In this document: positions 1 to 64,000 of the stretch, in pieces
Layout of the letters: the number at the start of each line of letters is the position of its first letter
Numbering within the stretch: position 1 is the first letter of the stretch
DNA from: Candidatus Levyibacteriota bacterium
GTDB taxonomy: Bacteria; Patescibacteriota; Microgenomatia; Levybacterales; UBA12049
Length of the DNA: 64,000 nt
Direction of reading: 5' to 3'
Assembly: GCA_016199085.1 (NCBI GenBank)
Contig: JACQHJ010000004.1
Span: 16,926-80,925 of the forward strand
Made by a program: the position numbers and the translations under genes
Notes under the pieces: model-generated
Database searches by the model: none
What the model was told of the DNA's origin: nothing
Seen by the model: only the letters and a program-made list of their open reading frames with translations

Positions 1-575
1 AAAGATGTATAAATTGTAAAAAATTGGGAGACTATCTTTGTCCTAACTGTTTTTCCTATTTATCTTTTGACAATAGAAGTTTTTGTATGATTTGTAAAAA
101 ACAAAGCGAAAATGGTTTAACGCACAAATTATGTAAGGATAAATATACAATTGACGGTTGTTTTAGCGCCTTGAAATACAATTATATGGCTAAAAAAATG
201 ATTTTTCAGTTTAAAAACAAACCCTATTTGACCGATTTGCAAAATTTCTTAACAGAGCTTTTTTATGAAAGTCTTATCCAAAACGAGGGATTTATAGAGC
301 TAGTTAAAAGAAGAAATTGGGTTTTTGTTGCAAGTCCTTTGTCAAAAGAAATTTTTAGAAAACGAGGATATAACCAGGCCGAAATACTAGCAAGATCTTT
401 AGGTAAAAAACTAAAAATACAGACAATAGATATTAATAAAATTAACAGAACTTTTAGAAATGTTTTTATAGTAGATGATGTGGTTAAAACTGGTAGAACT
501 TTGCAAAAAGCTTCAAATGATCTTAAAAGAAGAGGATCAAGAAGGGTTTACGGCTTAATTTTGGCAGGTTCATAG
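1..575 (+). CDS. ComF/ComFC-family phosphoribosyltransferase-like protein (5'-truncated at window edge)
   Basis: The frame is open from nt 3 (..CINCKK precedes the listed TTG at 24). N-terminal CxxC..CxxC pairs are followed by a PRTase-type PRPP loop, FIVDDVVKTGRT. Confidence 0.6.
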   Translation, partial: RCINCKKLGDYLCPNCFSYLSFDNRSFCMICKKQSENGLTHKLCKDKYTIDGCFSALKYNYMAKKMIFQFKNKPYLTDLQNFLTELFYESLIQNEGFIELVKRRNWVFVASPLSKEIFRKRGYNQAEILARSLGKKLKIQTIDINKINRTFRNVFIVDDVVKTGRTLQKASNDLKRRGSRRVYGLILAGS

Positions 576-599
576 CATACTGTATGCTACAAACTGCAT

Positions 600-746
600 A
601 TGAGAACCGATACTAGGGAAAATATCCTTAAATATATTAATAATCAATCCCAAACTAGAGCGGCTGATATTATACGAGTAATTAACATAACTAGTGCAAT
701 GGTGCACAGGCATCTTAGAAAACTGGAAAAGAGAGAAGTATCATAA
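600..746 (+). CDS. small winged-helix DNA-binding protein (48 aa), not in the ORF track
   Basis: ATG at 600 and TAA at 744. The translation is MRTDTRENILKYINNQSQTRAADIIRVINITSAMVHRHLRKLEKREVS. The HTH-like segment IRVINITSAMVHRHLRKLE resembles ArsR/MarR recognition helices. A perfect 7-bp inverted repeat (agcatac-t-gtatgct, 574-588) lies just upstream. Confidence 0.3.
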   Translation: MRTDTRENILKYINNQSQTRAADIIRVINITSAMVHRHLRKLEKREVS

Positions 747-798
747 GAATTGGTAAGCCTCCTAAAGTCTTTTACATCCCAATATCCAATAAAAAACC

Positions 799-825
799 CT
801 GAACATTATGTCAGGGTTTATGTGG
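799..825 (-). terminator. rho-independent terminator downstream of the fic gene (minus strand)
   Basis: The hairpin is aaccctgac/gtcagggtt. On the minus strand it is followed by TTTTTTATT. Confidence 0.4.
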
Positions 826-966
826 ATATAGATGAAAAAGCTTGGAACCGAATTGAAGACTATATTTTCAAGTGGTATCCGATACTACGAGGAATGAACC
901 TAGTCGCATCTTAAGGAAGCTAATTGGTTATCGCAAGATAGTAATGGAAACTTAAAGAGTAATATG

Positions 967-2313
967 CTATAAGGTGGGCTTTAAGACTAAGCTCTTTAAC
1001 TTATCTGAAACATAATATTTGTTATATTTTCCTTCTTTTTTACTTTCTAGTAACTCTTTTTCTTCTAGCTCTTTCAAATCAGAGAAAGCAGTTCTTCTGG
1101 CAATGTTATTGATTGACATATGAGATGAGGCGGTAACATAGTTTCTTTCGGATTCTGATAGTAAATAATGAATTAATTGTTTTTGTCTATCATTTAATAT
1201 TATTTTTTTACCAAGCGTTAGATCTATTTGCCTATTTTCCGCGTTAATTCTGTCGACATATTTTTTAAACTCTTCTAGGGATTGAATAATTTTTCTAATA
1301 TGATAATCATAAAAATAAGTTAAATCTAAATCATCTTGCTCAGCATATATATAGGCGTTTGCATACTGAATAGGGGAGTTTTTAATAATTGAAGAAATTG
1401 GTAGATACATAAAGGTCCAATAGCCTTTCCTTAACAGATACCAATAAAATAAAGCCCTAGCTAGCCTTCCGTTACCGTCAGTAAATGGATGTAGATAACC
1501 AACCCAAAAATGCAAAAATATGGCTTTTATTACAGGGTGAGTAAATATTTTATCATCTTTGTCATTTGCAAAATCTATAAGCTTCATAATCTCAGCATCT
1601 AAAAAGTCTTCTTTGGGTGGAGTGTGAGCTATATATTTAGAATTTCTAACAACAATATCGTCCGAGTCTTTTCTAAATCTATTTTGTTCCTCAGTGGGTA
1701 TTGTGCTCATTGTTAGCATGCCATGAATTTCAAATAATAACTCTTTTGATAACTCTTTATCTTTATATTCATCTTCAAGCATTTTCATCGTATTGTAGTT
1801 ATTTACAATCATCCTTTCAGAGTTATTTCTTGGAGGTCTGTTTTCTAAAAGCATCATCTTAGCTACTCTTCTTGTAGTGTTTGCTCCCTCTAATTGGCTT
1901 GAGGCAATAGCCTCTTCTAAAATACCTCTTGCTATAAATTTTTGTCTATTTTCTTCTTTTAGAGCTTCATAGGGTGCAAAAATTTGTCCACCAGTATGAA
2001 CGTCTATTTTATGTAAAAACTCATCCGTATATGTAAGCCTTAACCATGTAAAATATTCTCCATTTTCTGCTTTTATATGCGTTGGGTTTGAAGAGAGTTT
2101 TCTAATCTGTTTTACTAAGTACCAAAACTCTTCTCTTGAAAAATCATCTGGAACAGGTTTATATTTGCCTTTGTCCCAATATAAATATTCGGGCTCAGAA
2201 ATTCCCATAATAAATGGCATATATTTACGATCATTTTCTGTAAATCTTTTTAAAACAGATGGTTTATCTATCTTATCCAGGTTGGGCTTTTCTATTTTAT
2301 ATTGAACATCCAT
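967..2313 (-). CDS. Fic/Doc family protein (AMPylation-type Fic domain with C-terminal wHTH)
   Basis: Canonical Fic motif HPFTDGNGRLARAL. The ATG start is at 2311-2313. Confidence 0.85.
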   Translation of the reverse strand: MDVQYKIEKPNLDKIDKPSVLKRFTENDRKYMPFIMGISEPEYLYWDKGKYKPVPDDFSREEFWYLVKQIRKLSSNPTHIKAENGEYFTWLRLTYTDEFLHKIDVHTGGQIFAPYEALKEENRQKFIARGILEEAIASSQLEGANTTRRVAKMMLLENRPPRNNSERMIVNNYNTMKMLEDEYKDKELSKELLFEIHGMLTMSTIPTEEQNRFRKDSDDIVVRNSKYIAHTPPKEDFLDAEIMKLIDFANDKDDKIFTHPVIKAIFLHFWVGYLHPFTDGNGRLARALFYWYLLRKGYWTFMYLPISSIIKNSPIQYANAYIYAEQDDLDLTYFYDYHIRKIIQSLEEFKKYVDRINAENRQIDLTLGKKIILNDRQKQLIHYLLSESERNYVTASSHMSINNIARRTAFSDLKELEEKELLESKKEGKYNKYYVSDKLKSLVLKPTL

Positions 2314-2333
2314 AATGTAATTATATTACATGT

Positions 2334-2444
2334 GCAACATATGTGCAAATATAGGCAGTTTGCCTATATCTAAAGCTTATTATTTTTATTATTTAGTATA
2401 AACACAGGCAACATATGTGCAATATATAGGTAAATTGCCTATAT
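2334..2444. repeat. two tandem ~36-38 bp imperfect direct repeats, each with an internal palindrome, in the fic promoter region
   Basis: Copy 1 (2334-2369) is gcaacatatgtgcaaatataggcagtttgcctatat. Copy 2 (2407-2444) is ggcaacatatgtgcaatatataggtaaattgcctatat. Each contains the inverted repeat ATATAGGCA..TGCCTATAT. Confidence 0.5.
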
Positions 2445-2465
2445 TCTCCTTTCAGCCTAATCACG

Positions 2466-2488
2466 AAAAAGCCTCCCGTTAAGGAGGC
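2466..2488 (-). terminator. rho-independent terminator immediately after the tmRNA 3' end
   Basis: Minus-strand GCCUCC-UUAACG-GGAGGC followed by UUUUU. Confidence 0.5.
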
Positions 2489-2490
2489 TA

Positions 2491-2908
2491 GTGTGGAGAT
2501 GTCCGAGAGTGACTCGGAGTCCAAGAAGGCATTTTTAAAAATGTCTACAAGCTTAGTTTGTTGTTTTTTGATCACTCTACTCTTTGAAAACAAACGTTCA
2601 TAAGTAAAGCCAAGGTTATAAATTCAATAAGGAACTAACCAGCCTCCTTATCAATTCCTAGGCTAAGTTTATGCCCAAAATGTTCCACCTAGGGAAAACA
2701 TTAAGGACATTTCTAAAAGTAAGCTTAAGCAGCTAGTGCTAAAGCTGGCTGTCTAGAAAAACCAAAAAGCTCAGCAAGAATTGCTGCCTTCTCGGCTAGT
2801 AATGCTTTTTTATTAGCATTTATATTTTGATTCTTGTTTTACGTCTACTAATCAAAGACGGCTTGCATTTTTTAAAGTGCTAAATCTTGTCGATGCAATT
2901 GCATCCCC
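2491..2908 (-). ncRNA. ssrA: tmRNA (transfer-messenger RNA)
   Basis: The minus-strand 5' end GGGGAUGCAAUUGCAUCGACAAGAUUUAGC resembles the tmRNA 5' tRNA-like domain (GGGGCUGAUUCUGGAUUCGAC..). An internal reading frame ends ..S R Q P A L A L A A-UAA (plus-strand 2723-2760), a typical tag peptide. The 3' end has a T-arm-like hairpin and an acceptor 3' strand CAUCUCC pairing with the 5' GGGGAUG. It lies immediately downstream of smpB. Confidence 0.7.
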
Positions 2909-2951
2909 AATGACGTAATTCTACCCTAATGAAGCTAAGATGTCAAGCTCT

Positions 2952-3383
2952 TCAGGCTAATTCCTGGTCTAAATTCCTATTTATGTCACGTCTTTTTAAA
3001 GCCTGCCTTTTATCATATTTTTTCTTTCCCTTGCCCAAGGCTATCTGGAGTTTTACAAAGCCGTTTTTTAAATACATTGAAACTGGAACCAAAGTTAAAT
3101 TGCTTCCATCAGTCTTTGACTTAAGGCTAATAATCTCTTTTTTATGCATTAGAAGCTTTCTTGTTCTGTGCTGGTTATATCCTTCGACCTGGCCGGGCTG
3201 ATAGGGGAATATCTTTGCATTTACCAAATATGCTTCAGATCCCAAGATTCTGACAAAGCTTCCTGATAAATCGGCTTTTCCACCTCTAACCGATTTTACC
3301 TCATGGCCATACAAATTAATTCCTGCTTCAAAGGATTCTGTCAATTGATAATCAAAAAATGCCTTTCTATTGGTAATCTTCAT
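2952..3383 (-). CDS. smpB: SsrA-binding protein SmpB
   Basis: Motifs NRKAFFDY..GHEVKS..G..L..A; 143-149 aa. The listed start at 3401 is a TTG, so the ATG at 3383 is preferred. Confidence 0.9.
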   Translation of the reverse strand: MKITNRKAFFDYQLTESFEAGINLYGHEVKSVRGGKADLSGSFVRILGSEAYLVNAKIFPYQPGQVEGYNQHRTRKLLMHKKEIISLKSKTDGSNLTLVPVSMYLKNGFVKLQIALGKGKKKYDKRQALKRRDINRNLDQELA

Positions 3384-3419
3384 AAGGCTATGATACGCCA
3401 AAAGCGGAGAATTGGCAAT

Positions 3420-5216
3420 TTATTTGAGGTCTATTTGGTAGATTTTACCATTATTTAAAACAAAGATTTTTTTATCTGTCTCTAAGACTTCAAAGTCTTT
3501 TGCGTTTTTAACAACACCTGAGAGATATTGAGCTTTAAAACTGCCTGTTTTATCAAAAACGACGACTCTTGAATTTCCTTTATCCAAGATATAAATATTG
3601 TCAAAATCAGGATTTGCATAGATTTTAGTAGGATTTGCTAAGGGCTTGTCTAATCCTTTTAGACTAAAATCTTGGGCTTGACCTTTAAAGTATTTAACGA
3701 CGTTGCCATCGTTAAAAAGCACATAAACGTTATTGTCAATTGCAACCGAAACCGCATTGCCAAAATCCGGGGTGACGCTTGCAGGGAAATAATTGGATTT
3801 TTGATACTGTGAGCCTGTGTTGACAAATTTTAAGATCTGGTTTTCATCTTTTTCTAAGACATAAAGGTTGGTGTTATAAACAGCCATTCCTCCGATTGTT
3901 TTCCAGTCATTATCGTTTTCAAAAAGAGTTTTAGATGATGTTTGTCCGTTTGCAATTGAGGAAAGTTTTGATGCGTCTACAAGATACGTGTTTTTACCAT
4001 CATATGTTGCATCAAGGGCGTTTTCTTTTGTCTGGGTAGAAAGATATGGGCTTTGAGAAAGATCTACTTCTTTTGCATTTACAGCCTCTGATATTGCCGA
4101 AGAACCAAGAGCTTCATCGATTTTTGTAAGTAAATCGTTTACTTTTTTCTCTTCTTCGGATCCTTTGGGAAGAGTATCTTTGCCACTGTCTAAGATTGTC
4201 TTTGCTTGATTAAAACTGTCTTTGGCAAGGGTTTGGTTTAAATCCATGAGCCCTTGTCCTTCTTCATATTTTTTAAGCGCGGCCGGATAAATACTGTTAA
4301 ACTGGCTTTGAACTTTTTCAACTCCTTGTTTTTGAAGAGCAAAAAAAATACTTCCGACAAACAAGAAAACAATGACAACAACAATAAAAAGAATTAATTT
4401 TCTGGGCTGACTTAGGCCTGAAAATGAAGGGATCTTAAATCTTTTAAACAAAGACAGCGGAGCAAGAATTTTTGTTAATAAACCAGTCTTAGGCTGGGTT
4501 TCGCTTTCGGAAAAATATTCGGTTCTACTTTCTGTTTGTTGATCCTCGGGCATGCTTTCTTGAACTTTTTCTTCCTGGGGTTTTTCTTCTGTAGCAAAAG
4601 CCTCAGCGGGAGCGGGTTCTTTGTAGTTTACTATTATTGCCGACGCCGTTGGATTTTCCTTTTCATGGACCAAGGGAGCAAGGTTTTCCGAAGCATCGGT
4701 TATAGTTGAATTTTCCAAAAACTCCAAAAGAGTTGAGTCTGAGATGACGTCAGAAAATTTCCTGGTTTGTAATACAAGGACATCTCCTTCTTGTAAAAAA
4801 CCTGAAGCTTCTTTTAGTAAGTCATTTGGTTGGTTAGTTGCTTCTAAAAGCGTTCCCAAAGTTCCGGCTCTTTTAATATCTGCTTTTCCGTTTCCAAGGA
4901 TATATAAATACAGTACGTTTCCCACAATTGATCCGACGACAAAGGAAAGCGAAACATTTTGGGGGACTTTACCAAGAGTTGTTAATACCGCCTGTTTTAT
5001 TGACTCCAGATCTTTTGTTTCAAGAGTAAAATATTCCTGCTCAAGCGTATTTAAGATTTCTTTTCCGACAACATTTAAATAATCTTTTTCTTCAACTTCA
5101 GGCTCTTTCTCTAAAGAAATGACTGCAAAGAGCTTACCTGCGCTATATGCCTGTGACCAACCGTATTGAGTTGGATTGGCGACTATTTTAGCAAAGTTTA
5201 GATTAGATTCTGCCAT
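3420..5216 (-). CDS. single-pass membrane protein with C-terminal beta-propeller-like repeats (function unknown)
   Basis: Central TM segment LILFIVVVIVFLFVGSIFFAL. The C-terminus has repeated NxYVLx..G.V..F units (NTYLVD, NLYVLE, NVYVLFNDGNVVKYF, NIYILDKGNSRVVVF, KIFVLNNGKIYQI). The listed start at 5237 is a TTG, so the ATG at 5216 is preferred. Confidence 0.5.
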   Translation of the reverse strand: MAESNLNFAKIVANPTQYGWSQAYSAGKLFAVISLEKEPEVEEKDYLNVVGKEILNTLEQEYFTLETKDLESIKQAVLTTLGKVPQNVSLSFVVGSIVGNVLYLYILGNGKADIKRAGTLGTLLEATNQPNDLLKEASGFLQEGDVLVLQTRKFSDVISDSTLLEFLENSTITDASENLAPLVHEKENPTASAIIVNYKEPAPAEAFATEEKPQEEKVQESMPEDQQTESRTEYFSESETQPKTGLLTKILAPLSLFKRFKIPSFSGLSQPRKLILFIVVVIVFLFVGSIFFALQKQGVEKVQSQFNSIYPAALKKYEEGQGLMDLNQTLAKDSFNQAKTILDSGKDTLPKGSEEEKKVNDLLTKIDEALGSSAISEAVNAKEVDLSQSPYLSTQTKENALDATYDGKNTYLVDASKLSSIANGQTSSKTLFENDNDWKTIGGMAVYNTNLYVLEKDENQILKFVNTGSQYQKSNYFPASVTPDFGNAVSVAIDNNVYVLFNDGNVVKYFKGQAQDFSLKGLDKPLANPTKIYANPDFDNIYILDKGNSRVVVFDKTGSFKAQYLSGVVKNAKDFEVLETDKKIFVLNNGKIYQIDLK

Positions 5217-5223
5217 ATTTCCT

Positions 5224-5457
5224 CTATAGTATAACAAGGGCTGTCAAAAAAAGCGAAACAGAGCCGATAAGCAAAAGAATAATAATAGATCTTAGGACAA
5301 AAGAATCATTTATATCATAAACCAAAGATTGCATAAGCGTTACCTGTCTAAAAACTACGATTAGAAAGAAAATAAACAAAAGATCGGTTATCAAGAAAAA
5401 AACCTTACTAAGCGAAAGTATAAAATTGTTTCCAAAAAATAGATTAAATATTTCCAT
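5224..5457 (-). CDS. small hydrophobic membrane protein (77 aa)
   Basis: ATG start, two predicted TM helices, and tightly packed between flanking genes with no overlap once the downstream start is corrected. Confidence 0.35.
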   Translation of the reverse strand: MEIFNLFFGNNFILSLSKVFFLITDLLFIFFLIVVFRQVTLMQSLVYDINDSFVLRSIIILLLIGSVSLFLTALVIL

Positions 5458-6127
5458 GGCCCCTTCTTCCTATCAAATCTTCAATGATATGAACTGCATT
5501 TTCTGGCTGGGGAGCCGCCTCAAACTCAAAGTTTTCATAAGTTCCGGCAGTCTGGACAAATACGTCTCCGTAGTTGAAAAAAGTCCTCACAACGCCTATT
5601 TGGTTAAAACTAACGTCTTGAACCAGGGAGAGTTTGGTCGCGGCTATGTTTTTGTAAATAAGACCTGAGAAATCTATATCAATAATTCTGATATTGGTTA
5701 CAAAAGCAATATTAAAATACCACGTAATAAAGTTGACATAGATATAAGCTAGAATAATCAAATAATAAAAAAGCAAAAAGTAAATAACATAAATTAAGGG
5801 GAAAGTGATTATTTGATTGCCAAAGTTTACAAAGATAAAGATAAGTGGGGGAAGGAGTAGGAATATGGCACTTATAAATAGCCATTTAAAGTTAGTAATA
5901 ATAGCCTTTCTTATAAATAAGAGAATTTTTTCCTCTCTTTCCTGGTTTTTAAAACGTATTCCTCTTGGGTTTTTAGAAAAAGCAGAAAACAACTGCATTC
6001 GCCTTGAAGAATAGTTATTGTCGTTAAGAGGATGAAGACCAGCATGTTCTCCATGACTTGTCGGCTCACTTGAACTATCGGCAGGAGTTGGTATTTGGTT
6101 TTCCGTGGCAACAAAAATATCTGGCAT
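5444..6127 (-). CDS. membrane protein, possible bacterial PH (bPH)-like C-terminal domain
   Basis: Two or three TM helices are followed by a ~100-aa soluble domain. No catalytic motif was found. Confidence 0.45.
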   Translation of the reverse strand: MPDIFVATENQIPTPADSSSEPTSHGEHAGLHPLNDNNYSSRRMQLFSAFSKNPRGIRFKNQEREEKILLFIRKAIITNFKWLFISAIFLLLPPLIFIFVNFGNQIITFPLIYVIYFLLFYYLIILAYIYVNFITWYFNIAFVTNIRIIDIDFSGLIYKNIAATKLSLVQDVSFNQIGVVRTFFNYGDVFVQTAGTYENFEFEAAPQPENAVHIIEDLIGRRGHGNI

Positions 6128-6131
6128 AGGT

Positions 6132-7835
6132 CTACCTTTGCTCTATATTATACAACGGACCGACTATTTGTATATTGGCAGGAGCTCTTAGGTTAAACCA
6201 GTCTTTAAATTCTGAACCGCTGACTGAAAAGCCACTTCCGTCACCAGAGATATTAACGGTTGAGGTTCTGCCTGACCCAAAGTCTGCGCTTATCGAAACA
6301 GAGGAGACGTTGTTAAAAGGAGTGATATTTCTATTCTTAAGCTCCTGTTTTACTTTATCTTCATTCCAAGTTTCGGTTCCGGCAGGATTTGGCTTATCTG
6401 TTTGGTATAGATGTTCAGCGGTTGAAGAGTCGGCTTTTGCCAATAAAATTATATTTGCGATATCTGCAATCTCAGAAGATTTTAACCACGCTGTTTTATT
6501 GTAACTTGCTCTTGATCCCCAGTCGCAGTAAAACCAGGGGGAGTCTTTGTCATAGGCATTAGATGTAAGTTCTGAAAAACCTCCTGCAGAACCGCTTGTC
6601 GTATCTGTTGCGTGCTTTGTCCATGAAGTATCGCTCCAGCCGATTTCAGAAGTTGAGAAAATATATCCTCCGTGAGTTGATGAATACCATGCCTTTACAG
6701 GATTTCCTCCCGAAACCATGACCCAGCCTTTTGTTTCGTTGACAGCCTGTTCCCAGCGTCCTCCTTTTGGATCTGGTTTAAAAACCTGACAACTCTGGGT
6801 GGTACAAATACTGCCTGCTCCATTATTTGTATACGAGAGAGCATAGCTTCTTGCGGCAATTGCCTGGGCCTTTAGAGCCTCCATCTCCCAGGATTCTGGC
6901 ATTTCATAGATTCTTTTAACATATTCTTCAATATTGTATCCGCCGTATCCTTCAACGTTGATATTAATATCTGCTGAGTAGTCTTTTTTAAGTTCAAAGC
7001 TTTGGTAATAGGCGTTTAAGATAGATTCGGCGTTTTGTCCGGCTTTTGCTCTTCCGTTTGCACCGTACTGGTTAAGCCCTGTTCTATTTGGAACTCCGTA
7101 AGTGAAAAAGGCAAATCTTGGAGAAAAACCCGGATCCTTATCTCTGTCGTCGACACAGCCTGACATACCCGTACTTGCAGATCTTGGAATATTAAGACTT
7201 GCAAGTCTCTGGGCTAAAATTTCCTGTTGTCTTGCCGAGATTTTGGCAATCTGGGAAGAAAGTGAAGCCTGGTATGTTTTTGCCTCTAGGACTACTTTGT
7301 CCAGTTTTTCCTTAACTACGACAATCTCTATTTTTTCACTCTCAAGTTCTTTTTGTCTTTGTTCAAGGTTGGTGATGGAAATAACAATATTGGTGATTAT
7401 TGCCTTATCCCGATCAGTTGCGACTTTTTGATATTCCAAAGTTTGGGTCAGCTCTGAAACTGAATTTGAAGAAAGAAGCAAAAGTAAGGGAGAGTTATAG
7501 TAGGATTTTATGTAATAATCCCTAATCGTTGTATATAAAATTTGTTGCTGTTTCTCAAGATTTTTATAACTTTCATTGATATTTTTTTCTTTAACGACTA
7601 GGTCTTTTTCAATAAAATTTACCCTTTTTTGTATTGCATTAACCTGTTCTTCTAGAGGTTTTGTTGCTTTTTCAGACTGGCTTTTAGCTTCGTTTAGTTG
7701 GTCCAAGCACTTTTCCAGCTGGTCAAGATCAAGCGCTGAGGGATTATCGCAGTTTTGGCTTTGTGCATTGACAAAGTTAGCTACAAAAAAAATGCCAACA
7801 ACGGTTAAAAGAATTGAAAAGAGCAGTTTTTTCAT
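6132..7835 (-). CDS. secreted coiled-coil protein with C-terminal SpoIID/LytB-like domain
   Basis: Signal peptide, ~250 aa of heptad-rich sequence, then GYGGYNIEEYVKRIYEMPESWEMEALKAQAIAARSYALS matching the SpoIID/LytB signature (..EEYL..V...EMP.SWP.EALKAQAVAARTYAL). Confidence 0.7.
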   Translation of the reverse strand: MKKLLFSILLTVVGIFFVANFVNAQSQNCDNPSALDLDQLEKCLDQLNEAKSQSEKATKPLEEQVNAIQKRVNFIEKDLVVKEKNINESYKNLEKQQQILYTTIRDYYIKSYYNSPLLLLLSSNSVSELTQTLEYQKVATDRDKAIITNIVISITNLEQRQKELESEKIEIVVVKEKLDKVVLEAKTYQASLSSQIAKISARQQEILAQRLASLNIPRSASTGMSGCVDDRDKDPGFSPRFAFFTYGVPNRTGLNQYGANGRAKAGQNAESILNAYYQSFELKKDYSADININVEGYGGYNIEEYVKRIYEMPESWEMEALKAQAIAARSYALSYTNNGAGSICTTQSCQVFKPDPKGGRWEQAVNETKGWVMVSGGNPVKAWYSSTHGGYIFSTSEIGWSDTSWTKHATDTTSGSAGGFSELTSNAYDKDSPWFYCDWGSRASYNKTAWLKSSEIADIANIILLAKADSSTAEHLYQTDKPNPAGTETWNEDKVKQELKNRNITPFNNVSSVSISADFGSGRTSTVNISGDGSGFSVSGSEFKDWFNLRAPANIQIVGPLYNIEQR

Positions 7836-7924
7836 TTAAGTATTTTATTATACCAGATTAGCTTTAAAGTCTTGTTGCAAAAACAAAAACAATGTGATAC
7901 CCTTACCCCAAGGAATTTAGGCAG

Positions 7925-8518
7925 ATGGAAGAAAATCAAAATTTAGAAACGCCTGCTCAATTTGCTCCTGCTCCAAAGAGAAAGATCAATAAAAGATTTA
8001 TTTATTTAATTGGCTTTGTCGTTTTTTTACTGATTGCCTTTGCGGGATATAAGCTTTTGGGTTCACAAACCCCACCTCCTGGGGAAACTTCTTCCCAAAC
8101 ACCGACTCCTACGGAATTTATTATTCCAACAGATACGCCAACGCCTGCAGTCGAAACACCAACGCCTACAGAAAAGATTACCGAAACACCGACTCCAAGA
8201 CCAACGCAAAATCCTTTAGACAGCGCATCAGGACTTGACAGAAGCGAGCTTTCTGTTACTGTTCAAAACGGAAGCGGAGAAGCTGGAGTTGCCAAAAAAG
8301 GAGCAGATTTTCTAGTCAGTCTTGGCTATAACGTTTCTTCTCCTTCAAACGCTGATAAAGAAGACTATGCTGGCGTTACAATTCAGGTAAAGGCGGCAAG
8401 CAGTAAGTATTTAACTCTTTTAAAAAACGATTTAACAGCTGAATACACTGTTTCATCTTCCTCTTCTGATCTTGCAGATAGTTTTTCCACCGACGCTTTG
8501 GTTATAATAGGAAAGTAA
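7925..8518 (+). CDS. membrane-anchored LytR_C (LytR/CpsA/Psr C-terminal) domain protein
   Basis: N-terminal TM, Pro/Thr-rich linker, then LSVTVQNGSGEAGVAKKGADFLVSLGYNV typical of LytR_C. Confidence 0.6.
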   Translation: MEENQNLETPAQFAPAPKRKINKRFIYLIGFVVFLLIAFAGYKLLGSQTPPPGETSSQTPTPTEFIIPTDTPTPAVETPTPTEKITETPTPRPTQNPLDSASGLDRSELSVTVQNGSGEAGVAKKGADFLVSLGYNVSSPSNADKEDYAGVTIQVKAASSKYLTLLKNDLTAEYTVSSSSSDLADSFSTDALVIIGK

Positions 8519-8958
8519 TGACTATTTTCTTAGGAGCTGACCACAGAGGTTTTACGCTTAAAAACCAAATTAAATCCTGGCTTTTGGAGAAAGATTTTGA
8601 TGTACAAGATCTAGGAGCAAAGTCATACGTTACTAACGATGATTTCGTAGAATATGCCGTTAGTGCCGGAGAAAGAGTGGCAGAGGAAAAAGGCACAAAA
8701 GGAATTGTTGTTTGCGGATCGGGTGCTGGAGTTGAGATTGCAACCAACAAAGTAAAGGGAGCAAGATGCACGTTGGGTCAGTCAGCAGAGCAGGTTAAAA
8801 AAGCAAGAGAGGCAGACGACGTAAATGTACTTGCTATTGCATCTGATTTTACTAATTTTGAAAAGGCACAAAAGATAATTGAATCATTTTTACAAACCTC
8901 ATTTGTCCCAAGCGAAAACCACACGAGAAGAATTGAAAAAATAAGTAAACTTGACTAA
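8518..8958 (+). CDS. rpiB: ribose-5-phosphate isomerase B (RpiB/LacAB family)
   Basis: IFLGADHRGF..GIVVCGSGAGVEIATNKVKGARC. Confidence 0.85.
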   Translation: MTIFLGADHRGFTLKNQIKSWLLEKDFDVQDLGAKSYVTNDDFVEYAVSAGERVAEEKGTKGIVVCGSGAGVEIATNKVKGARCTLGQSAEQVKKAREADDVNVLAIASDFTNFEKAQKIIESFLQTSFVPSENHTRRIEKISKLD

Positions 8959-8961
8959 TTT

Positions 8962-9591
8962 ATGCAGATAATCCCTGGTATCCTGGAAAACAATTGGGCA
9001 AAGATTGAGGAAAAATTGGAAATCGTTAAAAGCTTTTCAAATACGGTTCATATAGATTTAATCGATGGAAAATTTGCTACCAATACGACTTTTATGGATC
9101 CACAGCCTTTTTTGTCTTATTCTGGGGAACTTTTTTTAGAAGTTCATTTAATGACTGATAATCCGATACAATACCTTGAGCCTTTTAGTAAGGCTGGTTT
9201 TAAAAGATTTATCGGACACGTTGAAAAAATGCCAGACATTTCCGATTTTGTCGCAAGAGGACAACTACTTGGAGAGGTTGGGCTTGCCTTAGATCTTTCT
9301 ACAAGTATTGATAATCTTAAAGCCTCGTTTGACAACTTAGACTTAATTTTACTAATGGGGGCAGCAGCTGGTGCTTCAGGGCAGCAGTTTAATCCCCAAA
9401 TAATCGAGAAAATAAAAAATTTAAGAGCAAAAACAAATATACCAATTGAGATTGACGGGGGAGTTAGTGACAAAAATATTATTGAGATTAAAAACGCTGG
9501 TGCCAATAGGTTTGTAACTACGAGTTTTTTATTTAACTTACAAGATCCAAAAGTTTCTTATAAAACACTTAGTGGATTAATTTCCTCTTAA
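8962..9591 (+). CDS. rpe: ribulose-phosphate 3-epimerase-like protein
   Basis: HIDLIDGKFATNTTF (compare the Rpe motif HLDVMDG.FVPN.TFG), a TIM-barrel pattern, and adjacency to rpiB. Confidence 0.65.
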   Translation: MQIIPGILENNWAKIEEKLEIVKSFSNTVHIDLIDGKFATNTTFMDPQPFLSYSGELFLEVHLMTDNPIQYLEPFSKAGFKRFIGHVEKMPDISDFVARGQLLGEVGLALDLSTSIDNLKASFDNLDLILLMGAAAGASGQQFNPQIIEKIKNLRAKTNIPIEIDGGVSDKNIIEIKNAGANRFVTTSFLFNLQDPKVSYKTLSGLISS

Positions 9592-11912
9592 CGGATGGGG
9601 GTTAATACTGCGCTTGGACTTGCAATCTGACTACAGCTAACATTTGTCTCGGTTCCTTTAATAAAGTATTCGCTTCGTAATCCGCATTTTTTAACTACGA
9701 TATTTTCAGGCATTTGATAGGAAAGCGTATTAACGTTTCCAAGCAGTGTTGTCATAATTTTATTCCAAATTGGTGCTGCACCTGTAATGCCTGAAGCAAG
9801 GCTTTGGCTCATTGGAGTATTGTCGTTGTTTCCTACCCAAACTGCAACCAAATACGAGGGCGTATAGCCGATTGTCCAGTTATCTCTTTTGTTGTCTGTT
9901 GTCCCAGTTTTTACAGAAACGGTGTGCCTTGCAATATTTAAGGGAGAATTTGATCCAAATTCCCAACTTCTGGCTGCGTTATCGGATAAAATGCTTGAAA
10001 TAATAAAGGCAACTCCACTGTCAAGCGCTTGTCTTTTTTCAATTCCGTCTTTTTGGTATAAGACCTCTCCAGAATAGTTGATTATTTTTAAAATCGGGTT
10101 TACGTCGACTCTTTGTCCAAGATTTGCAACTGTTCCGTAAACGGTTGCCATGTCGGTCATTTTGACTTCTGCGGCGCCAAGTGTTATTGAAAGTCCGTAG
10201 TTCTCCGGGTTATTCCACGTTGTTATACCCATTTTCTTAGCAGTAGAAATCATACTCGGAATACCAATTTTGGCAAGAGTTTTAACAGCAGGAACGTTAA
10301 ATGAATTTGCAAAAGCAATTCTTAAAGGAACTCTTCCATGGAATGCTCCATCATAATTTACCGGAGAATAATCAGGAGCTCCGGCAACTCTGTAGGTTAC
10401 AGGAGAATCATCTAACGTTGTTGCAGCCGTAAATCCGTTTGAAAGAGCTGTTGCGTAAGTTACAACTTTAATCGATGAACCGGGTTGGCGAAGAGCCGTA
10501 GTTAGGTTGACGTTTCCGCCGTTTGGATCATTATAGTCTTTTGATCCAACCATTGCCAAAACATCTCCGTTTTTGGGATTTGTGACAAGTGCTGCTCCAT
10601 TTGTTAAGTTAAGGTATGCATTGCTATCCACTTCTGTTCTGACAATTTCTTGGGCCATATCCTGGGTTTTAAGATCTAAAGAAGTTGTGACAATAAGGCC
10701 ACCTTTTTCAACCATGGTTAAACCGTATTTTTTAATAAGCAGATCTTTGACATACATGACAAAGTGCGGTGCATAAATAGGAGTTGACGGAGTTTCAAAA
10801 ACCAAAAGCTCGGAAAGCGCATCTTCTGCTTCCTTTTTAGTAATAAACTTTAAGGAAACCATTTTATTTAAAACGTCTTTTTGTCTTTTTTTCCAAAGAT
10901 TCGGGTTTTCGCCAAAAGGAGAATAATCGCTTGGCGCTTGCGGCATTCCTGCTAAAAATGCGCTTTGGGCAAGGCTTAAGTCTTTAACGCTTTTGCCAAA
11001 ATAGCTTTGAGCAGCAGACTCTACTCCCCAGGCTGTTCCCCCGTAGGCAACTTGATTAAAATACATTTCCAAAATCTCGTCTTTTGAGTAGATTTTTTCT
11101 GACCAGAAAGCCAGAATTATTTCTTTGAATTTTCTTTCAATTGTCCTCTCCGGCGTTAAAAGCGTTGACTTGATAAGCTGTTGGGTTATTGTTGATCCCC
11201 CCTGAACCGGTTTTCCGGATAGGTTGGCAACTGCGGCTCTTACAATTGCAACGATATCAAATCCAGGATTTGTATAAAAGTCCTTGTCTTCGATTGCAAT
11301 CGTTGCATCGATAAGATCTTTGGGAACCTGTGATAAAGGAACCAAGGTTCTATTTTCATTGGCATAAATTTGGTACAACAGCTTTCCGTTTCTGTCATAG
11401 ATTTTAGTCGTCTGGGGAATTTGTCTATTTGAAAGTTGATTGGGATTTGGCAGGCTATTTAGAAAAAAATATGTTGAAACAGGCGTTACTACAAAAACTA
11501 CACAGATTAAAAACCCAAAGATAAAATATTTAAACTTGATCCATAAATGTCTTGGTTTTGGATAGACAGAGACGGCATTTTTCTCGATTTCTTTTAGCTT
11601 TGCTTTTTCTTTTTTTTCGAGTCTTTTTTTCTTTCGTCTTAACTTTCTTCTAAAAGTCTTAAGCGATAAAACGAGTCTAAATTTGGCAAGTTTTGACTTT
11701 GTATCGAGACTTTTGGCGCTTGAGGTTATTTTATTTTTAATATCACCCATTGCTTTAGCGCTAACGTTAACCAAGGAAAGAAGAGTTTTTAGAATGAGTT
11801 TTAAAAGCCAGAAAAAGATTATAAAGACGGCCTTTATGTAAAAAATCACGAAGTCTCCTATGGTTGCCAAGCCCACAAAAATAAAACTAATTAAAGGTAT
11901 TAAAAATCTCAT
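9588..11912 (-). CDS. class A penicillin-binding protein (PBP1A; glycosyltransferase GT51 + transpeptidase)
   Basis: GT51 motifs EDKDFY..QGGSTITQQL, and transpeptidase motifs in the C-terminal half. Confidence 0.9.
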   Translation of the reverse strand: MRFLIPLISFIFVGLATIGDFVIFYIKAVFIIFFWLLKLILKTLLSLVNVSAKAMGDIKNKITSSAKSLDTKSKLAKFRLVLSLKTFRRKLRRKKKRLEKKEKAKLKEIEKNAVSVYPKPRHLWIKFKYFIFGFLICVVFVVTPVSTYFFLNSLPNPNQLSNRQIPQTTKIYDRNGKLLYQIYANENRTLVPLSQVPKDLIDATIAIEDKDFYTNPGFDIVAIVRAAVANLSGKPVQGGSTITQQLIKSTLLTPERTIERKFKEIILAFWSEKIYSKDEILEMYFNQVAYGGTAWGVESAAQSYFGKSVKDLSLAQSAFLAGMPQAPSDYSPFGENPNLWKKRQKDVLNKMVSLKFITKKEAEDALSELLVFETPSTPIYAPHFVMYVKDLLIKKYGLTMVEKGGLIVTTSLDLKTQDMAQEIVRTEVDSNAYLNLTNGAALVTNPKNGDVLAMVGSKDYNDPNGGNVNLTTALRQPGSSIKVVTYATALSNGFTAATTLDDSPVTYRVAGAPDYSPVNYDGAFHGRVPLRIAFANSFNVPAVKTLAKIGIPSMISTAKKMGITTWNNPENYGLSITLGAAEVKMTDMATVYGTVANLGQRVDVNPILKIINYSGEVLYQKDGIEKRQALDSGVAFIISSILSDNAARSWEFGSNSPLNIARHTVSVKTGTTDNKRDNWTIGYTPSYLVAVWVGNNDNTPMSQSLASGITGAAPIWNKIMTTLLGNVNTLSYQMPENIVVKKCGLRSEYFIKGTETNVSCSQIASPSAVLTPIR

Positions 11913-11975
11913 AAAGCCGAGTCTAATTTAAGAGTTGATGGATTATACTATAGGTATAGAGTTTTTAAAAGGGGG

Positions 11976-14168
11976 TCATGGATTTGGTGTTGGCGATGGT
12001 TCTGGAGTTGGATGGGGGCAAGAAAGGCAATATTGGTCTCCGGTTGGATCGGTGTAAACGACTGCGTCTTTTAATTCTATGTTATCGGTCTGTCCTTTTT
12101 TAGCCAGATCCTGGGTGTTTTTATCTATCCAAACCTGAGTATTGCCTGGAGGCTGATTTTTAGGCTCGGATCCTTTTATGAAATATTCAAGTCTTGTCGG
12201 ACACGATGCCCCGCTTCCATCTGGCGGAGGAAGAGCTCCCGTATCTGAACAGACCTGTTTTTGGATTACGTCAGCAGGTCTTGACATTCCTTCGGGGGTC
12301 TTGCCTTGTAGAAGAAAGCTCATGATGTCATTCCAGATTGGCGCAGCCCCTGTTACTCCGGAAACTACTCCGCTCATTTGGGTATTGTCGTTATTTCCTA
12401 CCCACGTTGTAACCAAATACGAGGGCGTATAGCCGATTGTCCAGTTGTCTTTATAATCGTTGGTAGTTCCTGTTTTAACAGAAACAATTTGTTTTGGTAT
12501 TACCAGTTCTGAACTGCCTCCGAAAGCGGCGAGCCTTGCTCCGTTATCTTGTAAAATATCAGAGATTATAAATGCAACTCCGTCAGGCAAAACTCTTTTA
12601 CCAAAAATTGGGCTTGTTGGGGGATTGTATTCTTCCATGATTTTTCCGTTTTTATCCAAGATCTTAAGTATCGGATGAAGGTTAATTCTATAGCCTCCGT
12701 TGGCAAATACTCCGAAAGCTTGGGCCATATCTACCATTTTTACTTCTCCTCCTCCAAGCGTTAAAGAAAGGCCGTAATTATCAGGATCTGTAAAAGTGGT
12801 TATTCCCATAGCAGACGCTGTTGCAATCATTGCACGAAGGCCATTTACTTTTAGCATTTTTACAGCAGGAATATTAAAAGAATTACCAAGCGCAATGCGC
12901 ATTGAAACCAATCCGTGCCATTTGCCGTCGTAATTGACAGGACAATAGTCTCTTCCTCCCTGGTTTGGATAACATGTAGGCTGGTCGATAAAAGTAGTTG
13001 CCGCGTTATATTTATTAATTAGACCAGTGGCATAATTGATCGGCTTAATTGATGATCCGGGCTGGCGAAGGCTAGTTGTAATATTAACGTTTCCGTCAAT
13101 AGAACTATCAAAATAATCTTTGGAGCCTACCATTGCCAAGATTTCACCAGTGCCGGGGTGAGTTACCAGTGCTGCTCCGTTTGAAACCCTGTAAGATTTT
13201 GGTAGTCTATTGATTTGGGCGGCAACAGAGGCCTGGGCAGCGTTTTGGATATCCAGATCAAGAGTTGTCGTAATCTTAAGTCCTCCTTCCTCAACTAACT
13301 CTTGTCCGTATTTTTGGATAAGTAAGTCTTTAATATATAAAACAAAGTGGGGAGCTTCAATTTCATTTGAAAGCTTTTTGTATTTTAAAGGAGTGTTTTG
13401 GGCTTTTTGTCTTTGCTCTTTAGTTATAAAGTCCTCTTCTTCCATTGCTTTTAAGACTTCGAGTTGTCTTTGTTTGGCAAGTTCGGGGCGGGAGCCAAAT
13501 GGCGAATAAAGCGTTGGGGATTGGGGAAGTCCTGCCAGAAGTGCACTTTCTTCCAAATTTAAATCACTGGCTTTTTTTCCGAAATATCTCTGCGCTGCAG
13601 CCTCGACACCCCAGGCGGTTCCGCCATACGGGCTTTGGTTTAAATACATCTCCAAGATTTGGTCTTTGGAATAAATAAATTCGGTTGCGAAGGAAAGTAT
13701 TACTTCTTTAATTTTCCTAGGAATCGTTCTTTCCTGAGTTAAAAGGCTGTTTTTTACAAGTTGCTGCGTTAACGTTGATCCTCCCTGAAGTTGCTGTTTA
13801 AAGACAATTGCAACTGCCGCCCTTGCCATACCTCTAATGTCTATTGCGCCGTGTTCATAGAAGTTTCTGTCTTCAATTGCAATCGTTGCCTCCCTTACGT
13901 CTTTGGGAACACTTGCTAAGGGAACAAAAATTTGGTTTTTTTGATCATAGATTTGATATAAAAGTTTTCCGTTTCGGTCATATATCTGGCTTGATTGCGG
14001 AGTTGAGGTACTGGACAGTTTTGTAGGAAGTGGAAGATCTTTTAAGATATAGAAATAAAAGACAGCGGCAAAAATAAAAAAAAGAATAAGCAGAATTAAT
14101 CTAATTTTTGGTAGTTTCCCCAATTTTTTAAGAAAGGCGGTGAGATCAAAATTTTTCAATTTTCCCAT
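11976..14168 (-). CDS. class A penicillin-binding protein (PBP1A paralog)
   Basis: EDRNFYEH..QGGSTLTQQL. It is collinear with the downstream PBP1A gene. Confidence 0.9.
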   Translation of the reverse strand: MGKLKNFDLTAFLKKLGKLPKIRLILLILFFIFAAVFYFYILKDLPLPTKLSSTSTPQSSQIYDRNGKLLYQIYDQKNQIFVPLASVPKDVREATIAIEDRNFYEHGAIDIRGMARAAVAIVFKQQLQGGSTLTQQLVKNSLLTQERTIPRKIKEVILSFATEFIYSKDQILEMYLNQSPYGGTAWGVEAAAQRYFGKKASDLNLEESALLAGLPQSPTLYSPFGSRPELAKQRQLEVLKAMEEEDFITKEQRQKAQNTPLKYKKLSNEIEAPHFVLYIKDLLIQKYGQELVEEGGLKITTTLDLDIQNAAQASVAAQINRLPKSYRVSNGAALVTHPGTGEILAMVGSKDYFDSSIDGNVNITTSLRQPGSSIKPINYATGLINKYNAATTFIDQPTCYPNQGGRDYCPVNYDGKWHGLVSMRIALGNSFNIPAVKMLKVNGLRAMIATASAMGITTFTDPDNYGLSLTLGGGEVKMVDMAQAFGVFANGGYRINLHPILKILDKNGKIMEEYNPPTSPIFGKRVLPDGVAFIISDILQDNGARLAAFGGSSELVIPKQIVSVKTGTTNDYKDNWTIGYTPSYLVTTWVGNNDNTQMSGVVSGVTGAAPIWNDIMSFLLQGKTPEGMSRPADVIQKQVCSDTGALPPPDGSGASCPTRLEYFIKGSEPKNQPPGNTQVWIDKNTQDLAKKGQTDNIELKDAVVYTDPTGDQYCLSCPHPTPEPSPTPNP

Positions 14169-14229
14169 TTAGTAATCATAACATATTTTAGTTTTGCTCA
14201 AAGTTGGCCTAATAGATTATAATGACTTT

Positions 14230-15255
14230 ATGGATATAAATTCGGTTGTTTCCTCCGTTTCTATCGTAAGCCTTGGTTTAAACTGGATAGACATAATTTT
14301 AATTATTATAGTAACGATTTATGCCGTTGAGGGTTACTTTTTGGGCTTTTTTACAGCTCTGGTTGATTTCGTAAGTTTTATTCTTTCCTTTGTTTTTGGC
14401 CTCTCTTTTTACAGCGTTTTGGCAAATATTTTGGTCAAGTATTTTAATATTCCCCAGGGGTTTTCAAATGCGATCGGGTTTTTGGTGATAGCAATTGCCT
14501 TTGAAATAGTCTTTAGCGTACTTTTTAGAAGACTTGTTTTTACTCTTCCTTTATTTATTAAAACCGATTCAACTAAACACAAAGTTTTGTGGATTGAAAA
14601 TTTCCTGGGTATTATCCCGGGGTTTCTATCAGGCATAGTTCTAGCCTCTTTTATATTAAGTTTAATCATTGCCTTACCATTTTCCGTATTTTTAAAACAT
14701 TCTGTAACAGATTCAAGGCTTGGAAGTGTTTTGGTATCAAACACTCAGGTTTTTGCCAAGAATTTAAACGCTGTTTTTGGAGGAGCAGTTAACGATACGC
14801 TGTCTTTTTTGACAGTTGAGCCCCAGACAGACAAAAGTATTGACTTAAAGTTTAAAACCAAAAACGTAAGCGTTGATAAAACGTCTGAACAGTTAATGTT
14901 TAAGATGGTAAACGAGGAGAGACAAAGCAGGGGGCTTAAAGCTCTTGTTTTTTCAGAAAGCCTGGCGGTTGTCGGCAGAAACCACTGTAAAGATATGTTT
15001 ATAAAAGGATATTTTTCCCACTATACACCTGAAGGACTTTCTCCGTTTGACCGAATGGTAGAGGGGGATATAGCATTTAATTATGCAGGGGAAAATTTGG
15101 CGCTTGCGCCAAATGCAGACCTTGCCATGAAAGGATTTATGCAAAGTCCGGGACACAAAGCAAATATTTTATCTGTAAATTTTGGAAAAGTAGGAATTGG
15201 TACAATTGACGGCGGAATTTACGGAGAAATGTTTTGTCAAGAATATACAGATTAA
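14230..15255 (+). CDS. CvpA-family membrane domain fused to a C-terminal CAP/SCP (cysteine-rich secretory protein) domain
   Basis: N-terminal W-I-D..I...GY..GF CvpA pattern with 4 TMs. C-terminal CAP motifs HYT..GEN....G..N.L are present. The listed start at 14194 is a TTG, so the ATG at 14230 is preferred. Confidence 0.6.
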   Translation: MDINSVVSSVSIVSLGLNWIDIILIIIVTIYAVEGYFLGFFTALVDFVSFILSFVFGLSFYSVLANILVKYFNIPQGFSNAIGFLVIAIAFEIVFSVLFRRLVFTLPLFIKTDSTKHKVLWIENFLGIIPGFLSGIVLASFILSLIIALPFSVFLKHSVTDSRLGSVLVSNTQVFAKNLNAVFGGAVNDTLSFLTVEPQTDKSIDLKFKTKNVSVDKTSEQLMFKMVNEERQSRGLKALVFSESLAVVGRNHCKDMFIKGYFSHYTPEGLSPFDRMVEGDIAFNYAGENLALAPNADLAMKGFMQSPGHKANILSVNFGKVGIGTIDGGIYGEMFCQEYTD

Positions 15256-15256
15256 T

Positions 15257-16297
15257 ATGCAATACAAACTAAAAAGCGTAAAAAGTCCAAGAGTTAAAGG
15301 GAAAACAGTTTTACTTAGGGCGGATTTAGACGTTCCTTTTAAAAACGGAAAAGTAGAGGATGAGACAAGGCTCAATGCCTGGTTTGAAACCTTGGATTAT
15401 TTGGTAAGAAGCGGTGCAAAAGTAATTATCGCTGGGCACTTGGGAAGACCCAATGGGCAAGAGGAGGAGCTCAGCCTAAAACCAATTGTAAATATTATTG
15501 CAAAAAGAATAAACTCAAAACCAATACAAACAACTTTAAATGATTTTAAAGCCTGGAAGCTAGCTGAAAACGTTTTCATTTTGGAAAATCTGAGGTTTTT
15601 TAGTCAAGAGGAGGAAAACAATGAGGAGTTTTCTAAAAAATTGGTAGGACTTGCCGATATTTATGTTAACGACGCATTTGCCTCATCCCACAGAGCGCAT
15701 GCTTCAATAGTTGGAGTTACCAAATTCATTCCTTCTTTTGCGGGACTGCATTTATTAAAAGAAGTTGAGGTTTTATCCAAGATTTTGGAAAATCCAAAAA
15801 GACCACTTTGTGTAATTATCGGTGGGGCAAAAATTGAAACCAAGCTTCCTTTGGTTTCCAAAATGCATAATTTTGCAGATTTTGTTTTGGTTGGGGGAGA
15901 AATTGCAGAAAATACAAAAGTTCTTCTTAGAGTCCAACACGAGAAATTAAGCGGGAAGAGATCAATGCTTTTAGTTGCCGATTTAACCGAAGGGGGAAAA
16001 GACATTACCCAAAAGAGCGCTGAAAACTTTCTTCAAGTCGCCCAACATGCGGATACTATTATATGGAACGGTCCAATGGGGCTAATTGAGGAAAAAGAAT
16101 TCGAGAAAGCAACTGCAATTTTAGCGGAGGGACTGGTAAGTTTAAAAGCATATAAAATAGTCGGGGGAGGAGACACGATAGCTTTTCTTAAAAGACACAA
16201 TTTAATAGAAAAATTTGATTTTGCTTCAACAGGTGGAGGAGCAATGCTCGAATTTCTAGCTGGTATTAAGCTTCCCGGGCTTTTAGTACTGGAATAA
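15257..16297 (+). CDS. pgk: phosphoglycerate kinase
   Basis: RADLDVP..K..D..RL, AGHLGRP, the glycine-rich C-terminus, and the ATG at 15257. The listed 15197 start overlaps the upstream gene. Confidence 0.9.
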   Translation: MQYKLKSVKSPRVKGKTVLLRADLDVPFKNGKVEDETRLNAWFETLDYLVRSGAKVIIAGHLGRPNGQEEELSLKPIVNIIAKRINSKPIQTTLNDFKAWKLAENVFILENLRFFSQEEENNEEFSKKLVGLADIYVNDAFASSHRAHASIVGVTKFIPSFAGLHLLKEVEVLSKILENPKRPLCVIIGGAKIETKLPLVSKMHNFADFVLVGGEIAENTKVLLRVQHEKLSGKRSMLLVADLTEGGKDITQKSAENFLQVAQHADTIIWNGPMGLIEEKEFEKATAILAEGLVSLKAYKIVGGGDTIAFLKRHNLIEKFDFASTGGGAMLEFLAGIKLPGLLVLE

Positions 16298-16342
16298 TTT
16301 CCTCTTGGTACTATATTTTAATCTTTGTTATACTAAATTTGT

Positions 16343-17416
16343 ATGATACACACTGCCATTAACGGATACGGAAGAATAGGAAGAGTAGCTCATAGGGTAA
16401 TACTTGAAAAATACTCCGATCAGGTTGAAATAGTTGCCATAAATGCAGGATCTTCAACAGATATTAAGGGATGGATGTATCTATTAAAATACGACACTTC
16501 ATACGGCCCAATCTATTCTTTAGACGTAACTTATCAGGAAAAAGAAGAAAATTCCCCATACCAGGATTTAATAGGCTATTTACTTATTGATAACAAAAAG
16601 ATTCCGGTCTTCTCCCAGAAAGATCCAAATCTTCTTCCATGGCGTGATTTAAACGTTGACGTTGTTATCGAATCAACAGGTCATTTTACAGATGAGGAGG
16701 GCCTTAAAAAACATATCGGAGCCGGAGCAAAAGCGGTTGTTTTATCAGCTCCTGTAAAAGAGGGCAGTATTCCAACCTATGTCTTATCTGTTAATGAGAA
16801 AAACTACCAAAAAGAAAATATAATAAGTAACGCCTCTTGTACGACAAATTGCATAACTCCGGTTGCAAAAGTAATGGCGGAAAACTTTGGGGTAGAGAAG
16901 GCAATGATGACAACAATCCACGGTTATACGTCTGATCAAGAGCTTCAAGATGGTGGACACAAAGACTACAGAAGGGCAAGAGCAGCAGCGCAAAACATCA
17001 TTCCAACCTCAACCGGCGCAACAATTGCTGCAACAAAAGCTCTCCCAGAATTGGCAGGTCTTTTTAGTGGCCTTGCAATTAGAGTCCCTGTTGCCGTTGG
17101 GTCTTTATCGGATTTTACTTTTATCTTAAAAAGAGAAACGACAAAAGAAGAGGTAATAAGTGCATTTAGAAATGCAGCCAAAAACCCAGTCTTCGAGGGA
17201 ATATTGTCGGTAACAGATGATCCGATAGTTTCATCTGACATTATCGGCAGCTCATATTCTTCAATCGTTGACCTAACGCTTACTCAGGTCATCGGCAATA
17301 TGGTTAAAGTAATTGCCTGGTATGACAATGAATACGGTTATGCAAATAGACTAATAGAAGAGGTAATAATGGTCGGCAGCACTCACCAGTCAGTTCCTCA
17401 GGCAAAAGCTTTATAA
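16343..17416 (+). CDS. gap: glyceraldehyde-3-phosphate dehydrogenase
   Basis: INGYGRIGR, the active-site motif SNASCTTNC, and WYDNEYGY. Confidence 0.9.
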   Translation: MIHTAINGYGRIGRVAHRVILEKYSDQVEIVAINAGSSTDIKGWMYLLKYDTSYGPIYSLDVTYQEKEENSPYQDLIGYLLIDNKKIPVFSQKDPNLLPWRDLNVDVVIESTGHFTDEEGLKKHIGAGAKAVVLSAPVKEGSIPTYVLSVNEKNYQKENIISNASCTTNCITPVAKVMAENFGVEKAMMTTIHGYTSDQELQDGGHKDYRRARAAAQNIIPTSTGATIAATKALPELAGLFSGLAIRVPVAVGSLSDFTFILKRETTKEEVISAFRNAAKNPVFEGILSVTDDPIVSSDIIGSSYSSIVDLTLTQVIGNMVKVIAWYDNEYGYANRLIEEVIMVGSTHQSVPQAKAL

Positions 17417-17478
17417 AATACAAAAATAGCTTCAAAATTGGTATTTGAATTTTTTAAAAAAGTTGTATAATAAACTTC

Positions 17479-18024
17479 ATGAAAAAGCTCTTCTTGATAA
17501 CTTCTTTGCTTTCATTTCTTTTAGTTAATCCTTTAATTTCATTTGCCAAGGAAACAAATGCAACTCCCTCAGCAACTATACAGAGAGTACAGTATGAACT
17601 TCCGTACCCTGGACTTTTACCCGATAACCCTTTGTACTATTTAAAAGCAATTAGAGACAATGTCTTAAAGTTTTTAATTTCCAATCCTCTTAAAAAAGCC
17701 CAGTTTGATCTCTTGCAAGCAGATAAAAGATTAGGGGCTGCAAGCCTTTTACTTGCAAAACAAAAGCCCGATCTTTCAATAACAACCCTTTCAAAATCTG
17801 GGAATTATTTTGACGACGCAATAGTAAGTATTCAAAAAGCTCAAAAAGAGGGAGACGACGTTAACTCGACCCTTGATCAGATGCTAAAATCCTCCCAAAA
17901 ACATCAGGAAATAATTTTGAATATGCAAAAAGGACAAAAGGGAGATACTCTTTTAAACCTGAAATTCTTAGAACAAAGAGCCAAAGATTTCCAAGAAAGG
18001 GTACTTATAATTAAGTCACAGTAG
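17479..18024 (+). CDS. secreted protein of unknown function (signal peptide; LPYPGLLPDNPLYYLK motif)
   Basis: N-terminal signal peptide and no catalytic motifs. Confidence 0.5.
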   Translation: MKKLFLITSLLSFLLVNPLISFAKETNATPSATIQRVQYELPYPGLLPDNPLYYLKAIRDNVLKFLISNPLKKAQFDLLQADKRLGAASLLLAKQKPDLSITTLSKSGNYFDDAIVSIQKAQKEGDDVNSTLDQMLKSSQKHQEIILNMQKGQKGDTLLNLKFLEQRAKDFQERVLIIKSQ

Positions 18025-18183
18025 ATTGTTTTTTTGTCACTTTAGAACATTTTTTATATTCTTTATTTTACTGCTTTCCAAGGCTTAGTAGAACTTTCTT
18101 ATTCAAAATTTTGGTCTTAAATTTTTCGGCAAAAAACTGAAGCTAAAAATCATGTTGCTATATTTTGATATAGATATTAATAG

Positions 18184-18234
18184 TTGACACCTTAGTACTA
18201 GTGCCATATGATTTTTCTGGCACTATATCTAGCG
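18184..18234 (+). promoter_or_regulatory. sigma70-like promoter with two tandem NrdR-box-like palindromes
   Basis: The -35 is TTGACA (18184-89), followed by a 17-nt spacer and the -10 TATGAT (18207-12). Box A is acaccttagtactagtg (18187-18203). Box B is ggcactatatctagcg (18219-18234), resembling ACACTATATATAGTGT. The box centres are ~31 bp apart. Confidence 0.6.
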
Positions 18235-18276
18235 TTTTAATCTGCAACGTAATACAAGACTTAGCGCCAGTTAGAT

Positions 18277-18726
18277 ATGAAGTGTCCATATTGCGGAAGC
18301 AAAGATACAGAAGTAGTAGAGACTAGAGACAGCGAGGATTTAGAGACGATTAGAAGACGAAGAGAATGTTTAAGCTGCAAAAAGAGATTTACGACTTACG
18401 AAAGAATTGAAAACGTCAACTTAATAGTAATTAAAAAAGACGGAAGAAGAGAACAGTTCGACAGGGATAAATTAAAAAGAGGAATCTTACAGTCTTGCGA
18501 GAAAACAAAAGTATCTCATGAAGACATAGAGAAAATAGTAACGGAGATTGAAAGGGAACTAAGAACCGCCGATTCGGTTGAAATTGAAAGCAAGAAAATC
18601 GGCCAAATGGTATCGGCAAGATTAAAAGTGTTAGATAAGGTGGCGTATATTAGATTTTCTAGCGTGTTTAAAAGATTTGTAGACGTAGAAGATTTTGAAA
18701 AAGAAGTAAAGAGGTTAATAAAATAA
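18277..18726 (+). CDS. nrdR: transcriptional repressor NrdR (Zn-ribbon + ATP-cone)
   Basis: MKCPYCGS..CLSCKKRFTTYER, plus an ATP-cone. Confidence 0.9.
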   Translation: MKCPYCGSKDTEVVETRDSEDLETIRRRRECLSCKKRFTTYERIENVNLIVIKKDGRREQFDRDKLKRGILQSCEKTKVSHEDIEKIVTEIERELRTADSVEIESKKIGQMVSARLKVLDKVAYIRFSSVFKRFVDVEDFEKEVKRLIK

Positions 18727-18727
18727 T

Positions 18728-21700
18728 ATGAAATTAGACGGCATAAGACAAAAAGTATTTTTAGATAGATATTCATTGAAAGACATTAAAGGAGCCCCAA
18801 TTGAAAAAACTCCTGATGAAATGTGGAAGAGGGTTGCCAAGGGTATTGCCAGTGTCGAAAAGAAAAAAGATAGAAAGAAATGGGAGAAGAAATTCTTTGA
18901 AGTGATGGATGGCTTTAAGTTTTTACCCGGCGGAAGAATTTTAGCAGGTGCCGGAACAGGTTTTGACGTTACCTATTACAACTGCTTTGTTATCCCAAAT
19001 CCTCCTGATTCAAGAGGCGGGATAATGCAAAATTTAACACAGATGATTGAGATTATGGCACACGGTGGGGGCGTAGGACTTAACCTTTCCTCTTTAAGAC
19101 CAAGAGGATCAAGGGTTAAGAAAGTAAACGGATTTTCATCGGGTCCTCTAAATTGGGCAGAGCTTTATTCCCTTGCTACAAAAGATATTGTTCAACAGGG
19201 AGGTTGTTTTACAAAAGATGCAAAAATAATGACCCATAAGGGACTTATAAGCATTGAAGACATTGTAGGAAGTAATGGAAATTATTTTGCTCAAACACAT
19301 AAAGGTCTTAAAAAAATTACTGCAAAATTCGATAATGGTATAAAAGAAGTATTTGAGGTTGAAACATTAGGAGGATACAAAGTAAAGGTAACCAAAGACC
19401 ACAAATTTTTGACATTTACAAATAATGGCAATTTCTATCTTAAAAGACTGTCTGATTTACTAAAAGGAGATTCTCTTGTTTTACTTTCGTCAATATTCTT
19501 GGATGAAATCCCGGAGGTTTTATTAAAAGACAATATTGCAAGGCCCTCAAAGTTTTCCTATGGAAGAAGAACTGTTAATTTTCCAAAGACATTAACAAAA
19601 GATCTTGCTTTTGTTTTGGGAGTATATGCAGTTGATGGATCAAGAGTTAAAGACGAATATGCTTTTTCAAAAGGTCTTAGATTTGCAGTTGATGCAAAGA
19701 GAAAAAAAGACCTTAAACTACTTGTAAAAACAATATCCTCTCTTTTTGGTGTAACACCAATTTTAAGAAAAGGAGATGGGAATGTAATAGAGGTTAGTCT
19801 TTATTCCAGAAATCTGGTTGAGCTGCTAAGACTTAATAATCTCTTAAAAGAAAATTCAAATAAAGTTTTTGTTCCGGAACAGATTTTTTCATCTCCCAAA
19901 AGCGTTGTTGAAGCCTTTATCGCAGGAGTATTTTTTGGAGACGGTGGAAACAGGGGAGGAAAGGGAGGATTTAGAATAACTTCCGTAAATAAAAAATTTA
20001 CGGAAGACATCCAACTTCTTCTTTTAAATCTTGGTGTTGCCTCAAAACTTACAAAACAGGTAAGAGGCAGTTGGCAAGACTTATACACCTTAAATGTCAA
20101 TGGAGCTAAATTTATGAAGAGATTTTTGGAAATAGTTGCTCCATTTAATGAAAAGGCATTTGATAATGCAATTTCAACAAGGGATGCATTTTATAATTTT
20201 CCGATAAATGTTGTTAAAAGATTTGCCTATCTTTCCGGGATCCAAAGAACAATTGCTTACACAAATCCAACAACCTCATATAAAACCCTTGCTTTTATGG
20301 AAAATAATATGTCAAGAATTGATGATAAAGATATTGAAGATACCGAGATTTTAACATCAACGATTTCGGATAAAATTAAAAAAATTACAAAACTTGGGCT
20401 TGAACAGGTTTATGACCTTGAAGTAGGAGACGTTCATCTTCTCTCGGGTAATGGATTCTATACATCTAACAGTAGAAGGGGTGCTTTGATGTTAATGCTT
20501 AACGACTGGCATCCGGATATTGAAGAGTTTATAACTGTCAAACAGGATTTAAACAAAATAAACGGAGCAAACCTTTCGGTCTGTATTTCAGACGCATTCA
20601 TGGAAGCTATCAAAAAAGACGCTGATTGGGACTTGGTTTTTGCAGACCTGGATGATAAAAAATATGATAAAAAATGGACAGGAGACTTAGATGCTTGGAG
20701 GAAAGCCGGCGGAAAAGTTAAAGTAGTAAAAACAGTTAAAGCAAAATATCTCTGGGATCTAATCTGTACCGCTGCTTGGAAATCTGCAGAGCCTGGACTT
20801 CACTTCTTGGATAGGTCAAATAAGAGATCAAATACTTGGTATTTTGAGACTTTGACAGCCACGAATCCGTGCCTGACAGCAGATACATGGGTGCACACTA
20901 ATCAAGGACCTCGTCAAATAAGTGACTTAATTGGAAAACAATTTGTCGCGCGGGTAAATGGCGCAGACATTTTATCTGGGCCTCAGGGATTTTTTAAGAC
21001 TGCCACTAAGCCAGTTATTCATTTAAAAACAAAAGAAGGCTATAGTTTACGATTAACAAAAGATCATCTTATTCAATATGTTTCTACTATGAGTCGTTAC
21101 TCTACTAAAACAAAATGGCGAGAAGCCGGAAAACTTCAAAAAGGAGATTTAGTTGTCTTACAAAATCATAGTAGTAATAATACTTGGGAAGGAAATTACA
21201 GTCATAAGGAAGGTTATCTTATGGGAATGCTTATTGGGGATGGAACATTAAAACAAGATAAAGCAGTTTTGTCAGCATGGTTACCTCGCAGGACAACTTC
21301 TGTTGGATTAACACCAAGCGGTCAACAGGCAGTTATGGAGAGTGTTTCTTATGTGGCTATGTCTTTGCCTCATAGGGTAGATTTTAACGGATGGAGCAGG
21401 GTAAAAAATCGTGGAGAATACAGGCTTTCTCTTGCATCAATAAAGCAATTGGCAGAGGAGTTGGGAATGAGGCCGGGATATAAAACAATAACAAAACTCA
21501 TGGAAGAATCTTCAAGCGATTTTTATAAAGGATTACTTAAAGGACTTTTTGATACAGACGGTTCAGTACAAGGAAATCAAAGAAAGGGAGTAAGCATAAG
21601 ACTAGCCCAATCAGACCTGTTCTTATTAGAAGCAGTCCAAAGGATGTTGCTTAGGCTTGGTATTACCTCAAGAATATATAAAAATCGTCGCCAGGAGGGA

Positions 21701-23572
21701 ACTAAATCATTGCCTGATGGTAAAGGTGCAACAAAGGAATATCATATTAAAGCCCAACATGAATTAGTAATAAGTGGTAGTAATGTACTCCTTTTCTCAG
21801 AGCTTATTAATTTTGAAGACACTCAAAAATCATCTCGTTTAAGAAATCTCTTAGGTGCATATAAACGTAAATTAAACAGAGAGAGATTTGTAGCAACAGT
21901 AGAGAGTTTAGAGCTAGATGGAAAAGAGGATGTTTTCGATGTGCAAATTCCTAATCTTCATGCTTTTGATGCAAATGGATTTCATGCGCATAACTGCGGA
22001 GAGCAGCCATTATCACCTTGGGCTGTTTGTAACCTCGGAGCAATGAATCTGGCTGCATATGTAGATAAAAAAGGAGTTTTTGACTATGACAATTTTGGAA
22101 AAGACGTAAGGGTAGCAGTAAGGTTTTTGGATAACGTCATCGATGATACGCATTATTTTTATAAAGAAAATGAAAAAGTAGCAAAAGACATAAGACGTCA
22201 GGGTCTTGGAATATTAGGGCTTGCCGATGCTTTGATAAAAATGAAAATAAAATACGGCGCAGAGGATTCCCTTGTCGTTATTGAAAAAATATTTAAAACT
22301 CTTCGTGACAACGCCTATATTGCCTCATCTGATATCGCAGCCGAAAAAGGAAGTTTTCCAAGATACAACAGAGACAAATACCAAAAAGGCTGGCATATTA
22401 AAAGACTTCCTGAGGAAATTAAGAAAAAGATCTATCAACAGGGAATTAGAAATGCGGTACTTCTAACAATTGCTCCAACAGGAACAACCTCTTTAATTTC
22501 AGGAGTATCCTCAGGAGTTGAGCCTGTTTATGAGTTTGAGTTTATTAGACGCGATAGGCTTGGAGAACATATGATGTACCATCCTTTGTTTGATGAATGG
22601 AAAAAGGAAAATCCAGATAAGCAAAAACCAGACTATTTTGTTTCGGCAAATGACCTAACTCCTGAAGAGCACGTCAAGGTCCAGGCAGTTGCCCAAAATT
22701 ATATTGATTCATCAATTTCAAAAACAGTCAACGCTCCTAAGAAACATACGGTAGAAGACGTTAAAAAGCTTTATGAAATGGCTTTTGACATGGGTCTTAA
22801 AGGAATAACCTATATGAGAGATGGTTCAAGAGAGGGAGTATTATCTCGAAAAGAAGATAAGAAAGAAGAGGTAGCCCAGGTAACCTTGGAGTCAAAACTT
22901 CTTCCCGTTATACCAAGACCTGCGATGGTTGAGGGTGTAACGTATGGAACAGAGACTCCTGTTGGAAAAACATATATCACGATAAATCATGATGAGAAAA
23001 AACAGCCCTTTGAAGTCTTTATAACAGTTGGAAAATCCGGCTCAGACGTTGCCGCCATGGCAGATGCTCTTGGCAGAATGATCTCGTTGGCTCTAAGAAT
23101 CAACGGGCAAGTTGCTCCAAGAGAAAGAATGAGACAGGTTGTAGCCCAGATTGTCGGAATCGGAGGAGCAAGAAGCGTAGGTTTTGGAGAAAACAGGGTC
23201 AGATCTTTGCCAGACGCAGTTGCAAAAGTATTATCTAAACACTTTGAATTTCGGGTAAACGGAATTGTTGAAGACAAAAACCTAACCAATGGACACGCCA
23301 ATGTCCTTACAAATGTAGTAACCAATGGTAATGGTCATGCAGCTACAAAAGCTAATACGCATATTCCAGTTGATGTAGACAATAAAGAGGAAGTAAAAGA
23401 AGAAATTGTAAAATTGGAACAATTAACTCTCCAGACACCTGCCGGAAACTTATCCTCAACTTCCGGAACGTCAACAGGACTTTATGACATCTGCCCCGAA
23501 TGCGGAGGAGCAACCCTTGCCTACGAAGAAGGTTGCAAGAAGTGCTACTCTTGCGGATATTCAGAATGTTAG
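18728..23572 (+). CDS. nrdJ: class II (adenosylcobalamin-dependent) ribonucleotide reductase NrdJ, interrupted by two inteins
   Basis: Exteins total ~817 aa. The catalytic motif TATNP-[intein]-CGEQPLSPWAVCNLG is present. The C-terminal zinc ribbon is CPECGG..CKKCYSCGYSEC. Confidence 0.85.
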   Translation: MKLDGIRQKVFLDRYSLKDIKGAPIEKTPDEMWKRVAKGIASVEKKKDRKKWEKKFFEVMDGFKFLPGGRILAGAGTGFDVTYYNCFVIPNPPDSRGGIMQNLTQMIEIMAHGGGVGLNLSSLRPRGSRVKKVNGFSSGPLNWAELYSLATKDIVQQGGCFTKDAKIMTHKGLISIEDIVGSNGNYFAQTHKGLKKITAKFDNGIKEVFEVETLGGYKVKVTKDHKFLTFTNNGNFYLKRLSDLLKGDSLVLLSSIFLDEIPEVLLKDNIARPSKFSYGRRTVNFPKTLTKDLAFVLGVYAVDGSRVKDEYAFSKGLRFAVDAKRKKDLKLLVKTISSLFGVTPILRKGDGNVIEVSLYSRNLVELLRLNNLLKENSNKVFVPEQIFSSPKSVVEAFIAGVFFGDGGNRGGKGGFRITSVNKKFTEDIQLLLLNLGVASKLTKQVRGSWQDLYTLNVNGAKFMKRFLEIVAPFNEKAFDNAISTRDAFYNFPINVVKRFAYLSGIQRTIAYTNPTTSYKTLAFMENNMSRIDDKDIEDTEILTSTISDKIKKITKLGLEQVYDLEVGDVHLLSGNGFYTSNSRRGALMLMLNDWHPDIEEFITVKQDLNKINGANLSVCISDAFMEAIKKDADWDLVFADLDDKKYDKKWTGDLDAWRKAGGKVKVVKTVKAKYLWDLICTAAWKSAEPGLHFLDRSNKRSNTWYFETLTATNPCLTADTWVHTNQGPRQISDLIGKQFVARVNGADILSGPQGFFKTATKPVIHLKTKEGYSLRLTKDHLIQYVSTMSRYSTKTKWREAGKLQKGDLVVLQNHSSNNTWEGNYSHKEGYLMGMLIGDGTLKQDKAVLSAWLPRRTTSVGLTPSGQQAVMESVSYVAMSLPHRVDFNGWSRVKNRGEYRLSLASIKQLAEELGMRPGYKTITKLMEESSSDFYKGLLKGLFDTDGSVQGNQRKGVSIRLAQSDLFLLEAVQRMLLRLGITSRIYKNRRQEGTKSLPDGKGATKEYHIKAQHELVISGSNVLLFSELINFEDTQKSSRLRNLLGAYKRKLNRERFVATVESLELDGKEDVFDVQIPNLHAFDANGFHAHNCGEQPLSPWAVCNLGAMNLAAYVDKKGVFDYDNFGKDVRVAVRFLDNVIDDTHYFYKENEKVAKDIRRQGLGILGLADALIKMKIKYGAEDSLVVIEKIFKTLRDNAYIASSDIAAEKGSFPRYNRDKYQKGWHIKRLPEEIKKKIYQQGIRNAVLLTIAPTGTTSLISGVSSGVEPVYEFEFIRRDRLGEHMMYHPLFDEWKKENPDKQKPDYFVSANDLTPEEHVKVQAVAQNYIDSSISKTVNAPKKHTVEDVKKLYEMAFDMGLKGITYMRDGSREGVLSRKEDKKEEVAQVTLESKLLPVIPRPAMVEGVTYGTETPVGKTYITINHDEKKQPFEVFITVGKSGSDVAAMADALGRMISLALRINGQVAPRERMRQVVAQIVGIGGARSVGFGENRVRSLPDAVAKVLSKHFEFRVNGIVEDKNLTNGHANVLTNVVTNGNGHAATKANTHIPVDVDNKEEVKEEIVKLEQLTLQTPAGNLSSTSGTSTGLYDICPECGGATLAYEEGCKKCYSCGYSEC
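19205..20470 (+). mobile_element. intein 1 in NrdJ (422 aa) with LAGLIDADG homing-endonuclease domain
   Basis: It starts with Cys after ..QQGG and ends ..GFYTSN followed by Ser. The LAGLIDADG-like blocks are LGVYAVDGS and IAGVFFGDGG. The penultimate residue is Ser rather than the usual His. Confidence 0.7.
20870..21994 (+). mobile_element. intein 2 in NrdJ (375 aa) with LAGLIDADG homing-endonuclease domain, inserted at the catalytic cysteine
   Basis: It begins CLTADTWV directly after TATNP and ends ..FHAHN followed by CGEQ. The LAGLIDADG blocks are LMGMLIGDGTL and LLKGLFDTDGSV. GC is locally elevated. Confidence 0.8.
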
Positions 23573-23575
23573 TTA

Positions 23576-24022
23576 ATGATTAAAGCAGTTATTTTTGACT
23601 GGGGAAGGACGATCTACGATAAGGAAAATGAGAATATATTTGCCCAAACACCTGCCGTTTTGGAATATTTCTCAAAAAAGTACAAAGTCGTAGTCGTCTC
23701 TTTGGCAACAGATGGTGATATTGAGACAAGGTTTGCAAAAATTGAAAAATACGGTCTTTGGAAATATCTGGCTTTTGCTCTTTTTCATAAAAACGATAAA
23801 GACGCACTTTTCAGAAATGCTTTTGGCAATTTAAGGCTAAATCCGGAGGAAATCTTAGTAGTCGACGACTACATGAAAAGACTTGAGTTTCCAATTAAAG
23901 CAGGGTGTAAAGCAATTTGGATAAAAAAGGGTAAATTTGCCGATTTTTTGCCAAACGAAGAGACTGGAAAGCCAAATTATATAATAAATAACCTGTCAGA
24001 AATATTAGATTTAGGATTTTAA
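23576..24022 (+). CDS. HAD-superfamily hydrolase-like protein (degenerate motif I)
   Basis: VIFDWGRT (motif I with the second Asp replaced) and ILVVDDY (motif IV). Confidence 0.5.
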   Translation: MIKAVIFDWGRTIYDKENENIFAQTPAVLEYFSKKYKVVVVSLATDGDIETRFAKIEKYGLWKYLAFALFHKNDKDALFRNAFGNLRLNPEEILVVDDYMKRLEFPIKAGCKAIWIKKGKFADFLPNEETGKPNYIINNLSEILDLGF

Positions 24023-24024
24023 AT

Positions 24025-24570
24025 ATGTCAATTTATACAAAATTTGGAGACAAAGGAAAGACCTCATTATATGCCGGAAAAACCGTTTCTAAAGGTAGTC
24101 TACGTGTCAACGCCTATGGAACGGTTGATGAGCTAAACAGTTTTTTGGGTATTGTTCTAACTTTAGTAAAAGATAAAAAATTAAAAGACAAACTCATCAA
24201 TATTCAAAAAGACCTATTTGAAGTTGGGGCTTGTCTTGCAAATCCTACGGGAAACAAAGATAGACTGTTGTCCAAGTATTTAACCCACAGGGTTTTGGAA
24301 TTTGAAGCTGAAATTGACAGTCTGACTAAAAAGCTTCCAAAACTGGAACACTTTATTTTGCCAGGCGGTGGAAAGCCGGGTTCAAGCCTGCATTTTGCAA
24401 GAACTTTGGTAAGAAGGGCGGAAAGAAGAGTGGTGGAGTTATCCGAAAAGGAAAAGATAAATACGGACATAATTATTTTCCTAAATAGACTTTCAGACCT
24501 TTTATTTATGTATGCAAGGGATATAAATTACAAAGAAAAACAAAAAGAATTACTATGGAAAAGTAGATAG
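24025..24570 (+). CDS. PduO-type ATP:cob(I)alamin adenosyltransferase
   Basis: MSIYTKFGDKGKTSLYAGKTVSKGSLRVNAYGTVDELNSFLG matches the PduO-type N-terminal signature (IYT..GD.G.T.L..G.RV.K......AYGT.DELNS.IG). Confidence 0.8.
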   Translation: MSIYTKFGDKGKTSLYAGKTVSKGSLRVNAYGTVDELNSFLGIVLTLVKDKKLKDKLINIQKDLFEVGACLANPTGNKDRLLSKYLTHRVLEFEAEIDSLTKKLPKLEHFILPGGGKPGSSLHFARTLVRRAERRVVELSEKEKINTDIIIFLNRLSDLLFMYARDINYKEKQKELLWKSR

Positions 24571-24574
24571 TAAG

Positions 24575-24699
24575 TTTTCCCGGGTGAAGTAGGCGAGATT
24601 CCTACGCTGTGCCGCAACTGTAAAGTCAGAACCCCGTTCCCTCTAAAAGAGGGATAAATAAATCTTCCGAGCCAGAAGTATTGTTTTTATAATATACAG
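24575..24699 (+). promoter_or_regulatory. candidate cobalamin (B12) riboswitch aptamer
   Basis: GGUGAAGUAGGCGAGAUUCCUACGCUGUGCCGCAACUGUAAAGUCAGAACCCCG resembles the conserved cobalamin-riboswitch core (GGUGA.AAUCC..CGC.G.CCCCGCAACUGUAA...AGYCAGGA.ACC). It is followed by the partial B12-box-like GAGCCAGAAG and a terminator that sequesters the downstream RBS. Confidence 0.5.
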
Positions 24700-24726
24700 C
24701 TCCTCGGAAAAAAGAGGAGTTTTTTT
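24700..24726 (+). terminator. intrinsic terminator / RBS-sequestering hairpin (riboswitch expression platform)
   Basis: CTCCTC-ggaaaaaa-GAGGAG followed by TTTTTTT, then the ATG at 24727. The 3' arm AAGAGGAG also forms the Shine-Dalgarno sequence. Confidence 0.6.
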
Positions 24727-25938
24727 ATGAGTAAAGAGAGAATTCAAAGACCAAATGTAATAGAATTTCCAAGAGAGCAATTTGCAATTATCGGCAATAA
24801 TGCGTTAAGACTGGATAGTGTGTCATTAGGATCTCCCAAAATGGCAGAAGTTGTAGACATACGAAGTCATCAAGCAAAAAAACAGTCGGCAGAGGCTTCT
24901 GCTTTTAAGCACGAATTTTACAAAGGCGCAAGCAAAAGACAAATCGAAGATGACGTAGCTTCATATTTGGCAGAATATAGATTTGAAGTTCCTGAATTTA
25001 ACTATACCCTAAATATTGTCGATGACGACTTAATCGATCCTGCAAGCGGAGAATCTATGATAGCAAAGGCAAAAAAGGCTATTGAAGAAAGAGAGAAAGA
25101 AGGCTTAAGTGCCTCAAGAGAAAAAGCCGAATTAAGAGGTTTGGTGAGCTTAAAGATTCAAATTAAGCAAAATCCCAATGGAACGGTTGTCTGGTTTAGT
25201 CCTCCGGGCAAAGAGGAAGAGGGGTATGGGAGATATGGATTCGGTTACGTGGGAAAAAGAATAGGAGACGTTTTGGAAATGACTGCTATAAGAGTTGAAG
25301 ATCCAAATATTGCAGATTTTAATGCTGCAGCAACTGCCCTTTGGGCAGCAGCAGATCTTGAAAAGGCAGAAGATTTTTTAGAATCACCACGCGTTGTAAA
25401 CATTGATCATGAAAAAGTTAAAGAGTTTATTCATGGAAATTTTGAAGTAAAAAACTTCCGAGCAAAACACGTTTTTGATAGGGTAAGAAGAAATCTAAGG
25501 AGTGTAATAAGAGAGTATGCCAGCGTTGCCCAGGGGGAAGACGATGAAAGAAAGCATCTTGCGCTTCATGTAGTGGAGAACTTATCAATTGAACTAAGAC
25601 AAATGTATGAAAAAGAGTTCGAGAGAGGAAATGTTGCCTTTTTGTTAGATCAAGATATTCCAACGCTTGAAACAGCCATGGGATACAAAAAATATATTGC
25701 TCCACCTCCTAAAATCAGGGGAAGCTGTGGGTCAACCGGCAAGGTCGAAAGCAATGATATTTTCAGAAGCATTAAATCTGAAGTAAAAAAGAATATCTCA
25801 AAACAAAGAGATTTTGAATTTAACGAACCTGGTCCATGCAGGCTTTGCGGAAGAGACGTTCCTTGCGGACCTTGCTTTATCTGCGAAAGATGTAACGACT
25901 CGATAGATGCATCCGAGCAGGCAACGCAAGCGGCCTAA
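24727..25938 (+). CDS. uncharacterised 403-aa protein with C-terminal Cys-rich cluster, putatively riboswitch-controlled
   Basis: Clean ATG start. No recognisable catalytic motif and no TM segment. The C-terminal CRLCGRDVPCGPCFICERC suggests metal binding. Confidence 0.6.
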   Translation: MSKERIQRPNVIEFPREQFAIIGNNALRLDSVSLGSPKMAEVVDIRSHQAKKQSAEASAFKHEFYKGASKRQIEDDVASYLAEYRFEVPEFNYTLNIVDDDLIDPASGESMIAKAKKAIEEREKEGLSASREKAELRGLVSLKIQIKQNPNGTVVWFSPPGKEEEGYGRYGFGYVGKRIGDVLEMTAIRVEDPNIADFNAAATALWAAADLEKAEDFLESPRVVNIDHEKVKEFIHGNFEVKNFRAKHVFDRVRRNLRSVIREYASVAQGEDDERKHLALHVVENLSIELRQMYEKEFERGNVAFLLDQDIPTLETAMGYKKYIAPPPKIRGSCGSTGKVESNDIFRSIKSEVKKNISKQRDFEFNEPGPCRLCGRDVPCGPCFICERCNDSIDASEQATQAA

Positions 25939-25942
25939 ATTT

Positions 25943-26080
25943 ATGAAAGACCAAAAAGACTGTAAAGTCTGCTATAAGATTAAATGTAGAAATTGCGGCT
26001 GGGAGCCTAGTGAAAAAGAACTTTCTTTGGTTTTGGCAGGAAAGCTAATCAAGTGTCCCGACTGCGGTGGGGGCAAGTGA
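25943..26080 (+). CDS. small zinc-ribbon protein (45 aa), not in the ORF track
   Basis: The translation is MKDQKDCKVCYKIKCRNCGWEPSEKELSLVLAGKLIKCPDCGGGK. It has three CxxC pairs and starts 5 nt after the upstream stop. Confidence 0.35.
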   Translation: MKDQKDCKVCYKIKCRNCGWEPSEKELSLVLAGKLIKCPDCGGGK

Positions 26081-26149
26081 TTTTGTAATAACCTTATAAA
26101 GTTTAATTTAATTGTCCCTTTTAAGTTAAAAATGATATGATTAACTCGT

Positions 26150-26638
26150 ATGGATAATACTCAAAACCCAAGCAATGACAACGATTTAAACGCCGGTGTT
26201 AATGCTTCTCCCGTTCAAAATCCCAATACAAACGGTCAGTATCCAAATGGCCAGGCAGCTCCTTCTATTAATAAAGAGGTTGAAAGGCCGGTCTCAGACT
26301 ATGTAGCCCGTTCTGATATAGAGCCTGTGGTAGACAAAGAAATGGAGCAGGTTGGCGTTCAGACTGTTTCAGATAGGCCAGTGCTTGACGAGGATCATGA
26401 AAAAATAGGCGTTACACATTCTCTGGAGACAAATGTTCCCAAAACCGAAGCCTCGGGAACTGTAGATCTAATGGATGAAAAAGAGGCCAAAGATGTAATC
26501 AATAAATACAAAAACAGCGCCGATCCGATAGAGCACGTCGAGCAGGCGTATTTCCTGCCATCAATTTTTGGATTTGCGACTGTTATTTTGAAGAACTTAA
26601 AAGAAATGCATAAAAGATTAACTGGCAAGAAGGATTAA
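26150..26638 (+). CDS. hypothetical protein with low-complexity N/Q/P-rich N-terminus
   Basis: The ORF has an ATG start and a C-terminal hydrophobic stretch YFLPSIFGFATVIL. No motif was found. Confidence 0.4.
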   Translation: MDNTQNPSNDNDLNAGVNASPVQNPNTNGQYPNGQAAPSINKEVERPVSDYVARSDIEPVVDKEMEQVGVQTVSDRPVLDEDHEKIGVTHSLETNVPKTEASGTVDLMDEKEAKDVINKYKNSADPIEHVEQAYFLPSIFGFATVILKNLKEMHKRLTGKKD

Positions 26639-26647
26639 ACTGATAAG

Positions 26648-29020
26648 ATGAATAACTTTTTACTAAATATTACAAATATTGTTTCAATATTAATCTTTTT
26701 TTCCGTCTTTATAGTTTTAGCCGGAGCTTTGGTTGCGGTTCTTGGCTATCTTTTAATAATCTGGCATAGAAACAAAGAAAGAGAGAAAAAATCTCTTGAT
26801 TCAACGCTACTTCAAATAGCGCTTCCAAGGGAAAATGAAATTAAAATCGACGCTGCAGAACAGCTTTTTGCGGCTCTTGCAGGCATTAAACCAAGCGGAA
26901 GACTCTCCTTTTTAAAATACAGATATCCCATTTCCTTTGAGGTCGTTGGAATGCCAGGAGACATCAGATTCTATATCTACACACCCAATAAGTACAGGGA
27001 TATGATCGAAAAGCAGATCAACGCCTCATACCCCGACGCCGAAATTAAAGTTGCCGAAGAAGGAAATGTCAAAGGGGGAAAACCTGGTTTTATTCTGGGA
27101 AACGAATACAACATTTTCCAAAAAGACGGATTTGTCGCTTTTAAGCAGTTAAAACTCAAAGATTCAAACTACAAACCGATCAAAGTCTATAAAGATTTGG
27201 CAGTTGACCCCCTTTCTTCTTTAACGTCGGTTTTGTCCAAAATGAGCGAGGGGGAGGGAGCAGCCATCCAGATACTTATTTCGGGCGCCGATTCAAAATG
27301 GAGTAAGCTTGGAAGAAGTTTTATTGCAGAAACCAAAAAAAGAGAATCAAACCCAGAAACTGCAAAATACTCTTCAGATCCGAAAGAACTTGAGGGAATT
27401 GAGGGAAAGATTTCCAAACCAGGTTTTTATACCGTAGTAAGATTAGTTGTTTCATCAACTAGCAAGGAGGCTGCTGAGGCTCATTTAAATAACTTAGACG
27501 CTGCTTTTGATCAGTTTAGCGGCTCCAATTCTTTTACCAAAACCAGAATCTGGATGAAGGGAACCTTTATAAATGACTTTGTTTACAGGTATTTCCCAAT
27601 GAGAGGGTCTTTCTCGGTACTTACCTCTGAAGAGCTTGCGACAGTTTTCCATTTTCCAAACAAGTCTGTTGCGACACCTCATATCTACTGGTTAAATGCC
27701 AAAAAAGCACCCGCTCCCGTTCAAATACCGGAAAGCGGTTTATATCTTGGTATGAGCACATACAGAGGCATGGCAAAGCCAGTCTATATCCAAAAAGATG
27801 ATCGAAGAAGACACATGTATGTCATCGGAAAAACCGGTGTAGGGAAATCAGAGTTTCTAAAGGACATGATACTGCAAGACATTAAAAACGGAGAGGGAGT
27901 CTGTTTTATAGATCCGCATGACACAATCGATAAGCTTCTGCCTTTAATTCCGCCAGAACGAGCAGAAGACGTTATTTTGTTTGACCCCTCTGACACGGAT
28001 AGGCCGATGGGGTTAAACATGTTGGAAGCCCAGACTGAGCAGGAGAAACATTATATAGTCTCTTCAATAGTCGGACTTATGTATAAGCTCTATGATCCAA
28101 ATAAAACAGGTATTATCGGTCCTCGTTTTGAGCACGCAATTAGAAACGCGATGTTAACGGTTATGAGTGAACCCGGAGCTACTTTCATTGAAGTAGTCAG
28201 AGCTTTAACCGATTCAAGCTTTGTCCAAGAACTTTTGCCAAAAGTCCAGGATCCAATCATCAGACGCTACTGGACAGATCAGATTGCCCAAACCAATGAT
28301 TTCCATAAGTCCGAGACCTTGGATTACATTGTTTCCAAATTCGGAAGATTCGTTACCAATAAGATGATGCGAAACATCATCGGCCAGTCATATTCATCTT
28401 TTGACTTTAGAAAAGCTATGGATGAAGGCAAAATCCTTTTGGTCTCACTCTCCAAAGGAAAAATCGGAGAAGAAAATGCAAGCTTTTTAGGGTTGGTTTT
28501 GGTCCCAAAAATATTGGTAGCGGCAATGAGTAGACAAGACATGCCAGAAGAGCAAAGAAGAGATTTCTATTTATACGTTGACGAGTTCCAAAACTTTGCA
28601 ACCCCTGATTTTGCCCAGATTTTGTCCGAGGCCAGAAAATACAGGCTTAACTTAATCGTTGCCAACCAGTTTATCGGCCAAATGGACGAAGAGGTTAAAA
28701 ACGCTATTTTTGGAAACGTAGGATCAATAGTTTCTTTTAGGGTAGGCGTAACAGATGCAAATTACCTCCAGCATGAATATCAACCAACCTTTACAGAAGC
28801 CGATTTGATCAACATAGATGTTTTTAATGCTTATGTTAAAACAATCGTTAATAATGAGCCTGTAAGTCCGTTCTCCATGGATTTAACAAGAGATCTGACC
28901 AAAGAAAAACAAATGGAAAACCCAAGGGTAGCAGAGCTAATAAGGGAATTATCGAGGATAAAGTACGGTAAAGACGTAAGACTACTTGAGACCGCAATTG
29001 CCCAAAGAGCGAGGCTTTGA
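26648..29020 (+). CDS. VirD4/TraG/TraD-like type IV coupling-protein-family ATPase (membrane anchored)
   Basis: N-terminal TM helices, Walker A IGKTGVGKS and Walker B LYVDEFQNF, and a C-terminal KYRLNLIVANQ motif as in the TraG/TraD C-terminal domain. Confidence 0.7.
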   Translation: MNNFLLNITNIVSILIFFSVFIVLAGALVAVLGYLLIIWHRNKEREKKSLDSTLLQIALPRENEIKIDAAEQLFAALAGIKPSGRLSFLKYRYPISFEVVGMPGDIRFYIYTPNKYRDMIEKQINASYPDAEIKVAEEGNVKGGKPGFILGNEYNIFQKDGFVAFKQLKLKDSNYKPIKVYKDLAVDPLSSLTSVLSKMSEGEGAAIQILISGADSKWSKLGRSFIAETKKRESNPETAKYSSDPKELEGIEGKISKPGFYTVVRLVVSSTSKEAAEAHLNNLDAAFDQFSGSNSFTKTRIWMKGTFINDFVYRYFPMRGSFSVLTSEELATVFHFPNKSVATPHIYWLNAKKAPAPVQIPESGLYLGMSTYRGMAKPVYIQKDDRRRHMYVIGKTGVGKSEFLKDMILQDIKNGEGVCFIDPHDTIDKLLPLIPPERAEDVILFDPSDTDRPMGLNMLEAQTEQEKHYIVSSIVGLMYKLYDPNKTGIIGPRFEHAIRNAMLTVMSEPGATFIEVVRALTDSSFVQELLPKVQDPIIRRYWTDQIAQTNDFHKSETLDYIVSKFGRFVTNKMMRNIIGQSYSSFDFRKAMDEGKILLVSLSKGKIGEENASFLGLVLVPKILVAAMSRQDMPEEQRRDFYLYVDEFQNFATPDFAQILSEARKYRLNLIVANQFIGQMDEEVKNAIFGNVGSIVSFRVGVTDANYLQHEYQPTFTEADLINIDVFNAYVKTIVNNEPVSPFSMDLTRDLTKEKQMENPRVAELIRELSRIKYGKDVRLLETAIAQRARL

Positions 29021-29036
29021 TATAATTTCCCCACAT

Positions 29037-29107
29037 GCGCCCGTAGTTCAATGGTAGAACAGATGTCTTATACACATCATGCGTTGGTCCGATTCCAGCC
29101 GGGCGTA
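29037..29107 (+). tRNA. tRNA with anticodon UAU (tRNA-Ile reading AUA), CCA not encoded
   Basis: Manual cloverleaf: acceptor GCGCCCG/CGGGCGU (G1-U72), D-arm GTTC-AATGGTA-GAAC, anticodon stem GATGT/ACATC with loop cTTATAc, T-arm GTTGG-TCCGATT-CCAGC, discriminator A. Confidence 0.6.
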
Positions 29108-29124
29108 CATTGCCCCCAGTTTCT

Positions 29125-30348
29125 ATGAAAAACATTGTTATTTTAGCAGCAGGATTAAGCAGTAGATTCTGGCCTCTTTCAACCCAAGCCCACAAAGCAT
29201 TTTATAAATGCGGATTGGGTAGAACCGTTATTGAAGAAACAGTTAGTTCGCTTTTGCCCTTGAAGCCAAATGAGATAGACATTGTTGTTTCCCCGAAAGA
29301 TTTAGAAAAAGCAAAATTCCTTTTTAATAAAAACGAAAACATTAAGATTTTTGTTCAGGAAAAACCAACAGGAGAAGGAGACGCACTCCTTACTGTTTTT
29401 AAAAACAAAAGTATTAAGGGAAATTTTTTCCTGACAACGGCTGACAAGATAAACGCAGGAGAAATATTAAAGCTTCTTCAAAAAGAAAAACAGGCAATTG
29501 CCCTAAGAATTACAGATACTCCTCAATTTTTTGGAATAGCTAGCCTTGATAGTAAAAGAAACATTGTCCCAGTCGTTGAAAAACCTAAGGCAGGCAAAAA
29601 CCCTACAAATTATCGAGTGACAAGTGGGTATTTACTTGACGGAAAGTTTATAAATCTTTTAAAGAAGGTTCCAAGCAGCCATTACAGTCTTGAAGAAGCT
29701 TTAAGCAAATACTTTAAAACGAATGAAGTTAAAGGAGTTTTTGTAGATAAAATCGATGATGTAAAGCTGAAATTTCCCTGGGACCTTTTGTCAATTAATA
29801 AACAAATTCAAGGTAAAATTAGTTTTAAGCATATCGATAAAAGCGCAAAAATCGCTAAAACTGCAATAATTGAAGGACCAATTTTTATAGGGAAAAATGC
29901 AAAAATAATGGATTTTGCAAGCATAGTGGGTCCTGTTTACATAGGAGATGATTCGGTTATTGGCACACATAGTCTTATTAGGCAAAATGTTTTTATAGAT
30001 CAAGATGTCTTAATTGGTAGCGGATCTGAGGTCAAAAATTCAATTATTTATTCAGGTTCAAGTCTCCATCGAAATTACGTCGGAGACTCTATTTTGGAAG
30101 AAGACGTAAAAGTTGGTGCGGGAACCGTCTTTGCCAATAGAAGAAACGACAGAAGGGAGATTAAGACACTAATAAAAGAAGAAAAAGTCTTAACCGGTCT
30201 TACTTCTTTTGGAGCAGTAATAGCAAGAGGAACAAGGATAGGGATAAATTCAAGTATTATGCCTGGAGTAAAAATAGGTCAGAAAGCTCATATTTGGCCT
30301 GCGAGTTTGGTCTTGAAAGACGTTTTAGAAGAAAGTATTTTTAAGTAG
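29125..30348 (+). CDS. sugar-1-phosphate nucleotidyltransferase with C-terminal left-handed beta-helix (GlmU/GCD1-like)
   Basis: The N-terminus IVILAAGLSSRFWP has the nucleotidyltransferase G-loop. The C-terminal half has hexapeptide [LIV]G..xx repeats. The start is corrected to the ATG at 29125, after the tRNA. Confidence 0.7.
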   Translation: MKNIVILAAGLSSRFWPLSTQAHKAFYKCGLGRTVIEETVSSLLPLKPNEIDIVVSPKDLEKAKFLFNKNENIKIFVQEKPTGEGDALLTVFKNKSIKGNFFLTTADKINAGEILKLLQKEKQAIALRITDTPQFFGIASLDSKRNIVPVVEKPKAGKNPTNYRVTSGYLLDGKFINLLKKVPSSHYSLEEALSKYFKTNEVKGVFVDKIDDVKLKFPWDLLSINKQIQGKISFKHIDKSAKIAKTAIIEGPIFIGKNAKIMDFASIVGPVYIGDDSVIGTHSLIRQNVFIDQDVLIGSGSEVKNSIIYSGSSLHRNYVGDSILEEDVKVGAGTVFANRRNDRREIKTLIKEEKVLTGLTSFGAVIARGTRIGINSSIMPGVKIGQKAHIWPASLVLKDVLEESIFK

Positions 30349-30354
30349 ATAGAA

Positions 30355-30795
30355 TCAATGTTCTATTTGGTAAGGAACCAGGTTAGCGGGGTTAAACGGA
30401 TTTTCACTGAAAGCAAGGAGTGTTGCTGGCCCAGTAAAGATAAATAAATGTGCCACATTAGCGGGAAGAAGAATCCTCGTATTTACTCCTAGATTTCTGT
30501 GAACCTGCCTTTCTTTGGTGTTGGGATCTTCTAAAACAAGAGTATCTATATCTCCTTTATCTAAGAAAAAAAGCTCCCTATCTTCATGATAATGCTGACC
30601 CAGCCTGAATCCTTCTGGTCCTTCAGGAGTATTAATCCTTATTACCTTCATATTCCTAAAGGGCATTTCTCCATCATTTTGGAATTCAACTATTGTTCTT
30701 CGGTTATCTGTATGTGTTGGATTAACCCTTTCAATTACTACGCCTTGTAGAGGAGAGATTGGCCTAGCTGCTGATTCTAAAGGATGTTTTGCCAT
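30355..30795 (-). CDS. cupin-fold protein (WxcM/FdtA-like sugar isomerase family candidate)
   Basis: Small beta-barrel pattern with His/Glu residues (HYHEDRELFF). Its neighbour is a sugar nucleotidyltransferase. Confidence 0.45.
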   Translation of the reverse strand: MAKHPLESAARPISPLQGVVIERVNPTHTDNRRTIVEFQNDGEMPFRNMKVIRINTPEGPEGFRLGQHYHEDRELFFLDKGDIDTLVLEDPNTKERQVHRNLGVNTRILLPANVAHLFIFTGPATLLAFSENPFNPANLVPYQIEH

Positions 30796-30805
30796 TTCGG
30801 TTAAT

Positions 30806-31666
30806 TTATAGTTCAGTCAAAACTGAAGTTTCCTTACCTCGTTCTGGTACATATTGAAGATATCTTTCTGTAGTTGAAAGCCTTTTGTGTCCCAAAGCTT
30901 TGGATAAAACAAGAAGGGAAACACCGTGTTTTAAGTGGTGGGCGACGAAAGTATGTCTTAGATCATTTACCTTGGCACTTTTTATTTCAGCAAGCCTAAA
31001 ATATCTTTCAACAGCGGTTCTTATGTTTCTTATAAGGAAGGGTTTTCCGCTTTTTGTAACAAAAAGATGGTCATCTGTTACCTTTGGCCTTACTTCCATA
31101 TATCTTTGAAGTGCTTCAGTTGCTCTTTTGTTTAAAGGAATCGTTCTTTCCTCGTGTTTTTCAAAAGGAGCAATATGCAATGTGTCTTTGGCAACGTCTG
31201 ATAGCCTTAGGTTTGCCAATTCTCCGATTCTGATACCCGTTTGGAGCAGAAGTTCAATTACGGCAAACATGCGGGGATCATTTCTGGCTGCATCGCGAAG
31301 AGCTCTGTACTCGGTTGGAGTGAGTATTCTAGGTGGCGCAAGCTGGTATTTAGGGTGTGATACCAAAAGGGAAGGGTCGTCGGTTATATATTCATTTACC
31401 TTTAAGAATCTATAAAAAGTTCTGGTTGAGTTAATTTTCCTTGAAACAGACTTAGGCGTATATCCTTCTGAAGCCAGCTTTGCCAAAAAGCTTTCCAAAT
31501 CTTCCCTTGAGACTTCATGAATCTCAGCTCTTTTAAGTTCCTCAAGAAATGAGATCAACTGGTCAATGTCCTTGCCGTAGGCAACTACGGTTGAGTTTGA
31601 TTTTTGGTTTCCTTTTAGATAATTTTTGAATTCTTCGTGGGCATTTCGAAGTGCAATTGGTTTCAT
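30806..31666 (-). CDS. tyrosine site-specific recombinase XerC/XerD family
   Basis: An N-terminal SAM-like domain plus the catalytic R..HTFVAHH..G..L...LGH..L..T..Y tetrad (R-H-R-Y). Confidence 0.85.
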   Translation of the reverse strand: MKPIALRNAHEEFKNYLKGNQKSNSTVVAYGKDIDQLISFLEELKRAEIHEVSREDLESFLAKLASEGYTPKSVSRKINSTRTFYRFLKVNEYITDDPSLLVSHPKYQLAPPRILTPTEYRALRDAARNDPRMFAVIELLLQTGIRIGELANLRLSDVAKDTLHIAPFEKHEERTIPLNKRATEALQRYMEVRPKVTDDHLFVTKSGKPFLIRNIRTAVERYFRLAEIKSAKVNDLRHTFVAHHLKHGVSLLVLSKALGHKRLSTTERYLQYVPERGKETSVLTEL

Positions 31667-31767
31667 ATATTCTTACAATGGCCTATAATATCACTCTTTT
31701 TACTCTACGTCAAGAAGAAAAAGAGGCCAAAAAGAGACGAAATATGCTAATATTAAGAGAGTATTCT

Positions 31768-32106
31768 ATGAAAAAAATAGCCTACATACTAGTCGTTTTT
31801 GGCCTGGTTCTAATCATTAATAGCCTTATTCACTCGATTTATAATCTGTGGCAAAAGCAAGACCTTGTAACTTCGGCACAGAAAGAGCTTGATAAACAAA
31901 AGGCCTTAAATCAAAAACTTAAGGCTCAAATAGAGTACGCTCAAACCCCTCAATTTATAGAACAACAGGCTCACGATAAGCTCTTTTTGGTCCGTCCAGA
32001 CCAACAGGAAGTTCTTTTTTCTGATAAGCCTATATTTTCAGAGGAAAACATTAGTACCAAGGCTAATATCCCAAATTGGAGAAAGTGGCTAAACTTGTTT
32101 TTGTAA
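31768..32106 (+). CDS. FtsB/DivIC-like septum formation initiator (single TM + coiled coil)
   Basis: MKKIAYILVVFGLVLIINSLI TM segment followed by a coiled coil (QKELDKQKALNQKLKAQIEYAQTP). The ATG at 31768 is chosen because the listed 31651 start overlaps the xer start. Confidence 0.55.
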   Translation: MKKIAYILVVFGLVLIINSLIHSIYNLWQKQDLVTSAQKELDKQKALNQKLKAQIEYAQTPQFIEQQAHDKLFLVRPDQQEVLFSDKPIFSEENISTKANIPNWRKWLNLFL

Positions 32107-32128
32107 CAGCGACTTTAATTCACGATTA

Positions 32129-33115
32129 TTATCCTGCAGATATTTGGAATTGCCTTGAATCTTGCATTGCTCTTTGTGCAAAGCCTGACAATGGTCCTTC
32201 GCCGATTTCAACGAAACTTGTAGCTCCGATTCTTCGTGCTGTTTCTAAAGCCTCTCTAAATCTAACGCCGGAAGTTGACGCATTAATCAAATCTGCTTTC
32301 ATAGCATCAGGATCCAAGGTTGCCTCTGCTGTAGTGTTGCAAATAATAGGAAAAGAAGGTTTCCTAAAGGGGATTCTGGATAAATAATCAGTAAATCGAA
32401 GTTGCATCTCTTTCATAAGGGGACAGTGTGCGGCAATAGAAACGGCAAGTTGGATCGTTTTCTTGATTCCTAATTCTTGTGCATGAGCCATAGCGTTTGC
32501 GATATGTTCTTCTTTGCCGCTTAAAACAAGTTGGCCATCTGTGTTATCATTGGCAATCCATATACCTTCTTGTCCAAGTCTTTTCGATGTGGTAGAGCAG
32601 AGAAGTCGTGCAAGCTTGGGCGTTGCGCCTAAAAGCGCCAACATACCGCCTCTGTTTTCATCTTTTTCACCCACTTCTTTCATTAGTCTTCCTCTTTCAA
32701 CTGCAATACGTAGTGCTGTTTCCAAATCGACAACGCCGGCTGCTGCCATTGCGCTTACTTGGCCTGCACTATGCCCTAGAAAAGCAAGGGGTTGTTTTGT
32801 CTGATGAAGCAAGGGATTTACTTCAAGAAACGCAAAATAAGTTGCTAAGCTTACTCCGACTATGGCGGGTTGAGCATTTGCTGTGTCATCAAGTTTTTCC
32901 TTGGTACCATCGGACATGAGGGTTAATAGACCTGGTTTTATTAACTCAAGGTAATCAAAAACTCTTCGTGCAGCTTCAGAGTTATTGTACAAAGCGTTCC
33001 CCATGCCAATTTTCTGCCCTCCTTGGCCGGGTAAAAGATATACAATCTTGCCAGGAACTTTTTCTGTTTCAATAGGCGTTGAGACATCAAATAACTCCGC
33101 TCTTGCTACTGCCAT
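32129..33115 (-). CDS. fabD: [acyl-carrier-protein] S-malonyltransferase (FabD-like acyltransferase)
   Basis: LLPGQGGQKIGMG and the active-site motif GHSAGQVSAMAAAG. The listed 33151 start is a TTG, so the ATG at 33115 is preferred. Confidence 0.7.
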   Translation of the reverse strand: MAVARAELFDVSTPIETEKVPGKIVYLLPGQGGQKIGMGNALYNNSEAARRVFDYLELIKPGLLTLMSDGTKEKLDDTANAQPAIVGVSLATYFAFLEVNPLLHQTKQPLAFLGHSAGQVSAMAAAGVVDLETALRIAVERGRLMKEVGEKDENRGGMLALLGATPKLARLLCSTTSKRLGQEGIWIANDNTDGQLVLSGKEEHIANAMAHAQELGIKKTIQLAVSIAAHCPLMKEMQLRFTDYLSRIPFRKPSFPIICNTTAEATLDPDAMKADLINASTSGVRFREALETARRIGATSFVEIGEGPLSGFAQRAMQDSRQFQISAG

Positions 33116-33535
33116 AGACAGGATTATACAAAACAGTTTCCTTATAAACAATTGTGGTTAAGGGTTAGGCTTTTGGGATTAAGCCCTATCCTAAATTGAG
33201 GCTAAAAATTTGTGTTGCGGGGCTAGGAGTTGCGCCTAGCCTATGAGATTATGCATCTGTTTCTTAGGTTACCCTAAGTGTCGGACTATATCTTCATCCC
33301 AAAACTTGGGAGCTCAGCGTGTAGTCTCTACGGGAATTCAACTATTATTGAATCTTCCCTCGGTATTGTCCTAAAAATTTAGGAGTTCACCGATATAGCT
33401 GAGTACTATTTTGGTATTACTATCAAAATGGCCCATTATTTTAAGCCTCATGTGCACTGTACACTACCCCGCGCATAGAATACATTATAGCACGAATTTG
33501 CCTTAATTTGAAGCAAATGATAAAATAGTTTTTGC

Positions 33536-33608
33536 GCCAGGGTAGCTCAGTGGTGGTAGCGCCGGATTCATATCCCGGTGGTCGCGAGTTCGATCCTCGC
33601 CCCTGGTA
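33536..33608 (+). tRNA. tRNA with CAU anticodon (Met, initiator or lysidine-Ile cannot be distinguished)
   Basis: Acceptor GCCAGGG/CCCTGGT, anticodon loop tTCATAt, T-arm GCGAG-TTCGATC-CTCGC, discriminator A. Confidence 0.7.
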
Positions 33609-33618
33609 CTTTTCTTCT

Positions 33619-34395
33619 ATGCAAAACCCAATTGGAATAATAGACTCAGGAGTTGGCGGATTATCCATAGCCTCAAGTTTAATTAAAAAACTTCCCAATG
33701 AATCCTTTATTTATGTTGCAGATTCAAAAAACTGTCCTTACGGCCAAAATACTAGGGAAGAGATCTACAAATTGACCACAAAAATGATCAATTTTCTTTT
33801 AAAACAAAAAATTAAGCTCTTGGTTATTGCTTGTAACTCCATTACTGTTTCCTGCATTAATGACTTAAGAAGAGATTACTCTAATCTTCCGATTGTAGGC
33901 ATAGTCCCGGTTATAAAAACAGCCGTGGAAAAGACAAAAAACAAGAGAATCGGCATATTTTCCACCTTAATTACGGCAAATAGTAGCTATCAAAAAGATC
34001 TAATTGAAAAATTTGCTAAGGATGTTTTTGTTTTAAACAAGGGATCTTTATCGCTTGTGCCATTGATTGAAAATTTAAATTTTGAAGCCGTAGATGGAGT
34101 TTTAGAAAAAGAGTTAGAGTCTTTTAAAAAAGGAAACGTTGATACGTTGGCTCTTGGTTGTTCGCATTTCCCATTAATAAAAGACAGAATTCAAAAACAC
34201 TTACCAGGCGTTTTAATACTGGATTCAACGGAAGCTGTATCAAGGCAGGTAGAAAGAATTTTAGCTCATGAAAACCTGCTATCTAAAACCAATAATTCAA
34301 GTTATAATTTCTATACAACAGGAGATTTAAAAACATTAGAATACTTTGTCTCTAAATTGACAATTAAAGCTAAAACAAATAGAATTTCAATCTAA
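33619..34395 (+). CDS. murI: glutamate racemase
   Basis: IGIIDSGVGGLSIA and the second catalytic Cys region GCSHFP. The ATG is at 33619, after the tRNA. Confidence 0.85.
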   Translation: MQNPIGIIDSGVGGLSIASSLIKKLPNESFIYVADSKNCPYGQNTREEIYKLTTKMINFLLKQKIKLLVIACNSITVSCINDLRRDYSNLPIVGIVPVIKTAVEKTKNKRIGIFSTLITANSSYQKDLIEKFAKDVFVLNKGSLSLVPLIENLNFEAVDGVLEKELESFKKGNVDTLALGCSHFPLIKDRIQKHLPGVLILDSTEAVSRQVERILAHENLLSKTNNSSYNFYTTGDLKTLEYFVSKLTIKAKTNRISI

Positions 34396-35708
34396 TGAAT
34401 GACTTTAAGAATAAAAAGGTTGCGGTAATAGGCGGTGGAGTAGAGGGTGTTTCAAGCGGTGAATACCTAAGTAATAAAGGCGCAAGGGTCACTATCTTAG
34501 ACAAAGTTCAAGGAGAAAACTATTTAAAGGAACTAAAAGACTTTGATTTAATTGTCAGAAGCCCCGGCACAAAGTTGGAAGACTTAGAAAAACATATTGC
34601 TAAAGACAAAATTACATCCCAGACAAAGCTTTTCATGGAGCTTTGCCCATGTAAAATAATCGGTGTAACCGGAACAAAAGGAAAGGGAACAACCTCCTCC
34701 TTAATTTATGAAATGCTCAAAAAACAGGGTTTTGATGCATATCTAGGTGGTAATATTGGGAGGCCTCCTTTTGATTTTTTGGACAATTTAAATACTCACT
34801 CAATAGTTGTTCTTGAAATGTCCAGTTTTCAGTTAATTGACATAACAAAGAGTCCAAATATATCTGTCATGTTAATGATGACAAGTGAGCACTTAGACTG
34901 GCACAAAGACACAGAGGATTACATAAATGCAAAAAGAAATATCTTAAGATTTCAAACCGGGGAAGATTTTGCTGTAATAAACAAAGACTATCTGCCAAGC
35001 AGGGAATCTGATATTGAGACTCAGGGACAAGTGTACTTTGTAAGTAGGGTTGAAGAATGTGAAAGAGGCTGCTTTGTAAAAGAAAACGCTCTCTTTATAA
35101 GAGATAAAGGTGTAGAAGAAAAAGTAATCAATACAAAAGACATTCTAATTCCCGGAGAACATAACTGGGAAAATGCCTGCTCAGCCTCAATGGCAGCATA
35201 TTTGGCAGGTGTTTCATCTCAAAATATAGCAAATGTCTTAAAAGTATTTAGGGGTTTGGAGCATAGGCTTGAGTTAACGGCAACTATAAATGGAGTTAGA
35301 TATTATGATGATTCTTTTGCATCAACTCCTGAATCAACAATTGCGGCAGTTAAAGCATTTAGTGAGCCTGAGATTTTAATTTTAGGCGGTTCTACAAAAC
35401 ACGCTGACTTTACAGAACTTGGTAAAACAATTTTACATTCAAAAAACATTAAGGCAATAATTGGCATTGGAGTAGAGTGGGAAAGAATAAAAGAAAAGCT
35501 GGTTGGTTTAAGTCCAGACGTTCTAGTCCTAGAAGGAGCAGCGAGTATGAAGGCTATTGTTAACGGTGCAGCAAAACTTGCAGTAGATGGAGATGTTGTT
35601 TTACTAACTCCGGCTTGCGCCTCATTTGATATGTTTAAAAACTATAAAGATAGGGGGGATCAGTTTAAAAAAGAAGTTGCTGCCTTACAACAAAATGACT
35701 CAAATTAG
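34395..35708 (+). CDS. murD: UDP-N-acetylmuramoyl-L-alanine--D-glutamate ligase
   Basis: Mur ligase P-loop GVTGTKGKGTTSSL. It is adjacent to murI, the D-Glu supplier. Confidence 0.85.
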   Translation: MNDFKNKKVAVIGGGVEGVSSGEYLSNKGARVTILDKVQGENYLKELKDFDLIVRSPGTKLEDLEKHIAKDKITSQTKLFMELCPCKIIGVTGTKGKGTTSSLIYEMLKKQGFDAYLGGNIGRPPFDFLDNLNTHSIVVLEMSSFQLIDITKSPNISVMLMMTSEHLDWHKDTEDYINAKRNILRFQTGEDFAVINKDYLPSRESDIETQGQVYFVSRVEECERGCFVKENALFIRDKGVEEKVINTKDILIPGEHNWENACSASMAAYLAGVSSQNIANVLKVFRGLEHRLELTATINGVRYYDDSFASTPESTIAAVKAFSEPEILILGGSTKHADFTELGKTILHSKNIKAIIGIGVEWERIKEKLVGLSPDVLVLEGAASMKAIVNGAAKLAVDGDVVLLTPACASFDMFKNYKDRGDQFKKEVAALQQNDSN

Positions 35709-36870
35709 CTTCAAAATTACCTCAAAAGATAAAAAACTAAAGGCAAGAGCGGGGATAATAAAAACACCTCATGGAGATATCGAAACGCCTTCGTTTGTTC
35801 CCGTTGGAACCCAGGCTACAGTAAAGGCAGTATCTCCCCGTGATTTAAAAGAAATGGGAGCCCAAATTGTTTTGGCAAACACTTATCATTTACATTTAAG
35901 ACCCGGGGAAAAATTAATCAAAAAGCTTGGAGGACTTTCTAAGTTTATGTCTTGGAACGGTCCGACAATGACAGATAGCGGAGGATTCCAGGTATTTTCT
36001 TTAGGAATTGGTCTTGAACACGGAGTCGGAAAACTTCTTAGGGAAGAAGAGGGGGAGGCAAGGCCAAGACTTAATAAGATAACAGAAGAGGGTGTTACTT
36101 TCCAGTCCCATATAGACGGTTCAAAACAGTTTTTGTCTCCCGAAATTTCAATACAGATTCAAGAAGATCTGGGAGCAGATTTAATAATTGCCTTTGACGA
36201 TTTAGAGTCTCCAAAGTATAACCACGAAGAAACAGAAAAGTCGCTTCTATTAACAGAAAACTGGTTAGTTAGAAGTATTAAAGCACATAGAAGAAAAAAC
36301 CAATTACTTTATGGGGTAACTCACGGAGGAGAGTTTAAAGATTTAAGGATAAAAAGCGCAAAATTTAACGATAAATATTTTGACGCAATTGCATTGGGTG
36401 GAGCACATAAAACAAAGACGAGTATGTATAAAATCATTGACTGGATAACTGACAATATAGATCCCCAAAAAACTACCCACATGCTTGGAATTGGTGAAGT
36501 TGATGATATCTTTGAGATTATAGAAAGAGGAATTGATACTTTTGATTGCGTAATTCCAACCAGAATTGGAAGAACCGGCTTTTTCTTTATTTCACCATCC
36601 TTTGGAAACACAAAAAACAGATTTAGAACCGATATTGACAAACCCCAGTTTGAAGGTGACCCAAAACCACTTGATCAAAACTGTACCTGCACTACTTGCC
36701 AAAATTTCTCAAGAGCCTATATTCACCATTTATTTAGGAGTAGGGAGTTATTATCATATAGCCTCTTAAGTACGCATAATGTCCATTTTCTTGTTAACCT
36801 TACAAGACAAATTAGGGAAGCAATATTGGATGACAGATTTCTAAGCTTCAAAAGCAAGTGGATTAGATAA
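35695..36870 (+). CDS. tgt: queuine tRNA-ribosyltransferase (tRNA-guanine transglycosylase)
   Basis: TPHGDIETPSFVPVGT, DSGGFQ, and the zinc site CTCTTCQNF..H. Confidence 0.85.
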   Translation: MTQISFKITSKDKKLKARAGIIKTPHGDIETPSFVPVGTQATVKAVSPRDLKEMGAQIVLANTYHLHLRPGEKLIKKLGGLSKFMSWNGPTMTDSGGFQVFSLGIGLEHGVGKLLREEEGEARPRLNKITEEGVTFQSHIDGSKQFLSPEISIQIQEDLGADLIIAFDDLESPKYNHEETEKSLLLTENWLVRSIKAHRRKNQLLYGVTHGGEFKDLRIKSAKFNDKYFDAIALGGAHKTKTSMYKIIDWITDNIDPQKTTHMLGIGEVDDIFEIIERGIDTFDCVIPTRIGRTGFFFISPSFGNTKNRFRTDIDKPQFEGDPKPLDQNCTCTTCQNFSRAYIHHLFRSRELLSYSLLSTHNVHFLVNLTRQIREAILDDRFLSFKSKWIR

Positions 36871-36914
36871 GCCCCATACTTGACAAAAACACAAGATATC
36901 AGTATACTAGTACA

Positions 36915-37181
36915 ATGATATTTGGTAGAGATACAAATAAAGAATTAAGTCAACTGTTGGAAACTCTTTTGAAAATTAATTCTAAAGAGGAAATGCAGGA
37001 TTTTTTGGAAGGCATACTAACCCCAAAAGAGTTATTAGAAATCCCAAATAGACTGCAAATAATAAAAATGCTTAAAAGCGGTGTATCTCAACATGAAGTT
37101 GCAGGAAAACTAAAAGTTGGCATTGCAACCGTAACGAGAGGATCGAAAGAATTGCAAAAAGGGAGATTTAAAAATGTATAA
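36915..37181 (+). CDS. TrpR-like / YerC-YecD family DNA-binding protein
   Basis: An ~88-aa all-helical protein with LETLLKINSKEEMQDFLEGILTPKELLEI..RLQIIKMLKSG.SQHEVAGKLKVGIATVTRGSKEL, typical of the YerC/YecD family. Confidence 0.6.
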   Translation: MIFGRDTNKELSQLLETLLKINSKEEMQDFLEGILTPKELLEIPNRLQIIKMLKSGVSQHEVAGKLKVGIATVTRGSKELQKGRFKNV

Positions 37182-37278
37182 AAAATATTTTACTGAAAAC
37201 TGTATTTGGCAGGCCTCTTTTGGAGGCTTGTCTTCATATGGAATAAGATAAATTAAACTGTTTTCCATCGGAATACAA

Positions 37279-37301
37279 ACCTCCAATAATGGAGGTTTTT
37301 T
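37279..37301 (+). terminator. rho-independent terminator
   Basis: ACCTCC-aataat-GGAGGT followed by TTTTT. A second hairpin, ggcctc..gaggc, lies at 37214-37232. Confidence 0.5.
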
Positions 37302-37320
37302 AGTGGAAAGGAGGTGAAAT

Positions 37321-38268
37321 ATGTTAGAAACAATCACAAGATCAAACGCAGAAATAGCAAGACACGTGGAAGTTCCAAGTTCTTGTCCTTTTGTTATTGT
37401 TGCAGTAGCTCCCTGTAGAAGCGGTACGACAGCACAGTTAAGAGTGTTTGCCGAGGCGGGAGCACAGGCTCATTACCAGCCTTTTAAAGCAATTCTTAGA
37501 GAAATGGAACAAGGAAGAGACTTGGACTTTAGAATCCCGGAAGGAGATGATCAAACGATTTTTATTAAAGAAACAGTCGGGCCTTATAATAAGCCTCAAT
37601 CGACACTTGATCCAATTGCTATTTTACTTGAAGCAGGATTTCCGATTGAAAAAGTCAGATTAATTCCGATGCTTCGTCAACCCTTGGCAACTTTTTCGTC
37701 ATGGATTAAAGTCAATGATGCAGTCAGGAAATACTTTAATGGCGCAATCCCCGTTGAAGATTTATTAGAAAATCTAATAACCTCATATAAAACAGTGGAT
37801 GAGATTAGGCAAAGGGCAATTAATGCCGGTATTCCTACGACTACATTCGTTCAGGAGGCTTTAAGGGATAATAGCCCAAGACAGGTGGTTCAATCACTGC
37901 TTACTGCCTCTGGCCTAAGATTTAGTCCCACATCCGTAAAAGGCTGGAGAAATCTTGTTCCGATGGGAGAGCCGGGGTCAAATATAGTATTTCATCCAAT
38001 AGGCACTGAGCCAAAAAAAGATGAGGGATCTCAGGTTATTCATCAGATACTTTTGCATAGCGATGGTTTGCAATATATATCAAAAGAAGATAGGGAGATT
38101 GATGTCTTAACCGCCGAGCAGGCAGGACAATTGGCCAATGCAGGTTTATATGAGCATTATGAGAAGTTTAGGAAAGCAGCTCAGGCAGACTTGGGTGTTG
38201 GTATTTGCCAATCAACGGAATATCAAGGATTTATGAGACGAAAATCCCAAGCGTTAAAGGGAGGATAA
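37321..38268 (+). CDS. sulfotransferase-like P-loop protein (hypothetical)
   Basis: VIVAVAPCRSGTTAQL resembles the 5'-PSB PAPS-binding loop (P.RSGTT.L) of bacterial sulfotransferases. It has a strong SD (GGAAAGGAGGTGAAATATG), elevated GC (~42% versus ~35% locally), and a hairpin spanning the stop codon (aaagGGAGG-ataag-CCTCCcttt). Confidence 0.45.
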   Translation: MLETITRSNAEIARHVEVPSSCPFVIVAVAPCRSGTTAQLRVFAEAGAQAHYQPFKAILREMEQGRDLDFRIPEGDDQTIFIKETVGPYNKPQSTLDPIAILLEAGFPIEKVRLIPMLRQPLATFSSWIKVNDAVRKYFNGAIPVEDLLENLITSYKTVDEIRQRAINAGIPTTTFVQEALRDNSPRQVVQSLLTASGLRFSPTSVKGWRNLVPMGEPGSNIVFHPIGTEPKKDEGSQVIHQILLHSDGLQYISKEDREIDVLTAEQAGQLANAGLYEHYEKFRKAAQADLGVGICQSTEYQGFMRRKSQALKGG

Positions 38269-38325
38269 GCCTCCCTTTAACTGCCTCTGTTTGACAATTA
38301 AATGGTTGTGTATAATAAAAGCATT

Positions 38326-39300
38326 ATGAAAACAGTTTTATCCGGTATTCAGCCTTCGGGCAATTTCCATATAGGAAATCTCTACGGGGCAATTAATCAG
38401 TGGGTACGTATGCAAAATGAATACGATATCATTGCTATGGTTGCGGACTTACATGCAATTACAATACCGCAGGATCCAAAAAAATTACAGGAAAAAATAA
38501 AAGAGGTAGTAGCTTTAAATCTGGCTGCGGGAATTGACCCTAACAAGTCTCATATTTTTATACAAAGTGAAAATCCTGATCATACATATCTTGCGTGGAT
38601 TCTAAATACCATTACATCTTTTGGGCAGCTTGAAAGAATGACTCAGTTTAAAGAAAAAAGCCAAAAGCATGAGGAAAACGTAGGCCTTTTTGATTATCCA
38701 GTTCTTATGGCTGCCGACATTTTGCTTTACCAAACAGACGAAGTACCTGTTGGAGAAGACCAAAAACAACATTTAGAGCTAGCAAGAGACCTTGCGGAAA
38801 AATTTAACTCACGTTTTGGAGAAGTTTTCAAAATCCCTGCTGCTTACATAGTTAACGAAACTGCAAGGATAATGAGTCTACAAAACCCAGAAATGAAAAT
38901 GAGTAAATCAGATAGTAATCCACTTGGTGCAATCAATTTGTTAGACAGCGAAGAAGAAATCAGGGGAAAAATTAAAAAAGCGGTAACAGATTCCAGCTCA
39001 AGTATTTCAAGGAATGCTGGTTCTGCAGCAATCTCAAACTTACTTACAATATACGCTTCATTTAATAATCAAACCTTAGACCAAGTTTATTCAGAGCTAG
39101 AAGGGAAATCATACGGTGAGTTTAAGAATCTTTTAGCAGACGTTGTTGTCAAAAAACTTTTGGAGATACAAAAAAGATATCAAGAGATAAGAGAGGATGA
39201 ACAAGCTTTGCGAAAAATTCTAGATCAAGGAAGAGATTACGCAATCTCCAAATCTTCTCAAACACTTTTAGAGGTAAAAGAAAAAGTCGGACTAGTCTAA
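38326..39300 (+). CDS. trpS: tryptophan--tRNA ligase
   Basis: HIGN motif (PSGNFHIGN) and KMSKS; ~324 aa. The promoter is TTGACA (38291) ... TATAAT (38312). Confidence 0.9.
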   Translation: MKTVLSGIQPSGNFHIGNLYGAINQWVRMQNEYDIIAMVADLHAITIPQDPKKLQEKIKEVVALNLAAGIDPNKSHIFIQSENPDHTYLAWILNTITSFGQLERMTQFKEKSQKHEENVGLFDYPVLMAADILLYQTDEVPVGEDQKQHLELARDLAEKFNSRFGEVFKIPAAYIVNETARIMSLQNPEMKMSKSDSNPLGAINLLDSEEEIRGKIKKAVTDSSSSISRNAGSAAISNLLTIYASFNNQTLDQVYSELEGKSYGEFKNLLADVVVKKLLEIQKRYQEIREDEQALRKILDQGRDYAISKSSQTLLEVKEKVGLV

Positions 39301-39357
39301 ATTTGCCGCCGTTACATATAGAAATATAGCTTCGATTGTGTTATAATTTTCAAACTT

Positions 39358-42300
39358 ATGGCAGGTATTAAAAGACCCAAAAAATTAAGACAGGTGAAGC
39401 TAAAAATGAAACTTTCGTGGAAAAACGTAATTATCTATGTTTTTCTGATTCTTTTTACGGCTTTTTTGTTTTTCGGCGTAAGTTCTCCAAACAGTAATAA
39501 TTCGCTTTCCGGAGAAACAGTTAAAACAGTTCCTCTCTCTCAACTTATCTCAGACGTTAAAGCAAACAAAGTATCGTCTCTTGATGTTTACCCAAATAAG
39601 ATTGTAGCAACGACAAAGAGCGGAAAACTTGAAAGCTTTAAAGAAACTGATGCAAGCGTTTACCAATTATTCAGTGACGCCAAAGTTGATATAGGAAAAA
39701 CAAAGGTTGTAATAAAAGACGATACGGCATTAAACAACTGGGTTGGAATCTTAACAGGAGTTTTGCCAATTGTCTTAATGGTTGCATTTTTCTGGTTTAT
39801 ATTTAGGCAAGCAAGGGGAGCGCAGGAAAATATCTTTTCTTTTGGAAAATCTGGCGCAAAACTATTTTCAAAAGACACCCCGAAAACCACTTTTGCAGAC
39901 GTAGCAGGAGTTGACGAAGCAAAACAGGAATTAACTGAAATAGTAGATTTTCTCAAAAATCCGGGCAAATACAAGGCAATGGGAGCAAGAACTCCAAAAG
40001 GAGTTTTAATGATTGGCCCAAGCGGAACAGGAAAAACACTTTTGGCGAAGGCAATGGCCGGAGAAGCTGGAGTCGCCTTCTTTTCTATAGCAGGATCTGA
40101 GTTTATGGAAATGCTGGTGGGTGTTGGTGCTTCTGTAACGGGTGATACACCAATTCTTATAAAACAAAATGAGACAACAAAACTTTTGCCAATTGGTGAA
40201 TTTGTTGACAATTTCTATAAAACAGACAAAGAGGGAATTGTGTCGGTTGACGGCGTTTCTACCTTGGGTTTTGACTCAAACGAAGACAGGAAGACTTCTG
40301 GAAAAAGTTTTTATGGATACAAAAACGGAAAAATGCAAACAATTAGTGGTTCTTCTTTTAAGAAAGTTACATCTGTTTTTAGACATAAAGTTGACGAAAT
40401 ATACGAGATTTATTATTTAGGGGGAGTGATAAAAGCAACCGCAGATCACTCTGTTTTTATAAGAAGATACGGAAGAATAATGGCGATAGAAACAAAAGAC
40501 ATGAAAAAAGGAGATATACTGGTTGAACTTCCTCTTAATATTCGTCTTCCATATCTAAAAGGTACAAAACAAAGACACAAAATTATTGCTCATAGTTTTC
40601 CAAAAGAACAATCAATAACTCTTGATGTCTGGAATGATGACGAAGGTTTAGTTGAAAAATATGCTTATGTAATGTCTCAAAAAGGACTTATGAATCAATA
40701 TGTCCTTGGTCAAGAAGTTGGCTTTTCCCAGGCAACTGTTGGCAATTGGCAAAATAATGTTCATATCCCAAGACTTTTAAGTAAAAAACGTGTAAAACTT
40801 AAACTTCCTGACAAAGTAACAGTGACACCAGAGCTTATGAAGCTTTTTGGATACTATACTGCAGAAGGAAGAGGAACAGGAAAGCTTGAATATGTATTCG
40901 GTATTCATGAGAAACTACTACACGAGGATGTTTTTGATTTAATGCAAAAAGTATTCGGAGTAAGTCCAGCTTTAGAGAAGACAATTGATAACGCTCTTAG
41001 GATAAAATATTACTCAGCACATTTAGGAAGATTTTTTGCAAGACATTGCGGAAACGGAAGTCATAATAAACACGTACCCGATTTTATCTGGGATTTGCCA
41101 AAGGAATATTTCCTTGCCTTTCTTGAAGGGTATTGGAGGGGGGATGGATATATCACAAAAGATAGAAAACTTTGTATTAGCTCTGTCTCCAAACAGTTAA
41201 TTTTAGAACTTTCATGGCTTTGCAGCATGCATGGAATGAAAGTGGGGATAAAACAAGATGAGTTGAGAAAAGGACGTGTTATTAAAAATAAAAATAAACC
41301 TCTTCCGGGCGGTTTATATTGGACTTTAATTATTGGAAAAACTACACACCCCATTACTGATTCAACTGTCCAAAGCCCATTCCAGTTTAAAAGAGCTATT
41401 GTTCAAAAAATTGTAAAAAGAAAATATGACGGATTTGTTTATGATCTTTGCGGAGTTGATAATGAAGCATTCTTTGGAGGAGAAAAACCGGTACTTCTGC
41501 ATAACTCAAGGGTAAGGGATTTATTTAACAACGCCAAAAAAGCCCAACCCGCAATTATTTTCATAGATGAAATTGACGCCATTGGAAGACAACGTGGAGC
41601 CGGATTTATGGGAGGACACGATGAAAGAGAACAGACGTTAAATCAGATTTTGGTTGAAATGGACGGTTTTACTCCTAATGAGCAACTGGTGGTAGCGGCG
41701 GCGACTAACAGGCCTGACGTTTTAGACCCTGCTCTTATCAGACCTGGAAGATTTGATAGAAGAGTAGCTTTGGAGCTTCCCGATGTCAAGGGAAGAGAGG
41801 CAATACTTAAAATACACGCAAGAGGAAAGCCTTTTGCAAAAGACGTAGCTTGGGAAAAAACCGCCAAAAGAACGGTAGGATTTAGCGGAGCCGATCTTGA
41901 AAACATGCTCAATGAAGCGGCAATTCTGGCTGCCCGTCTTGGTAAGAAAACAATTGATCCAGCCGACCTTGAAGAAGCAGCCACCAAAGTAAAATTGGGG
42001 CCTGAGAAAAAAAGACTTCAGTCGGAAATGGATAGGAAAATGACAGCCTATCACGAAGCAGGACACGCTCTTGTTTCTTGGTTTATGCCAAACATGGATC
42101 CAATTCATCGAATCTCAATAGTATCCCGTGGAATGAGCCTAGGTCACACAATGATGGAGCCAATAGACAGAGTTCATGAAACAAAGACTCATCTAATAGA
42201 GGAAATTGCGGTCATGCTTGGGGGAAGAGCGGCTGAAAGCCTTGTTTTTAATGAATTTACAACAGGCGCATCAGATGACATTGCCAAAGCAACGGAGGTT

Positions 42301-42603
42301 GCAAGAACAATGGTTGTGGAATACGGCATGAGTGAGCTGGGTCCTATAAATTTAAACGGTGAAGACAGAAGAATGCCTTATGAGACTCCAAATATTTCTC
42401 CGGATATGGCGGCAAAAATAGATGCTCAGGTTAAAAGGCTAACAGATGAAGGATATGCAGCAGCCTTGTCTGTTCTAAAAAAGCTTAGAAAAAAGCTCGA
42501 TGTACTTGCAAAGGAGCTTTTGAAAAAAGAAACCCTGGAATCTGAAGAATTTGAAAAACTGATAGGTACAAAAAAACCCGCTTTGGCCAAAGTTTTAGCC
42601 TAA
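39358..42603 (+). CDS. ftsH: ATP-dependent zinc metalloprotease FtsH, interrupted by an intein in the AAA+ domain
   Basis: Walker A GPSGTGKT, the SRH region, the zinc-binding motif HEAGHAL, and an N-terminal TM pair. The exteins total ~623 aa. Confidence 0.85.
40132..41505 (+). mobile_element. intein in FtsH (458 aa) with LAGLIDADG homing-endonuclease and HTH insert
   Basis: The host sequence ..EMLVGVGA-[[11 protein letters not shown] ... EKPVLLHN]-SRVRDLF reconstitutes the conserved FtsH VGVGASRVRDLF. Block B is TADH, and LAGLIDADG-like blocks are [13 protein letters not shown] and [13 protein letters not shown]. It has a Ser1 nucleophile and Ser at +1. Confidence 0.75.
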
Positions 42604-42646
42604 GTACTTATTGACAAAATAAGCCTAAAAGGTAAATAATCAGATT

Positions 42647-43279
42647 ATGGCCGAGGAAAAGAAAACTCATAAACATTTTTCAAAGGGCGAAGCAATAAGC
42701 TTTGGATTTGAAAAAGCAAAACAACACCTCTTTTTCTTTATAGTTTTATTCCTTATCTGGATAGTTGTAAGCGCTTTATATGGAGGACTAAACGTTCTTT
42801 TCCTTACTCAAGTAGGATCGGAAGGATCTTTTTTAACAAGTCTTATTAACTGGATTTTCTCTTCAATTCTTACCCTTGGTATGATTAGTATTGCCTTAAA
42901 GATAGTAGAAAACAAAAAACCGGAGTATAAAGACCTTTTCTTTCTAGACTGGAAGCTTTTGTTTGTCTATATAATTTCAAACTTGGCAAGAGGCCTGGCG
43001 ATAGTCATTGGTCTTATTCTTTTTATTATCCCAGGCATTATTATTGCGATAAAGCTTCAGTTTCTTGAATACTTAATAGTTGATAAAAAGATGGGATTTG
43101 AAGCTTTTAATAAGTCATGGGAGATGACAAAGGGGGTTAAATGGAATCTGTTTGTCTTTGGAATATTACTTGTGCTTATTAATCTTCTTGGAATATTAGC
43201 CTTATTTGTAGGTCTTTTTGTCACCCTTCCGCTTTCCTTGATAGCCACAGCCTACGTTTATAGAAAACTCGTTGCCTAA
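42647..43279 (+). CDS. polytopic membrane protein of unknown function
   Basis: Four or five TM helices and an ATG start. Confidence 0.5.
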   Translation: MAEEKKTHKHFSKGEAISFGFEKAKQHLFFFIVLFLIWIVVSALYGGLNVLFLTQVGSEGSFLTSLINWIFSSILTLGMISIALKIVENKKPEYKDLFFLDWKLLFVYIISNLARGLAIVIGLILFIIPGIIIAIKLQFLEYLIVDKKMGFEAFNKSWEMTKGVKWNLFVFGILLVLINLLGILALFVGLFVTLPLSLIATAYVYRKLVA

Positions 43280-43312
43280 GTTTAAACCTCAATCTTTTGA
43301 TATAATCTTTAC

Positions 43313-44248
43313 ATGCAAAAACTCGTTGTTATTGACGGAAACGCTATTCTTCACAGAGCCTATCATGCATTGCCTTTTTTAAATACCAAAGACGGAAATC
43401 CAACTAACGCTGTCTATGGGTTTTTCACCATGCTTTTAAAAGTCATGGTAGATCTAAAGCCAGAATATTTGATCGTCTGTTTTGATAGAAAAGCACCTAC
43501 TTTTAGAAAGCAAATGTATGTTGGATATCAAGCCAAAAGGCCATCCATTTCTGATGACTTTGTTCCTCAAATAGATAGAGTTCATAAAGCCTTGGATAGC
43601 GCAAAAATAAAGCATTTCGGAATAGACGGCTATGAGGCAGATGATCTTATAGGAACCATTTCAAAGCAAGCAGTAAAACAAAACTTGGAAGTAATAATTT
43701 TGTCAGGAGATAGAGATTTATTACAGCTTGTAAATTCCCATGTACTTATGCTTTCGCCAATTGTCGGTATTTCCAATATGGCTTTGTTTGACGAAAATAA
43801 AGTAAAGGAAAAATACGGACTTACTCCTGATCAAATAATTGATTACAAAGCATTGGTAGGGGATAATTCTGATAACTATCCTGGAGTTGGCGGAATCGGT
43901 TCAAAGACTGCTTCAGACCTGCTTAAAAAATATGAAACACTGGAAAATCTTTATACTCACCTTGGCGAACTTACTCCTCAATTACAGGAGAAATTGGCGC
44001 AAGACGCAGAGCAGGCAGCTATGGCTAAAAAGCTGGCTACGATCATTACAGACGCTCCATTGCAGTTTGATAAAGACGAAGCGCTATTGTCTAAAATGAA
44101 TATAGAAGGACTTAGAGAAGAGTTTAAAAAGCTTGGTTTTAATAGTATCCAAAAAAGGCTAGATCTGTTAACCCCAAAACCTTTAAAAAAAGAAAAAACC
44201 GAATCTAAAAAGGACAAAAAAGATGATTCTCAAATGAGCTTATTATGA
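43313..44248 (+). CDS. 5'-3' exonuclease (Pol I N-terminal domain-like, FEN family)
   Basis: LVVIDGNAILHRAYHAL, and the acidic metal-site residues DRD and GDNSDN. Confidence 0.8.
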   Translation: MQKLVVIDGNAILHRAYHALPFLNTKDGNPTNAVYGFFTMLLKVMVDLKPEYLIVCFDRKAPTFRKQMYVGYQAKRPSISDDFVPQIDRVHKALDSAKIKHFGIDGYEADDLIGTISKQAVKQNLEVIILSGDRDLLQLVNSHVLMLSPIVGISNMALFDENKVKEKYGLTPDQIIDYKALVGDNSDNYPGVGGIGSKTASDLLKKYETLENLYTHLGELTPQLQEKLAQDAEQAAMAKKLATIITDAPLQFDKDEALLSKMNIEGLREEFKKLGFNSIQKRLDLLTPKPLKKEKTESKKDKKDDSQMSLL

Positions 44249-45345
44249 AAGTAGCCATAGTCCATGACTATATTAAAGAATTTGGCGGAGCAGAAAGGGT
44301 TTTAAGAGCGCTTTGTGATATTTTCCCTGAGGCTCCCATTTATACAGCCTCTGTAGATAAAAGTTCGTCAGCACTAAATCATTTTAAGGATAGAAAAATA
44401 ATAACTAGTTGGTTTAATTTACTCCCATTTGCCTCAAAACTTGTCAGTCCTTTGAGATTTCTAACCCCCCTTATCTGGGGCAGTTTTAACTTTAAAGATT
44501 ATGATGTAGTTATATCATCTGCAAGCTGGTTTACAACCAAAGGTTTTAAAAAGCAAAATGATAAGTTTATCGAAATCTGTTATTGCCATACTCCTCCGAG
44601 ATGGTTATATGGCTATACGACTTCAGTTAATTTCCAAAAATATGGGCTGATTAAAGCCTATGCTGCGATTGTTGGCCATTTTTTAAGAGTCTATGATTTC
44701 AAACAAGCTCAAAAAGTTGATTTTTTTATTGCCAATTCAAAAGAAGTCGCAGGAAGAATTAAGAAATTTTACAGAAGAGATTCTACTGTTATTTATCCTC
44801 CTGTTTCTCTTCCAAAAGTAGGAGAAGTTAAAAAGGAAAACTTTTATTTTATAGTTTCAAGAATTGTCGGAGCAAAGGGACTGGATATGGCCGTAGAAGC
44901 CGCTGTAAGACAAGGATTTAGTCTTAAAATTGCAGGTGCTCCAGCAGGGTACTATTTTGAATACAATAAGCTTTTAGAAAAAGCCAAAGGCAAGGTAGAA
45001 TTCTTGGGCCAGATATCAGACGAAGAACTTGCAAGGCTATATAAAAGCGCAAAGGCATTTTTGGCTTTATCTAAAGATGAAGATTTTGGAATAACTCCGG
45101 TTGAAGCAATGCTATCTGGTACGCCAGTTATTGCCTTTAACGGAGGAGGATATAAGGAAACAGTAATTGATGGTAAAACTGGTGTTTTATTTAACGATTA
45201 TTCAGTAGGGGGACTTATTACTGCAATCAAAAGATTTGAAAAAATGAAGCTAAAAACAGAAGACTTAGTAAAACAAGCGGATAAATTTTCTAAAGAGAGA
45301 TTTGAAAAGGAAATAAGAGAATTTATTGACTCAAAAATAAAATGA
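44245..45345 (+). CDS. glycosyltransferase family 4
   Basis: C-terminal EDFGITPVEAMLSGTPVIAFNGGGYKE, the EX7E GT4 motif. Confidence 0.8.
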   Translation: MKVAIVHDYIKEFGGAERVLRALCDIFPEAPIYTASVDKSSSALNHFKDRKIITSWFNLLPFASKLVSPLRFLTPLIWGSFNFKDYDVVISSASWFTTKGFKKQNDKFIEICYCHTPPRWLYGYTTSVNFQKYGLIKAYAAIVGHFLRVYDFKQAQKVDFFIANSKEVAGRIKKFYRRDSTVIYPPVSLPKVGEVKKENFYFIVSRIVGAKGLDMAVEAAVRQGFSLKIAGAPAGYYFEYNKLLEKAKGKVEFLGQISDEELARLYKSAKAFLALSKDEDFGITPVEAMLSGTPVIAFNGGGYKETVIDGKTGVLFNDYSVGGLITAIKRFEKMKLKTEDLVKQADKFSKERFEKEIREFIDSKIK

Positions 45346-45752
45346 AAAATAGAGTAGTTGTTACAGCCATCATTGAAAAAGACGATAAAATACTCATGGG
45401 TAAAAAGACAGGCAATGTTGGCCCATATCCCAACACATGGCATTTAATTGGTGGAGGAGTAAATCTAGGAGAAGAGTCGGCTATGGACGCTATTAAAAGA
45501 GAGATAGAAGAAGAAACTGGTTTAAAAGTAAAAGAAGTTGAAAGAGTTGGTTTTGATGAAGATTTTGAGACTGATAAACACGGAGAAATGACTCATTATA
45601 TTTTCTTGATTTATAAAACTAAAATAACAAGTAAGGTTGCTTTACCAGGAGACGATATAATTAAATTAGAATGGATTGATAAATCTAAACTTAAAGAGTT
45701 TCCTTTAACAAGGCCTTCTGCAAAATATTTTAAAGAAATAGGTTTGATATAA
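45342..45752 (+). CDS. NUDIX hydrolase
   Basis: Nudix box GGGVNLGEESAMDAIKREIEEETGL. Confidence 0.8.
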   Translation: MKNRVVVTAIIEKDDKILMGKKTGNVGPYPNTWHLIGGGVNLGEESAMDAIKREIEEETGLKVKEVERVGFDEDFETDKHGEMTHYIFLIYKTKITSKVALPGDDIIKLEWIDKSKLKEFPLTRPSAKYFKEIGLI

Positions 45753-45759
45753 TCTAAAA

Positions 45760-46626
45760 ATGCCAGAGCTTCCAGAAGTAGAAACAATCAGACTGGGTCT
45801 CTCCAAATATCTGGTAGGACATAAAATTTTAGATGTTGATGTAAAGCTTAAAAGGATCTTTACCGGAGATCCTAAAAGCATCATTGGCGCAAGGGTAGAA
45901 AGTATAGACAGGTTTGGAAAAGGCTTGGTAATAAATCTTGATAACGGGTACTCAATTGCCATTCATATAAAGCTTACAGGACAGATTATATACAATGATT
46001 TGACATTTATTCGAAATAGAAATATCCATCTATCAAAAGCTAAAGTAGGACAATTGCCCAATAAATTTACTCATGTAATTTTCACTTTAGATAAAGATGC
46101 TAAGCTTTATTACAATGATATCCGCCAGTTCGGCTGGATAAAAATAGTTAAAAAGGCTGATTTAAAAACTCTTCCCTTTTTCAAAGATTTGGGTCCTGAG
46201 CCGATTCCTTCATCTGGACAGCCTCCTTTAACTTTGGAACAGTTTGAAAATATTCTTTCCAAATCAAATCTTGCTGTAAAAGTATTAATTATGGATCAAA
46301 AAAGAATCGGAGGAGTAGGGAATATTTATGCAAACGATGCGTTATTTTTATCAAGTATTGATCCAAGACGAAAAGCCAAGGAAATAACGAAAATTGAGGC
46401 TAAAAAGCTCTTTGGAGCAATACTTACGGTATTGAAAAAGGGTTTAAAATATGGTGGCGCTTCAGAGCTTACTTTTGTAAATGCATTAGGAGAAGAAGGA
46501 GGATATCAAAATCACTTTCTGGCTTATGGTAAAAAAGGAGAAAAATGTAGCGTCTGTGGCGCTACCATGGAAAAGATTTTTTTAGGCGGTAGGGGTACAT
46601 TTTTTTGTCCAAAACACCAAAAGTGA
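45760..46626 (+). CDS. fpg: formamidopyrimidine-DNA glycosylase (Fpg/MutM)
   Basis: N-terminal MPELPEVE and C-terminal zinc finger CSVCG...FFCPKHQ. Confidence 0.85.
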   Translation: MPELPEVETIRLGLSKYLVGHKILDVDVKLKRIFTGDPKSIIGARVESIDRFGKGLVINLDNGYSIAIHIKLTGQIIYNDLTFIRNRNIHLSKAKVGQLPNKFTHVIFTLDKDAKLYYNDIRQFGWIKIVKKADLKTLPFFKDLGPEPIPSSGQPPLTLEQFENILSKSNLAVKVLIMDQKRIGGVGNIYANDALFLSSIDPRRKAKEITKIEAKKLFGAILTVLKKGLKYGGASELTFVNALGEEGGYQNHFLAYGKKGEKCSVCGATMEKIFLGGRGTFFCPKHQK

Positions 46627-46713
46627 ACTTCCAAGCTTTAAAATTAAACTAGAGCTTGACCTTTATTTCTATTTCCCGTAATATAAGTCACTAGCGTTTA
46701 AGCGCTTATTTTT

Positions 46714-47415
46714 ATGGCTTACAGCGATAAAATTGTCATGTCGATAGGTGGATCCCTCATTGTTCCGGAAGGGGGAATTGATACCAAGTTTCTTTCAGAA
46801 CTAAACCTCTTTATCAGAGATAATCTTTCGAAAAATAAAAAACGCCAGTTTTTTTTGGTCGCAGGCGGAGGAAAGCTGGCAAGAGATTACAGGGATGCGG
46901 GGGCCAAAGTTATTAAACACGAGCTGACAATCGATGATTTGGATTGGCTTGGAATTCATTCTACAAGGCTTAACGCGCATCTTTTAAGAACTATCTTTAG
47001 GGATATAGCACATCCTGTTATTTTGGAGAATTTCGAGACAATAAGAAAGCCCACAGAGCCTGTCGTCGTTGCGGCAGGATGGAAGCCTGGGCATTCAACG
47101 GATTTTGACGCGGTTTTAGTCTGTGAAGACTACGGAGTTAGAAGCATTATCAACTTAAGTAATGTTGAAACGGTTTTCGATAAAGATCCCAATAAATTTA
47201 AAGAAGCAAAACCAATTCATAAAATAAGTTGGACTGATTTTAGAAAAATTGTCGGAGACAAATGGACGCCGGGACTTAATGCACCATTTGATCCGATAGC
47301 TGCCAAAAAAGCGCATAAATTGGGAGTAAAAGTTGCAGTTCTACTGGGCCATAATTTAAAAAACGTAGAAAATTATATTTTAGGAAAAGACTTCATAGGG
47401 ACTGTGATAGAATAA
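46714..47415 (+). CDS. UMP kinase-like amino-acid-kinase-family protein (archaeal-type PyrH)
   Basis: Amino-acid-kinase fold motifs VAGGGKLAR and a C-terminal D.V..DP. pattern, with a short archaeal-type N-terminus. Confidence 0.6.
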   Translation: MAYSDKIVMSIGGSLIVPEGGIDTKFLSELNLFIRDNLSKNKKRQFFLVAGGGKLARDYRDAGAKVIKHELTIDDLDWLGIHSTRLNAHLLRTIFRDIAHPVILENFETIRKPTEPVVVAAGWKPGHSTDFDAVLVCEDYGVRSIINLSNVETVFDKDPNKFKEAKPIHKISWTDFRKIVGDKWTPGLNAPFDPIAAKKAHKLGVKVAVLLGHNLKNVENYILGKDFIGTVIE

Positions 47416-47432
47416 TCCTCAAGCAAGACATC

Positions 47433-48494
47433 ATGTTAAAATCAATTCATCTGCAAAATTTCAGAAGTTATAAAAAAGCTGATTTTAATTTCAGCGAAAA
47501 ATCCACTTTAATTGTAGGTCCAAATACGATAGGCAAAAGTAATCTTTTAGAAGCAATCTTTTTAATTTCTACCGGTAAAAGCTTTAGAACCGAAAAAGAT
47601 TTTCAAATGCTTGAACAGGGAAAAGAAGTGGGAAGAGTATCTGCAATGGTTGATGATTTAAAGCTTGAAGTAGTCATTACCAACGGAAATGTAGGAGGAG
47701 TAAAATCCCAGTATAAGAAATTTCTAGTAAACGGCGTTGCCAAAAGAAGAGTGGACTTTGCTGGAAACCTTCTGTCGGTTTTATTTTCTCCCTCAGACCT
47801 AGATATTATTGTCGATTCTCCGACTCTTAGAAGAAATTTTTTGGATAATGTTCTAGAACAGGTAGACAGGGAATACAGGGTAGCAAGTATTGCCTATGTT
47901 AAAGCCTTACGGCAAAGAAACGCTCTTTTGGAGCTTGCAAGAGAGACTGGAGCAAGAAACGAAAAGCAGCTTGAATATTGGGATAGCTTGGTTATAGAAA
48001 ATGGTCAAATTATAACTTCTAAAAGAAACCAGTTTATTGATTTTGTAAACAGTGCCAAAAAAGATATTTTTGAATTTATAATCCTTTATGACAAAAGCTT
48101 AATTTCGAAAGAAAGGCTTGACCAGTACAAAGTAGAGGAGAGGCTTTCGGGAGTTACTTTGGTCGGTCCTCATAGAGATGACTTTTCAATCCAGATGAAA
48201 GGAAAACATATAGCAAACGACGTTAAATACTTTGGTTCCCGTGGACAGCAAAGGCTTGCCATCTTGCAGTTAAAAGCCCTGGAAATTACCTTTATTGAGG
48301 AAAAAATGGGTAAACGTCCACTTCTTTTACTAGATGATATTTTTTCAGAACTGGATAGCGGACATATCAATCTGGTTTTAGAAAAAGCAGGTAAGCAGCA
48401 AACTATCATAACTACGACTCACAAAGAGTTTGTGGGAAAACTTTTTCTTAAACAGATGGAAGTGATAGAATTAGAAAATGGAAAAAAAGATTGA
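47433..48494 (+). CDS. recF: DNA replication and repair protein RecF
   Basis: LQNFRSYKKADFNFSEKSTLIVGPNTIGKSNLLEAI Walker A region and a C-terminal LLLDD.FSELD. Confidence 0.85.
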   Translation: MLKSIHLQNFRSYKKADFNFSEKSTLIVGPNTIGKSNLLEAIFLISTGKSFRTEKDFQMLEQGKEVGRVSAMVDDLKLEVVITNGNVGGVKSQYKKFLVNGVAKRRVDFAGNLLSVLFSPSDLDIIVDSPTLRRNFLDNVLEQVDREYRVASIAYVKALRQRNALLELARETGARNEKQLEYWDSLVIENGQIITSKRNQFIDFVNSAKKDIFEFIILYDKSLISKERLDQYKVEERLSGVTLVGPHRDDFSIQMKGKHIANDVKYFGSRGQQRLAILQLKALEITFIEEKMGKRPLLLLDDIFSELDSGHINLVLEKAGKQQTIITTTHKEFVGKLFLKQMEVIELENGKKD

Positions 48495-49191
48495 ATTTAT
48501 TGTAGATAATACAATTCTTCGAGGCTCGCTTTTTATTCCACAAGGAAACGGACCGTTTCCAGCGGTTATTCTGTTTCATGGAAATGGAGGAAGAGGAGCT
48601 AGTACTTTTGAAGCAGCATCAAAGTTTTTCGAAATTGGAGCAATGTCTTTTGTTTTTAATTTTAGGGGATGTGGGGTAAGCGACGGGGACTATTCAATTC
48701 AAACTCATCAAGATGCCTTAAATGATGCATCTGCTGCATTTGATTTCTTACTTTCTCAAAACATTGATAAAGAAAGAATTGGAGTTGTTGGTGGAAGTTT
48801 TGGAGGATATCTTTCTTGCATGCTTCTTCCAAAATTTAATATTAAGTCTCTTGTTTTAAGATCTCCTTCTGCTTGTAGGCATGGTCCTAAAGACAAGCTC
48901 GACATGGGAGGATTACAGCATGAGGTTGACTACTTTAAAAATAAGGGAAACTGGATTAATTCCCAAAGTTATGTTAATATCTCAAGTTTTAAGGGCTCAG
49001 TTTTAATTGTTAAGGCAGAAAATGATGAAAACGTGCCTGCGCATGTAGTAGATTTATATTTTGATAAAGCTACTAATTCAAAAGATCGAGAAAGAAAAAC
49101 TATTAAAAACTCAGATCATAGAATGTCTGAGCAAAAGTGGAGAGATGAATTTTTCGATATGATGCTTGGTTGGTTTTCAAAAACACTATGA
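48478..49191 (+). CDS. alpha/beta hydrolase (dienelactone hydrolase / S9-like)
   Basis: Nucleophile elbow GGSFGG and catalytic D/H downstream (NSDHRM). Confidence 0.65.
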   Translation: MEKKIEFIVDNTILRGSLFIPQGNGPFPAVILFHGNGGRGASTFEAASKFFEIGAMSFVFNFRGCGVSDGDYSIQTHQDALNDASAAFDFLLSQNIDKERIGVVGGSFGGYLSCMLLPKFNIKSLVLRSPSACRHGPKDKLDMGGLQHEVDYFKNKGNWINSQSYVNISSFKGSVLIVKAENDENVPAHVVDLYFDKATNSKDRERKTIKNSDHRMSEQKWRDEFFDMMLGWFSKTL

Positions 49192-50066
49192 AAATAATAA
49201 TTTTAGGTCATGGAAAATGGGGACAGGCGATGGGTTCGCTTCTTTCTAAGAATAAGAAAGACTGGTCGTATTGGCAACGAGATACTGAAATAGAGGGTGA
49301 TTCAATTTTAGTTAACTGTCTTCCTACCCAGGTTATAAGAGATGTTTTTCAAAAGTACGGCAAAAATTTAAAAAACTCAATTATTGTAAACGGCGCCAAG
49401 GGAATAGAAAGTAAAACACATAAACTTCCCTATGAAATAATAAGAGATGTTTTAGGAGAAGAGGTAGATTATTTCACCCTCATCGGTCCTGGTTTTTCCC
49501 AGGAAATCATAAATCAAATGCCAACTCTTGTAAATATCGGATACTTCAAGGTCAAAAACTCAGAACTAGTCAAAGACCTTTTCCAAACAGATTATTTCAG
49601 AGTCAGACTTGTTAATCAGATTGAGGCCTTGGAATTATCAGGCGCATTTAAAAACATTTATGCCATAGCCTGTGGAATAGCCGACGGTTTGGGATTTGAA
49701 TCAAACACAAAAACAAAACTAATCATAGTTGCCATAGAAGAATTGTACAGGATATCAAAAAGTCTAAGTCTTGTCATAAATGAAGATATGATTGCCGGTA
49801 CTGTTGGAGATTTAATATTAACTTGCAGTAGTGAGCAAAGCAGAAACTTTAGTTTTGGAAGACTCTTGGCAAAAGAAAAAGTACAACAGGCTCTATCAAT
49901 CGTCGGAGAAACAACAGAGGGGTATCACACTATTGAATCGCTTCCTTTTTATGAACAAAAGGCAAAAGTAAACCTAAGTCTTGCTCATTTTGTGTACGAT
50001 GCCATAAAAAAAGACGATCCTACAAATATAAAAGAGCTTTTTACTTCCTTTGTTGAAAACGTCTAA
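49188..50066 (+). CDS. gpsA: NAD(P)H-dependent glycerol-3-phosphate dehydrogenase-like
   Basis: N-terminal MKIIILGHGKWG Rossmann and GpsA-like central region (GAFKNIYAIACGI..G). The ATG at 49188 is preferred. Confidence 0.7.
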   Translation: MKIIILGHGKWGQAMGSLLSKNKKDWSYWQRDTEIEGDSILVNCLPTQVIRDVFQKYGKNLKNSIIVNGAKGIESKTHKLPYEIIRDVLGEEVDYFTLIGPGFSQEIINQMPTLVNIGYFKVKNSELVKDLFQTDYFRVRLVNQIEALELSGAFKNIYAIACGIADGLGFESNTKTKLIIVAIEELYRISKSLSLVINEDMIAGTVGDLILTCSSEQSRNFSFGRLLAKEKVQQALSIVGETTEGYHTIESLPFYEQKAKVNLSLAHFVYDAIKKDDPTNIKELFTSFVENV

Positions 50067-50338
50067 TTATTAACCTTCTCGGAAATCTTGGATAATTGGT
50101 AGGTGATAAAAACAGCAAGCACTGTTACGACAAGTGCATAGATTAATAAAGAAATAATTCCACCAAGGTCAGGCAAGAATTTTTTAACATAAGTTGCTAC
50201 AAATTCCTGGATTAAATTATTCCAGGCAAGAGCTGCTACCAGGCCAAAACCAGAAGTTGCAAGCGTCAGCATTTGTTTTACAAGCTCCCTGTGGAGTGCT
50301 TTTTTAGGTTTATCAATTCTTCGGGAATTCTTCGGCAT
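50063..50338 (-). CDS. small membrane protein of unknown function (91 aa)
   Basis: ATG start and two TM helices. It is divergent from the second fic gene. Confidence 0.45.
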   Translation of the reverse strand: MPKNSRRIDKPKKALHRELVKQMLTLATSGFGLVAALAWNNLIQEFVATYVKKFLPDLGGIISLLIYALVVTVLAVFITYQLSKISEKVNN

Positions 50339-50365
50339 ATAATGCTATAATTATACCAAATCTTT

Positions 50366-51409
50366 ATGTACAAACCAAAATACTCAATAACAAACAAAAT
50401 CCTCAAAAATATCGGCAGCATTGAAGCCTCAAAAGAAGTAATAGATCATGCACCTTTACTTCCATATTTTGAAAGAGAATTTAGAGAAGAAGCAGCCTTA
50501 AGATCAGTTCATTTTGGAACCCATATAGAGGGAAACGAATTAAATCTTTCCCAGGCTGAAAAGGTTCTTCTAGGACAAGATATTGCGGCAAGAGACAGGG
50601 ATATTCAGGAGGTAATTAACTACAGAAAGGTCCTTGATTACACATCAAGTATCCCACAAGATGCAAAAATTAATGAAGAGATTATTAAAAAAATTCATTC
50701 AATTACCGTTGATAAGATATTAGACTCTTCCCAGCAGGGGACTTACAGAAAAACCCAAGTTGTTGTTAAAAATAGCCATACGGGTGAAGTTAGTTTCAGG
50801 CCGCCAATGGCAGTAGCCGTTCCTTTCCAAATAAAAGAACTTTTAGACTTTATAGAAAGCTCGCAAGAGCAAGATGTTCATCCTGTTTTGGAGAGTGGAA
50901 TTGTTCATTTTGAATTCGTTAGAATCCATCCTTTCCTGGACGGAAACGGAAGAGTAGCAAGGGCTTTTGCAACTTTAATTTTATATCTTAAAGGATATGA
51001 TATTAGAAAGTTTTTCTCTTTAGAAGAATATTTTGATAAAGACGCATCTGAGTATTATGATGCGTTGCAAAGCGTAGATAAAAATGATGGCGATCTAACC
51101 AAATGGCTTGAATATTTTACTTTCGGCTTATCAGTTGAGCTTTCAAAGATTAGAGAAAAGGTAGAAAGCATTTCAATTGATGCAAGACTAAAAGAAAAAC
51201 TTGGAGGAAAACCAATCTTACTAACGCCTAGGCAATTAAAGATTATTGAATATATTCAAAAAATCGGTTATCTTCAAAATCAGGCATTTGAGAGTCTTTT
51301 TCCGATGATTTCGGAAGATACGATTCTAAATGAATTAAAGGGTCTTTTAAAAGAGGGAATTGTTAAAAAACACGGTGTAACCAAGGGTGCAAAATATATA
51401 ATGACTTAA
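50366..51409 (+). CDS. Fic/Doc family protein (second paralog)
   Basis: Fic motif HPFLDGNGRVARAF and a C-terminal wHTH-like tail. Confidence 0.85.
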   Translation: MYKPKYSITNKILKNIGSIEASKEVIDHAPLLPYFEREFREEAALRSVHFGTHIEGNELNLSQAEKVLLGQDIAARDRDIQEVINYRKVLDYTSSIPQDAKINEEIIKKIHSITVDKILDSSQQGTYRKTQVVVKNSHTGEVSFRPPMAVAVPFQIKELLDFIESSQEQDVHPVLESGIVHFEFVRIHPFLDGNGRVARAFATLILYLKGYDIRKFFSLEEYFDKDASEYYDALQSVDKNDGDLTKWLEYFTFGLSVELSKIREKVESISIDARLKEKLGGKPILLTPRQLKIIEYIQKIGYLQNQAFESLFPMISEDTILNELKGLLKEGIVKKHGVTKGAKYIMT

Positions 51410-51410
51410 T

Positions 51411-53135
51411 ATGAAATTTAGTCAACTAACAGAGTATTTTGAAAAACTTGAGAAAACCTCTTCAAGGCTTTCTTTAATTGAAATCCTGTCCGAACTTTTT
51501 AAAAAAACACCCACTCAAGAAATTGATAAAATCTCATATCTAATTCAGGGAAGGCTAGCTCCCTTCTTTATTCCCTTAGAGATTGGAATGGCGGAGAAAA
51601 ATGTAGCTAAAGCCATAGCCCAGGCTTTCGGGGTAACGCCGGAGGAAGTTACGATAGAATATAACAAGCTTGGTGATATGGGACTTGCCGCAAGTCAATT
51701 TGCCAAAAAGTCAAAAGACGGAAATGTTTCGGTTTTGGAAGTTCACAAAACGCTGACTGAAATTGCAAATACTAAGGGAGAGGGAACGGTTGAGAAAAGA
51801 CAAAAACTTTTGGCAGACCTTCTTTCAAAAATGGAGGTAATTTCGGCAAAGCATTTGGTCAGAATTCCTCTTGGAAATGTGCGCTTAGGCATCGGAGATC
51901 CAACGGTTTTAGACGCTCTTGCTACTGCAAAATTGGGAGACAAATCAAAAAGAAAACTTTTGGAAGGAGCGTATAACAAGACTTCAGATTTAGGTTTAAT
52001 TGCAAAGACGCTTTGGGAGAAAGGATTAGCCGGAGTTGAAAAGCTTGATGTTAGAGTTGGATCACCCATAAGGTCGGAGCTTTGTGAAAGGTTGCCAAGT
52101 CCCCAAAAAGTAATTGAGAAAATGGGAGAGGTTGATGCCCAAATGAAATTCGATGGAATACGTGTACAGCTGCACAAGAATGGAAATGAGGTCAGGGTGT
52201 TTTCTAGAAATCTTGAAGAAATGACTCATATGTTTCCTGAGCTTATTTCGGCAACTGTGGCCCAAGTCAAGGCAAAAACAGTCATCTTAGACGGAGAAGC
52301 GTTGGCTTATAACCCCGATTCAGAAGAGTTTTTACCTTTCCAGGAAACGACCAAAAGAAGAAGAAAACATGGTATTGAAGAAATGGCCGCAAAACTTCCT
52401 TTAAAGGCATTTATCTTTGATATTTTATATAAAGACGGGCAGTCTCTAATAGATAAGCCACTATCCCAGCGAATGGAAATTCTTTCCAATACTATCGTTG
52501 AAGACGGAGTTTTAATTAAAAGTAAAAACCAGGTTATTAAAGACGCAAAACCTTTGTCGATAATGCTTGAAGACGCAATTTCCAAGGGCCTTGAAGGAGT
52601 TGTAATTAAAAAACTGGAGAGTCCTTATGAGGCTGGAGCAAGGAACTTCAACTGGGTAAAGCTTAAAAGACACTCATCCGGAGAACTAAGCGACACAGTT
52701 GACTGCGTAATCTTAGGTTATGTTACTGGAAAAGGAAAAAGGATTGCATTCGGAGCAGGAGCTTTACTTGTTGGTTTGTACGACAAAACTAAGGATGAAT
52801 TTGTAACTGTTTCAAAAATTGGAACCGGTCTTACTGATGAGGAGTGGAGAGAGGTTCATAAAAGAGCTGATAGGATAAGAGTGGAAAGTAAGCCAGCAAG
52901 GGTAAACTCCTTAATTACCCCTTCTGTTTGGATAAAGCCTGAAATAGTAATTGAAGTTTTAGCAGATGAAATAACAAGAAGCCCAATTCACACTGCCGGA
53001 AAAACAGATTCAGAACCAGGTTTTGCTCTAAGATTTCCAAGACTAGTTTCTTTTAGAGGATTGGATAAAAGGGCAGAGGATGCAACTAGCGTTGATGAGC
53101 TAATTGAAATGTTTAAACAGCAAGGAAAGAAGTAG
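51411..53135 (+). CDS. ATP-dependent DNA ligase (archaeal/eukaryotic LigI-like)
   Basis: Adenylation motif I KFDGIR (KxDG), motifs III-V, and an OB domain; 574 aa. Confidence 0.85.
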   Translation: MKFSQLTEYFEKLEKTSSRLSLIEILSELFKKTPTQEIDKISYLIQGRLAPFFIPLEIGMAEKNVAKAIAQAFGVTPEEVTIEYNKLGDMGLAASQFAKKSKDGNVSVLEVHKTLTEIANTKGEGTVEKRQKLLADLLSKMEVISAKHLVRIPLGNVRLGIGDPTVLDALATAKLGDKSKRKLLEGAYNKTSDLGLIAKTLWEKGLAGVEKLDVRVGSPIRSELCERLPSPQKVIEKMGEVDAQMKFDGIRVQLHKNGNEVRVFSRNLEEMTHMFPELISATVAQVKAKTVILDGEALAYNPDSEEFLPFQETTKRRRKHGIEEMAAKLPLKAFIFDILYKDGQSLIDKPLSQRMEILSNTIVEDGVLIKSKNQVIKDAKPLSIMLEDAISKGLEGVVIKKLESPYEAGARNFNWVKLKRHSSGELSDTVDCVILGYVTGKGKRIAFGAGALLVGLYDKTKDEFVTVSKIGTGLTDEEWREVHKRADRIRVESKPARVNSLITPSVWIKPEIVIEVLADEITRSPIHTAGKTDSEPGFALRFPRLVSFRGLDKRAEDATSVDELIEMFKQQGKK

Positions 53136-53136
53136 T

Positions 53137-53430
53137 TTAACGACGAGCTCCTGCGATAAAAACAGTAGCCGCAGCGGCCAAAACGCGTTTCAGGGTGCCA
53201 ACAGGTTTTCTTCGTTCTGTTGCTCTTTGAGATTGTAGCGCAATTGCGCGTGCATTATGAGCATCAATTGCGGCGCGGCCGACATTATCAAAACTCCAAT
53301 GATAATCATCAAGCTGTGTCATTTTACTTATCTCAGCAGGTGGCCTTATACCATGACTTAGCCAAGCTAGATCAATTCTTACGAGATCCTCTTCTGTATA
53401 AATCCTAGCCTCAGAATTCCTACCAAACAT
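53137..53430 (-). CDS. hypothetical protein (97 aa), GC-elevated
   Basis: ATG start, C-terminal hydrophobic AAAATVFIAGA, and locally elevated GC. It is convergent with the ligase, 1 nt apart. Confidence 0.3.
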   Translation of the reverse strand: MFGRNSEARIYTEEDLVRIDLAWLSHGIRPPAEISKMTQLDDYHWSFDNVGRAAIDAHNARAIALQSQRATERRKPVGTLKRVLAAAATVFIAGARR

Positions 53431-53501
53431 TAATGAAATAAATACCGCCTAAATAAATTTTTCCACGAATGAGTTTTTCTGTCAAGAGCTTTTTTGGGAA
53501 T

Positions 53502-54188
53502 TTAAAGTAATGCGGAGACTTTTTCCAGCTGTTTTTTCCTTAAGATAAGTTTTGGATTTGCATCAATTAGTTCTTTTGCTCTTTGTAAAGCCTCTTTTGC
53601 TTTTTGAGGATCATCTGCTCTTAACATTTCGGCAATCTCAATGTAGCCGCCAGATAGCCAAACGTCTTTTTCATATTGGTCTTCCTCTGCTGCCGCAAGG
53701 TCCAAAAGCGCTTTCTCGGCTCTTTCTAAAGCTGATTTATCACCGTTTTTATATTCGCAAACGCTTAAGTGAAGAGTCATATCTAAAACTACGGATGGCC
53801 TGTTGTGGTGAGGCGGAGGATTTTGCATTAAATTTGCAATTGCTTCTTTTATGTTTTCAATTGCATCTGTGTATTCTCCAAGAGTTTGTTGGGTTTTCCC
53901 AAGGTTAAAAAGAGGAATTGCCAGAGCCTTTGGATCGTCTCCTTTTTGCGCTATCTCAACGCTAGCCTTAGCAATATGTTTTGCCAAAATAATGTATTTT
54001 TGATCTGCTGTTTGTTCGTAAAGGTGTCTTAATGTTAATACTTTTGAGGAAAGTACTTCTGCAAATCCGGCAACATTTCCTTCTTTTTGATATTCAACCA
54101 AAGCTTGGTCGCAAAGCGTTAGGGCCTTTGTAAAATCCTCACTCTCTCTGGCTTCTTCTGCTTTCTTATGAAGACTTAAGGCGTTCAT
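53502..54188 (-). CDS. TPR-repeat protein
   Basis: Several 34-residue helical repeats with the W/LG/Y/A/F/A/P pattern. The listed 54206 start is a TTG, so the ATG at 54188 is preferred. Confidence 0.6.
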   Translation of the reverse strand: MNALSLHKKAEEARESEDFTKALTLCDQALVEYQKEGNVAGFAEVLSSKVLTLRHLYEQTADQKYIILAKHIAKASVEIAQKGDDPKALAIPLFNLGKTQQTLGEYTDAIENIKEAIANLMQNPPPHHNRPSVVLDMTLHLSVCEYKNGDKSALERAEKALLDLAAAEEDQYEKDVWLSGGYIEIAEMLRADDPQKAKEALQRAKELIDANPKLILRKKQLEKVSALL

Positions 54189-54237
54189 GCAAAAATTATA
54201 CCACAAAAAGAAAGTTTGTTTATGTTAAAATGAAGCC

Positions 54238-55575
54238 ATGGAATTTGTTTCCGACCTCCATCTTCACTCCAAATATTCAAGGGCTGTATCGAAAGACATG
54301 AATCTTCCAACTATGGCTTTCTGGGCTACCAAGAAGGGTTTAAACCTTCTTTCAACAGGAGACTGGACTCATCCTATGTGGATTAGAGAAATAAAGCAAA
54401 ACCTGGAGGAGACGGAACAGGGTCTGTTTAGATTAAAGACAGATAAAAATTCTTTAATGCGTTTTATACTTTCCGTTGAAGTCTCAAGTATCTACACTCA
54501 GGGAGGACAAGTCAGAAGGATACACAATTTAATCTTCTCTCCCTCCATTGAAACCTCTGAGAAAATTAATCAAGAGCTTATTAAAAGAGGGTGTAATCTT
54601 GGTTCTGACGGAAGACCGATTATTGGGCTTTCTTCAATTAATCTTTGTGAACTTGTTTTTTCAATAGACAAAGATGCCATGGTTATTCCGTGTCACATTT
54701 GGACCCCTTGGTTTTCCATGTTTGGTTCAAAATCAGGCTTTGACAGCGTTGAAGAGTGTTTCGGGGAATTTGCTAGAGAAATTTATGGAATTGAGACGGG
54801 TCTTTCCTCAGATCCGTATATGAACTGGCAGATAGGAAATTTAAAAAACAGATCTATCCTTTCTTTTTCGGACGCCCATTCTCCTGCCAAAATGGGAAGA
54901 GAAGCAACGGTTTTTATGACCAAAGACGAAAAGACAAAGACCATTACATATAAAGACATATCTGATGCGATTAAAAAAGATCCCAAAGCCAAATTTAAGA
55001 TTGGCTATACGATCGAATTTTACCCGGAAGAGGGAAAATACCACTATACGGGGCACCGAAACTGCAACTATGTCCAGGTCCCAGATCTTACAAGAAAAGA
55101 GGGAATAATCTGTCCTGTTTGTAAAAGACCTTTGACCGTTGGTGTCATGCATAGGGTTGAGGACTTGGCAAAAGACGGGTTTGAAAAGGAGGTTTCAAGA
55201 AAAAATCAAACTGGAGTTAAGTGGATTTTGGATCCAGGCAAAATTCACCCTCCGTTTGTAAAATTGGTTCCTTTAAATGAGATTATTGCCGAAAGTCTTA
55301 AATCTAGTGTTTCCTCACAGAAAGTCAAAGACCTGTTTGATAAACTTTGTCTGACATTCGGATCGGAAATAAAAATCCTACTTAAAACTTCCTTAGAAGA
55401 TATAAAAAAAGAAGCAGGCGAAAGGGTAGCAGAGGGTGTTGGAAAAGTAAGAAGAGGAGATATTGTCATTGAACCGGGATATGACGGCGTCTATGGAGTA
55501 GTTAAAATTTGGAATGACGAGCCGCAAAAAAATGAGCAAATTAATATAAGCTCACAGATTGGCATTGACTTTTAA
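54238..55575 (+). CDS. PHP-domain nuclease, endonuclease Q (EndoQ)-like
   Basis: N-terminal PHP signature FVSDLHLHSKYS, internal His/Asp metal ligands, and a Zn-finger H..C-x18-CPVC. The length and layout match archaeal/bacterial EndoQ. Confidence 0.55.
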   Translation: MEFVSDLHLHSKYSRAVSKDMNLPTMAFWATKKGLNLLSTGDWTHPMWIREIKQNLEETEQGLFRLKTDKNSLMRFILSVEVSSIYTQGGQVRRIHNLIFSPSIETSEKINQELIKRGCNLGSDGRPIIGLSSINLCELVFSIDKDAMVIPCHIWTPWFSMFGSKSGFDSVEECFGEFAREIYGIETGLSSDPYMNWQIGNLKNRSILSFSDAHSPAKMGREATVFMTKDEKTKTITYKDISDAIKKDPKAKFKIGYTIEFYPEEGKYHYTGHRNCNYVQVPDLTRKEGIICPVCKRPLTVGVMHRVEDLAKDGFEKEVSRKNQTGVKWILDPGKIHPPFVKLVPLNEIIAESLKSSVSSQKVKDLFDKLCLTFGSEIKILLKTSLEDIKKEAGERVAEGVGKVRRGDIVIEPGYDGVYGVVKIWNDEPQKNEQINISSQIGIDF

Positions 55576-55626
55576 ATAGCCTTACGATAATGTTGAATTA
55601 GACTAAAACGAAAGGGGGTGAAATAG

Positions 55627-56076
55627 ATGGACGCAATGACAAAACAATGGACAAAAGCTCTCGATGACTCCTATGCCAAACTTCCGGCTTTGCCCAAAGG
55701 AGCAACAGATTTTATAGTTAATATCGCTCCATGGCTTTCTTTAATCTTTGGAGTACTTTCAATTTTGGTAGGCGTTTCTGCATTTGGCTTTCTGGCGGTT
55801 TTATCGCCTTTCGCAGCAGTCTCAGGAGCAGGTGCTTATGCTATAACAGGTCTTCTCTCAAGCGTAGTTTTATTAGTAGAGGGCGTGATCATGGTTGTCG
55901 CTTTCCCAAGCCTTAAAAATAGAGCAGTAAAAGGTTGGAATCTGCTTTTCTGGAGTTTAGTATTAAGTGTTGTAAGCTCGGTTCTTTCCTTAAATGTTTA
56001 TGGAGTAGTGCAATCAGTGGTTGGAGCTTTAATAGGATATTATTTCTTGTATCAAATGAAATCCTATTATAAATAA
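55627..56076 (+). CDS. membrane protein of unknown function (4 TM)
   Basis: Strong SD (AAAGGGGGTGAAATAGATG) and four TM helices. Confidence 0.5.
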   Translation: MDAMTKQWTKALDDSYAKLPALPKGATDFIVNIAPWLSLIFGVLSILVGVSAFGFLAVLSPFAAVSGAGAYAITGLLSSVVLLVEGVIMVVAFPSLKNRAVKGWNLLFWSLVLSVVSSVLSLNVYGVVQSVVGALIGYYFLYQMKSYYK

Positions 56077-56132
56077 GACCTTAACCTTTAAGCCTTAGGT
56101 AAACCTTTACTTATTGGTTTATAATAGTGGCG

Positions 56133-56756
56133 ATGTTTAAGGATAGGGTAGACGCTGCCTTAAAGCTTTGCCAAAAACTAACATTTTTCAAAAATGGTAA
56201 TTTTGTTGTCGTGGGGCTAACTCGGGGTGGAGTAGTAACAGCAAAAGAAGTATCGAAATTTCTTAATCTTCCCCTAAGAGCAATGATTGTTAAAAAAATT
56301 GGTGCACCCGGTAGTCCCGAACTTGCAATCGGAGCAATTGCTTATTCAGGACACGTATTTTGGAATAAAGACTTATGTGTAAGGCTTGGTATAAATTCTT
56401 CTTTAAAAAACATCTTTTGGAAAGATAAACAAAAAGAGATAAATCTTCTGAAAAAAGAAATGGGAATTAGGCTTGGAGGAAACGAATTTAGAGGGAAAAA
56501 CGTTTTATTGGTAGACGATGGTATTGCAACCGGAATGAGCGTTTTGGCGGCTTTGGAATCTTTAAGAAAGCAGAAAGTAAAGAAAGTTATTCTAGCAGTG
56601 CCGGTCATAGCCATTGATACATTAAATTATATTAAAAAATATTTTGATGGAGTCATTTATTTAAAAAAGCAAAAAGATTTTTATGCAGTTTCAGAGTATT
56701 ACAAGGATTTTCCCCAGGTTGAAACCAATGAGGTTTCCAGACTGCTTACAAAGTAG
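56133..56756 (+). CDS. type I phosphoribosyltransferase
   Basis: PRPP-binding loop VLLVDDGIATGMS. The listed 56127 start is a GTG, so the ATG at 56133 is preferred. Confidence 0.7.
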   Translation: MFKDRVDAALKLCQKLTFFKNGNFVVVGLTRGGVVTAKEVSKFLNLPLRAMIVKKIGAPGSPELAIGAIAYSGHVFWNKDLCVRLGINSSLKNIFWKDKQKEINLLKKEMGIRLGGNEFRGKNVLLVDDGIATGMSVLAALESLRKQKVKKVILAVPVIAIDTLNYIKKYFDGVIYLKKQKDFYAVSEYYKDFPQVETNEVSRLLTK

Positions 56757-56811
56757 TTTGTAGTTGATTGTTTAGGTTTAATCATTTATATTCTAAATAC
56801 TAAATCAGTTT

Positions 56812-57429
56812 ATGAAATTAATAGTAGGACTTGGTAATCCCGGTGAAAAACATGAAAGCACAAGGCATAATCTTGGTTTTATAATCATAGACCATCTTCT
56901 AAAAGACATTGAAAGCGTTAGGGATGGGAAGTGGGAAGAAAACGTTAAATTTAAAGGCGAAATTTTTTCTTTGGAATATAAACCAAAGAAAGGTGAGATA
57001 GAAAAAGTAATTCTTCTAAAACCCAAGACGTATATGAATAACAGCGGAATGGCTGTTTCGCTTGTAGCTTCTTTTTATAAAGTAAATCCCCAAGATATTT
57101 GGATAATACATGATGAACTCGATCTTCCCTTAGGTTTTATGAAAATAAGGCTTGGTGGAGGAGCAGCAGGTCACCACGGAGTTGAATCGGTAATGACAGC
57201 GCTAAACACGGATAAGTTTTGGCGATTTAGAATTGGCATTGGAGCTTCCAAAAATAGAGATGAAATAGCCAAGCATAATTTCAAAAATGCCAAGGATTTT
57301 GTCTTGGATATTTTCAGAACAGGTGAGTCAGGAACAGTAAAGCACATTATTAAAAGAGCTGTTGAGGCATTAAAACTTTCTTTGGAAAAAGATATTAATT
57401 CCGCAATGAATAGGTTTAATACGAAATAA
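56812..57429 (+). CDS. pth: peptidyl-tRNA hydrolase
   Basis: MKLIVGLGNPGEKHESTRHNLGF. Confidence 0.9.
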   Translation: MKLIVGLGNPGEKHESTRHNLGFIIIDHLLKDIESVRDGKWEENVKFKGEIFSLEYKPKKGEIEKVILLKPKTYMNNSGMAVSLVASFYKVNPQDIWIIHDELDLPLGFMKIRLGGGAAGHHGVESVMTALNTDKFWRFRIGIGASKNRDEIAKHNFKNAKDFVLDIFRTGESGTVKHIIKRAVEALKLSLEKDINSAMNRFNTK

Positions 57430-57457
57430 TCCTTTTTGCCTTTGGTATAATAGTTTA

Positions 57458-57727
57458 ATGCAGTCAGTTGGTAAGATATTAAAAAGATTCAATCCCACCC
57501 AGGACAAATATATTTCCCGTGATTTTCAGGCATACGGCATTTGGCTTTCTGAAGAAATGGATGACTATAAAAATAGGGGAATGTGGATTAAACTTGCCAA
57601 AACTAATCACAGAAGTATTTTGGAAAAAGCTTTATCCTTTGTTAAAGACAGTAACGCTGATAACAAGACAGCTTTGTTTTTATGGAAAATGAAGCAGTTA
57701 AAAAATGAAAAAACTAATACTAAATAG
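57458..57727 (+). CDS. hypothetical protein (89 aa)
   Basis: ORF with an ATG start. No motif was found. Confidence 0.4.
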   Translation: MQSVGKILKRFNPTQDKYISRDFQAYGIWLSEEMDDYKNRGMWIKLAKTNHRSILEKALSFVKDSNADNKTALFLWKMKQLKNEKTNTK

Positions 57728-58256
57728 CCTTACCAAGCATCCTTATTTTCCAATTTTTCTATTTATAGTCTCACTTCTTATCTCTTTGGGTGCTTTTATC
57801 TATAGGGATTATTTTGAGAGCGCCCAGACCTTAGGACTGGTTGGACTTTTCATTATTAATCTTGTATCAAGCGCTACTTTTTTTGTTTCAGGGCCTGCAT
57901 TTTTAACCGTTATAGCAGGAGGTTCTGTATACAATCCACTTCTGGTTGCCTTTATTGCCTCACTTGGAGCATCTATTGGCGATCTAGTATCGTTTGCCCT
58001 CGGTCATTCAGGAAGACACGTGGCCTTAAGAAGGCTTGAGAAACATCCGTGGTTTGTCTTTATTGAGAAAGTATTTAAAAAACACGGGTTTTGGATTATC
58101 TTTCTTTTTGCCCTGATTCCAAATCCTTTGTTTGACGCTATCGGCTTAATTGCTGGAGTGTTTAGGCTTAACTGGAAAATATTTTTTGTTTTAATTCTTC
58201 TTGGCAGATTTACAAGGTTTATAATTCTTGCCTTAATTGGAGCAAAAATTGACTAA
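57705..58256 (+). CDS. DedA/VTT-domain (YqaA-like) membrane protein
   Basis: GGSVYNPLLVAFIASLGASIGDLVSFALG and LIPNPLFDAIGLIAG match the VTT/SNARE-associated pattern. Confidence 0.55.
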   Translation: MKKLILNSLTKHPYFPIFLFIVSLLISLGAFIYRDYFESAQTLGLVGLFIINLVSSATFFVSGPAFLTVIAGGSVYNPLLVAFIASLGASIGDLVSFALGHSGRHVALRRLEKHPWFVFIEKVFKKHGFWIIFLFALIPNPLFDAIGLIAGVFRLNWKIFFVLILLGRFTRFIILALIGAKID

Positions 58257-58529
58257 ATGAAAAGCACGCATATTTTCGTAATGGGCTTTGTCCATGGAGT
58301 AGGATTTAGAAGATATATAAAAAAGGAGGCTAAAAGCTTAGGTTTAAAAGGCTGGGTTAAAAATTTACCTGATGGAAGAGTCGAAATCTTAGCTCAAGGC
58401 AGTCAAAGCCAAGTTGATCAACTAATTGAAATTTCTCAGAAAGGAAATATTTTCTCAATGGTTAAAGGAGTAGTAGTAGATATAAAAGAAGATGATATTG
58501 CTTTTAATGACTTTGAGATCCTTTTTTGA
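58257..58529 (+). CDS. acyP: acylphosphatase
   Basis: V.G.VHGVGFRRY signature and ~90 aa. Confidence 0.8.
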   Translation: MKSTHIFVMGFVHGVGFRRYIKKEAKSLGLKGWVKNLPDGRVEILAQGSQSQVDQLIEISQKGNIFSMVKGVVVDIKEDDIAFNDFEILF

Positions 58530-59643
58530 CTCTTGTTGAAAACCAATACGCGGCAATGAGTGTCACAATAGGCACGGAAAGCAAAAGCCCCATACTTCCT
58601 GAAATAATCTTAATTATCTCATCAGATATAATTTCGTTGTTGATAATGACCCAATAAGGAAGCTGACCAGGGTTTAAAACTAAAAATATAAAAACCGCAA
58701 AAGCACTTCCAACGTAGGCAAGAATTAATGTATTTACCAAAGAGGCAATGTGTTCTTTACCAACGCTTAGTCCTTTTTCAAAAAGTTCAATAAAAGTAAG
58801 CTTGCTATTAGCTTCTCTTAGTTCATAAATAGTTGTTGATTGGGTTGTAGTGATGTCATTTAGGGCCCCAAGAGTTGTGATAATGATTCCTGATAGAAAT
58901 AACCCTCTTATGTCAATAATACTCGTTGGCCCAAGCTGAAGCGAGTATGCTTCCTCGTTGCCAAGCCCGGTTATATTTGAAAGTTGGATTGCGGCTGTTG
59001 CAAAAAGAGCCGTAAAAAAAAGTGAGATAATCGTTGAAATTAGCGCAATAGTAGTTTTTTGCGATACTCCATGGGCAAGATAGGTCGTTGTCAGAATAAT
59101 GATAAGCGAGCCGATAATGGTTATAGCTAGAGGATCGTAGCCTTTTAAGATAAAGGGAATGATAAAGACCAAAATTACCGCAAGACTTATAAGCATACCA
59201 AGGGTTGAGCCAATTCCTTTTTTGCCGCCTACTAAAACAACGGCTATAAAAAAGATCAATAAAAAGATAGCAATGGTATTTAGCCTGTAAAAGTCATAGA
59301 CAGAATAAGTTGTCTGGCCGTTTGGATAGATAACTTTGGCAATGACTATTTCCTGGCCGACTTTTAAGAGCTGATTTTTTCCCATCCTAAATTGTTTTCC
59401 GTTTTCAATAGTTTTTGTCTGGTCTTTTTCCGGACCCTCAGTAAGTCTTACCTCAAGAGTCTGATAATAGCTTTTATAGTTATCAACCTCTGTTTCTCCC
59501 TGTTCTTTAATGTTTTGAACGACTGCTTTATAAAATTCCTGTTTCGGGGTAGGGAGGCTTTTCGGTCCTTGGGCAAAAGAGGTAGCTGTAAAAACCTGGA
59601 GAAGGAGAAAAAATAAAAAACTTGCCAATATCTTTTTAAGCAT
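58504..59643 (-). CDS. integral membrane protein with N-terminal signal peptide and periplasmic domain (function unknown)
   Basis: Signal peptide, ~100-aa soluble segment, then 6-7 TM helices. Confidence 0.5.
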   Translation of the reverse strand: MLKKILASFLFFLLLQVFTATSFAQGPKSLPTPKQEFYKAVVQNIKEQGETEVDNYKSYYQTLEVRLTEGPEKDQTKTIENGKQFRMGKNQLLKVGQEIVIAKVIYPNGQTTYSVYDFYRLNTIAIFLLIFFIAVVLVGGKKGIGSTLGMLISLAVILVFIIPFILKGYDPLAITIIGSLIIILTTTYLAHGVSQKTTIALISTIISLFFTALFATAAIQLSNITGLGNEEAYSLQLGPTSIIDIRGLFLSGIIITTLGALNDITTTQSTTIYELREANSKLTFIELFEKGLSVGKEHIASLVNTLILAYVGSAFAVFIFLVLNPGQLPYWVIINNEIISDEIIKIISGSMGLLLSVPIVTLIAAYWFSTRVKKGSQSH

Positions 59644-59683
59644 TTGCTAGATTATACCAAAATTGCATAAAACTTTTAGTACT

Positions 59684-59775
59684 TGACAAATGCAAATGGC
59701 TTGCATATACTAATGCGAGTAAGTTGCATTTACCTAAATAACATTGATTCTAGAGAGGCCTAGGCTTTCTAGAAT
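59684..59775 (+). promoter_or_regulatory. near-consensus sigma70 promoter plus two palindromic candidate operators upstream of the fur-family gene
   Basis: TTGACA (59684-89), 16 nt, TATACT (59706-11). The palindrome TGCAAatggcTTGCA (59691-705) lies in the spacer. A perfect 8-bp inverted repeat ATTCTAGA-N13-TCTAGAAT (59747-59775) lies just upstream of the ATG. Confidence 0.5.
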
Positions 59776-59782
59776 AGAATTT

Positions 59783-60214
59783 ATGTTTAATCTTATTAAA
59801 AATCATGATTGTAGACAGGAGTTAAAGGGTTTTGAGGTTAAGGCAACGCCCGCAAGGCTTGCTGTGATGAAATTCTTGGAGTCTTCCAATCAGCCCGTCG
59901 ACGTCAACGCAATCTTAGACTATTTAACAAGGGAAAGTATTCATGCTGATCCTGCAACAATTTTTAGAATGATGAATGCCTTTGTCGATAAAGGTATCTT
60001 AAAAAAGATAGATTTTAGAGAAGGAAAGACGAGGTATGAACTATCAAGCAAAGGAGATCATCATCATTTAGTTTGTACAAACTGCGGAAATGTAGAACGC
60101 ATTGAAGATTCCCATATGAAAGAATTTGAAGAAGAGATTAAGAAAAAAAAGAAATTTTTGGTTAAATCTCATTCTCTGGAGTTTTTTGGAATATGTCAGA
60201 ATTGCCAGTCTTAA
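59783..60214 (+). CDS. zur: Fur-family metalloregulator, probably Zur
   Basis: Fur-family wHTH plus HHHLVCTNCG..C..C metal sites. It is followed by a ZIP zinc transporter. The listed 59744 start is a TTG, so the ATG at 59783 is preferred. Confidence 0.75.
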   Translation: MFNLIKNHDCRQELKGFEVKATPARLAVMKFLESSNQPVDVNAILDYLTRESIHADPATIFRMMNAFVDKGILKKIDFREGKTRYELSSKGDHHHLVCTNCGNVERIEDSHMKEFEEEIKKKKKFLVKSHSLEFFGICQNCQS

Positions 60215-60993
60215 TTTACATTTTATTTTTTACCTTAGTTGGTAGCGTATTTTCTTTAATGGGGGGAATATTTTTACTGCTAAAAGAAAAGAAAGTCTTG
60301 AAATATTCTCATTTCCTGGCTGCATTTGCCGCAGGAACTTTGCTTGGAACGGTATTTTTCGATCTTTTGCCAGAAGCTGTAGAAGAAGGTGAGCACGTCG
60401 TAGAGATGGGTCTATTAGAAGATGTTAATATTTTTTTCTGGGTACTTTTTGGTATTTTAGGTTTTTTCCTGCTTGAACGCTTTGTCCACTGGTTTCATCA
60501 TCATCAACACGATTACGGCGAGGAACTCGTGAAACCTACGGTTCCTTTAATAGTTTTAGGAGACAGCGTTCATAATTTTATTGATGGGGTTGCAATCGGA
60601 GCGACATTTTTAGTCAGTATTCCTTTAGGAATTATCACTTCTCTGGCTGTTGCGGCCCATGAAATTCCCCAGGAGATTGGTGATTTTGGAATCCTTTTGC
60701 ATAAAGGATTAAAAAGAAAAAAAGTTTTGCTGATTAACTTTTTTAGTGCACTAACTGCGGTGGTTGGAGCTTTAATTTCTTTTGTACTGGGTGAGAGAAT
60801 TGAAGCAACCCTACCGATACTTCTAGCTATTACAGCAGGTTTTTTCATCTATATCGCAGCGTCAGATTTAATACCTGAAATTCACCATGAGAACAGAAAA
60901 GGATTTGCGGTTATCGAAACAACACTTATGTTTTTAGGAGTAATAATTATCTGGATATTCGTAAATGTTCTTTCCGGATTGTCAGGTCAGTAA
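60193..60993 (+). CDS. zupT: ZIP-family zinc transporter (ZupT-like)
   Basis: ZIP signature HEIPQEIGDFGIL, His-rich loop HHHQHD, and 8 TM. Confidence 0.8.
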   Translation: MSELPVLIYILFFTLVGSVFSLMGGIFLLLKEKKVLKYSHFLAAFAAGTLLGTVFFDLLPEAVEEGEHVVEMGLLEDVNIFFWVLFGILGFFLLERFVHWFHHHQHDYGEELVKPTVPLIVLGDSVHNFIDGVAIGATFLVSIPLGIITSLAVAAHEIPQEIGDFGILLHKGLKRKKVLLINFFSALTAVVGALISFVLGERIEATLPILLAITAGFFIYIAASDLIPEIHHENRKGFAVIETTLMFLGVIIIWIFVNVLSGLSGQ

Positions 60994-60995
60994 TT

Positions 60996-61841
60996 TTATT
61001 CTTCTAAAGCTTGGTCAATAAGGGGCTTGATTGATGTGTAAGGCTCTGCTCCAACAACTGATCTTCCATTAATAAAGATTGTAGGCGTCCCTGATACTCC
61101 AGCGGCTTGACCCTCAGACATATCTTTATCAAGATTTGCCTGAAATTTGCTTGACTCCATACAGGATTTAAACTGATTGGTATTTACGCCAAGCGTTCCT
61201 GCAATTTCTGTCATCTTTTCAGTTGTAAACATACTTGTATCACTTTCGGAAGGCTGGTTAGTATACAGATAGTCATGCATTTCCCAAAACTTCTTTTGCT
61301 CATTGGCGCATTCAACTGCATTTCCTGCAACAATTGAAGCAGGTCCAAGGAATTCAAAATGCCTAAAATAAAAGACTGCTTTTCCGGTTTCTACGTAATC
61401 TTTGATTATACTTTGCTCTGTTTCTCTATAGAACTGGGCACAGAATGGGCACCTTAGATCTGCAAATTCGACTATTTTAACTTTTGCGTTTTCATCTCCT
61501 AGAGGAGGAAGGTTTCCGACTGCAACGTCCACTTTTTGACCAGGTTGTAATTGATTATCCTCTCCTACAGGAACAGTTGAATCTGTAACTACGGCTGTCT
61601 GTCCTTTTTCAAGATACTGGACTTTAGTTATTAAGACTCCCAGCAAAAACGCAGCAATGACTAGAAGCACTGCCAGAATCGGTGTATATGACTTTGGTTT
61701 ATACGATGTAGCTAGTTTTGCTAAAATACCAAAAGGTTTAGCCAGAATTGAAGTTGTTTTTTTTAAATCTAAAGAGGGGGTTTTTGAAACAGGGGAGGTA
61801 GTTTCTACTTGATTTTCCAAAGTATTTTTAGCTCTTGCCAT
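60996..61841 (-). CDS. membrane-anchored DsbA-like thiol:disulfide oxidoreductase
   Basis: TM anchor and thioredoxin-fold CPFC active site. Confidence 0.7.
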   Translation of the reverse strand: MARAKNTLENQVETTSPVSKTPSLDLKKTTSILAKPFGILAKLATSYKPKSYTPILAVLLVIAAFLLGVLITKVQYLEKGQTAVVTDSTVPVGEDNQLQPGQKVDVAVGNLPPLGDENAKVKIVEFADLRCPFCAQFYRETEQSIIKDYVETGKAVFYFRHFEFLGPASIVAGNAVECANEQKKFWEMHDYLYTNQPSESDTSMFTTEKMTEIAGTLGVNTNQFKSCMESSKFQANLDKDMSEGQAAGVSGTPTIFINGRSVVGAEPYTSIKPLIDQALEE

Positions 61842-62273
61842 AGAAGCATTTTATTTTTTTTGAAAATGCTTGTCAAGCACTAAAACTTACTTTTCACACT
61901 TTGTCCGGATGAGTGAAGATTAATTTCATAAAATTGAAATATTCATCTTCTTCCTTTTTACTTTTTCGACTAAACACTAGATCTTTCTGATCTTTCTCCA
62001 AAGTCTTTTTTAAGTTTACAAATAGCTTTTTAAAGTTTATCAGGCTTCCAAAGCTACTTACTGAAAAATCTATCGTATTCGTACTCAATGTCGCCTGCCT
62101 CATTTTTGCTTTCTTCACCTCCCTCTCTGTGTTTAATTAAAACGCTTAATCAGCCCCGATGTTACTAGGTATAGCATGCGATTTCAGTAAGATGAAAGAC
62201 AAATGTGGAGTAAGCGCTGTTACACGCATGTGATAATTGTCAAAAAAGATAAGGTATGCTAGTATAAATTAAG

Positions 62274-62942
62274 ATGGATACAGAGTTATTTTTAAAACTT
62301 CGTCCATTATTTCATAAGTACCCACCTCTTTATTACAAAAAAGAGCAGATAATAATCCGCCCTGAAGATAAAATTGAGAATATTTATTTCATTGAGAAAG
62401 GTTTCGTTAGATTCTATTATCTTTCCGATGAAGGTAAAGAAATGACCTTTTTAATCTATAAACCCGGATATTTCTTTCCCATTCTTTATGCCTTTTTTGG
62501 TAATAAAACCAGATACTATTTTGAAGCCCTAACCCCTGTTGTTTTACGAAGGGCACCAAGGGAGACATTTACAAAAGTAGTTGAGGCAAATAACGCACTT
62601 TCGCTGGCAATCAGTAAAGAGATCATACTTCGCATGCAGGGGATACTGAGCAAAATGGAATTTTTAACACTAGGCGGTGCCTATCAAAATGTTGCGTTTA
62701 CTATTCTAATCTGCGCCCAGGAGTTTGGAAAGAAGAATAAACAATCAATCGTTTTAAACCTTCCCCTAGCTCACAAAGACATTGCTTCAATGGCGGGACT
62801 GACTAGAGAAACGGTCAGTATCGAGATGAAAAGACTTGAAAAAGAAGGCCTCATTGCCTATAAGAGAAATCATATTACGATAAAAAACCTTGATAAATAC
62901 AAGAAAAAAACCAAGATTGAATTAAACTACGAATACAGTTAA
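62274..62942 (+). CDS. Crp/Fnr-family transcriptional regulator
   Basis: cNMP-binding beta-roll followed by HTH DIASMAGLTRETVSIEMKRLEKEGLI. Confidence 0.8.
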   Translation: MDTELFLKLRPLFHKYPPLYYKKEQIIIRPEDKIENIYFIEKGFVRFYYLSDEGKEMTFLIYKPGYFFPILYAFFGNKTRYYFEALTPVVLRRAPRETFTKVVEANNALSLAISKEIILRMQGILSKMEFLTLGGAYQNVAFTILICAQEFGKKNKQSIVLNLPLAHKDIASMAGLTRETVSIEMKRLEKEGLIAYKRNHITIKNLDKYKKKTKIELNYEYS

Positions 62943-62984
62943 GTCTTGATTTTAGTTTCTCCTTAGGTATAATACGGCCAGTTA

Positions 62985-64000
62985 TGACTCCAGATCGGCC
63001 AAGAATAGGCGTAATTCCTCACCCAGATTGGGATCATATTAATTGGTATTCCGAGCAAGAATTGGTAAGAGCGGCTTATATGCTTATTCCAAGATATCAT
63101 GCAATTGAGGAAATGACACATCGAACAACTGTCTTGCACCACGCTTTAAGAGTCCAAGCAACATCTGTACACTTTTCCCAAATGCTTTTAAATCTTGGAG
63201 TTGAAATACATCAGCCAAAAATTATTTTTCTTTCCGATCATCATGATGATTGCGAAATGGTTACGGGAGATATTCCAACCCCTGTAAAAACAAATGCAAC
63301 GCCCGAAGAAAGAGAACAAATAGACAAAGATGAGATAGAAGCAGCATTGCTGGTAGAAGATTTAGTCGCCAAGCCAAAGTTTATACCGTCATTCCAAGTA
63401 GTAGTCGACGAGTTTAGGGAGCAACGCACAATTGAAGCAAGAGTGGTAAAATTTGCAGACAAATGGGACGGTTTGCAAGAAGCGGTTCATGAAGTAGTAA
63501 CAGGAACAAATAAAGATGGGTTTAAACAGGTAATCCGCGAGTATGAGGCAAAGTTTAGAGATTTACGGGAGCAAAACAGGGATTGGCAGGATATTGTAAG
63601 TCACATTATCGGAGAAGCTTTTTTTGAGTTTCCCGATCCTGAAACTCTTTCTCCAAAAACCATACCCCAGTTAAGTTTTAGAACGCCTGAAGATTTTATT
63701 GAAAGTCTTTGTCAGGGTAACCCTGCAAGTTATAGATATTGGCTCATTTTTAATAGGATCGCTTTTGGCCTGGACTTTTTAAAACAGGTATTTCCTGGCT
63801 GGATGGGCGCTTTTCCAAATAATGTACTGGAAGATATTGAAAGAGTAAGGCAAGGTAGGCCAAGAAAAAGAGCATCAGGCCTTATTTTGCCATCGACATA
63901 CATTGATCCGAATGAAGTTGATTTTGGAAAACCGCTTTTACAAATGACAATAGATGATACGCTTACAGAGATTGACGAATTAGCAGAAGTTATAAATAGG
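62985..64000 (+). CDS. HD-domain phosphohydrolase, YfbR-like 5'-deoxynucleotidase family (3'-truncated by window end)
   Basis: The frame from the ATG at 62985 stays open to the window end. HD motif H..HALRV ... LSDHHDDCEMVTGDIPTPVK matches YfbR (LLHD..E..TGD.PTP). It is not in the ORF track because it has no stop. Confidence 0.6.

What the first reader, a model, noticed from the sequence alone, without database searches (positions are those of the whole stretch)
18728..23572. Class II RNR (NrdJ) carrying two LAGLIDADG inteins, one splitting the catalytic NPCGE motif
The 1614-aa ORF reduces to a ~817-aa NrdJ after removal of two inserts. Insert 1 (19205-20470) starts with Cys and ends ..TSN followed by Ser, with an unusual penultimate Ser instead of His. 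Insert 2 (20870-21994) sits exactly between TATNP and CGEQPL. The catalytic cysteine is therefore the intein +1 residue, a textbook intein site. Both inserts carry LAGLIDADG homing-endonuclease blocks. Insert 2 has locally elevated GC, suggesting recent acquisition. An essential enzyme with two self-splicing elements is notable for this genome's biology.
Basis: partly seen in the sequence, partly recalled or inferred. Interest (0 to 1): 0.55.

Follow-up and report, generated by a model that had tools for sequence, protein, structure and literature searches.

The report
Two homing-endonuclease inteins in NrdJ
The B12-dependent ribonucleotide reductase gene of this Levybacteria (CPR) genome carries two self-splicing, mobile protein inserts at well-conserved sites, which is a correct but ordinary finding because this enzyme is one of the commonest intein hosts.

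Summary
Removing aa 160-581 and aa 715-1089 leaves an 817-aa NrdJ. It aligns without gaps across both junctions to T. maritima NrdJ and to 90%-identical intein-free orthologues in syntenic loci. Both inserts have an intein splicing domain plus a two-motif LAGLIDADG endonuclease (Pfam, NCBIfam). Their predicted folds match PI-PfuI, PI-SceI and the TliVMA intein. All family-conserved catalytic residues are intact.

Insert 2 lies directly before the thiyl-radical cysteine (Tm C322). Published work calls this the most frequent intein site in RNRs. Insert 1 lies in QGG|SRRGA. Its penultimate Ser is invariant in every allele sampled, across at least five phyla, so it is a family trait and not decay.

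The claim that insert 2 has elevated GC is wrong. Its GC equals the window mean, and insert 1 is the GC-poor outlier. Of the 119 closest NrdJ relatives, 113 have no intein, 6 have only intein 2, and none has intein 1. Intein 1 most resembles a Roizmanbacteria allele. The GenBank CDS is truncated at M588, so intein 1 is unannotated.

Verdict: a new member of a known kind, of low interest.

The parts
18184..18235 (+). Promoter-like TTGACA-17-TATGAT (18184-18212) followed by an NrdR-box-like palindrome (18220-18235), upstream of nrdR. This is a tentative control region for the nrdR-nrdJ pair.
   Evidence: The promoter is the best consensus match in the region, 11 of 12 positions. The box match has 3 mismatches and is not above chance for the window, so it remains tentative.
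18277..18726 (+). nrdR (149 aa), the repressor gene. Its stop codon lies 1 nt before the nrdJ start, so the two genes are probably co-transcribed.
   Evidence: Exact match to MBI3984919.1, NrdR of Candidatus Levybacteria. The syntenic loci have Zn_ribbon_NrdR plus ATP-cone genes in the same position.
18728..23572 (+). nrdJ precursor ORF: 1614 aa, 180.6 kDa, three extein segments and two inteins.
18728..19204 (+). Extein segment 1 (aa 1-159). It contains the all-alpha N domain and C86, which aligns to T. maritima C134. It ends in ...QQGG.
   Evidence: Pfam Ribonuc_red_lgN and the alignment to 1xje.
19205..20470 (+). Intein 1 (422 aa, 47.3 kDa). Features: Cys1; block B T63-x-x-H66; LAGLIDADG motifs LAFVLGVYAVDGS (nt 19604-19642) and VEAFIAGVFFGDGG (nt 19907-19948); block F/G VYDLEVGDVHLLSGNGFYTSN; terminal Asn with penultimate Ser; +1 Ser.
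   Evidence: Pfam and NCBIfam matches. The family-invariant residues are retained. AlphaFold model pLDDT 92.4, matching TliVMA intein and PI-PfuI. The insert is absent from the syntenic orthologues L001-L003.
20471..20869 (+). Extein segment 2 (aa 582-714), SRRGALM...TATNP.
   Evidence: Gap-free alignment to 1xje and to TIGR02504 positions 154-281.
20870..21994 (+). Intein 2 (375 aa, 42.2 kDa). Features: Cys1; block B T63-x-x-H66; LAGLIDADG motifs YLMGMLIGDGT (nt 21215-21247) and LLKGLFDTDGS (nt 21533-21565); block F/G VFDVQIPNLHAFDANGFHAHN; canonical His-Asn; +1 Cys, which is the thiyl-radical cysteine.
   Evidence: Pfam and NCBIfam matches. Conserved residues are intact, and dN/dS against L003 is 0.09 in both the splicing and the endonuclease parts. 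AlphaFold model pLDDT 92.0, matching TliVMA intein, PI-PfuI and PI-SceI.
21995..23569 (+). Extein segment 3 (aa 1090-1614). It starts CGEQPL... and contains the rest of the barrel, the TSCPD domain (nt 22958-23242) and the C-terminal Cys-rich tail CPECGG...CKKCYSCGYSEC (nt 23492-23569).
   Evidence: Pfam Ribonuc_red_lgC and TSCPD, the 1xje alignment, and direct reading of the sequence.

Best explanation
The gene encodes a dimeric-type, adenosylcobalamin-dependent ribonucleotide reductase (NrdJ) of a Candidatus Levybacteria (CPR/Patescibacteria) genome. Two independent class-1 inteins interrupt it in frame, and each carries a two-motif LAGLIDADG homing endonuclease.

The 180.6-kDa precursor is translated whole.

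Each intein then removes itself by the standard four-step splicing reaction:
1. N-S acyl shift at Cys1.
2. Trans-esterification to the +1 Ser (intein 1) or +1 Cys (intein 2).
3. Cyclisation of the terminal Asn.
4. Acyl shift to a peptide bond.

The products are a 91.2-kDa NrdJ and two free endonucleases of 47.3 and 42.2 kDa. Until both inteins are out the enzyme cannot work. Intein 1 splits the QGG|SRRGA loop, and intein 2 separates Asn-Pro from the radical Cys-Gly-Glu.

The released endonucleases are expected to cut intein-less nrdJ alleles at the fused junction sequence. The intein DNA is then copied in by repair (homing).

Shown: the anatomy, the extein continuity, the conserved catalytic residues, purifying selection, the folds, and presence/absence polymorphism among close relatives.

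Inferred: actual splicing and endonuclease activity.
For: The enzyme:
- The spliced 817-aa sequence passes TIGR02504 NrdJ_Z (581.9 bits against a cut-off of 399.95).
- It aligns gap-free across both junctions to T. maritima NrdJ 1xje. G159|S160 fall at about Tm 205|206. N291-P292|C293-G-E295 match Tm N320-P-C322-G-E324. C86 matches C134 and C304 matches C333.

The inserts are not native domains:
- Intein-free orthologues of 800-820 aa reach 90% identity.
- In the syntenic loci L001 and L002 (PGK-GAPDH-DUF5667-nrdR-nrdJ-adenosyltransferase) the DNA shows the empty sites. The window carries exact 1266-nt and 1125-nt in-frame insertions. The spliced gene is 81% identical at nucleotide level.

Both inserts are inteins with endonucleases:
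- Each matches Intein_splicing, LAGLIDADG_3 and intein_Nterm above cut-off.
- The models (pLDDT 92.4 and 92.0) match endonuclease-bearing inteins at Foldseek E 1e-14 to 1e-24.

Selection and mobility:
- Intein 2 against its closest allele (L003) gives dN/dS 0.088, with the endonuclease part at 0.091. The extein gives 0.045.
- Of the 119 best extein relatives, 113 have no intein, 6 have intein 2 only, and none has intein 1.
- Intein 1 identity does not follow host identity. It is 65.6% to a Roizmanbacteria allele whose extein is 62% identical. It is 53% to alleles in hosts whose exteins are 71-77% identical.
Against: - No experiment shows splicing or DNA cleavage.
- Intein 1 lacks the penultimate His that usually assists Asn cyclisation. 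All sampled alleles lack it as well, and inteins without it are known to splice (Chen, Benner and Perler 2000, cited in PMC8772380).
- The nearest intein 1 relative is only 66% identical, so no recent donor is identified.
- The contig is from a metagenome-assembled genome. Linkage of intein 1 to this particular extein background rests on the assembly.
- The lower dS of intein 2 relative to the exteins (0.81 against 1.43) could reflect saturation or codon bias and not later transfer.
Confidence: 0.88

Rival explanations
1. Both elements are bona fide splicing inteins, but their endonucleases no longer home. They persist by vertical inheritance only, because precise deletion from an essential active-site region is rare. 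This is the late phase of the homing cycle.
For: Intein 2 identity follows extein identity within its small clade: 87.5% with a 91% extein, and 74-77% with 83-85% exteins. Mini-intein alleles of 141 aa that have lost the endonuclease exist at site 1 in relatives P0103 and P0105, so endonuclease loss does occur in this family.
Against: Both LAGLIDADG Asp-Gly pairs are intact in both inteins. The endonuclease part of intein 2 has dN/dS 0.091, as constrained as the splicing part. Most close relatives carry empty target sites, which is the condition under which an active endonuclease is maintained. The distribution of intein 1 does not follow the host.
Confidence: 0.3
2. Intein 1 is linked to this nrdJ by a metagenome assembly chimera. 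Reads from a co-occurring population whose nrdJ carries the intein were joined through the conserved extein flanks. The real genome would then have only intein 2.
For: Intein 1 is a compositional outlier (GC 0.323, 2nd percentile). None of the 119 closest NrdJ relatives has it. The source is a MAG contig.
Against: The insertion is exactly in frame with perfect junction residues. The flanking extein DNA is continuous and has uniform divergence from L001, 0.79-0.87 per 150-nt block with no step at the junction. Both inteins have lower GC3 than the exteins, so low GC is a shared intein property. Double-intein alleles at the same two sites exist in other assemblies and in cultured Ktedonobacteria.
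Confidence: 0.05
3. One or both inteins have lost splicing, so the gene is a decaying pseudogene.
For: The non-canonical penultimate Ser in intein 1. The deposited annotation calls only a 1027-aa C-terminal fragment.
Against: The 4845-nt frame is open throughout. Every family-invariant splicing residue is present. The exteins are under strong purifying selection (dN/dS 0.045). The penultimate Ser is invariant in 36 of 36 aligned alleles and in all 16 genome loci inspected, drawn from about five phyla. No other RNR gene is visible in the 64-kb window beside nrdR.
Confidence: 0.03
4. The inteins are retained because they act as post-translational switches. For example, redox-sensitive splicing through Cys1 and Cys+1 at the radical site could gate dNTP synthesis.
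For: Intein 2 places two cysteines (Cys1 and the +1 thiyl Cys) next to each other. Conditional splicing and a benefit of an RNR intein have been reported for other hosts (PMC4513877; PMC8772380 for Aquifex R2).
Against: Nothing in the sequence requires this. About 95% of the closest relatives function without any intein, which argues against a needed regulatory role.
Confidence: 0.05

Closest known systems
PI-PfuI and PI-PfuII (Pfu RIR1-1 and RIR1-2), the two LAGLIDADG inteins in the Pyrococcus furiosus class II RNR. NCBIfam PRK08332 models this intein-containing archaeal NrdJ.
   Same: The host enzyme is the same, and each has two endonuclease-bearing inteins in one gene. Intein 2 occupies the same site as the second Pyrococcus-type intein. 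Intein 2 aligns to PRK08332 positions 929-1241, and the following extein continues at position 1240. Both window inteins match the PI-PfuI crystal structure 1dq3.
   Different: Sequence identity to PI-PfuI is only 13-18%. The Pyrococcus-type model has no intein at site 1: extein 1 ends at model position 743 and extein 2 starts at 745. Its first intein lies further upstream.
[quoted passage not shown] Dassa et al. [quoted passage not shown] From memory, the Mth RIR1 mini-intein (Pro at -1, Cys at +1) is an allele at this site.
   Same: Intein 2 sits at exactly this point (NP|CGE) with Pro at -1 and Cys at +1. 104 of the 120 intein-biased hits carry an intein here.
   Different: The window allele belongs to one of several lineages at the site, the one ending ...AHN. 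Relatives carry others, ending ..VSN..SLD or ..SRG, or starting with Ser. The split NrdJ-1 intein of PMC2677866 lies one residue further downstream.
[quoted passage not shown]
   Same: A bacterial nrdJ that carries several inteins at once.
   Different: I could not retrieve that sequence, so site correspondence is untested. No Trichodesmium genome was among the 80 best of 87 confirmed site-1 family hits.
The QGG|CF...YTSN|SRRGA intein allele family in public genomes. Cultured examples are Tengunoibacter tsumagoiensis, Ktedonosporobacter rubrisoli, Dictyobacter kobayashii and Paenibacillus arenilitoris.
   Same: Same insertion point, same invariant Cys-Phe start and Tyr-Thr-Ser-Asn end, and the same +1 Ser.
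   Different: These are only 32-40% identical to the window's intein 1. The CPR (Microgenomates) alleles are 47-66% identical. I found no paper that describes this family or maps it to an InBase RIR1 site letter.

Membership tests
Intein (class 1 protein-splicing element, HINT fold) | An in-frame insertion that is absent from orthologues, with host sequence continuous across the junction. | tested here: met
   Gap-free alignment of the spliced sequence to 1xje. Intein-free orthologues at 90% identity. Empty sites in syntenic L001 and L002 at DNA level.
Intein (class 1 protein-splicing element, HINT fold) | A nucleophile (Cys, Ser or Thr) at intein position 1 and at extein position +1. | tested here: met
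   Intein 1 has Cys1 and Ser+1. Intein 2 has Cys1 and Cys+1. Both are invariant across alleles.
Intein (class 1 protein-splicing element, HINT fold) | Block B Thr-x-x-His and block F Asp/His. | tested here: met
   T63 and H66 are invariant in both families. D404 and H411 are invariant in intein 1, and D357 in intein 2.
Intein (class 1 protein-splicing element, HINT fold) | Block G: C-terminal Asn preceded by His. | tested here: inconclusive
   Intein 2 has the canonical His-Asn. Intein 1 has the terminal Asn but Ser in place of His. This Ser is invariant in all 36 aligned alleles and in 16 of 16 genome loci inspected. The penultimate His is common but not obligatory (Chen et al. 2000, cited in PMC8772380).
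Intein (class 1 protein-splicing element, HINT fold) | Matches to curated intein models, and a HINT fold. | tested here: met
   PF14890 scores 54.9 and 41.0 bits against a cut-off of 35.8. TIGR01445 scores 39.3 and 32.7 bits against a cut-off of 24.5. The models match the TliVMA, PI-PfuI and PI-SceI inteins.
Intein (class 1 protein-splicing element, HINT fold) | Autocatalytic excision with ligation of the exteins. | not testable with these tools
   Requires expression followed by SDS-PAGE or mass spectrometry.
LAGLIDADG homing endonuclease (two-motif, intein-embedded) | Two LAGLIDADG motifs, each ending in an acidic residue followed by Gly. | tested here: met
   Intein 1 has ...YAVDGS and ...FFGDGG. 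Intein 2 has ...LIGDGT and ...FDTDGS. The Asp-Gly pairs are invariant or at least 90% conserved.
LAGLIDADG homing endonuclease (two-motif, intein-embedded) | A curated domain model match and the LAGLIDADG core fold. | tested here: met
   PF14528 scores 54.0 and 85.3 bits against a cut-off of 22.5. The central domains match I-DmoI with target-normalised TM-scores of 0.58-0.73.
LAGLIDADG homing endonuclease (two-motif, intein-embedded) | Site-specific cleavage of the intein-less allele, and gene conversion. | not testable with these tools
   Only indirect evidence is available. Empty sites dominate among close relatives. Intein 1 similarity does not follow host similarity. The endonuclease part of intein 2 has dN/dS 0.091.
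Class II ribonucleotide reductase NrdJ (dimeric, AdoCbl-dependent) | The curated equivalog model is passed by the mature sequence. | tested here: met
   TIGR02504 NrdJ_Z scores 581.9 bits against a cut-off of 399.95 on the spliced 817-aa sequence.
Class II ribonucleotide reductase NrdJ (dimeric, AdoCbl-dependent) | Active-site Cys pair, Asn, radical Cys and Glu. | tested here: met
   C86, C304, N291, C293 and E295 align to T. maritima C134, C333, N320, C322 and E324. The residue roles are from established knowledge of the T. maritima enzyme.
Class II ribonucleotide reductase NrdJ (dimeric, AdoCbl-dependent) | Cobalamin dependence. | not testable with these tools
   The context is consistent with it. 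A Cob_adeno_trans gene lies directly downstream in the syntenic loci and at 24025-24570 in the window. An AdoCbl-II riboswitch hit lies at 24565-24644.

The most novel reading that the evidence does not exclude
The QGG|CF...YTSN|SRRGA inteins may form an undescribed, phylum-spanning allelic family. Its members have an invariant Thr-Ser-Asn C-terminus, so they would complete Asn cyclisation by a conserved His-independent route. In small CPR genomes this intein, or intein 2 with its adjacent Cys1 and radical Cys+1, might be kept as a conditional switch on dNTP supply and not as a purely selfish element.
Probability: 0.07. Interest if true: 0.5.

Novelty: new member of a known kind. Interest (0 to 1): 0.15.

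Why it matters
The value is mainly practical. The deposited annotation of this gene starts at Met588 and misses the N-terminal extein and the whole of intein 1. A Roizmanbacteria relative is truncated in a similar way. Intein-bearing nrdJ genes in CPR genomes are therefore being under-called, which can make an essential enzyme look partial in metabolic reconstructions.

The locus also offers a clean natural series for studying intein gain and loss in Patescibacteria. The three states are no intein, intein 2 only, and both inteins, all in syntenic loci. The intein-less junction sequences are ready-made substrates for testing two new LAGLIDADG endonucleases.

The invariant Thr-Ser-Asn end of the site-1 family is a modest lead for splicing chemistry. 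None of this changes what is known about inteins or RNRs.

Tried and rejected
- The homologue search with intein 1 alone gave only 7 hits because of the word index. I took the site-1 alleles from the full-length search and from a genome scan with an intein-only alignment.
- Looking up the deposited contig through P0210 or NrdR found nothing on record. I could not see how the N-terminal 587 codons are annotated in GenBank.
- The NrdR-box consensus search gave 8 matches against 3.96 expected, and 8 of 100 shuffles did as well. The box at 18220-18235 is therefore only suggestive.
- I tried to assign site 1 to an InBase RIR1 site letter through four literature searches. The papers show that InBase used site letters up to at least RIR1-l (PMC1635734), but none maps this site.
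- I tested whether site 1 equals the first Pyrococcus intein site. It does not.
- GC as evidence of recent acquisition of intein 2: rejected.
- The antisense ORFs inside the gene (19801-20100 and 22987-23325, minus strand) have no support and were set aside.
Full report
**Observation**

The window has one uninterrupted ORF at 18728-23572 (+) of 1614 aa.
- Insert 1: nt 19205-20470, aa 160-581, QQGG|CFTKD...GFYTSN|SRRGA.
- Insert 2: nt 20870-21994, aa 715-1089, TATNP|CLTAD...GFHAHN|CGEQPL.

Removing both leaves 817 aa.

The one stated observation that fails is the elevated GC of insert 2. Its GC is 0.372, equal to the window mean (52nd percentile of equal-length windows). That is lower than the flanking exteins (0.39-0.40). 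Its GC3 is 0.24 against 0.31-0.37 in the exteins. Insert 1 is the outlier, and it is GC-poor: 0.323, 2nd percentile, GC3 0.21.

**The host protein**

The full ORF matches Ribonuc_red_lgN, Ribonuc_red_lgC and TSCPD. The spliced sequence passes the NCBIfam equivalog TIGR02504 NrdJ_Z with 581.9 bits against a cut-off of 399.95.

Against T. maritima NrdJ (PDB 1xje), the spliced sequence aligns without a gap across both junctions:
- ...ivqqgg|srrgalm... lies over ...vvkqgsrrrgalm..., at about Tm 205|206.
- ...tatnp|cgeqpls... lies over ...nstnpcgeigls....

The +1 Cys of insert 2 is therefore the counterpart of Tm C322. C86 and C304 are the counterparts of C134 and C333. The residue roles come from established knowledge of that enzyme. 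From memory, the QGGxRRGA segment is specificity loop 2; I did not test this.

The C-terminus carries a Cys-rich tail, CPECGG...CKKCYSCGYSEC.

**Origin and context**

The neighbouring NrdR and GAPDH proteins match GenBank entries from a Candidatus Levybacteria MAG exactly, on a contig of 87,862 bp. nrdR ends one base before nrdJ starts.

The deposited protein for this gene (P0210, 1027 aa) equals residues 588-1614 of the ORF. The public annotation therefore omits the first extein and all of intein 1.

**The inserts are not native domains**

A search with the spliced extein alone returned mostly 800-820-aa NrdJ proteins without any insert, at up to 90% identity. Of the 119 best non-self hits:
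- 113 have no insert.
- 6 have an insert at site 2 only.
- None has an insert at site 1.

Two of these relatives were recovered with their neighbourhoods. L001 and L002 (intein-free) and L003 (intein 2 only) share the order PGK-GAPDH-DUF5667-nrdR-nrdJ-adenosyltransferase with the window.

At DNA level the window differs from L001 by two exact in-frame insertions of 1266 and 1125 nt. The remaining gene is 81% identical, with no step in divergence at the junctions.

**The inserts are inteins with homing endonucleases**

- Each insert matches Pfam Intein_splicing and LAGLIDADG_3 and NCBIfam intein_Nterm above the curated cut-offs.
- Against 46 site-1 alleles and 24 related site-2 alleles, the window copies retain essentially all strongly conserved residues. 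These include Cys1, block B Thr63 and His66, both LAGLIDADG Asp-Gly pairs, block F, and the terminal Asn.
- AlphaFold models built on these alignments are confident (mean pLDDT 92.4 and 92.0). Their best PDB matches are endonuclease-bearing inteins: TliVMA 7qss/7qsu, PI-PfuI 1dq3 and PI-SceI, at Foldseek E 1e-14 to 1e-24. The central domains match I-DmoI.
- Between the window and L003, intein 2 has dN/dS 0.088. The splicing parts give 0.077 and the endonuclease part 0.091. The extein core gives 0.045. Both functions of intein 2 are therefore under purifying selection.

**The penultimate Ser of intein 1**

Every site-1 allele seen ends Tyr-(Thr/Ser)-Ser-Asn followed by Ser:
- 47 of 47 alleles.
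- Y419, T420, S421 and N422 are invariant among 36 sequences.
- 16 of 16 genome loci inspected.

A pattern scan of one genome per species found 87 confirmed members of this family. They occur in Microgenomates, many Chloroflexota (including the cultured Tengunoibacter, Dictyobacter and Ktedonosporobacter), Paenibacillus arenilitoris, Sulfobacillus, Udaeobacter and an Acidobacteriaceae MAG. Every inspected case sits at QGG|...|SRRGA.

The Ser is a fixed family trait. Splicing without the penultimate His is documented (Chen, Benner and Perler 2000, cited in PMC8772380).

**Site 2**

Dassa et al. [quoted passage not shown]

The NCBIfam model of the intein-containing Pyrococcus-type NrdJ (PRK08332) has an intein at the same place. 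Intein 2 maps to model positions 929-1241, and the next extein starts at 1240. That model has none at site 1, since positions 743 and 745 are contiguous.

Among the relatives, site 2 carries several distinct intein lineages.

**History**

Intein 2 similarity roughly follows host similarity within a small Levybacteria clade: 87.5% with a 91% extein, and 74-77% with 83-85% exteins. Equally close relatives lack it.

Intein 1 is absent from all close relatives. Its best match, at 65.6%, is in a protein whose cluster includes a Candidatus Roizmanbacteria entry and whose extein is only 62% identical. Hosts with 71-77% identical exteins carry alleles that are only about 53% identical.

If either intein is a later, horizontally acquired arrival, it is intein 1. 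Mini-intein alleles of 141 aa at site 1 in relatives show that endonuclease loss also occurs.

**Mechanism**

Shown:
- The anatomy and the extein continuity.
- The conserved catalytic residues and the folds.
- Purifying selection.
- The patchy distribution among relatives.

Inferred: the 180.6-kDa precursor splices twice. This yields a 91.2-kDa NrdJ plus free endonucleases of 47.3 and 42.2 kDa. The endonucleases then target intein-less alleles.

**Rivals**

- Endonucleases inactive, persistence vertical only: plausible for one or both inteins (0.3).
- Assembly chimera for intein 1 (0.05).
- Pseudogene (0.03).
- Regulatory switch (0.05).

**Comparison and novelty**

RNR is the second most frequent bacterial intein host, with 211 inteins in the survey of PMC4760082. 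Multi-intein nrdJ genes are known, for example the four in Trichodesmium (cited in PMC1635734). LAGLIDADG elements are abundant in CPR genomes (PMC11270868).

This locus is a new member of a known kind. I found no paper that describes the site-1 family or maps it to an InBase site letter, but it is widespread in public genomes.

Interest is low (0.15).

Noticed in passing
window 20489-23572 against 18728-23572: The GenBank protein for this gene (P0210, 'ribonucleoside reductase', 1027 aa) starts at Met588 of the real ORF, so the first extein and intein 1 are unannotated. A Candidatus Roizmanbacteria entry (MBI5123403.1, 1176 aa) is a shorter member of a cluster whose representative is 1600 aa, which may be the same kind of truncation.
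   Followed up: partly
window 24565-24721 (+), upstream of ORF 24727-25938: There is an AdoCbl-II riboswitch hit (RF01689, 37.6 bits, gathering score 36.5). A terminator-like hairpin follows at 24698-24721, then a 403-aa ORF. Its 402-406-aa counterparts, at the same position in the syntenic loci L001-L003, have no Pfam hit on record. The hit lies directly after the Cob_adeno_trans gene, downstream of B12-dependent nrdJ.
   Followed up: no
window 33262-33453 (-), beside tRNA 33536-33608 (+): A group I catalytic intron hit (RF00028, 72.7 bits), which would be another self-splicing element in the same window. Its host gene was not examined.
   Followed up: no
window 2491-2908 (-): A tmRNA gene (RF00023, 101.2 bits).
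   Followed up: no
window 18184-18235 (+): The best sigma-70-like promoter of the region (TTGACA-17-TATGAT, 11 of 12) is followed by an NrdR-box-like palindrome, GCACTATATCTAGCGT, upstream of nrdR. The box match is not above chance.
   Followed up: partly
window 23576-24022 (+): A 148-aa ORF lies between nrdJ and the adenosyltransferase gene. It has no counterpart at this position in the syntenic loci L001-L003, so it may be a small local insertion.
   Followed up: no
relatives P0031, P0045, P0047, P0052-P0060, P0118 (not in the window): Other NrdJ alleles carry a third intein just before the Cys equivalent to T. maritima C134 (...YN|C...SN|CFVIP). One carries an intein at APTG|...|TT. Some proteins hold three inteins and reach about 2000 aa.
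   Followed up: partly
relatives at site 2 (e.g. P0015, P0010, P0073): Site 2 alleles in relatives include inteins that appear to end in Asp (..SLD|C) or Gly (..SRG|C), and a lineage that starts with Ser (SLRAGT...TGN|C). I did not verify the boundaries of the Gly-ending group.
   Followed up: no
L022 (Dictyobacter kobayashii), just after the site-1 intein: The C-extein reads SRREH* immediately after the intein. This suggests a frameshift, a pseudogene or a further intervening element.
   Followed up: no
L011 and L076: Two contigs titled 'uncultured Gammaproteobacteria' carry Microgenomates-like nrdJ with the site-1 intein.
   Followed up: no

Follow-up and report, generated by a model that had tools for sequence, protein, structure and literature searches.

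In most bacteria, the AUA codon is read as isoleucine by tRNAIle2(CAU), which is modified to carry lysidine by TilS, a step regarded as essential and almost universal. A genomically encoded UAU anticodon is rare; this background, which was also the starting point of the original prediction for the locus discussed here, matches published surveys (PMC3575796, PMC8450103). Among bacteria, tRNAIle(UAU) was found in nine species without tilS, belonging to three clades, while some others carry both systems (PMC3575796), e.g., Lactobacillus (L.) casei, Cyanothece and Ferrimonas, where tilS occurs together with a TAT gene (Taniguchi 2013, PMC3575796). TAT genes are listed for 19 bacterial species in tRNADB-CE (PMC4013482), and a tRNAscan-SE 2.0 survey found tRNAIle(UAU) in 17 complete genomes, of Bifidobacterium, Mycoplasma and Neorickettsia (PMC8450103), i.e., the genomic tRNAIle(UAU) is documented in just ~17−19 cultured species (PMC8450103, PMC4013482).

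In tRNAIle2(UAU) of Mycoplasma (M.) mobile, U34 is unmodified, and the tRNA binds AUA, not AUG, on its own ribosome; it is charged by an isoleucyl-tRNA synthetase (IleRS) in which an Arg replaces the wobble-stacking Trp (PMC3575796). In Mollicutes, tilS is found between pth and ftsH, and its absence from this position is part of the M. mobile case (PMC1635315). A suppressor of a tilS deletion in Bacillus (B.) subtilis also has an unmodified U34 and displays strong binding to AUA and weak binding to AUG, with misincorporation at ~1e-3 (PMC3919564). The allo-tRNA(UAU) type is defined by a 12-bp acceptor branch in an 8/4 or 9/3 configuration and a long variable arm (Mukai 2017, PMC5389517). A literature search revealed no paper linking Patescibacteria/CPR with lysidine or AUA decoding.

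Here, we describe a tRNA-Ile(UAU) gene found in a 64-kb stretch of Levybacteria DNA (referred to as the window, i.e., the whole stretch that was analyzed). The data discussed below favor, with moderate confidence, a model where this functional tRNA is the principal, and probably the only, AUA decoder in this genome and in related Microgenomates (Levybacteria, Daviesbacteria).

Structure and conservation of the tRNA gene

The gene is located on the forward strand at 29037..29107 and comprises 71 nt, including the discriminator A73 and without an encoded CCA, as supported by ARAGORN, Rfam and the orthologues. ARAGORN applied to the window returned tRNA-Ile(tat) at 29037−29108, and the Rfam model RF00005 covers 29037−29107 end to end with 65.1 bits, as compared to a gathering score of 29. 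The acceptor stem is composed of GCGCCCG/CGGGCGU, with a G1.U72 wobble, and is followed by U8 A9, a D arm (GUUC-AAUGGUA-GAAC), a single A, an anticodon arm (GAUGU-CUUAUAC-ACAUC), a 4-nt variable loop (AUGC), a T arm (GUUGG-UCCGAUU-CCAGC) and, after the 3′ strand of the acceptor stem, the terminal A. The anticodon TAT (U34 A35 U36) is found at 29069..29071, within the 7-nt loop C32-U33-U34-A35-U36-A37-C38 at 29067−29073, which harbors both U33 and A37. The 71-nt cloverleaf, its position, the UAU anticodon and the loop had been deduced by hand in the original prediction, which named a different software-assigned anticodon or fold as the result that would speak against it; this objection fails because the tRNA software returns an identical anticodon and fold.

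The prediction had also pointed out an atypical T-loop, TCCGATT, which is indeed seen at 29088..29094 (UCCGAUU in the RNA), with C55 at 29089 in place of U55. A U at tRNA position 55 is nearly universal, and C55 would block formation of the usual pseudouridine-55. The U55C exchange recurs in tRNAs with other backbones in two related loci (L013 and L035) and in the tRNA-Met of a third (L037).

The anticodon encoded in the window, and likewise in each of the 11 orthologue sequences, is TAT, not the CAT of a lysidine-type tRNAIle2(CAU); therefore, lysidine cannot form and this tRNA does not require TilS. The window tRNA is also distinct from the allo-tRNA(UAU) type, as it combines a 7/5 acceptor/T-stem configuration with the 4-nt variable loop, and a long variable arm is seen only in unrelated loci (L009, L017, L023 and others).

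Orthologues were identified in GTDB genomes and metagenomes using a search pattern in which the D arm and the CTTATAC loop were fixed and the anticodon stem was free. The pattern retrieved CPR-type UAU tRNAs of 71−72 nt, both from GTDB genomes (L001, L003, L004, L006, L007, L008) and from metagenomes (L013, L016, L021, L024, L025, L028). Because the invariance of the D arm and loop in these “type A” sequences is imposed by the pattern itself, the same slot was also sampled independently of the pattern, in relatives reached via FtsH or VirD4-like protein homology, where the contigs span 936 kb (L035), 863 kb (L037), 679 kb (L038) and 819 kb (L039). A tRNA-Ile(UAU) gene is found in four of these four genomes, in each case between a VirD4-like gene and xerC and with the loop CUUAUAA, while the D arm and the acceptor, anticodon and T stems differ from those of the window tRNA. 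The four genomes thereby lift the concern about the search pattern for the anticodon itself. Positions 32−37 (CUUAUA) are invariant in all orthologues, including the pattern-independent ones. All comparative sequences are metagenome-assembled genomes (MAGs) or metagenome contigs.

In an alignment of the 71- and 72-nt forms (MAFFT, with the variable loop padded with N), all 231 of 231 stem cells of the 11 distinct orthologues are paired with standard pairs, and compensatory changes on both sides are found at 13 of the 21 stem pairs. None of 500 shuffles reached the observed pairing and covariation, and in a control where the partners were slid by 1−3 columns, pairing fell to 34−52%. At shorter evolutionary distance, the tRNA is 100% identical in the window, in L025 and in L001, a MAG of Patescibacteria from well H43 at Hainich whose DNA is syntenic with, and 75−81% identical to, that of the window. 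For the flanking genes, DNA identity is just ~78%. Protein identity between L001 and the window is 93% for the VirD4-like protein, 74% for GlmU, 97% for XerC, 71% for MurI and 77% for MurD. This sequence conservation shows that very strong purifying selection acts on the tRNA-Ile(UAU) gene throughout a wide clade.

AUA use, local CAU tRNAs and the search for tilS

The original prediction assumed an AT-rich genome with frequent AUA codons, which agrees with a GC content of 37.1% in the window and with 431 AUA among 18,797 codons in 53 window ORFs, i.e., 22.9 per 1000 codons or 29.7% of the Ile codons. For comparison, AUA use above 10 per 1000 codons is classed as high, and the value for E. coli is 4.9 (PMC12514573). 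The meaning of the codon was addressed using codon-level alignments of window genes with their orthologues in close (L001/L025) and distant (Daviesbacteria-type) loci. Among non-AUA partners of window AUA codons in L001/L025, AUU accounts for 35 of 55, followed by Val and Leu codons, while AUG is found twice; in the distant loci AUU/AUC accounts for 69 of 143 partners and AUG for 14 of 143. The AUG share is 2% at close and 9−10% at large distance, the same profile as that of AUU, and the amino-acid profile at AUA positions resembles those of AUU and AUC, unlike that of AUG. Because AUA is aligned with AUU/AUC in orthologues, AUA means isoleucine, and on these alignments it is an ordinary, frequent isoleucine codon in this genome. 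A codon that is both frequent and read as isoleucine requires a competent decoder.

Two tRNA(CAU) genes are found ~4.4 kb downstream of tRNA-Ile(UAU). The one at 33536..33608 (forward strand), identified by ARAGORN and Rfam, is elongator-like and of Met type according to the Silva 2006 discriminators. It displays G1.U72, C3-G70, A4-U69 and G5-C68, and a loop UUCAUAU with A31xC39, while C4-G69/C5-G68 is usual for tRNAIle2(CAU) according to the acceptor-stem discriminators of Silva et al. (PMC1635315). Using these heuristic discriminators, which were derived from other phyla, the tRNA classifies as Met-type rather than Ile2; orthologues are found in L035 and L039.

The other gene, on the reverse strand at 33215..33473, encodes an initiator-like tRNA(CAU) that is split into exon 1 (33473−33444) and exon 2 (33253−33215) by a 190-nt group I intron (33443−33254; Rfam Intron_gpI, 72.7 bits) located between nt 33 and 34 (CU/CAUAA). 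This split tRNA was missed by the intron mode of ARAGORN and was recovered through manual splicing; the product spliced in silico is identified by ARAGORN as a tRNA(CAU) with the acceptor stem CGCGGGG/CCCCGCA and a C1xA72 mismatch, the latter being a hallmark of bacterial initiators. In L039, the orthologue has no intron and matches the predicted spliced tRNA exactly, and the orthologues in L001 and L035 differ solely by a compensatory 26/44 change. On the basis of the acceptor-stem features, the local AUN set is composed of an initiator-like tRNA, a Met-type elongator and tRNA-Ile(UAU), and no lysidine-type tRNAIle2(CAU) was found with this heuristic in the AUN cluster of the 64-kb window.

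No PF01171/TilS domain was found in window ORFs of at least 100 aa (Pfam/NCBIfam), and a scan of the window and of L001−L028 for the SGGxDS PP-loop motif and relaxed forms of it gave no match in ORFs of 80 aa or longer. In the window, pth is located between a PRTase gene and a VTT-domain gene, and ftsH between a TrpRS/TyrRS-type gene and a DUF975 gene. This tilS-free arrangement is repeated in related loci: neither pth nor ftsH has tilS as a neighbor in the eight loci where one of the two genes is covered, which come from the contigs of seven relatives (L029−L031, L034−L037 and L039, where the start of ftsH is covered). Protein searches using PRTase/pth, ftsH and VirD4-like queries returned only close, Levybacteria-level relatives, all with tilS-free synteny. 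The gene for IleRS, ileS, was not found in the window or in the examined related loci.

Two candidate positions for tilS were considered and rejected. A location just beyond the window, upstream of an hpt-like gene, was dismissed as the ORF at 24−575 belongs to the ComF family and the 209-aa PRTase is generic rather than Hpt. A 315-aa ORF at 37321−38268, two genes upstream of ftsH with the TrpRS/TyrRS-type gene in between, was considered as a divergent TilS; it gives no Pfam match at E-values up to 1 and has no PP-loop motif.

The window and the pth/ftsH loci thus make it somewhat more probable that tilS is absent from the entire genome than that it is present, and the balance tips slightly toward tRNA-Ile(UAU) having replaced the TilS system. 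The two may also coexist, and tilS, tRNAIle2(CAU) and ileS could lie elsewhere, as the window covers 64 kb of a genome of ~0.7−1 Mb. The only serious rival to the preferred reading is a redundant decoder, i.e., a functional tRNA-Ile(UAU) next to an intact TilS/tRNAIle2(CAU) system encoded elsewhere, such that LAU and UAU anticodons would both read AUA. We consider this alternative a real but less probable one. Bacteria with both systems are documented and described as a “transition state”, as in L. casei and L. plantarum (PMC3575796); TAT genes occur in 19 species in tRNADB-CE, and a lack of tilS was reported for just nine species; conservation of TilS among bacteria is described as almost universal; and the examined DNA represents ~6−9% of the genome. 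On the other hand, tilS is seen neither in the window nor next to pth/ftsH in the eight loci from relatives, the AUN cluster does not harbor an Ile2-like CAU gene, and the strong selection on the UAU gene together with the high AUA use would be less expected of a dispensable backup.

Genomic context, identity elements and remaining alternatives

Upstream of the tRNA, a VirD4/TraG-like coupling ATPase (DUF8128) is encoded at 26648..29020 on the forward strand, and downstream, a XerC/XerD-type tyrosine recombinase, with 97% aa identity to that of L001, is encoded at 30806..31666 on the reverse strand. These genes serve as synteny anchors: the order VirD4-like gene, tRNA, xerC is common to Levybacteria, Daviesbacteria and related MAGs (11 distinct orthologues), including two Daviesbacteria MAGs and three MAGs that are labelled “uncultured Gammaproteobacteria” but are CPR by synteny. 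A predicted sigma-70-like promoter, TTGCCC-17 nt-TATAAT with an upstream TG (extended −10; 10/12 matches to the motif), is located at 28998..29026 on the forward strand, such that it ends 10 nt before the tRNA, within the 3′ end of the VirD4-like ORF. A −10 box (TATAAT/TACAAT) is found 7−10 nt upstream of every orthologous tRNA, with divergent surrounding sequence; the motif match and its conserved position point to a promoter function of the extended −10 element.

The window also harbors chromosomal housekeeping genes of CPR flavor, i.e., those for an archaeal-type GlmU, two class A PBPs, PGK, GAPDH, NrdR, an ATP-dependent DNA ligase, Tgt, MurI, MurD, SmpB with tmRNA and the VirD4-like ATPase, together with a ribonucleotide reductase and an FtsH that both contain an intein. 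A 207-aa phosphoribosyltransferase encoded in the window is 100% identical to the protein MBI3984955.1 of a Candidatus Levybacteria MAG.

The genes that flank the tRNA, of which one is type IV coupling-protein-like and the other belongs to the phage-integrase family, raise the question of whether the tRNA is cargo or an attachment site of a mobile element, i.e., an ICE or prophage that supplies an AUA-reading tRNA or uses it as an integration target. This scenario is very improbable, as the block is embedded among the housekeeping genes nrd, murI, murD, tgt, trpS and ftsH, is kept from Levybacteria to Daviesbacteria at 60−93% protein identity, and includes a recombinase that scores as XerC/XerD and is nearly the same protein in L001. 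A search of 2.9 million viral contigs gave 0 exact matches to the tRNA pattern, which, together with the conserved housekeeping synteny, speaks against a phage- or mobile-borne tRNA. The comparative data thus describe a tRNA-Ile(UAU) gene that is chromosomal, vertically inherited and, as seen from the selection acting on it, functional.

The bacterial Ile identity set comprises A73, C4-G69, U12-A23, G16, U20, U21, C29-G41, A35, U36, A37 and A38 (PMC9976931). Of these elements, A73, C4-G69, U12-A23, U20, A35, U36 and A37 are found in the window tRNA, while G16 is replaced by U, U21 by A, C29-G41 by U-A and A38 by C; the E. coli set may, however, not transfer to the IleRS of CPR. Position 38 is C in the window copy and A in L035, L037 and L038, and the combination of U29-A41, U16, C38 and C55 suggests lineage-specific recognition rules. 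The original prediction had proposed the 27-43 pair as an Ile identity element, a suggestion at odds with the finding that this pair is G-C, U-A, A-U or C-G depending on the orthologue.

Several CPR lineages are noted for changes in the genetic code, e.g., of UGA in Gracilibacteria and Absconditabacteria, which, together with the missing E. coli Ile elements, could be taken to indicate that the tRNA has a different identity (e.g., Met, cf. mitochondria with AUA=Met) or reads beyond AUA. Such recoding is highly implausible given that the substitution profile of AUA is that of AUU with few AUG partners, that A73, C4-G69, U12-A23, A35, U36 and A37 are Ile-like, and that UGA is used purely as a stop codon in the window.

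Equally implausible is a non-functional pseudo-tRNA or decaying relic, to which the atypical G1.U72, C55, 4-nt variable loop and absence of an encoded CCA might point, because of the score against the tRNA model, the perfect covariation, the identity of the sequence between genomes that are ~22% diverged in flanking DNA, the conserved promoter, the presence of the gene in four of four independently sampled genomes, and the occurrence of C55 in otherwise well-conserved tRNAs of the same clade. The original prediction considered this tRNA a likely pseudo-tRNA if a TilS system were present; irrespective of the tilS status, the “pseudo” part of that alternative is excluded.

Proposed decoding and comparison with known systems

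In the proposed mechanism, the extended −10 promoter of the gene would drive synthesis of a transcript that has a very short leader and is then trimmed, and CCA would be added post-transcriptionally. Charging by IleRS would presumably involve A73, C4-G69, U12-A23, A35, U36 and (t6)A37, and U34 would then pair with the A of AUA. The precedents of M. mobile tRNAIle2(UAU) and the B. subtilis suppressor lead us to propose that AUA is read by a U34 that, by analogy, is probably unmodified or minimally modified. Misreading of AUG would be limited by weak U34.G pairing on a cognate, co-adapted ribosome, and competition from the neighboring tRNA-Met would limit it further. The lysidine route, i.e., TilS and tRNAIle2(CAU), would then most likely have been replaced in the clade.

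In its widest form, this model states that the Microgenomates, a class-level branch of the CPR that comprises Levybacteria, Daviesbacteria and relatives, have abandoned TilS and lysidine, such that AUA (~23 per 1000 codons) is read solely by tRNA-Ile(UAU), a statement for which we consider the chances to be even. If TilS was abandoned clade-wide, the branch would far exceed any other bacterial clade that decodes AUA via U34 in both size and age, and this would imply clade-wide co-adaptation of IleRS and the decoding center, or an unknown U34 modification, to counteract AUG misreading; the U55C T-loops, which recur in the clade, and its non-canonical initiator tRNA would then be signs of a generally relaxed or altered tRNA architecture. 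If tilS is absent, Microgenomates would constitute a natural large-scale test of AUA/AUG discrimination by U34 and of IleRS−ribosome co-evolution, tilS could no longer be assumed to be a universal marker or essential gene in analyses of CPR completeness and minimal translation systems, and annotation of such genomes would have to allow for Ile(TAT) and for initiator tRNAs that are intron-split or non-canonical. With tilS present, the locus would be another example of a redundant transition state.

As compared to the canonical tRNAIle2(CAU)/TilS system, the window tRNA performs the same task, reading AUA as Ile, and has a similar acceptor stem (G3-C70, C4-G69, C5-G68, A73), but it encodes TAT while the canonical tRNA encodes CAT. 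The U-derived wobble base is shared with tRNAIle(UAU) of Nanoarchaeum (N.) equitans and Korarchaeum, of which N. equitans is also an ultra-small episymbiont, and with the eukaryotic pseudouridine-A-pseudouridine tRNAIle, where AUA is likewise not read by a modified C; these systems belong to other domains of life, with other IleRS types and modification enzymes. The B. subtilis suppressor tRNA1Ile(G34U) (Fabret 2011; Kohrer 2014, PMC3919564) demonstrates that a tRNAIle with an unmodified U34 can sustain AUA decoding, but it is a laboratory mutant of tRNAIle(GAU), whereas the Levybacteria gene is natural, ancient and conserved.

Among natural bacterial systems, L. casei/plantarum, Cyanothece and Ferrimonas harbor a genomic tRNAIle(UAU), as does the window, and would be exact analogues if tilS is present elsewhere in the Levybacteria genome. 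They differ in that they have tilS, while neither tilS nor Ile2(CAU) is found in the 64-kb window and syntenic regions, and AUA use in the window is much higher than in most such species. Bifidobacterium and Neorickettsia share the UAU type, as tRNAIle3(UAU), which represents a genus-level replacement of tRNAIle2(CAU) in organisms known to lack tilS and to have a eukaryote-type IleRS2 (PMC3575796, PMC8450103). M. mobile resembles the window in having UAU on an Ile-type tRNA, a small genome rich in both AT and AUA codons, and no tilS in the usual pth/ftsH neighborhood. Points of difference are C38 and C55 in the window tRNA, and that M. mobile is a single species of Mollicutes, while here the gene is found in CPR/Patescibacteria. 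The Levybacteria tRNA is thus a further bacterial genomic tRNAIle(UAU), and what sets it apart is that it is fixed across a broad uncultured clade rather than in isolated species.

The initiator-like and Met-type tRNA(CAU) genes

The initiator-like tRNA(CAU) gene of the window (33215-33473, - strand) contains a group I intron (33254-33443; 190 nt) between nucleotides 33 and 34 of the tRNA; the intron has no ORF. The orthologues at the loci of three relatives, L001 (5445-5514), L035 (3294-3363) and L039 (10605-10674), are intron-less, and that of L039 matches the predicted product of splicing of the window gene at every position; given these sequences, the intron appears to have been acquired recently. 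The split gene was missed by ARAGORN alone, and an automatic annotation of the window would list the initiator tRNA as "missing". The structure of this tRNA is non-canonical, i.e., it has a short D-loop without G18G19, a T-loop, CGCAACU, without U54-U55-C56, and an anticodon stem without the three G-C pairs, as well as U11-A24 instead of the A11-U24 pair typical of initiators. The intron-less copies score below the Rfam gathering score for tRNA. Despite this low score, the sequence is nearly identical between the genomes (the window, L001, L035 and L039), which suggests that the gene is presumably functional.

The Met-type tRNA(CAU) (33536-33608, +) has counterparts in L035 (2673-2745) and L039 (10470-10542). 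It displays an A31xC39 mismatch, an unusual anticodon loop, UUCAUAU (with U32 and U38), and a conserved G1.U72 wobble pair, which is also common to the Met-type tRNAs of the related genomes and contigs L007, L036, L037 and L038.

Inteins and other elements of the window

The ribonucleotide reductase (RNR) encoded at 18728-23572 (+) comprises 1614 aa and harbors inteins with LAGLIDADG homing-endonuclease domains, while FtsH (39358-42603, +; 1081 aa) harbors one intein; the intein-free proteins of relatives are composed of 802-808 aa (RNR, L038/L039) and 603-622 aa (FtsH). Together with the group I intron, these inteins make the genome rich in selfish self-splicing elements.

A tmRNA of ~418 nt (2491-2908, -), adjoined by smpB (2952-3401, -), is matched by Rfam at 101 bits and was not detected by ARAGORN. 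A marginal match to the AdoCbl-II riboswitch (24565-24644, +; 37.6 bits, threshold 36.5 bits) is located downstream of a cobalamin adenosyltransferase gene and upstream of an unannotated 403-aa ORF. Strong copies (54-55 bits) are found in the relatives immediately after the RNR gene (L038, 3570-3647; L039, 3596-3675). No clear function can be assigned to two conserved ORFs. The first (37321-38268, +; 315 aa), for which a Pfam search gave no match up to an E-value of 1, is located upstream of a TrpRS/TyrRS-type gene that itself precedes ftsH. The second (54238-55575, +; 445 aa), the homologues of which contain PF27218 (MJ0043_C), is followed by a PRTase-pth pair.

T-loop substitutions and labels of the relatives

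Substitution of U55 by C in the T-loop is found at window position 29089, in the metagenome match L013, in L035 and in L037 (4084-4156), i.e., on differing backbones, of which three are independent Ile(UAU) backgrounds and the fourth is a tRNA-Met. This recurrence suggests that the requirement for pseudouridine-55 may be relaxed in the clade.

The genomes L003, L004 and L007 (CAZWTE01, CAZVEX01 and CAZFZP01) are MAGs labelled "uncultured Gammaproteobacteria", a label that looks wrong. In these MAGs, the VirD4-like gene, tRNA-Ile(UAU) and xerC are arranged in the CPR synteny, and their proteins are 60-68% identical to those of the window. The label "Candidatus Sulfotelmatobacter" is found likewise on one FtsH and one VirD4-like homologue.

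Other UAU-anticodon tRNAs

The contig L019 (Ga0075113_1004592) contains 25 tRNA genes packed in 2.1 kb (699-2806), an array that looks phage- or element-like. Among them are Ile(UAU) and Ile(GAU) genes that nearly duplicate each other and are distinguished mainly by position 34, which gives an example of a UAU tRNA derived from tRNAIle(GAU).

A separate UAU-anticodon family of 86-94 nt (L005, L009, L010, L012, L014, L015, L017, L018, L020, L022, L023, L026 and L027), found in Acidobacteria, Obscuribacterales and unbinned contigs, does not differ from the window tRNA-Ile(UAU) in its D arm or its CUUAUAC loop. These tRNAs carry a structured extra arm, the 4-bp stem of which covaries; its loop reads CAGAUUA in the majority and differs by 1-2 bases in the others. 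The acceptor/T-stem geometry is 8/4 or 9/4 in some; members with 7/5 geometry may represent an undescribed variant. The family fits or resembles the allo-tRNA(UAU) class (Mukai et al. 2017, PMC5389517).

What the first reader, a model, noticed from the sequence alone, without database searches (positions are those of the whole stretch)
39358..42603. FtsH protease interrupted by a Ser1 LAGLIDADG intein in the AAA+ module
The host sequence reads ..EMLVGVGA [458 aa] [12 protein letters not shown]. Removal of 40132-41505 restores the universally conserved FtsH VGVGASRVRDLF. The insert has block B TADH, C-terminal HN, Ser at +1, two LAGLIDADG-like blocks and a predicted HTH. It starts with Ser rather than Cys. 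Inteins in FtsH are uncommon. Here the membrane protease needed for viability depends on protein splicing. Together with the two NrdJ inteins, that makes three homing-endonuclease inteins in 64 kb.
Basis: partly seen in the sequence, partly recalled or inferred. Interest (0 to 1): 0.6.

Follow-up and report, generated by a model that had tools for sequence, protein, structure and literature searches.

The report
Self-splicing intein inside FtsH protease
The only ftsH gene in this window, from a Candidatus Levybacteria genome, is interrupted in frame by a standard 458-residue intein that carries its own homing endonuclease; it belongs to a family found at this site in many bacterial phyla, so it is real but ordinary in kind.

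Summary
ORF 39358-42603 (+) is one uninterrupted 1081-aa frame. Removing aa 259-716 (nt 40132-41505) leaves a 623-aa FtsH that aligns without a gap across VGVGA|SRVRDLF to solved FtsH structures.

The insert has the expected intein residues: Ser1, block B TADH, two LAGLIDADG motifs with E/D, block F VYDLCG, and C-terminal HN followed by Ser+1. It matches PI-PkoII by sequence (E 3e-18). A confident AlphaFold model (pLDDT 88.7) matches PI-PkoII, the Tli/Pho VMA inteins, PI-PfuI and PI-SceI.

The element is not a one-off:
- 270 of 185,579 GTDB species genomes encode a relative.
- In 70 of the best 80 loci a strict check finds the same site with Ser1/HN/Ser+1 invariant.
- Of the 120 closest FtsH proteins, 3 carry the intein. 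A syntenic relative has an empty site.
- dN/dS is about 0.11 on the endonuclease domain.

Related inteins sit at three other AAA+ motifs of FtsH, in archaeal AAA ATPases and in fungal YME1. The HTH claim has only weak support.

Verdict: a canonical class-1 intein and a new member of a known kind. The intein surveys I could read do not mention FtsH. Splicing and endonuclease activity are inferred, not shown.

The parts
39358..42603 (+). ftsH precursor gene (1081 codons plus stop)
   Evidence: Single ORF. TIGR01241 FtsH_fam 705 bits; Peptidase_M41, AAA in two stretches, AAA_lid_3, FtsH_ext. An identical protein is in NCBI nr as 'AAA family ATPase [Candidatus Levybacteria bacterium]' (P0115).
39358..40131 (+). 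N-extein (aa 1-258): membrane and extracytoplasmic region, Walker A GPSGTGKT (aa 220), pore-1 loop L253-V254-G255; ends in ...VGVGA
   Evidence: The syntenic orthologue L081 starts with the same MAGIKRPK....
40132..41505 (+). Intein (458 aa), Ser1 to Asn458
40132..40536 (+). N-terminal splicing (Hint) lobe, intein aa 1-135: block [12 protein letters not shown] and block B T103-A-D-H106 (nt 40438-40449). Residues 53-67 form a low-confidence loop.
   Evidence: TIGR01445 intein_Nterm covers aa 2-110. Alignment to the TFIIB mini-inteins 5o9i/5o9j covers aa 5-132. S1, T103 and H106 are invariant in A1. Beta-strand-rich model.
40537..40815 (+). Linker with a three-helix module (intein aa ~136-228; helices at 171-182, 189-196, 200-207); possible accessory HTH for DNA binding
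   Evidence: AF2 secondary structure. Only sub-threshold HTH_3/HTH_23/Cro-like hits in 6 of 7 homologous segments, none for the window's own. Highest dN/dS of the intein, 0.229.
40816..41331 (+). LAGLIDADG homing-endonuclease domain (intein aa ~229-400): motif 1 LFGYYTAEG (E245), block [10 protein letters not shown] (K313), motif 2 [12 protein letters not shown] (D338)
   Evidence: Pfam LAGLIDADG_3. Aligns to PI-PkoII 272-414 with both motifs matched. E245 and D338 are invariant in A1 and at least 90% conserved in A2. dN/dS 0.109 against L001.
41389..41505 (+). C-terminal splicing lobe (intein aa ~420-458): block [18 protein letters not shown] (D438) and block G KPVLLHN (H457, N458)
   Evidence: Aligns to the C-terminus of PI-PkoII. 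V436, Y437, D438, H457 and N458 are invariant. dN/dS 0.043.
41506..41508 (+). Ser+1, the first residue of the C-extein and the nucleophile of the second splicing step
   Evidence: Ser in 70 of 70 homologous intein-bearing loci.
41506..42603 (+). C-extein (aa 717-1081): SRVRDLF, Walker B IIFIDEID (aa 733), sensor-1 AAATNRPD (aa 780; this is a second intein site in other genomes and is empty here), AAA lid, M41 protease with HEAGH (aa 899)

Best explanation
This is a canonical class-1 intein with an embedded LAGLIDADG homing endonuclease, inserted in frame in the ftsH gene of a Candidatus Levybacteria (Patescibacteria/CPR) bacterium.

The steps below are inferred from conserved residues and from the established class-1 splicing mechanism. 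They were not demonstrated here.

1. The 1081-aa precursor is translated. The 458-aa insert sits five residues after the pore-1 loop of the AAA+ ring, so the precursor should be inactive as a translocase.
2. The Ser259 (Ser1) hydroxyl attacks the Ala258 carbonyl in an N-O acyl shift, helped by block B T361/H364. This produces an ester.
3. Ser717 (+1) takes over the N-extein by transesterification.
4. Asn716 cyclises, helped by His715 and the block F Asp, and releases the intein.
5. An O-N shift restores the peptide bond. The product is a 623-aa FtsH reading VGVGASRVRDLF.
6. The freed intein is expected to act as a site-specific endonuclease on intein-free ftsH alleles. It would cut at the joined sequence around ...GGTGTTGGTGCT|TCAAGGGTAAGG... 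and be copied in by recombinational repair (homing).

What the data show directly is the sequence anatomy, the predicted fold, conservation of the catalytic residues, purifying selection, and presence/absence polymorphism among close relatives.
For: Reading frame and excision:
- The frame is uninterrupted and the excision is exact.
- The expected splicing and endonuclease residues are all present. S1, T103/H106, E245, D338, D438, H457 and N458 are invariant among eight full-length homologues.

Homology:
- Sequence match to the solved intein endonuclease PI-PkoII, E 3e-18, in collinear pieces covering the Hint-N, LAGLIDADG and Hint-C parts.
- AF2 model with pLDDT 88.7 and pTM 0.86. Its best PDB matches are all intein endonucleases: 2cw7 at 9e-22, then 7qsu, 7qss, 7qst, 1dq3 and 1vde.

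Distribution:
- 270 GTDB species genomes encode a relative. The best 80 cover the query end to end (aa 1-458; L029 to 448) at 46-82% identity across many phyla.
- 70 of 70 strictly checked loci have the insert in the same ORF at the same site, with Ser1, HN and Ser+1.

Selection (window against L001):
- dN/dS is 0.125 for the intein and 0.109 for its endonuclease domain, against 0.04-0.055 for the exteins.
- dS is similar in the intein (0.89) and the exteins (0.62-1.25).

Mobility signature:
- Only 3 of the 120 closest FtsH proteins carry the intein. Intein-free orthologues are 92-93% identical.
- L081 is the syntenic TrpRS-ftsH-DUF975 locus with an empty site.
- Natural mini-intein versions of 176-212 aa occur at the same site.
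- The Gemmatales (L021) intein is 5-14 points more similar to the inteins of several other-phylum loci, including Chloracidobacterium (L024) and Eisenbacteria (L037), than the exteins are. This suggests cross-phylum transfer.
Against: - There is no experimental evidence of splicing or DNA cleavage for any member of this allele family in the papers I could search.
- Pfam Intein_splicing falls just under its cut-off on the whole precursor (34.7 against 35.8), though it passes on the isolated insert.
- Intein and extein identities are correlated overall (Pearson 0.81). Much of the distribution could therefore be vertical inheritance with losses, rather than ongoing homing.
- dS against L001 is near saturation, so the dN/dS values are rough.
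- The sequence comes from a metagenome-assembled genome.
- Whether this is the only ftsH of the organism is unknown.
Confidence: 0.9

Rival explanations
1. The splicing domain is active but the endonuclease is dead. The intein would then be a vertically inherited passenger that still splices, has lost homing activity and is on its way to becoming a mini-intein.
For: - Mini-inteins lacking the endonuclease exist at the same site (P0064, P0067, P0073, P0076).
- One member (P0086) and the fungal YME1 copies have degenerate LAGLIDADG regions.
- Intein and extein divergence are correlated.
Against: - In the window's copy both LAGLIDADG motifs keep the acidic residues (E245, D338) and block D K313.
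- The endonuclease domain has dN/dS of about 0.11 against L001, not about 1.
- Presence/absence polymorphism occurs among orthologues at least 92% identical.
Confidence: 0.25
2. Splicing is conditional and regulates FtsH. The host would use it as a post-translational switch that keeps FtsH inactive until some signal arrives.
For: - The insert lies next to the pore-1 loop, so the precursor and the product should differ completely in activity.
- The intein is about as conserved across phyla as the FtsH core: mean pairwise identity 54.5% against 59.8%.
- Published work proposes regulatory roles for inteins in ATPase domains (PMC4760082, PMC5238726, PMC6195587; listed).
Against: - Nothing specific to this locus supports it.
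- The catalytic nucleophiles are Ser/Ser, so the redox-sensing mechanisms described for Cys inteins do not apply.
- Most close relatives manage without the intein. This argues against a host-beneficial role.
Confidence: 0.08
3. The gene is a pseudogene or an assembly artefact: the insert disables ftsH, or is a chimeric mis-assembly.
For: The sequence is a metagenome assembly. NCBI names the product only 'AAA family ATPase'.
Against: - The frame is intact over 3243 nt.
- The junctions are exact to the residue.
- The same architecture occurs in at least 70 independent assemblies.
- There is strong purifying selection on both exteins and the intein.
Confidence: 0.02

Closest known systems
PI-PkoII (Thermococcus kodakarensis DNA polymerase intein 2; PDB 2cw7/2cw8)
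   Same: Best match by sequence (E 3e-18) and by predicted fold (Foldseek E 9e-22). It has the same order of parts: Hint N-lobe, LAGLIDADG domain, Hint C-lobe. Both LAGLIDADG motifs align (LLGYYVSEG and LAFLEGYFIGDG), block D aligns (NKRIPEFVF), and it ends in HN.
   Different: The host is an archaeal family-B DNA polymerase, not FtsH. Foldseek reports only 18% identity for the match. The linker region (query aa 133-228, with the three-helix module) does not align. PI-PkoII is 537 aa against 458 aa here.
VMA1 inteins with homing endonuclease (PI-SceI 1vde/1lws; TliVMA 7qsu/7qss; PhoVMA 7qst) and PI-PfuI (1dq3)
   Same: The bipartite intein plus LAGLIDADG endonuclease fold (Foldseek E 2e-20 to 8e-10). 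Like PI-SceI, this element sits in an ATPase at a conserved nucleotide-handling motif.
   Different: The PDB titles give 'C1A' variants for the Tli and Pho VMA inteins, so those use Cys1; this intein uses Ser1 and Ser+1. Sequence identity is 11-19%.
Inteins in other ATP-dependent proteases and AAA+ proteins described in surveys (archaeal LonB, chloroplast ClpP, RFC, MCM, CDC48)
   Same: The same theme as in Novikova et al. 2016 (PMC4760082): inteins cluster in conserved motifs of P-loop/AAA+ ATPase domains.
   Different: FtsH and YME1 are not mentioned in the main text of that survey, of the eukaryotic survey (PMC5784728) or of PMC10710043. The supplements of PMC4760082 were not available.
Allelic FtsH inteins in public metagenome assemblies (e.g. 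L001 CAYWPH010000010, L006 Levybacteria MFNH01000064, L024 Chloracidobacterium UBA7656, L039 Eisenbacteria OY970342)
   Same: The same insertion site, the same junction residues (VGVGA|SVTGDTP ... LLHN|SRVRDLF) and the same domain order, at 46-83% identity.
   Different: They are database sequences only, annotated as 'AAA family ATPase', 'FtsH' or 'LAGLIDADG family homing endonuclease'. I found no study of them.

Membership tests
Class-1 intein (Hint-fold protein-splicing element) | Nucleophile (Cys/Ser/Thr) at intein position 1 | tested here: met
   Ser259 of the precursor, which is Ser1 of the intein. Ser1 in 70 of 70 allelic loci.
Class-1 intein (Hint-fold protein-splicing element) | Block B T-x-x-H motif | tested here: met
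   T103-A-D-H106. T103 and H106 are invariant in A1, and H106 is invariant in A2.
Class-1 intein (Hint-fold protein-splicing element) | C-terminal His-Asn followed by a Cys/Ser/Thr at +1 | tested here: met
   H457-N458 then Ser717. HN and Ser+1 in 70 of 70 loci.
Class-1 intein (Hint-fold protein-splicing element) | Removal restores a contiguous, conserved host protein | tested here: met
   The spliced 623-aa sequence aligns without a gap across the junction to FtsH 7tdo, 2dhr and 2ce7. Intein-free orthologues of 622 aa are 92-93% identical. The syntenic locus L081 has an empty site.
Class-1 intein (Hint-fold protein-splicing element) | Hint fold | tested here: met
   AF2 model with pLDDT 88.7. 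Foldseek matches to intein structures, including the mini-inteins 5o9i/5o9j, 4e2t and 9hth. Pfam Intein_splicing scores 37.6 against a cut-off of 35.8 on the insert, and TIGR01445 scores 28.5 against 24.5.
Class-1 intein (Hint-fold protein-splicing element) | Autocatalytic splicing actually occurs | not testable with these tools
   Needs expression with Western blot or mass spectrometry, plus S1A, N458A and S+1A controls.
LAGLIDADG homing endonuclease (double-motif, intein-encoded) | Two LAGLIDADG helices, each ending in a catalytic acidic residue | tested here: met
   LFGYYTAE245G and [11 protein letters not shown]338G. Pfam LAGLIDADG_3 scores 38 bits. Both motifs align to those of PI-PkoII. 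Conserved.
LAGLIDADG homing endonuclease (double-motif, intein-encoded) | Site-specific cleavage of the intein-free allele, and homing | not testable with these tools
   Only indirect evidence: dN/dS 0.109 and presence/absence polymorphism among close relatives.
FtsH (ATP-dependent zinc metalloprotease, TIGR01241) | N-terminal membrane/FtsH_ext region, AAA+ module with Walker A/B and sensor-1, M41 protease with HEXXH | tested here: met
   TIGR01241 scores 705 bits against a cut-off of 600. Pfam domains. [21 protein letters not shown] and HEAGH are located.
   No Pfam HTH family matched the window's own segment at E<=10. Homologous segments reach at best 22.7 bits against a cut-off of 23 for HTH_3. 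Three short helices are predicted at the right place. Two distant homologues (P0053, P0081) are named XRE-family HTH regulators by JGI, and P0081 carries a precomputed PF01381 hit.

The most novel reading that the evidence does not exclude
FtsH may be an unrecognised intein hot spot, served by one cross-domain family of Ser1 inteins (junction signature SVTGDTP...LLHN).

What the data show:
- The family occupies the pore-loop site seen here (GVGA|S) in many bacterial phyla and in nuclear YME1 of kickxellomycete fungi.
- It also occupies the sensor-1 site (AA|TNRPD) in FtsH and in archaeal Cdc48/PAN-like ATPases.
- Unrelated Cys1 inteins occupy the Walker A site and the site just before Walker B. 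Up to three inteins can sit in one ftsH gene.
- Within the window's own genus-level clade, three allele types co-exist: intein-bearing, empty-susceptible (GVGASRVR) and possibly immune (GVGAARTR, which lacks the +1 nucleophile). That would be a live snapshot of the homing cycle in CPR bacteria.

None of this appears in the intein surveys I could read.
Probability: 0.45. Interest if true: 0.45.

Novelty: new member of a known kind. Interest (0 to 1): 0.35.

Why it matters
- Annotation. The intein makes NCBI's pipeline call this FtsH only an 'AAA family ATPase'. Gene callers often break such genes into fragments (many partial hits). Recognising the intein restores a core quality-control protease to the gene inventory of a reduced CPR genome.
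- Intein biology. The work adds a host protein that the main texts of the published surveys I could read do not mention. It documents a widely spread family with Ser at both catalytic positions, and natural mini-inteins of 176-212 aa at the same site. Such cysteine-free splicing chemistry is of practical interest for protein engineering.
- Evolution. Intein-bearing, empty and altered-site alleles co-exist among FtsH orthologues at least 92% identical. That gives a tractable case for studying homing dynamics in uncultured bacteria.
- No new mechanism is implied.

Tried and rejected
- Literature. Seven full-text searches and seven paper look-ups found no description of an FtsH or YME1 intein. 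The hits that combined 'FtsH' and 'intein' concerned separate features of the same genome: a phage PolB intein and a chloroplast RpoB intein. The supplements of PMC4760082 are not held, so absence from that survey's tables is unproven.
- Intragenomic spread from the NrdJ inteins. Rejected: there is only a weak 22-27% match to NrdJ intein 1.
- A second ftsH in the window. None found.
- HTH claim. The Pfam scan of the linker segment gave no significant hit. I kept it as 'possible'.
- Locating the window's own contig via the look-up of encoding contigs on P0115. Not on record.
- First intein-versus-extein identity comparison. It was contaminated by loci with extra inteins in the flanks (L007, L023, L026, L027, L048). 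I repeated it without them.
- Low nucleotide identity just 3' of the insertion site between the window and the empty allele L081. I considered it as evidence of co-conversion or target escape. I do not rely on it, because the segment is made of six-fold-degenerate Ser/Arg codons that also vary among intein-bearing alleles.
- Class-3 intein. Rejected: Ser1 is present, and an Asp, not the class-3 Cys, occupies the conserved block F position in VYDLCG.
Full report
**1. The observation**

The region 39358-42603 (+) is one open frame of 1081 codons with no stop or frameshift. Pfam and NCBIfam identify the host as FtsH:
- FtsH_ext, an AAA domain split into two stretches, AAA_lid_3 and Peptidase_M41.
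- TIGR01241 at 705 bits against a cut-off of 600.

The AAA domain is interrupted after ...[12 protein letters not shown] (aa 258) by 458 residues, aa 259-716, nt 40132-41505. The host sequence resumes with [12 protein letters not shown]. After removing the insert, the 623-aa product aligns end to end with solved FtsH structures. The best is T. maritima 7tdo at E 4e-158, and there is no gap at the junction (vgvgaSrvrdlf against vgvgaArvrdlf).

**2. What the insert is**

By sequence:
- It matches Pfam LAGLIDADG_3 (38 bits) and Intein_splicing (37.6 bits alone; 34.7, just below the 35.8 cut-off, within the whole precursor).
- It matches NCBIfam intein_Nterm and the intein portions of several intein-containing archaeal proteins.
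- It matches the solved intein endonuclease PI-PkoII at E 3e-18, in collinear pieces covering the N-terminal Hint lobe, the LAGLIDADG domain and the C-terminal Hint lobe.

An alignment with seven full-length homologues (A1) shows the expected blocks, all with invariant key residues:
- Block A: S1-VTGDTP.
- Block B: T103-A-D-H106.
- LAGLIDADG motif 1: LFGYYTAE245G.
- Block D: NK313HVPDFIW.
- LAGLIDADG motif 2: [11 protein letters not shown]338G.
- Block F: GFVYD438LCG...FFGG.
- Block G: LLH457-N458, followed by Ser+1.

The block names follow the Pietrokovski/Perler nomenclature, which I apply from my own knowledge.

An AlphaFold2 model built on a 33-sequence alignment is confident: pLDDT 88.7 and pTM 0.86. 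Only the loop at aa 53-67 is poor. Its best PDB matches are all intein homing endonucleases: PI-PkoII at 9e-22, the Tli and Pho VMA inteins, PI-PfuI and PI-SceI. Mini-inteins and free LAGLIDADG enzymes follow.

The Ser at both position 1 and +1 leaves a formal one-residue ambiguity in where the insert begins. Intein chemistry requires a C-terminal Asn, and this fixes the boundaries as given.

**3. The HTH claim**

Between the Hint N-lobe and the endonuclease domain the model has three short helices at aa 171-182, 189-196 and 200-207. The sequence there (...[19 protein letters not shown]...) looks like a helix-turn-helix. The evidence is mixed:
- No Pfam HTH family matched the window's own segment at E<=10.
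- In six of seven homologous segments, various HTH families appear only below their cut-offs. The best is HTH_3 at 22.7 against 23.
- Two distant homologues (P0053, P0081) are named XRE-family HTH regulators by JGI, and P0081 carries a precomputed PF01381 hit.

I treat an accessory DNA-binding HTH as plausible but unproven. This is also the least constrained part of the intein, with dN/dS 0.229.

**4. Position in FtsH**

The insert lies between Walker A (GPSGTGKT, aa 220) and Walker B (IIFIDEID, aa 733 of the precursor). It comes five residues after L253-V254-G255.

The alignment to the E. coli AAA domain 1lv7 is ungapped. Combined with my recollection of that construct's numbering, the site corresponds to about A233|S234 of E. 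coli FtsH, and L253 corresponds to the pore-1 residue F228. A 458-residue domain at this point should prevent the precursor from working as a translocase. That is an inference.

Microgenomates FtsH proteins have Leu rather than Phe at the pore position.

**5. Relatives elsewhere**

- *Protein database.* A search with the intein alone found 114 proteins. Most are FtsH fragments or full genes from Patescibacteria, Chloroflexi, Firmicutes, Deltaproteobacteria, Omnitrophota, Gemmataceae, Aeromicrobium and Gemmatimonadota. Their junctions are nearly invariant: VGVGA|SVTGDTP ... [10 protein letters not shown]|SRVRDLF.
- *GTDB species genomes.* A scan of one genome per GTDB species found 270 genomes of 185,579 with a relative. 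The best 80 cover the query end to end (aa 1-458; L029 to 448) at 46-82% identity. They also include Acidobacteriota, Eisenbacteria, Actinomycetota, Planctomycetota, Armatimonadota, Margulisiibacteriota, Verrucomicrobiia, Burkholderiales and Clostridia.
- *Junction check.* In 70 of these 80 loci a strict check found the insert in the same ORF at the same site. Ser1, HN and Ser+1 were present in all 70, and the -1 residue was Ala in 68 and Ser in 2. The other ten failed my pattern only through small sequence variation or truncated contigs, and showed nothing contradictory.
- *Mini-inteins.* Versions of 176-212 aa without the endonuclease occur at the same site.

**6. Origin of the window and age of the insertion**

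A search with the spliced extein returned an identical 1081-aa protein. It is P0115, named 'MAG: AAA family ATPase [Candidatus Levybacteria bacterium]', on a contig of 87,862 bp.

Presence and absence among close relatives:
- Of the 120 closest FtsH proteins only three carry the intein: P0115, P0121 and P0122.
- The nearest intein-free orthologues are 92-93% identical, at 622 aa.
- One of them lies in the same gene neighbourhood (TrpRS - ftsH - DUF975 - 5'-3' exonuclease) with an empty site (L081).

Against the closest intein-bearing relative (L001; intein 83%, exteins 95-99% identical), synonymous divergence is similar in the intein (0.89) and the exteins (0.62-1.25). The intein was therefore probably present in their common ancestor. 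dN/dS values:

| Region | dN/dS |
|---|---|
| Exteins | 0.04-0.055 |
| Whole intein | 0.125 |
| LAGLIDADG domain | 0.109 |
| Hint-C lobe | 0.043 |

dS is close to saturation, so these values are rough. They do not look like a decaying element.

Across 55 loci, pairwise intein and extein identities correlate (Pearson 0.81). The intein usually diverges a little faster. One clear exception is the Gemmatales locus L021. Its intein is 5-14 points closer to the inteins of several other-phylum loci, including Chloracidobacterium (L024) and Eisenbacteria (L037), than the exteins are. The picture is mostly co-divergence with frequent loss, plus occasional transfer between phyla.

**7. Empty-site alleles**

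Among 115 intein-free close homologues, 110 read GVGASRVRDLF. Five read GVGAARTRDLF, and four of those five are among the very closest relatives. A neighbour-joining tree without bootstrap interleaves intein-bearing, AART and SRVR alleles within one clade at least 92% identical.

An Ala at +1 removes the nucleophile that an incoming intein would need, and it changes the presumed target. This may be a homing-resistant allele. It rests on one or two evolutionary events and is a hypothesis only.

The low DNA identity just 3' of the site is not informative, because those codons are six-fold degenerate and also vary among intein-bearing alleles.

**8. The wider family and other sites**

Projecting the intein ends onto more distant hits shows the same family, with the same SVTGDTP...LLHN ends and 41-48% identity over the full length, at a second site. 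This is the sensor-1 motif (..VVxAA|S...HN|TNRPDxLDPAL), in FtsH and in archaeal Cdc48/PAN-like AAA ATPases. That site is empty in the window's gene (AAATNRPD, aa 780).

More distant members sit in a PP-loop ATPase (HN|SGGKDS), in adenylosuccinate synthetase and in SIS-domain proteins. Nuclear YME1 genes of kickxellomycete fungi (Coemansia, Dipsacomyces, Spiromyces) carry the intein at the same site as here (YVGVGA|SVTGDTP...LLHN|SKVRSLF), with degenerate endonuclease regions.

Other ftsH genes also hold unrelated Cys1 inteins:
- in Walker A (GTGK|C...HN|T; L007, L023, L026, L027);
- just before Walker B (NAP|C...HN|CIIFVDEID; L023, L048).

L023 has three inteins in one gene. FtsH therefore has at least four intein sites, all in conserved AAA+ motifs. 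This fits the clustering described by Novikova et al. (PMC4760082).

**9. Mechanism**

From the conserved residues and the established class-1 pathway, I infer the following:
1. An N-O acyl shift at Ala258-Ser259.
2. Transesterification to Ser717.
3. Cyclisation of Asn716, assisted by His715 and the block F Asp.
4. An O-N shift that restores the peptide bond.

The products would be a 623-aa FtsH and a free 458-aa endonuclease that targets empty ftsH alleles. None of these steps has been shown for this family.

Rival readings are listed separately: endonuclease dead but splicing intact, about 0.25; host-exploited conditional splicing, about 0.08; pseudogene or artefact, about 0.02.

**10. Comparison with the literature, and verdict**

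The main texts of the prokaryotic survey (PMC4760082), the eukaryotic survey (PMC5784728) and the Anaeramoeba study (PMC10710043) do not mention FtsH or YME1. Seven full-text searches found no paper on an FtsH intein. The supplements of the first survey were not available. InBase was not searchable here, so prior listing in a database cannot be excluded.

The element is a textbook intein in every tested respect. The protein is already in public databases, though under-annotated. I rate it a new member of a known kind, with interest 0.35. It is solid and useful for annotation, and it gives an attractive allele system for studying homing. It is not surprising to a specialist.

They are only remotely similar to the FtsH intein.

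Noticed in passing
window 18728-23572 (+); inteins at 19205-20470 and 20870-21994: The B12-type ribonucleotide reductase gene (1614 aa) carries two Cys1 inteins: QQGG|CFTKD...FYTSN|SRRG (422 aa, with Ser rather than His before the final Asn) and TATNP|CLTAD...FHAHN|CGEQ (375 aa). Pfam finds two LAGLIDADG_3 stretches in the protein. The FtsH intein is only 22-27% similar to intein 1.
   Followed up: partly
L023 (JAKEHD010000528, Blastocatellia), L048, L007 (Blackburnbacteria), L026, L027: Other ftsH genes carry extra, unrelated Cys1 inteins in Walker A (GTGK|C...HN|TLLA) and just before Walker B (NAP|C...HN|CIIFVDEID). L023 has three inteins in one ftsH.
   Followed up: partly
P0022-P0027, P0034, P0038, P0039, P0045, P0060, P0063, P0094, P0096: The same Ser1 intein family (SVTGDTP...LLHN) is inserted at the sensor-1 motif (AA|...|TNRPD) of FtsH and of archaeal Cdc48/PAN-like AAA ATPases, with Thr at +1. 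That site is empty in the window (aa 780).
   Followed up: partly
P0065, P0066, P0072, P0074, P0079, P0091 (Coemansia, Dipsacomyces, Spiromyces): YME1 (i-AAA protease) genes of kickxellomycete fungi hold the allelic intein at the same site (YVGVGA|SVTGDTP...LLHN|SKVRSLF) with degenerate LAGLIDADG motifs. This host is not mentioned in the main text of the eukaryotic intein survey PMC5784728. Contamination was not excluded.
   Followed up: partly
P0116-P0119, P0125; L081 nt 6001-7869: Five of 115 intein-free FtsH orthologues read GVGAARTRDLF instead of GVGASRVRDLF exactly at the insertion site, and four of the five are among the closest relatives. This may be a homing-immune allele. It appears in two places in an unbootstrapped NJ tree.
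   Followed up: partly
window aa 253 of FtsH (nt 40114-40116); L001-L012, L015-L018, L030, L072: Microgenomates-type FtsH has Leu (EMLVG) where most bacteria have the pore-1 aromatic Phe (EMFVG).
   Followed up: no
P0055, P0075, P0078, P0080, P0085: More distant members of the same intein family sit in other hosts: a PP-loop ATPase at SGGKDS (PF01171), adenylosuccinate synthetase (PF00709) and SIS-domain proteins. All have Ser at +1.
   Followed up: no
window 9588-11912 (-) and 11976-14168 (-): Two adjacent class-A penicillin-binding protein genes (transglycosylase plus transpeptidase domains) lie in tandem.
   Followed up: no
window 26648-29020 (+): A 790-aa protein has weak TrwB/TraG/HerA-type coupling-protein domains. 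It may belong to a DNA-transfer or DNA-uptake system, which would bear on how a homing element spreads in this lineage.
   Followed up: no
window 51411-53135 (+): A three-domain ATP-dependent DNA ligase of the archaeal/eukaryotic type is encoded here.
   Followed up: no
L001, L003, L004, L008, L011, L014 and others: Several contigs are titled 'uncultured Gammaproteobacteria bacterium', yet their FtsH exteins are 78-99% identical to this Levybacteria protein. The record titles look like taxonomic mislabels.
   Followed up: no
P0115 and many hits: Intein-bearing FtsH genes are often annotated only as 'AAA family ATPase', 'LAGLIDADG family homing endonuclease' or 'hypothetical protein', and some are called as fragments. 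This is an annotation artefact caused by the intein.
   Followed up: no
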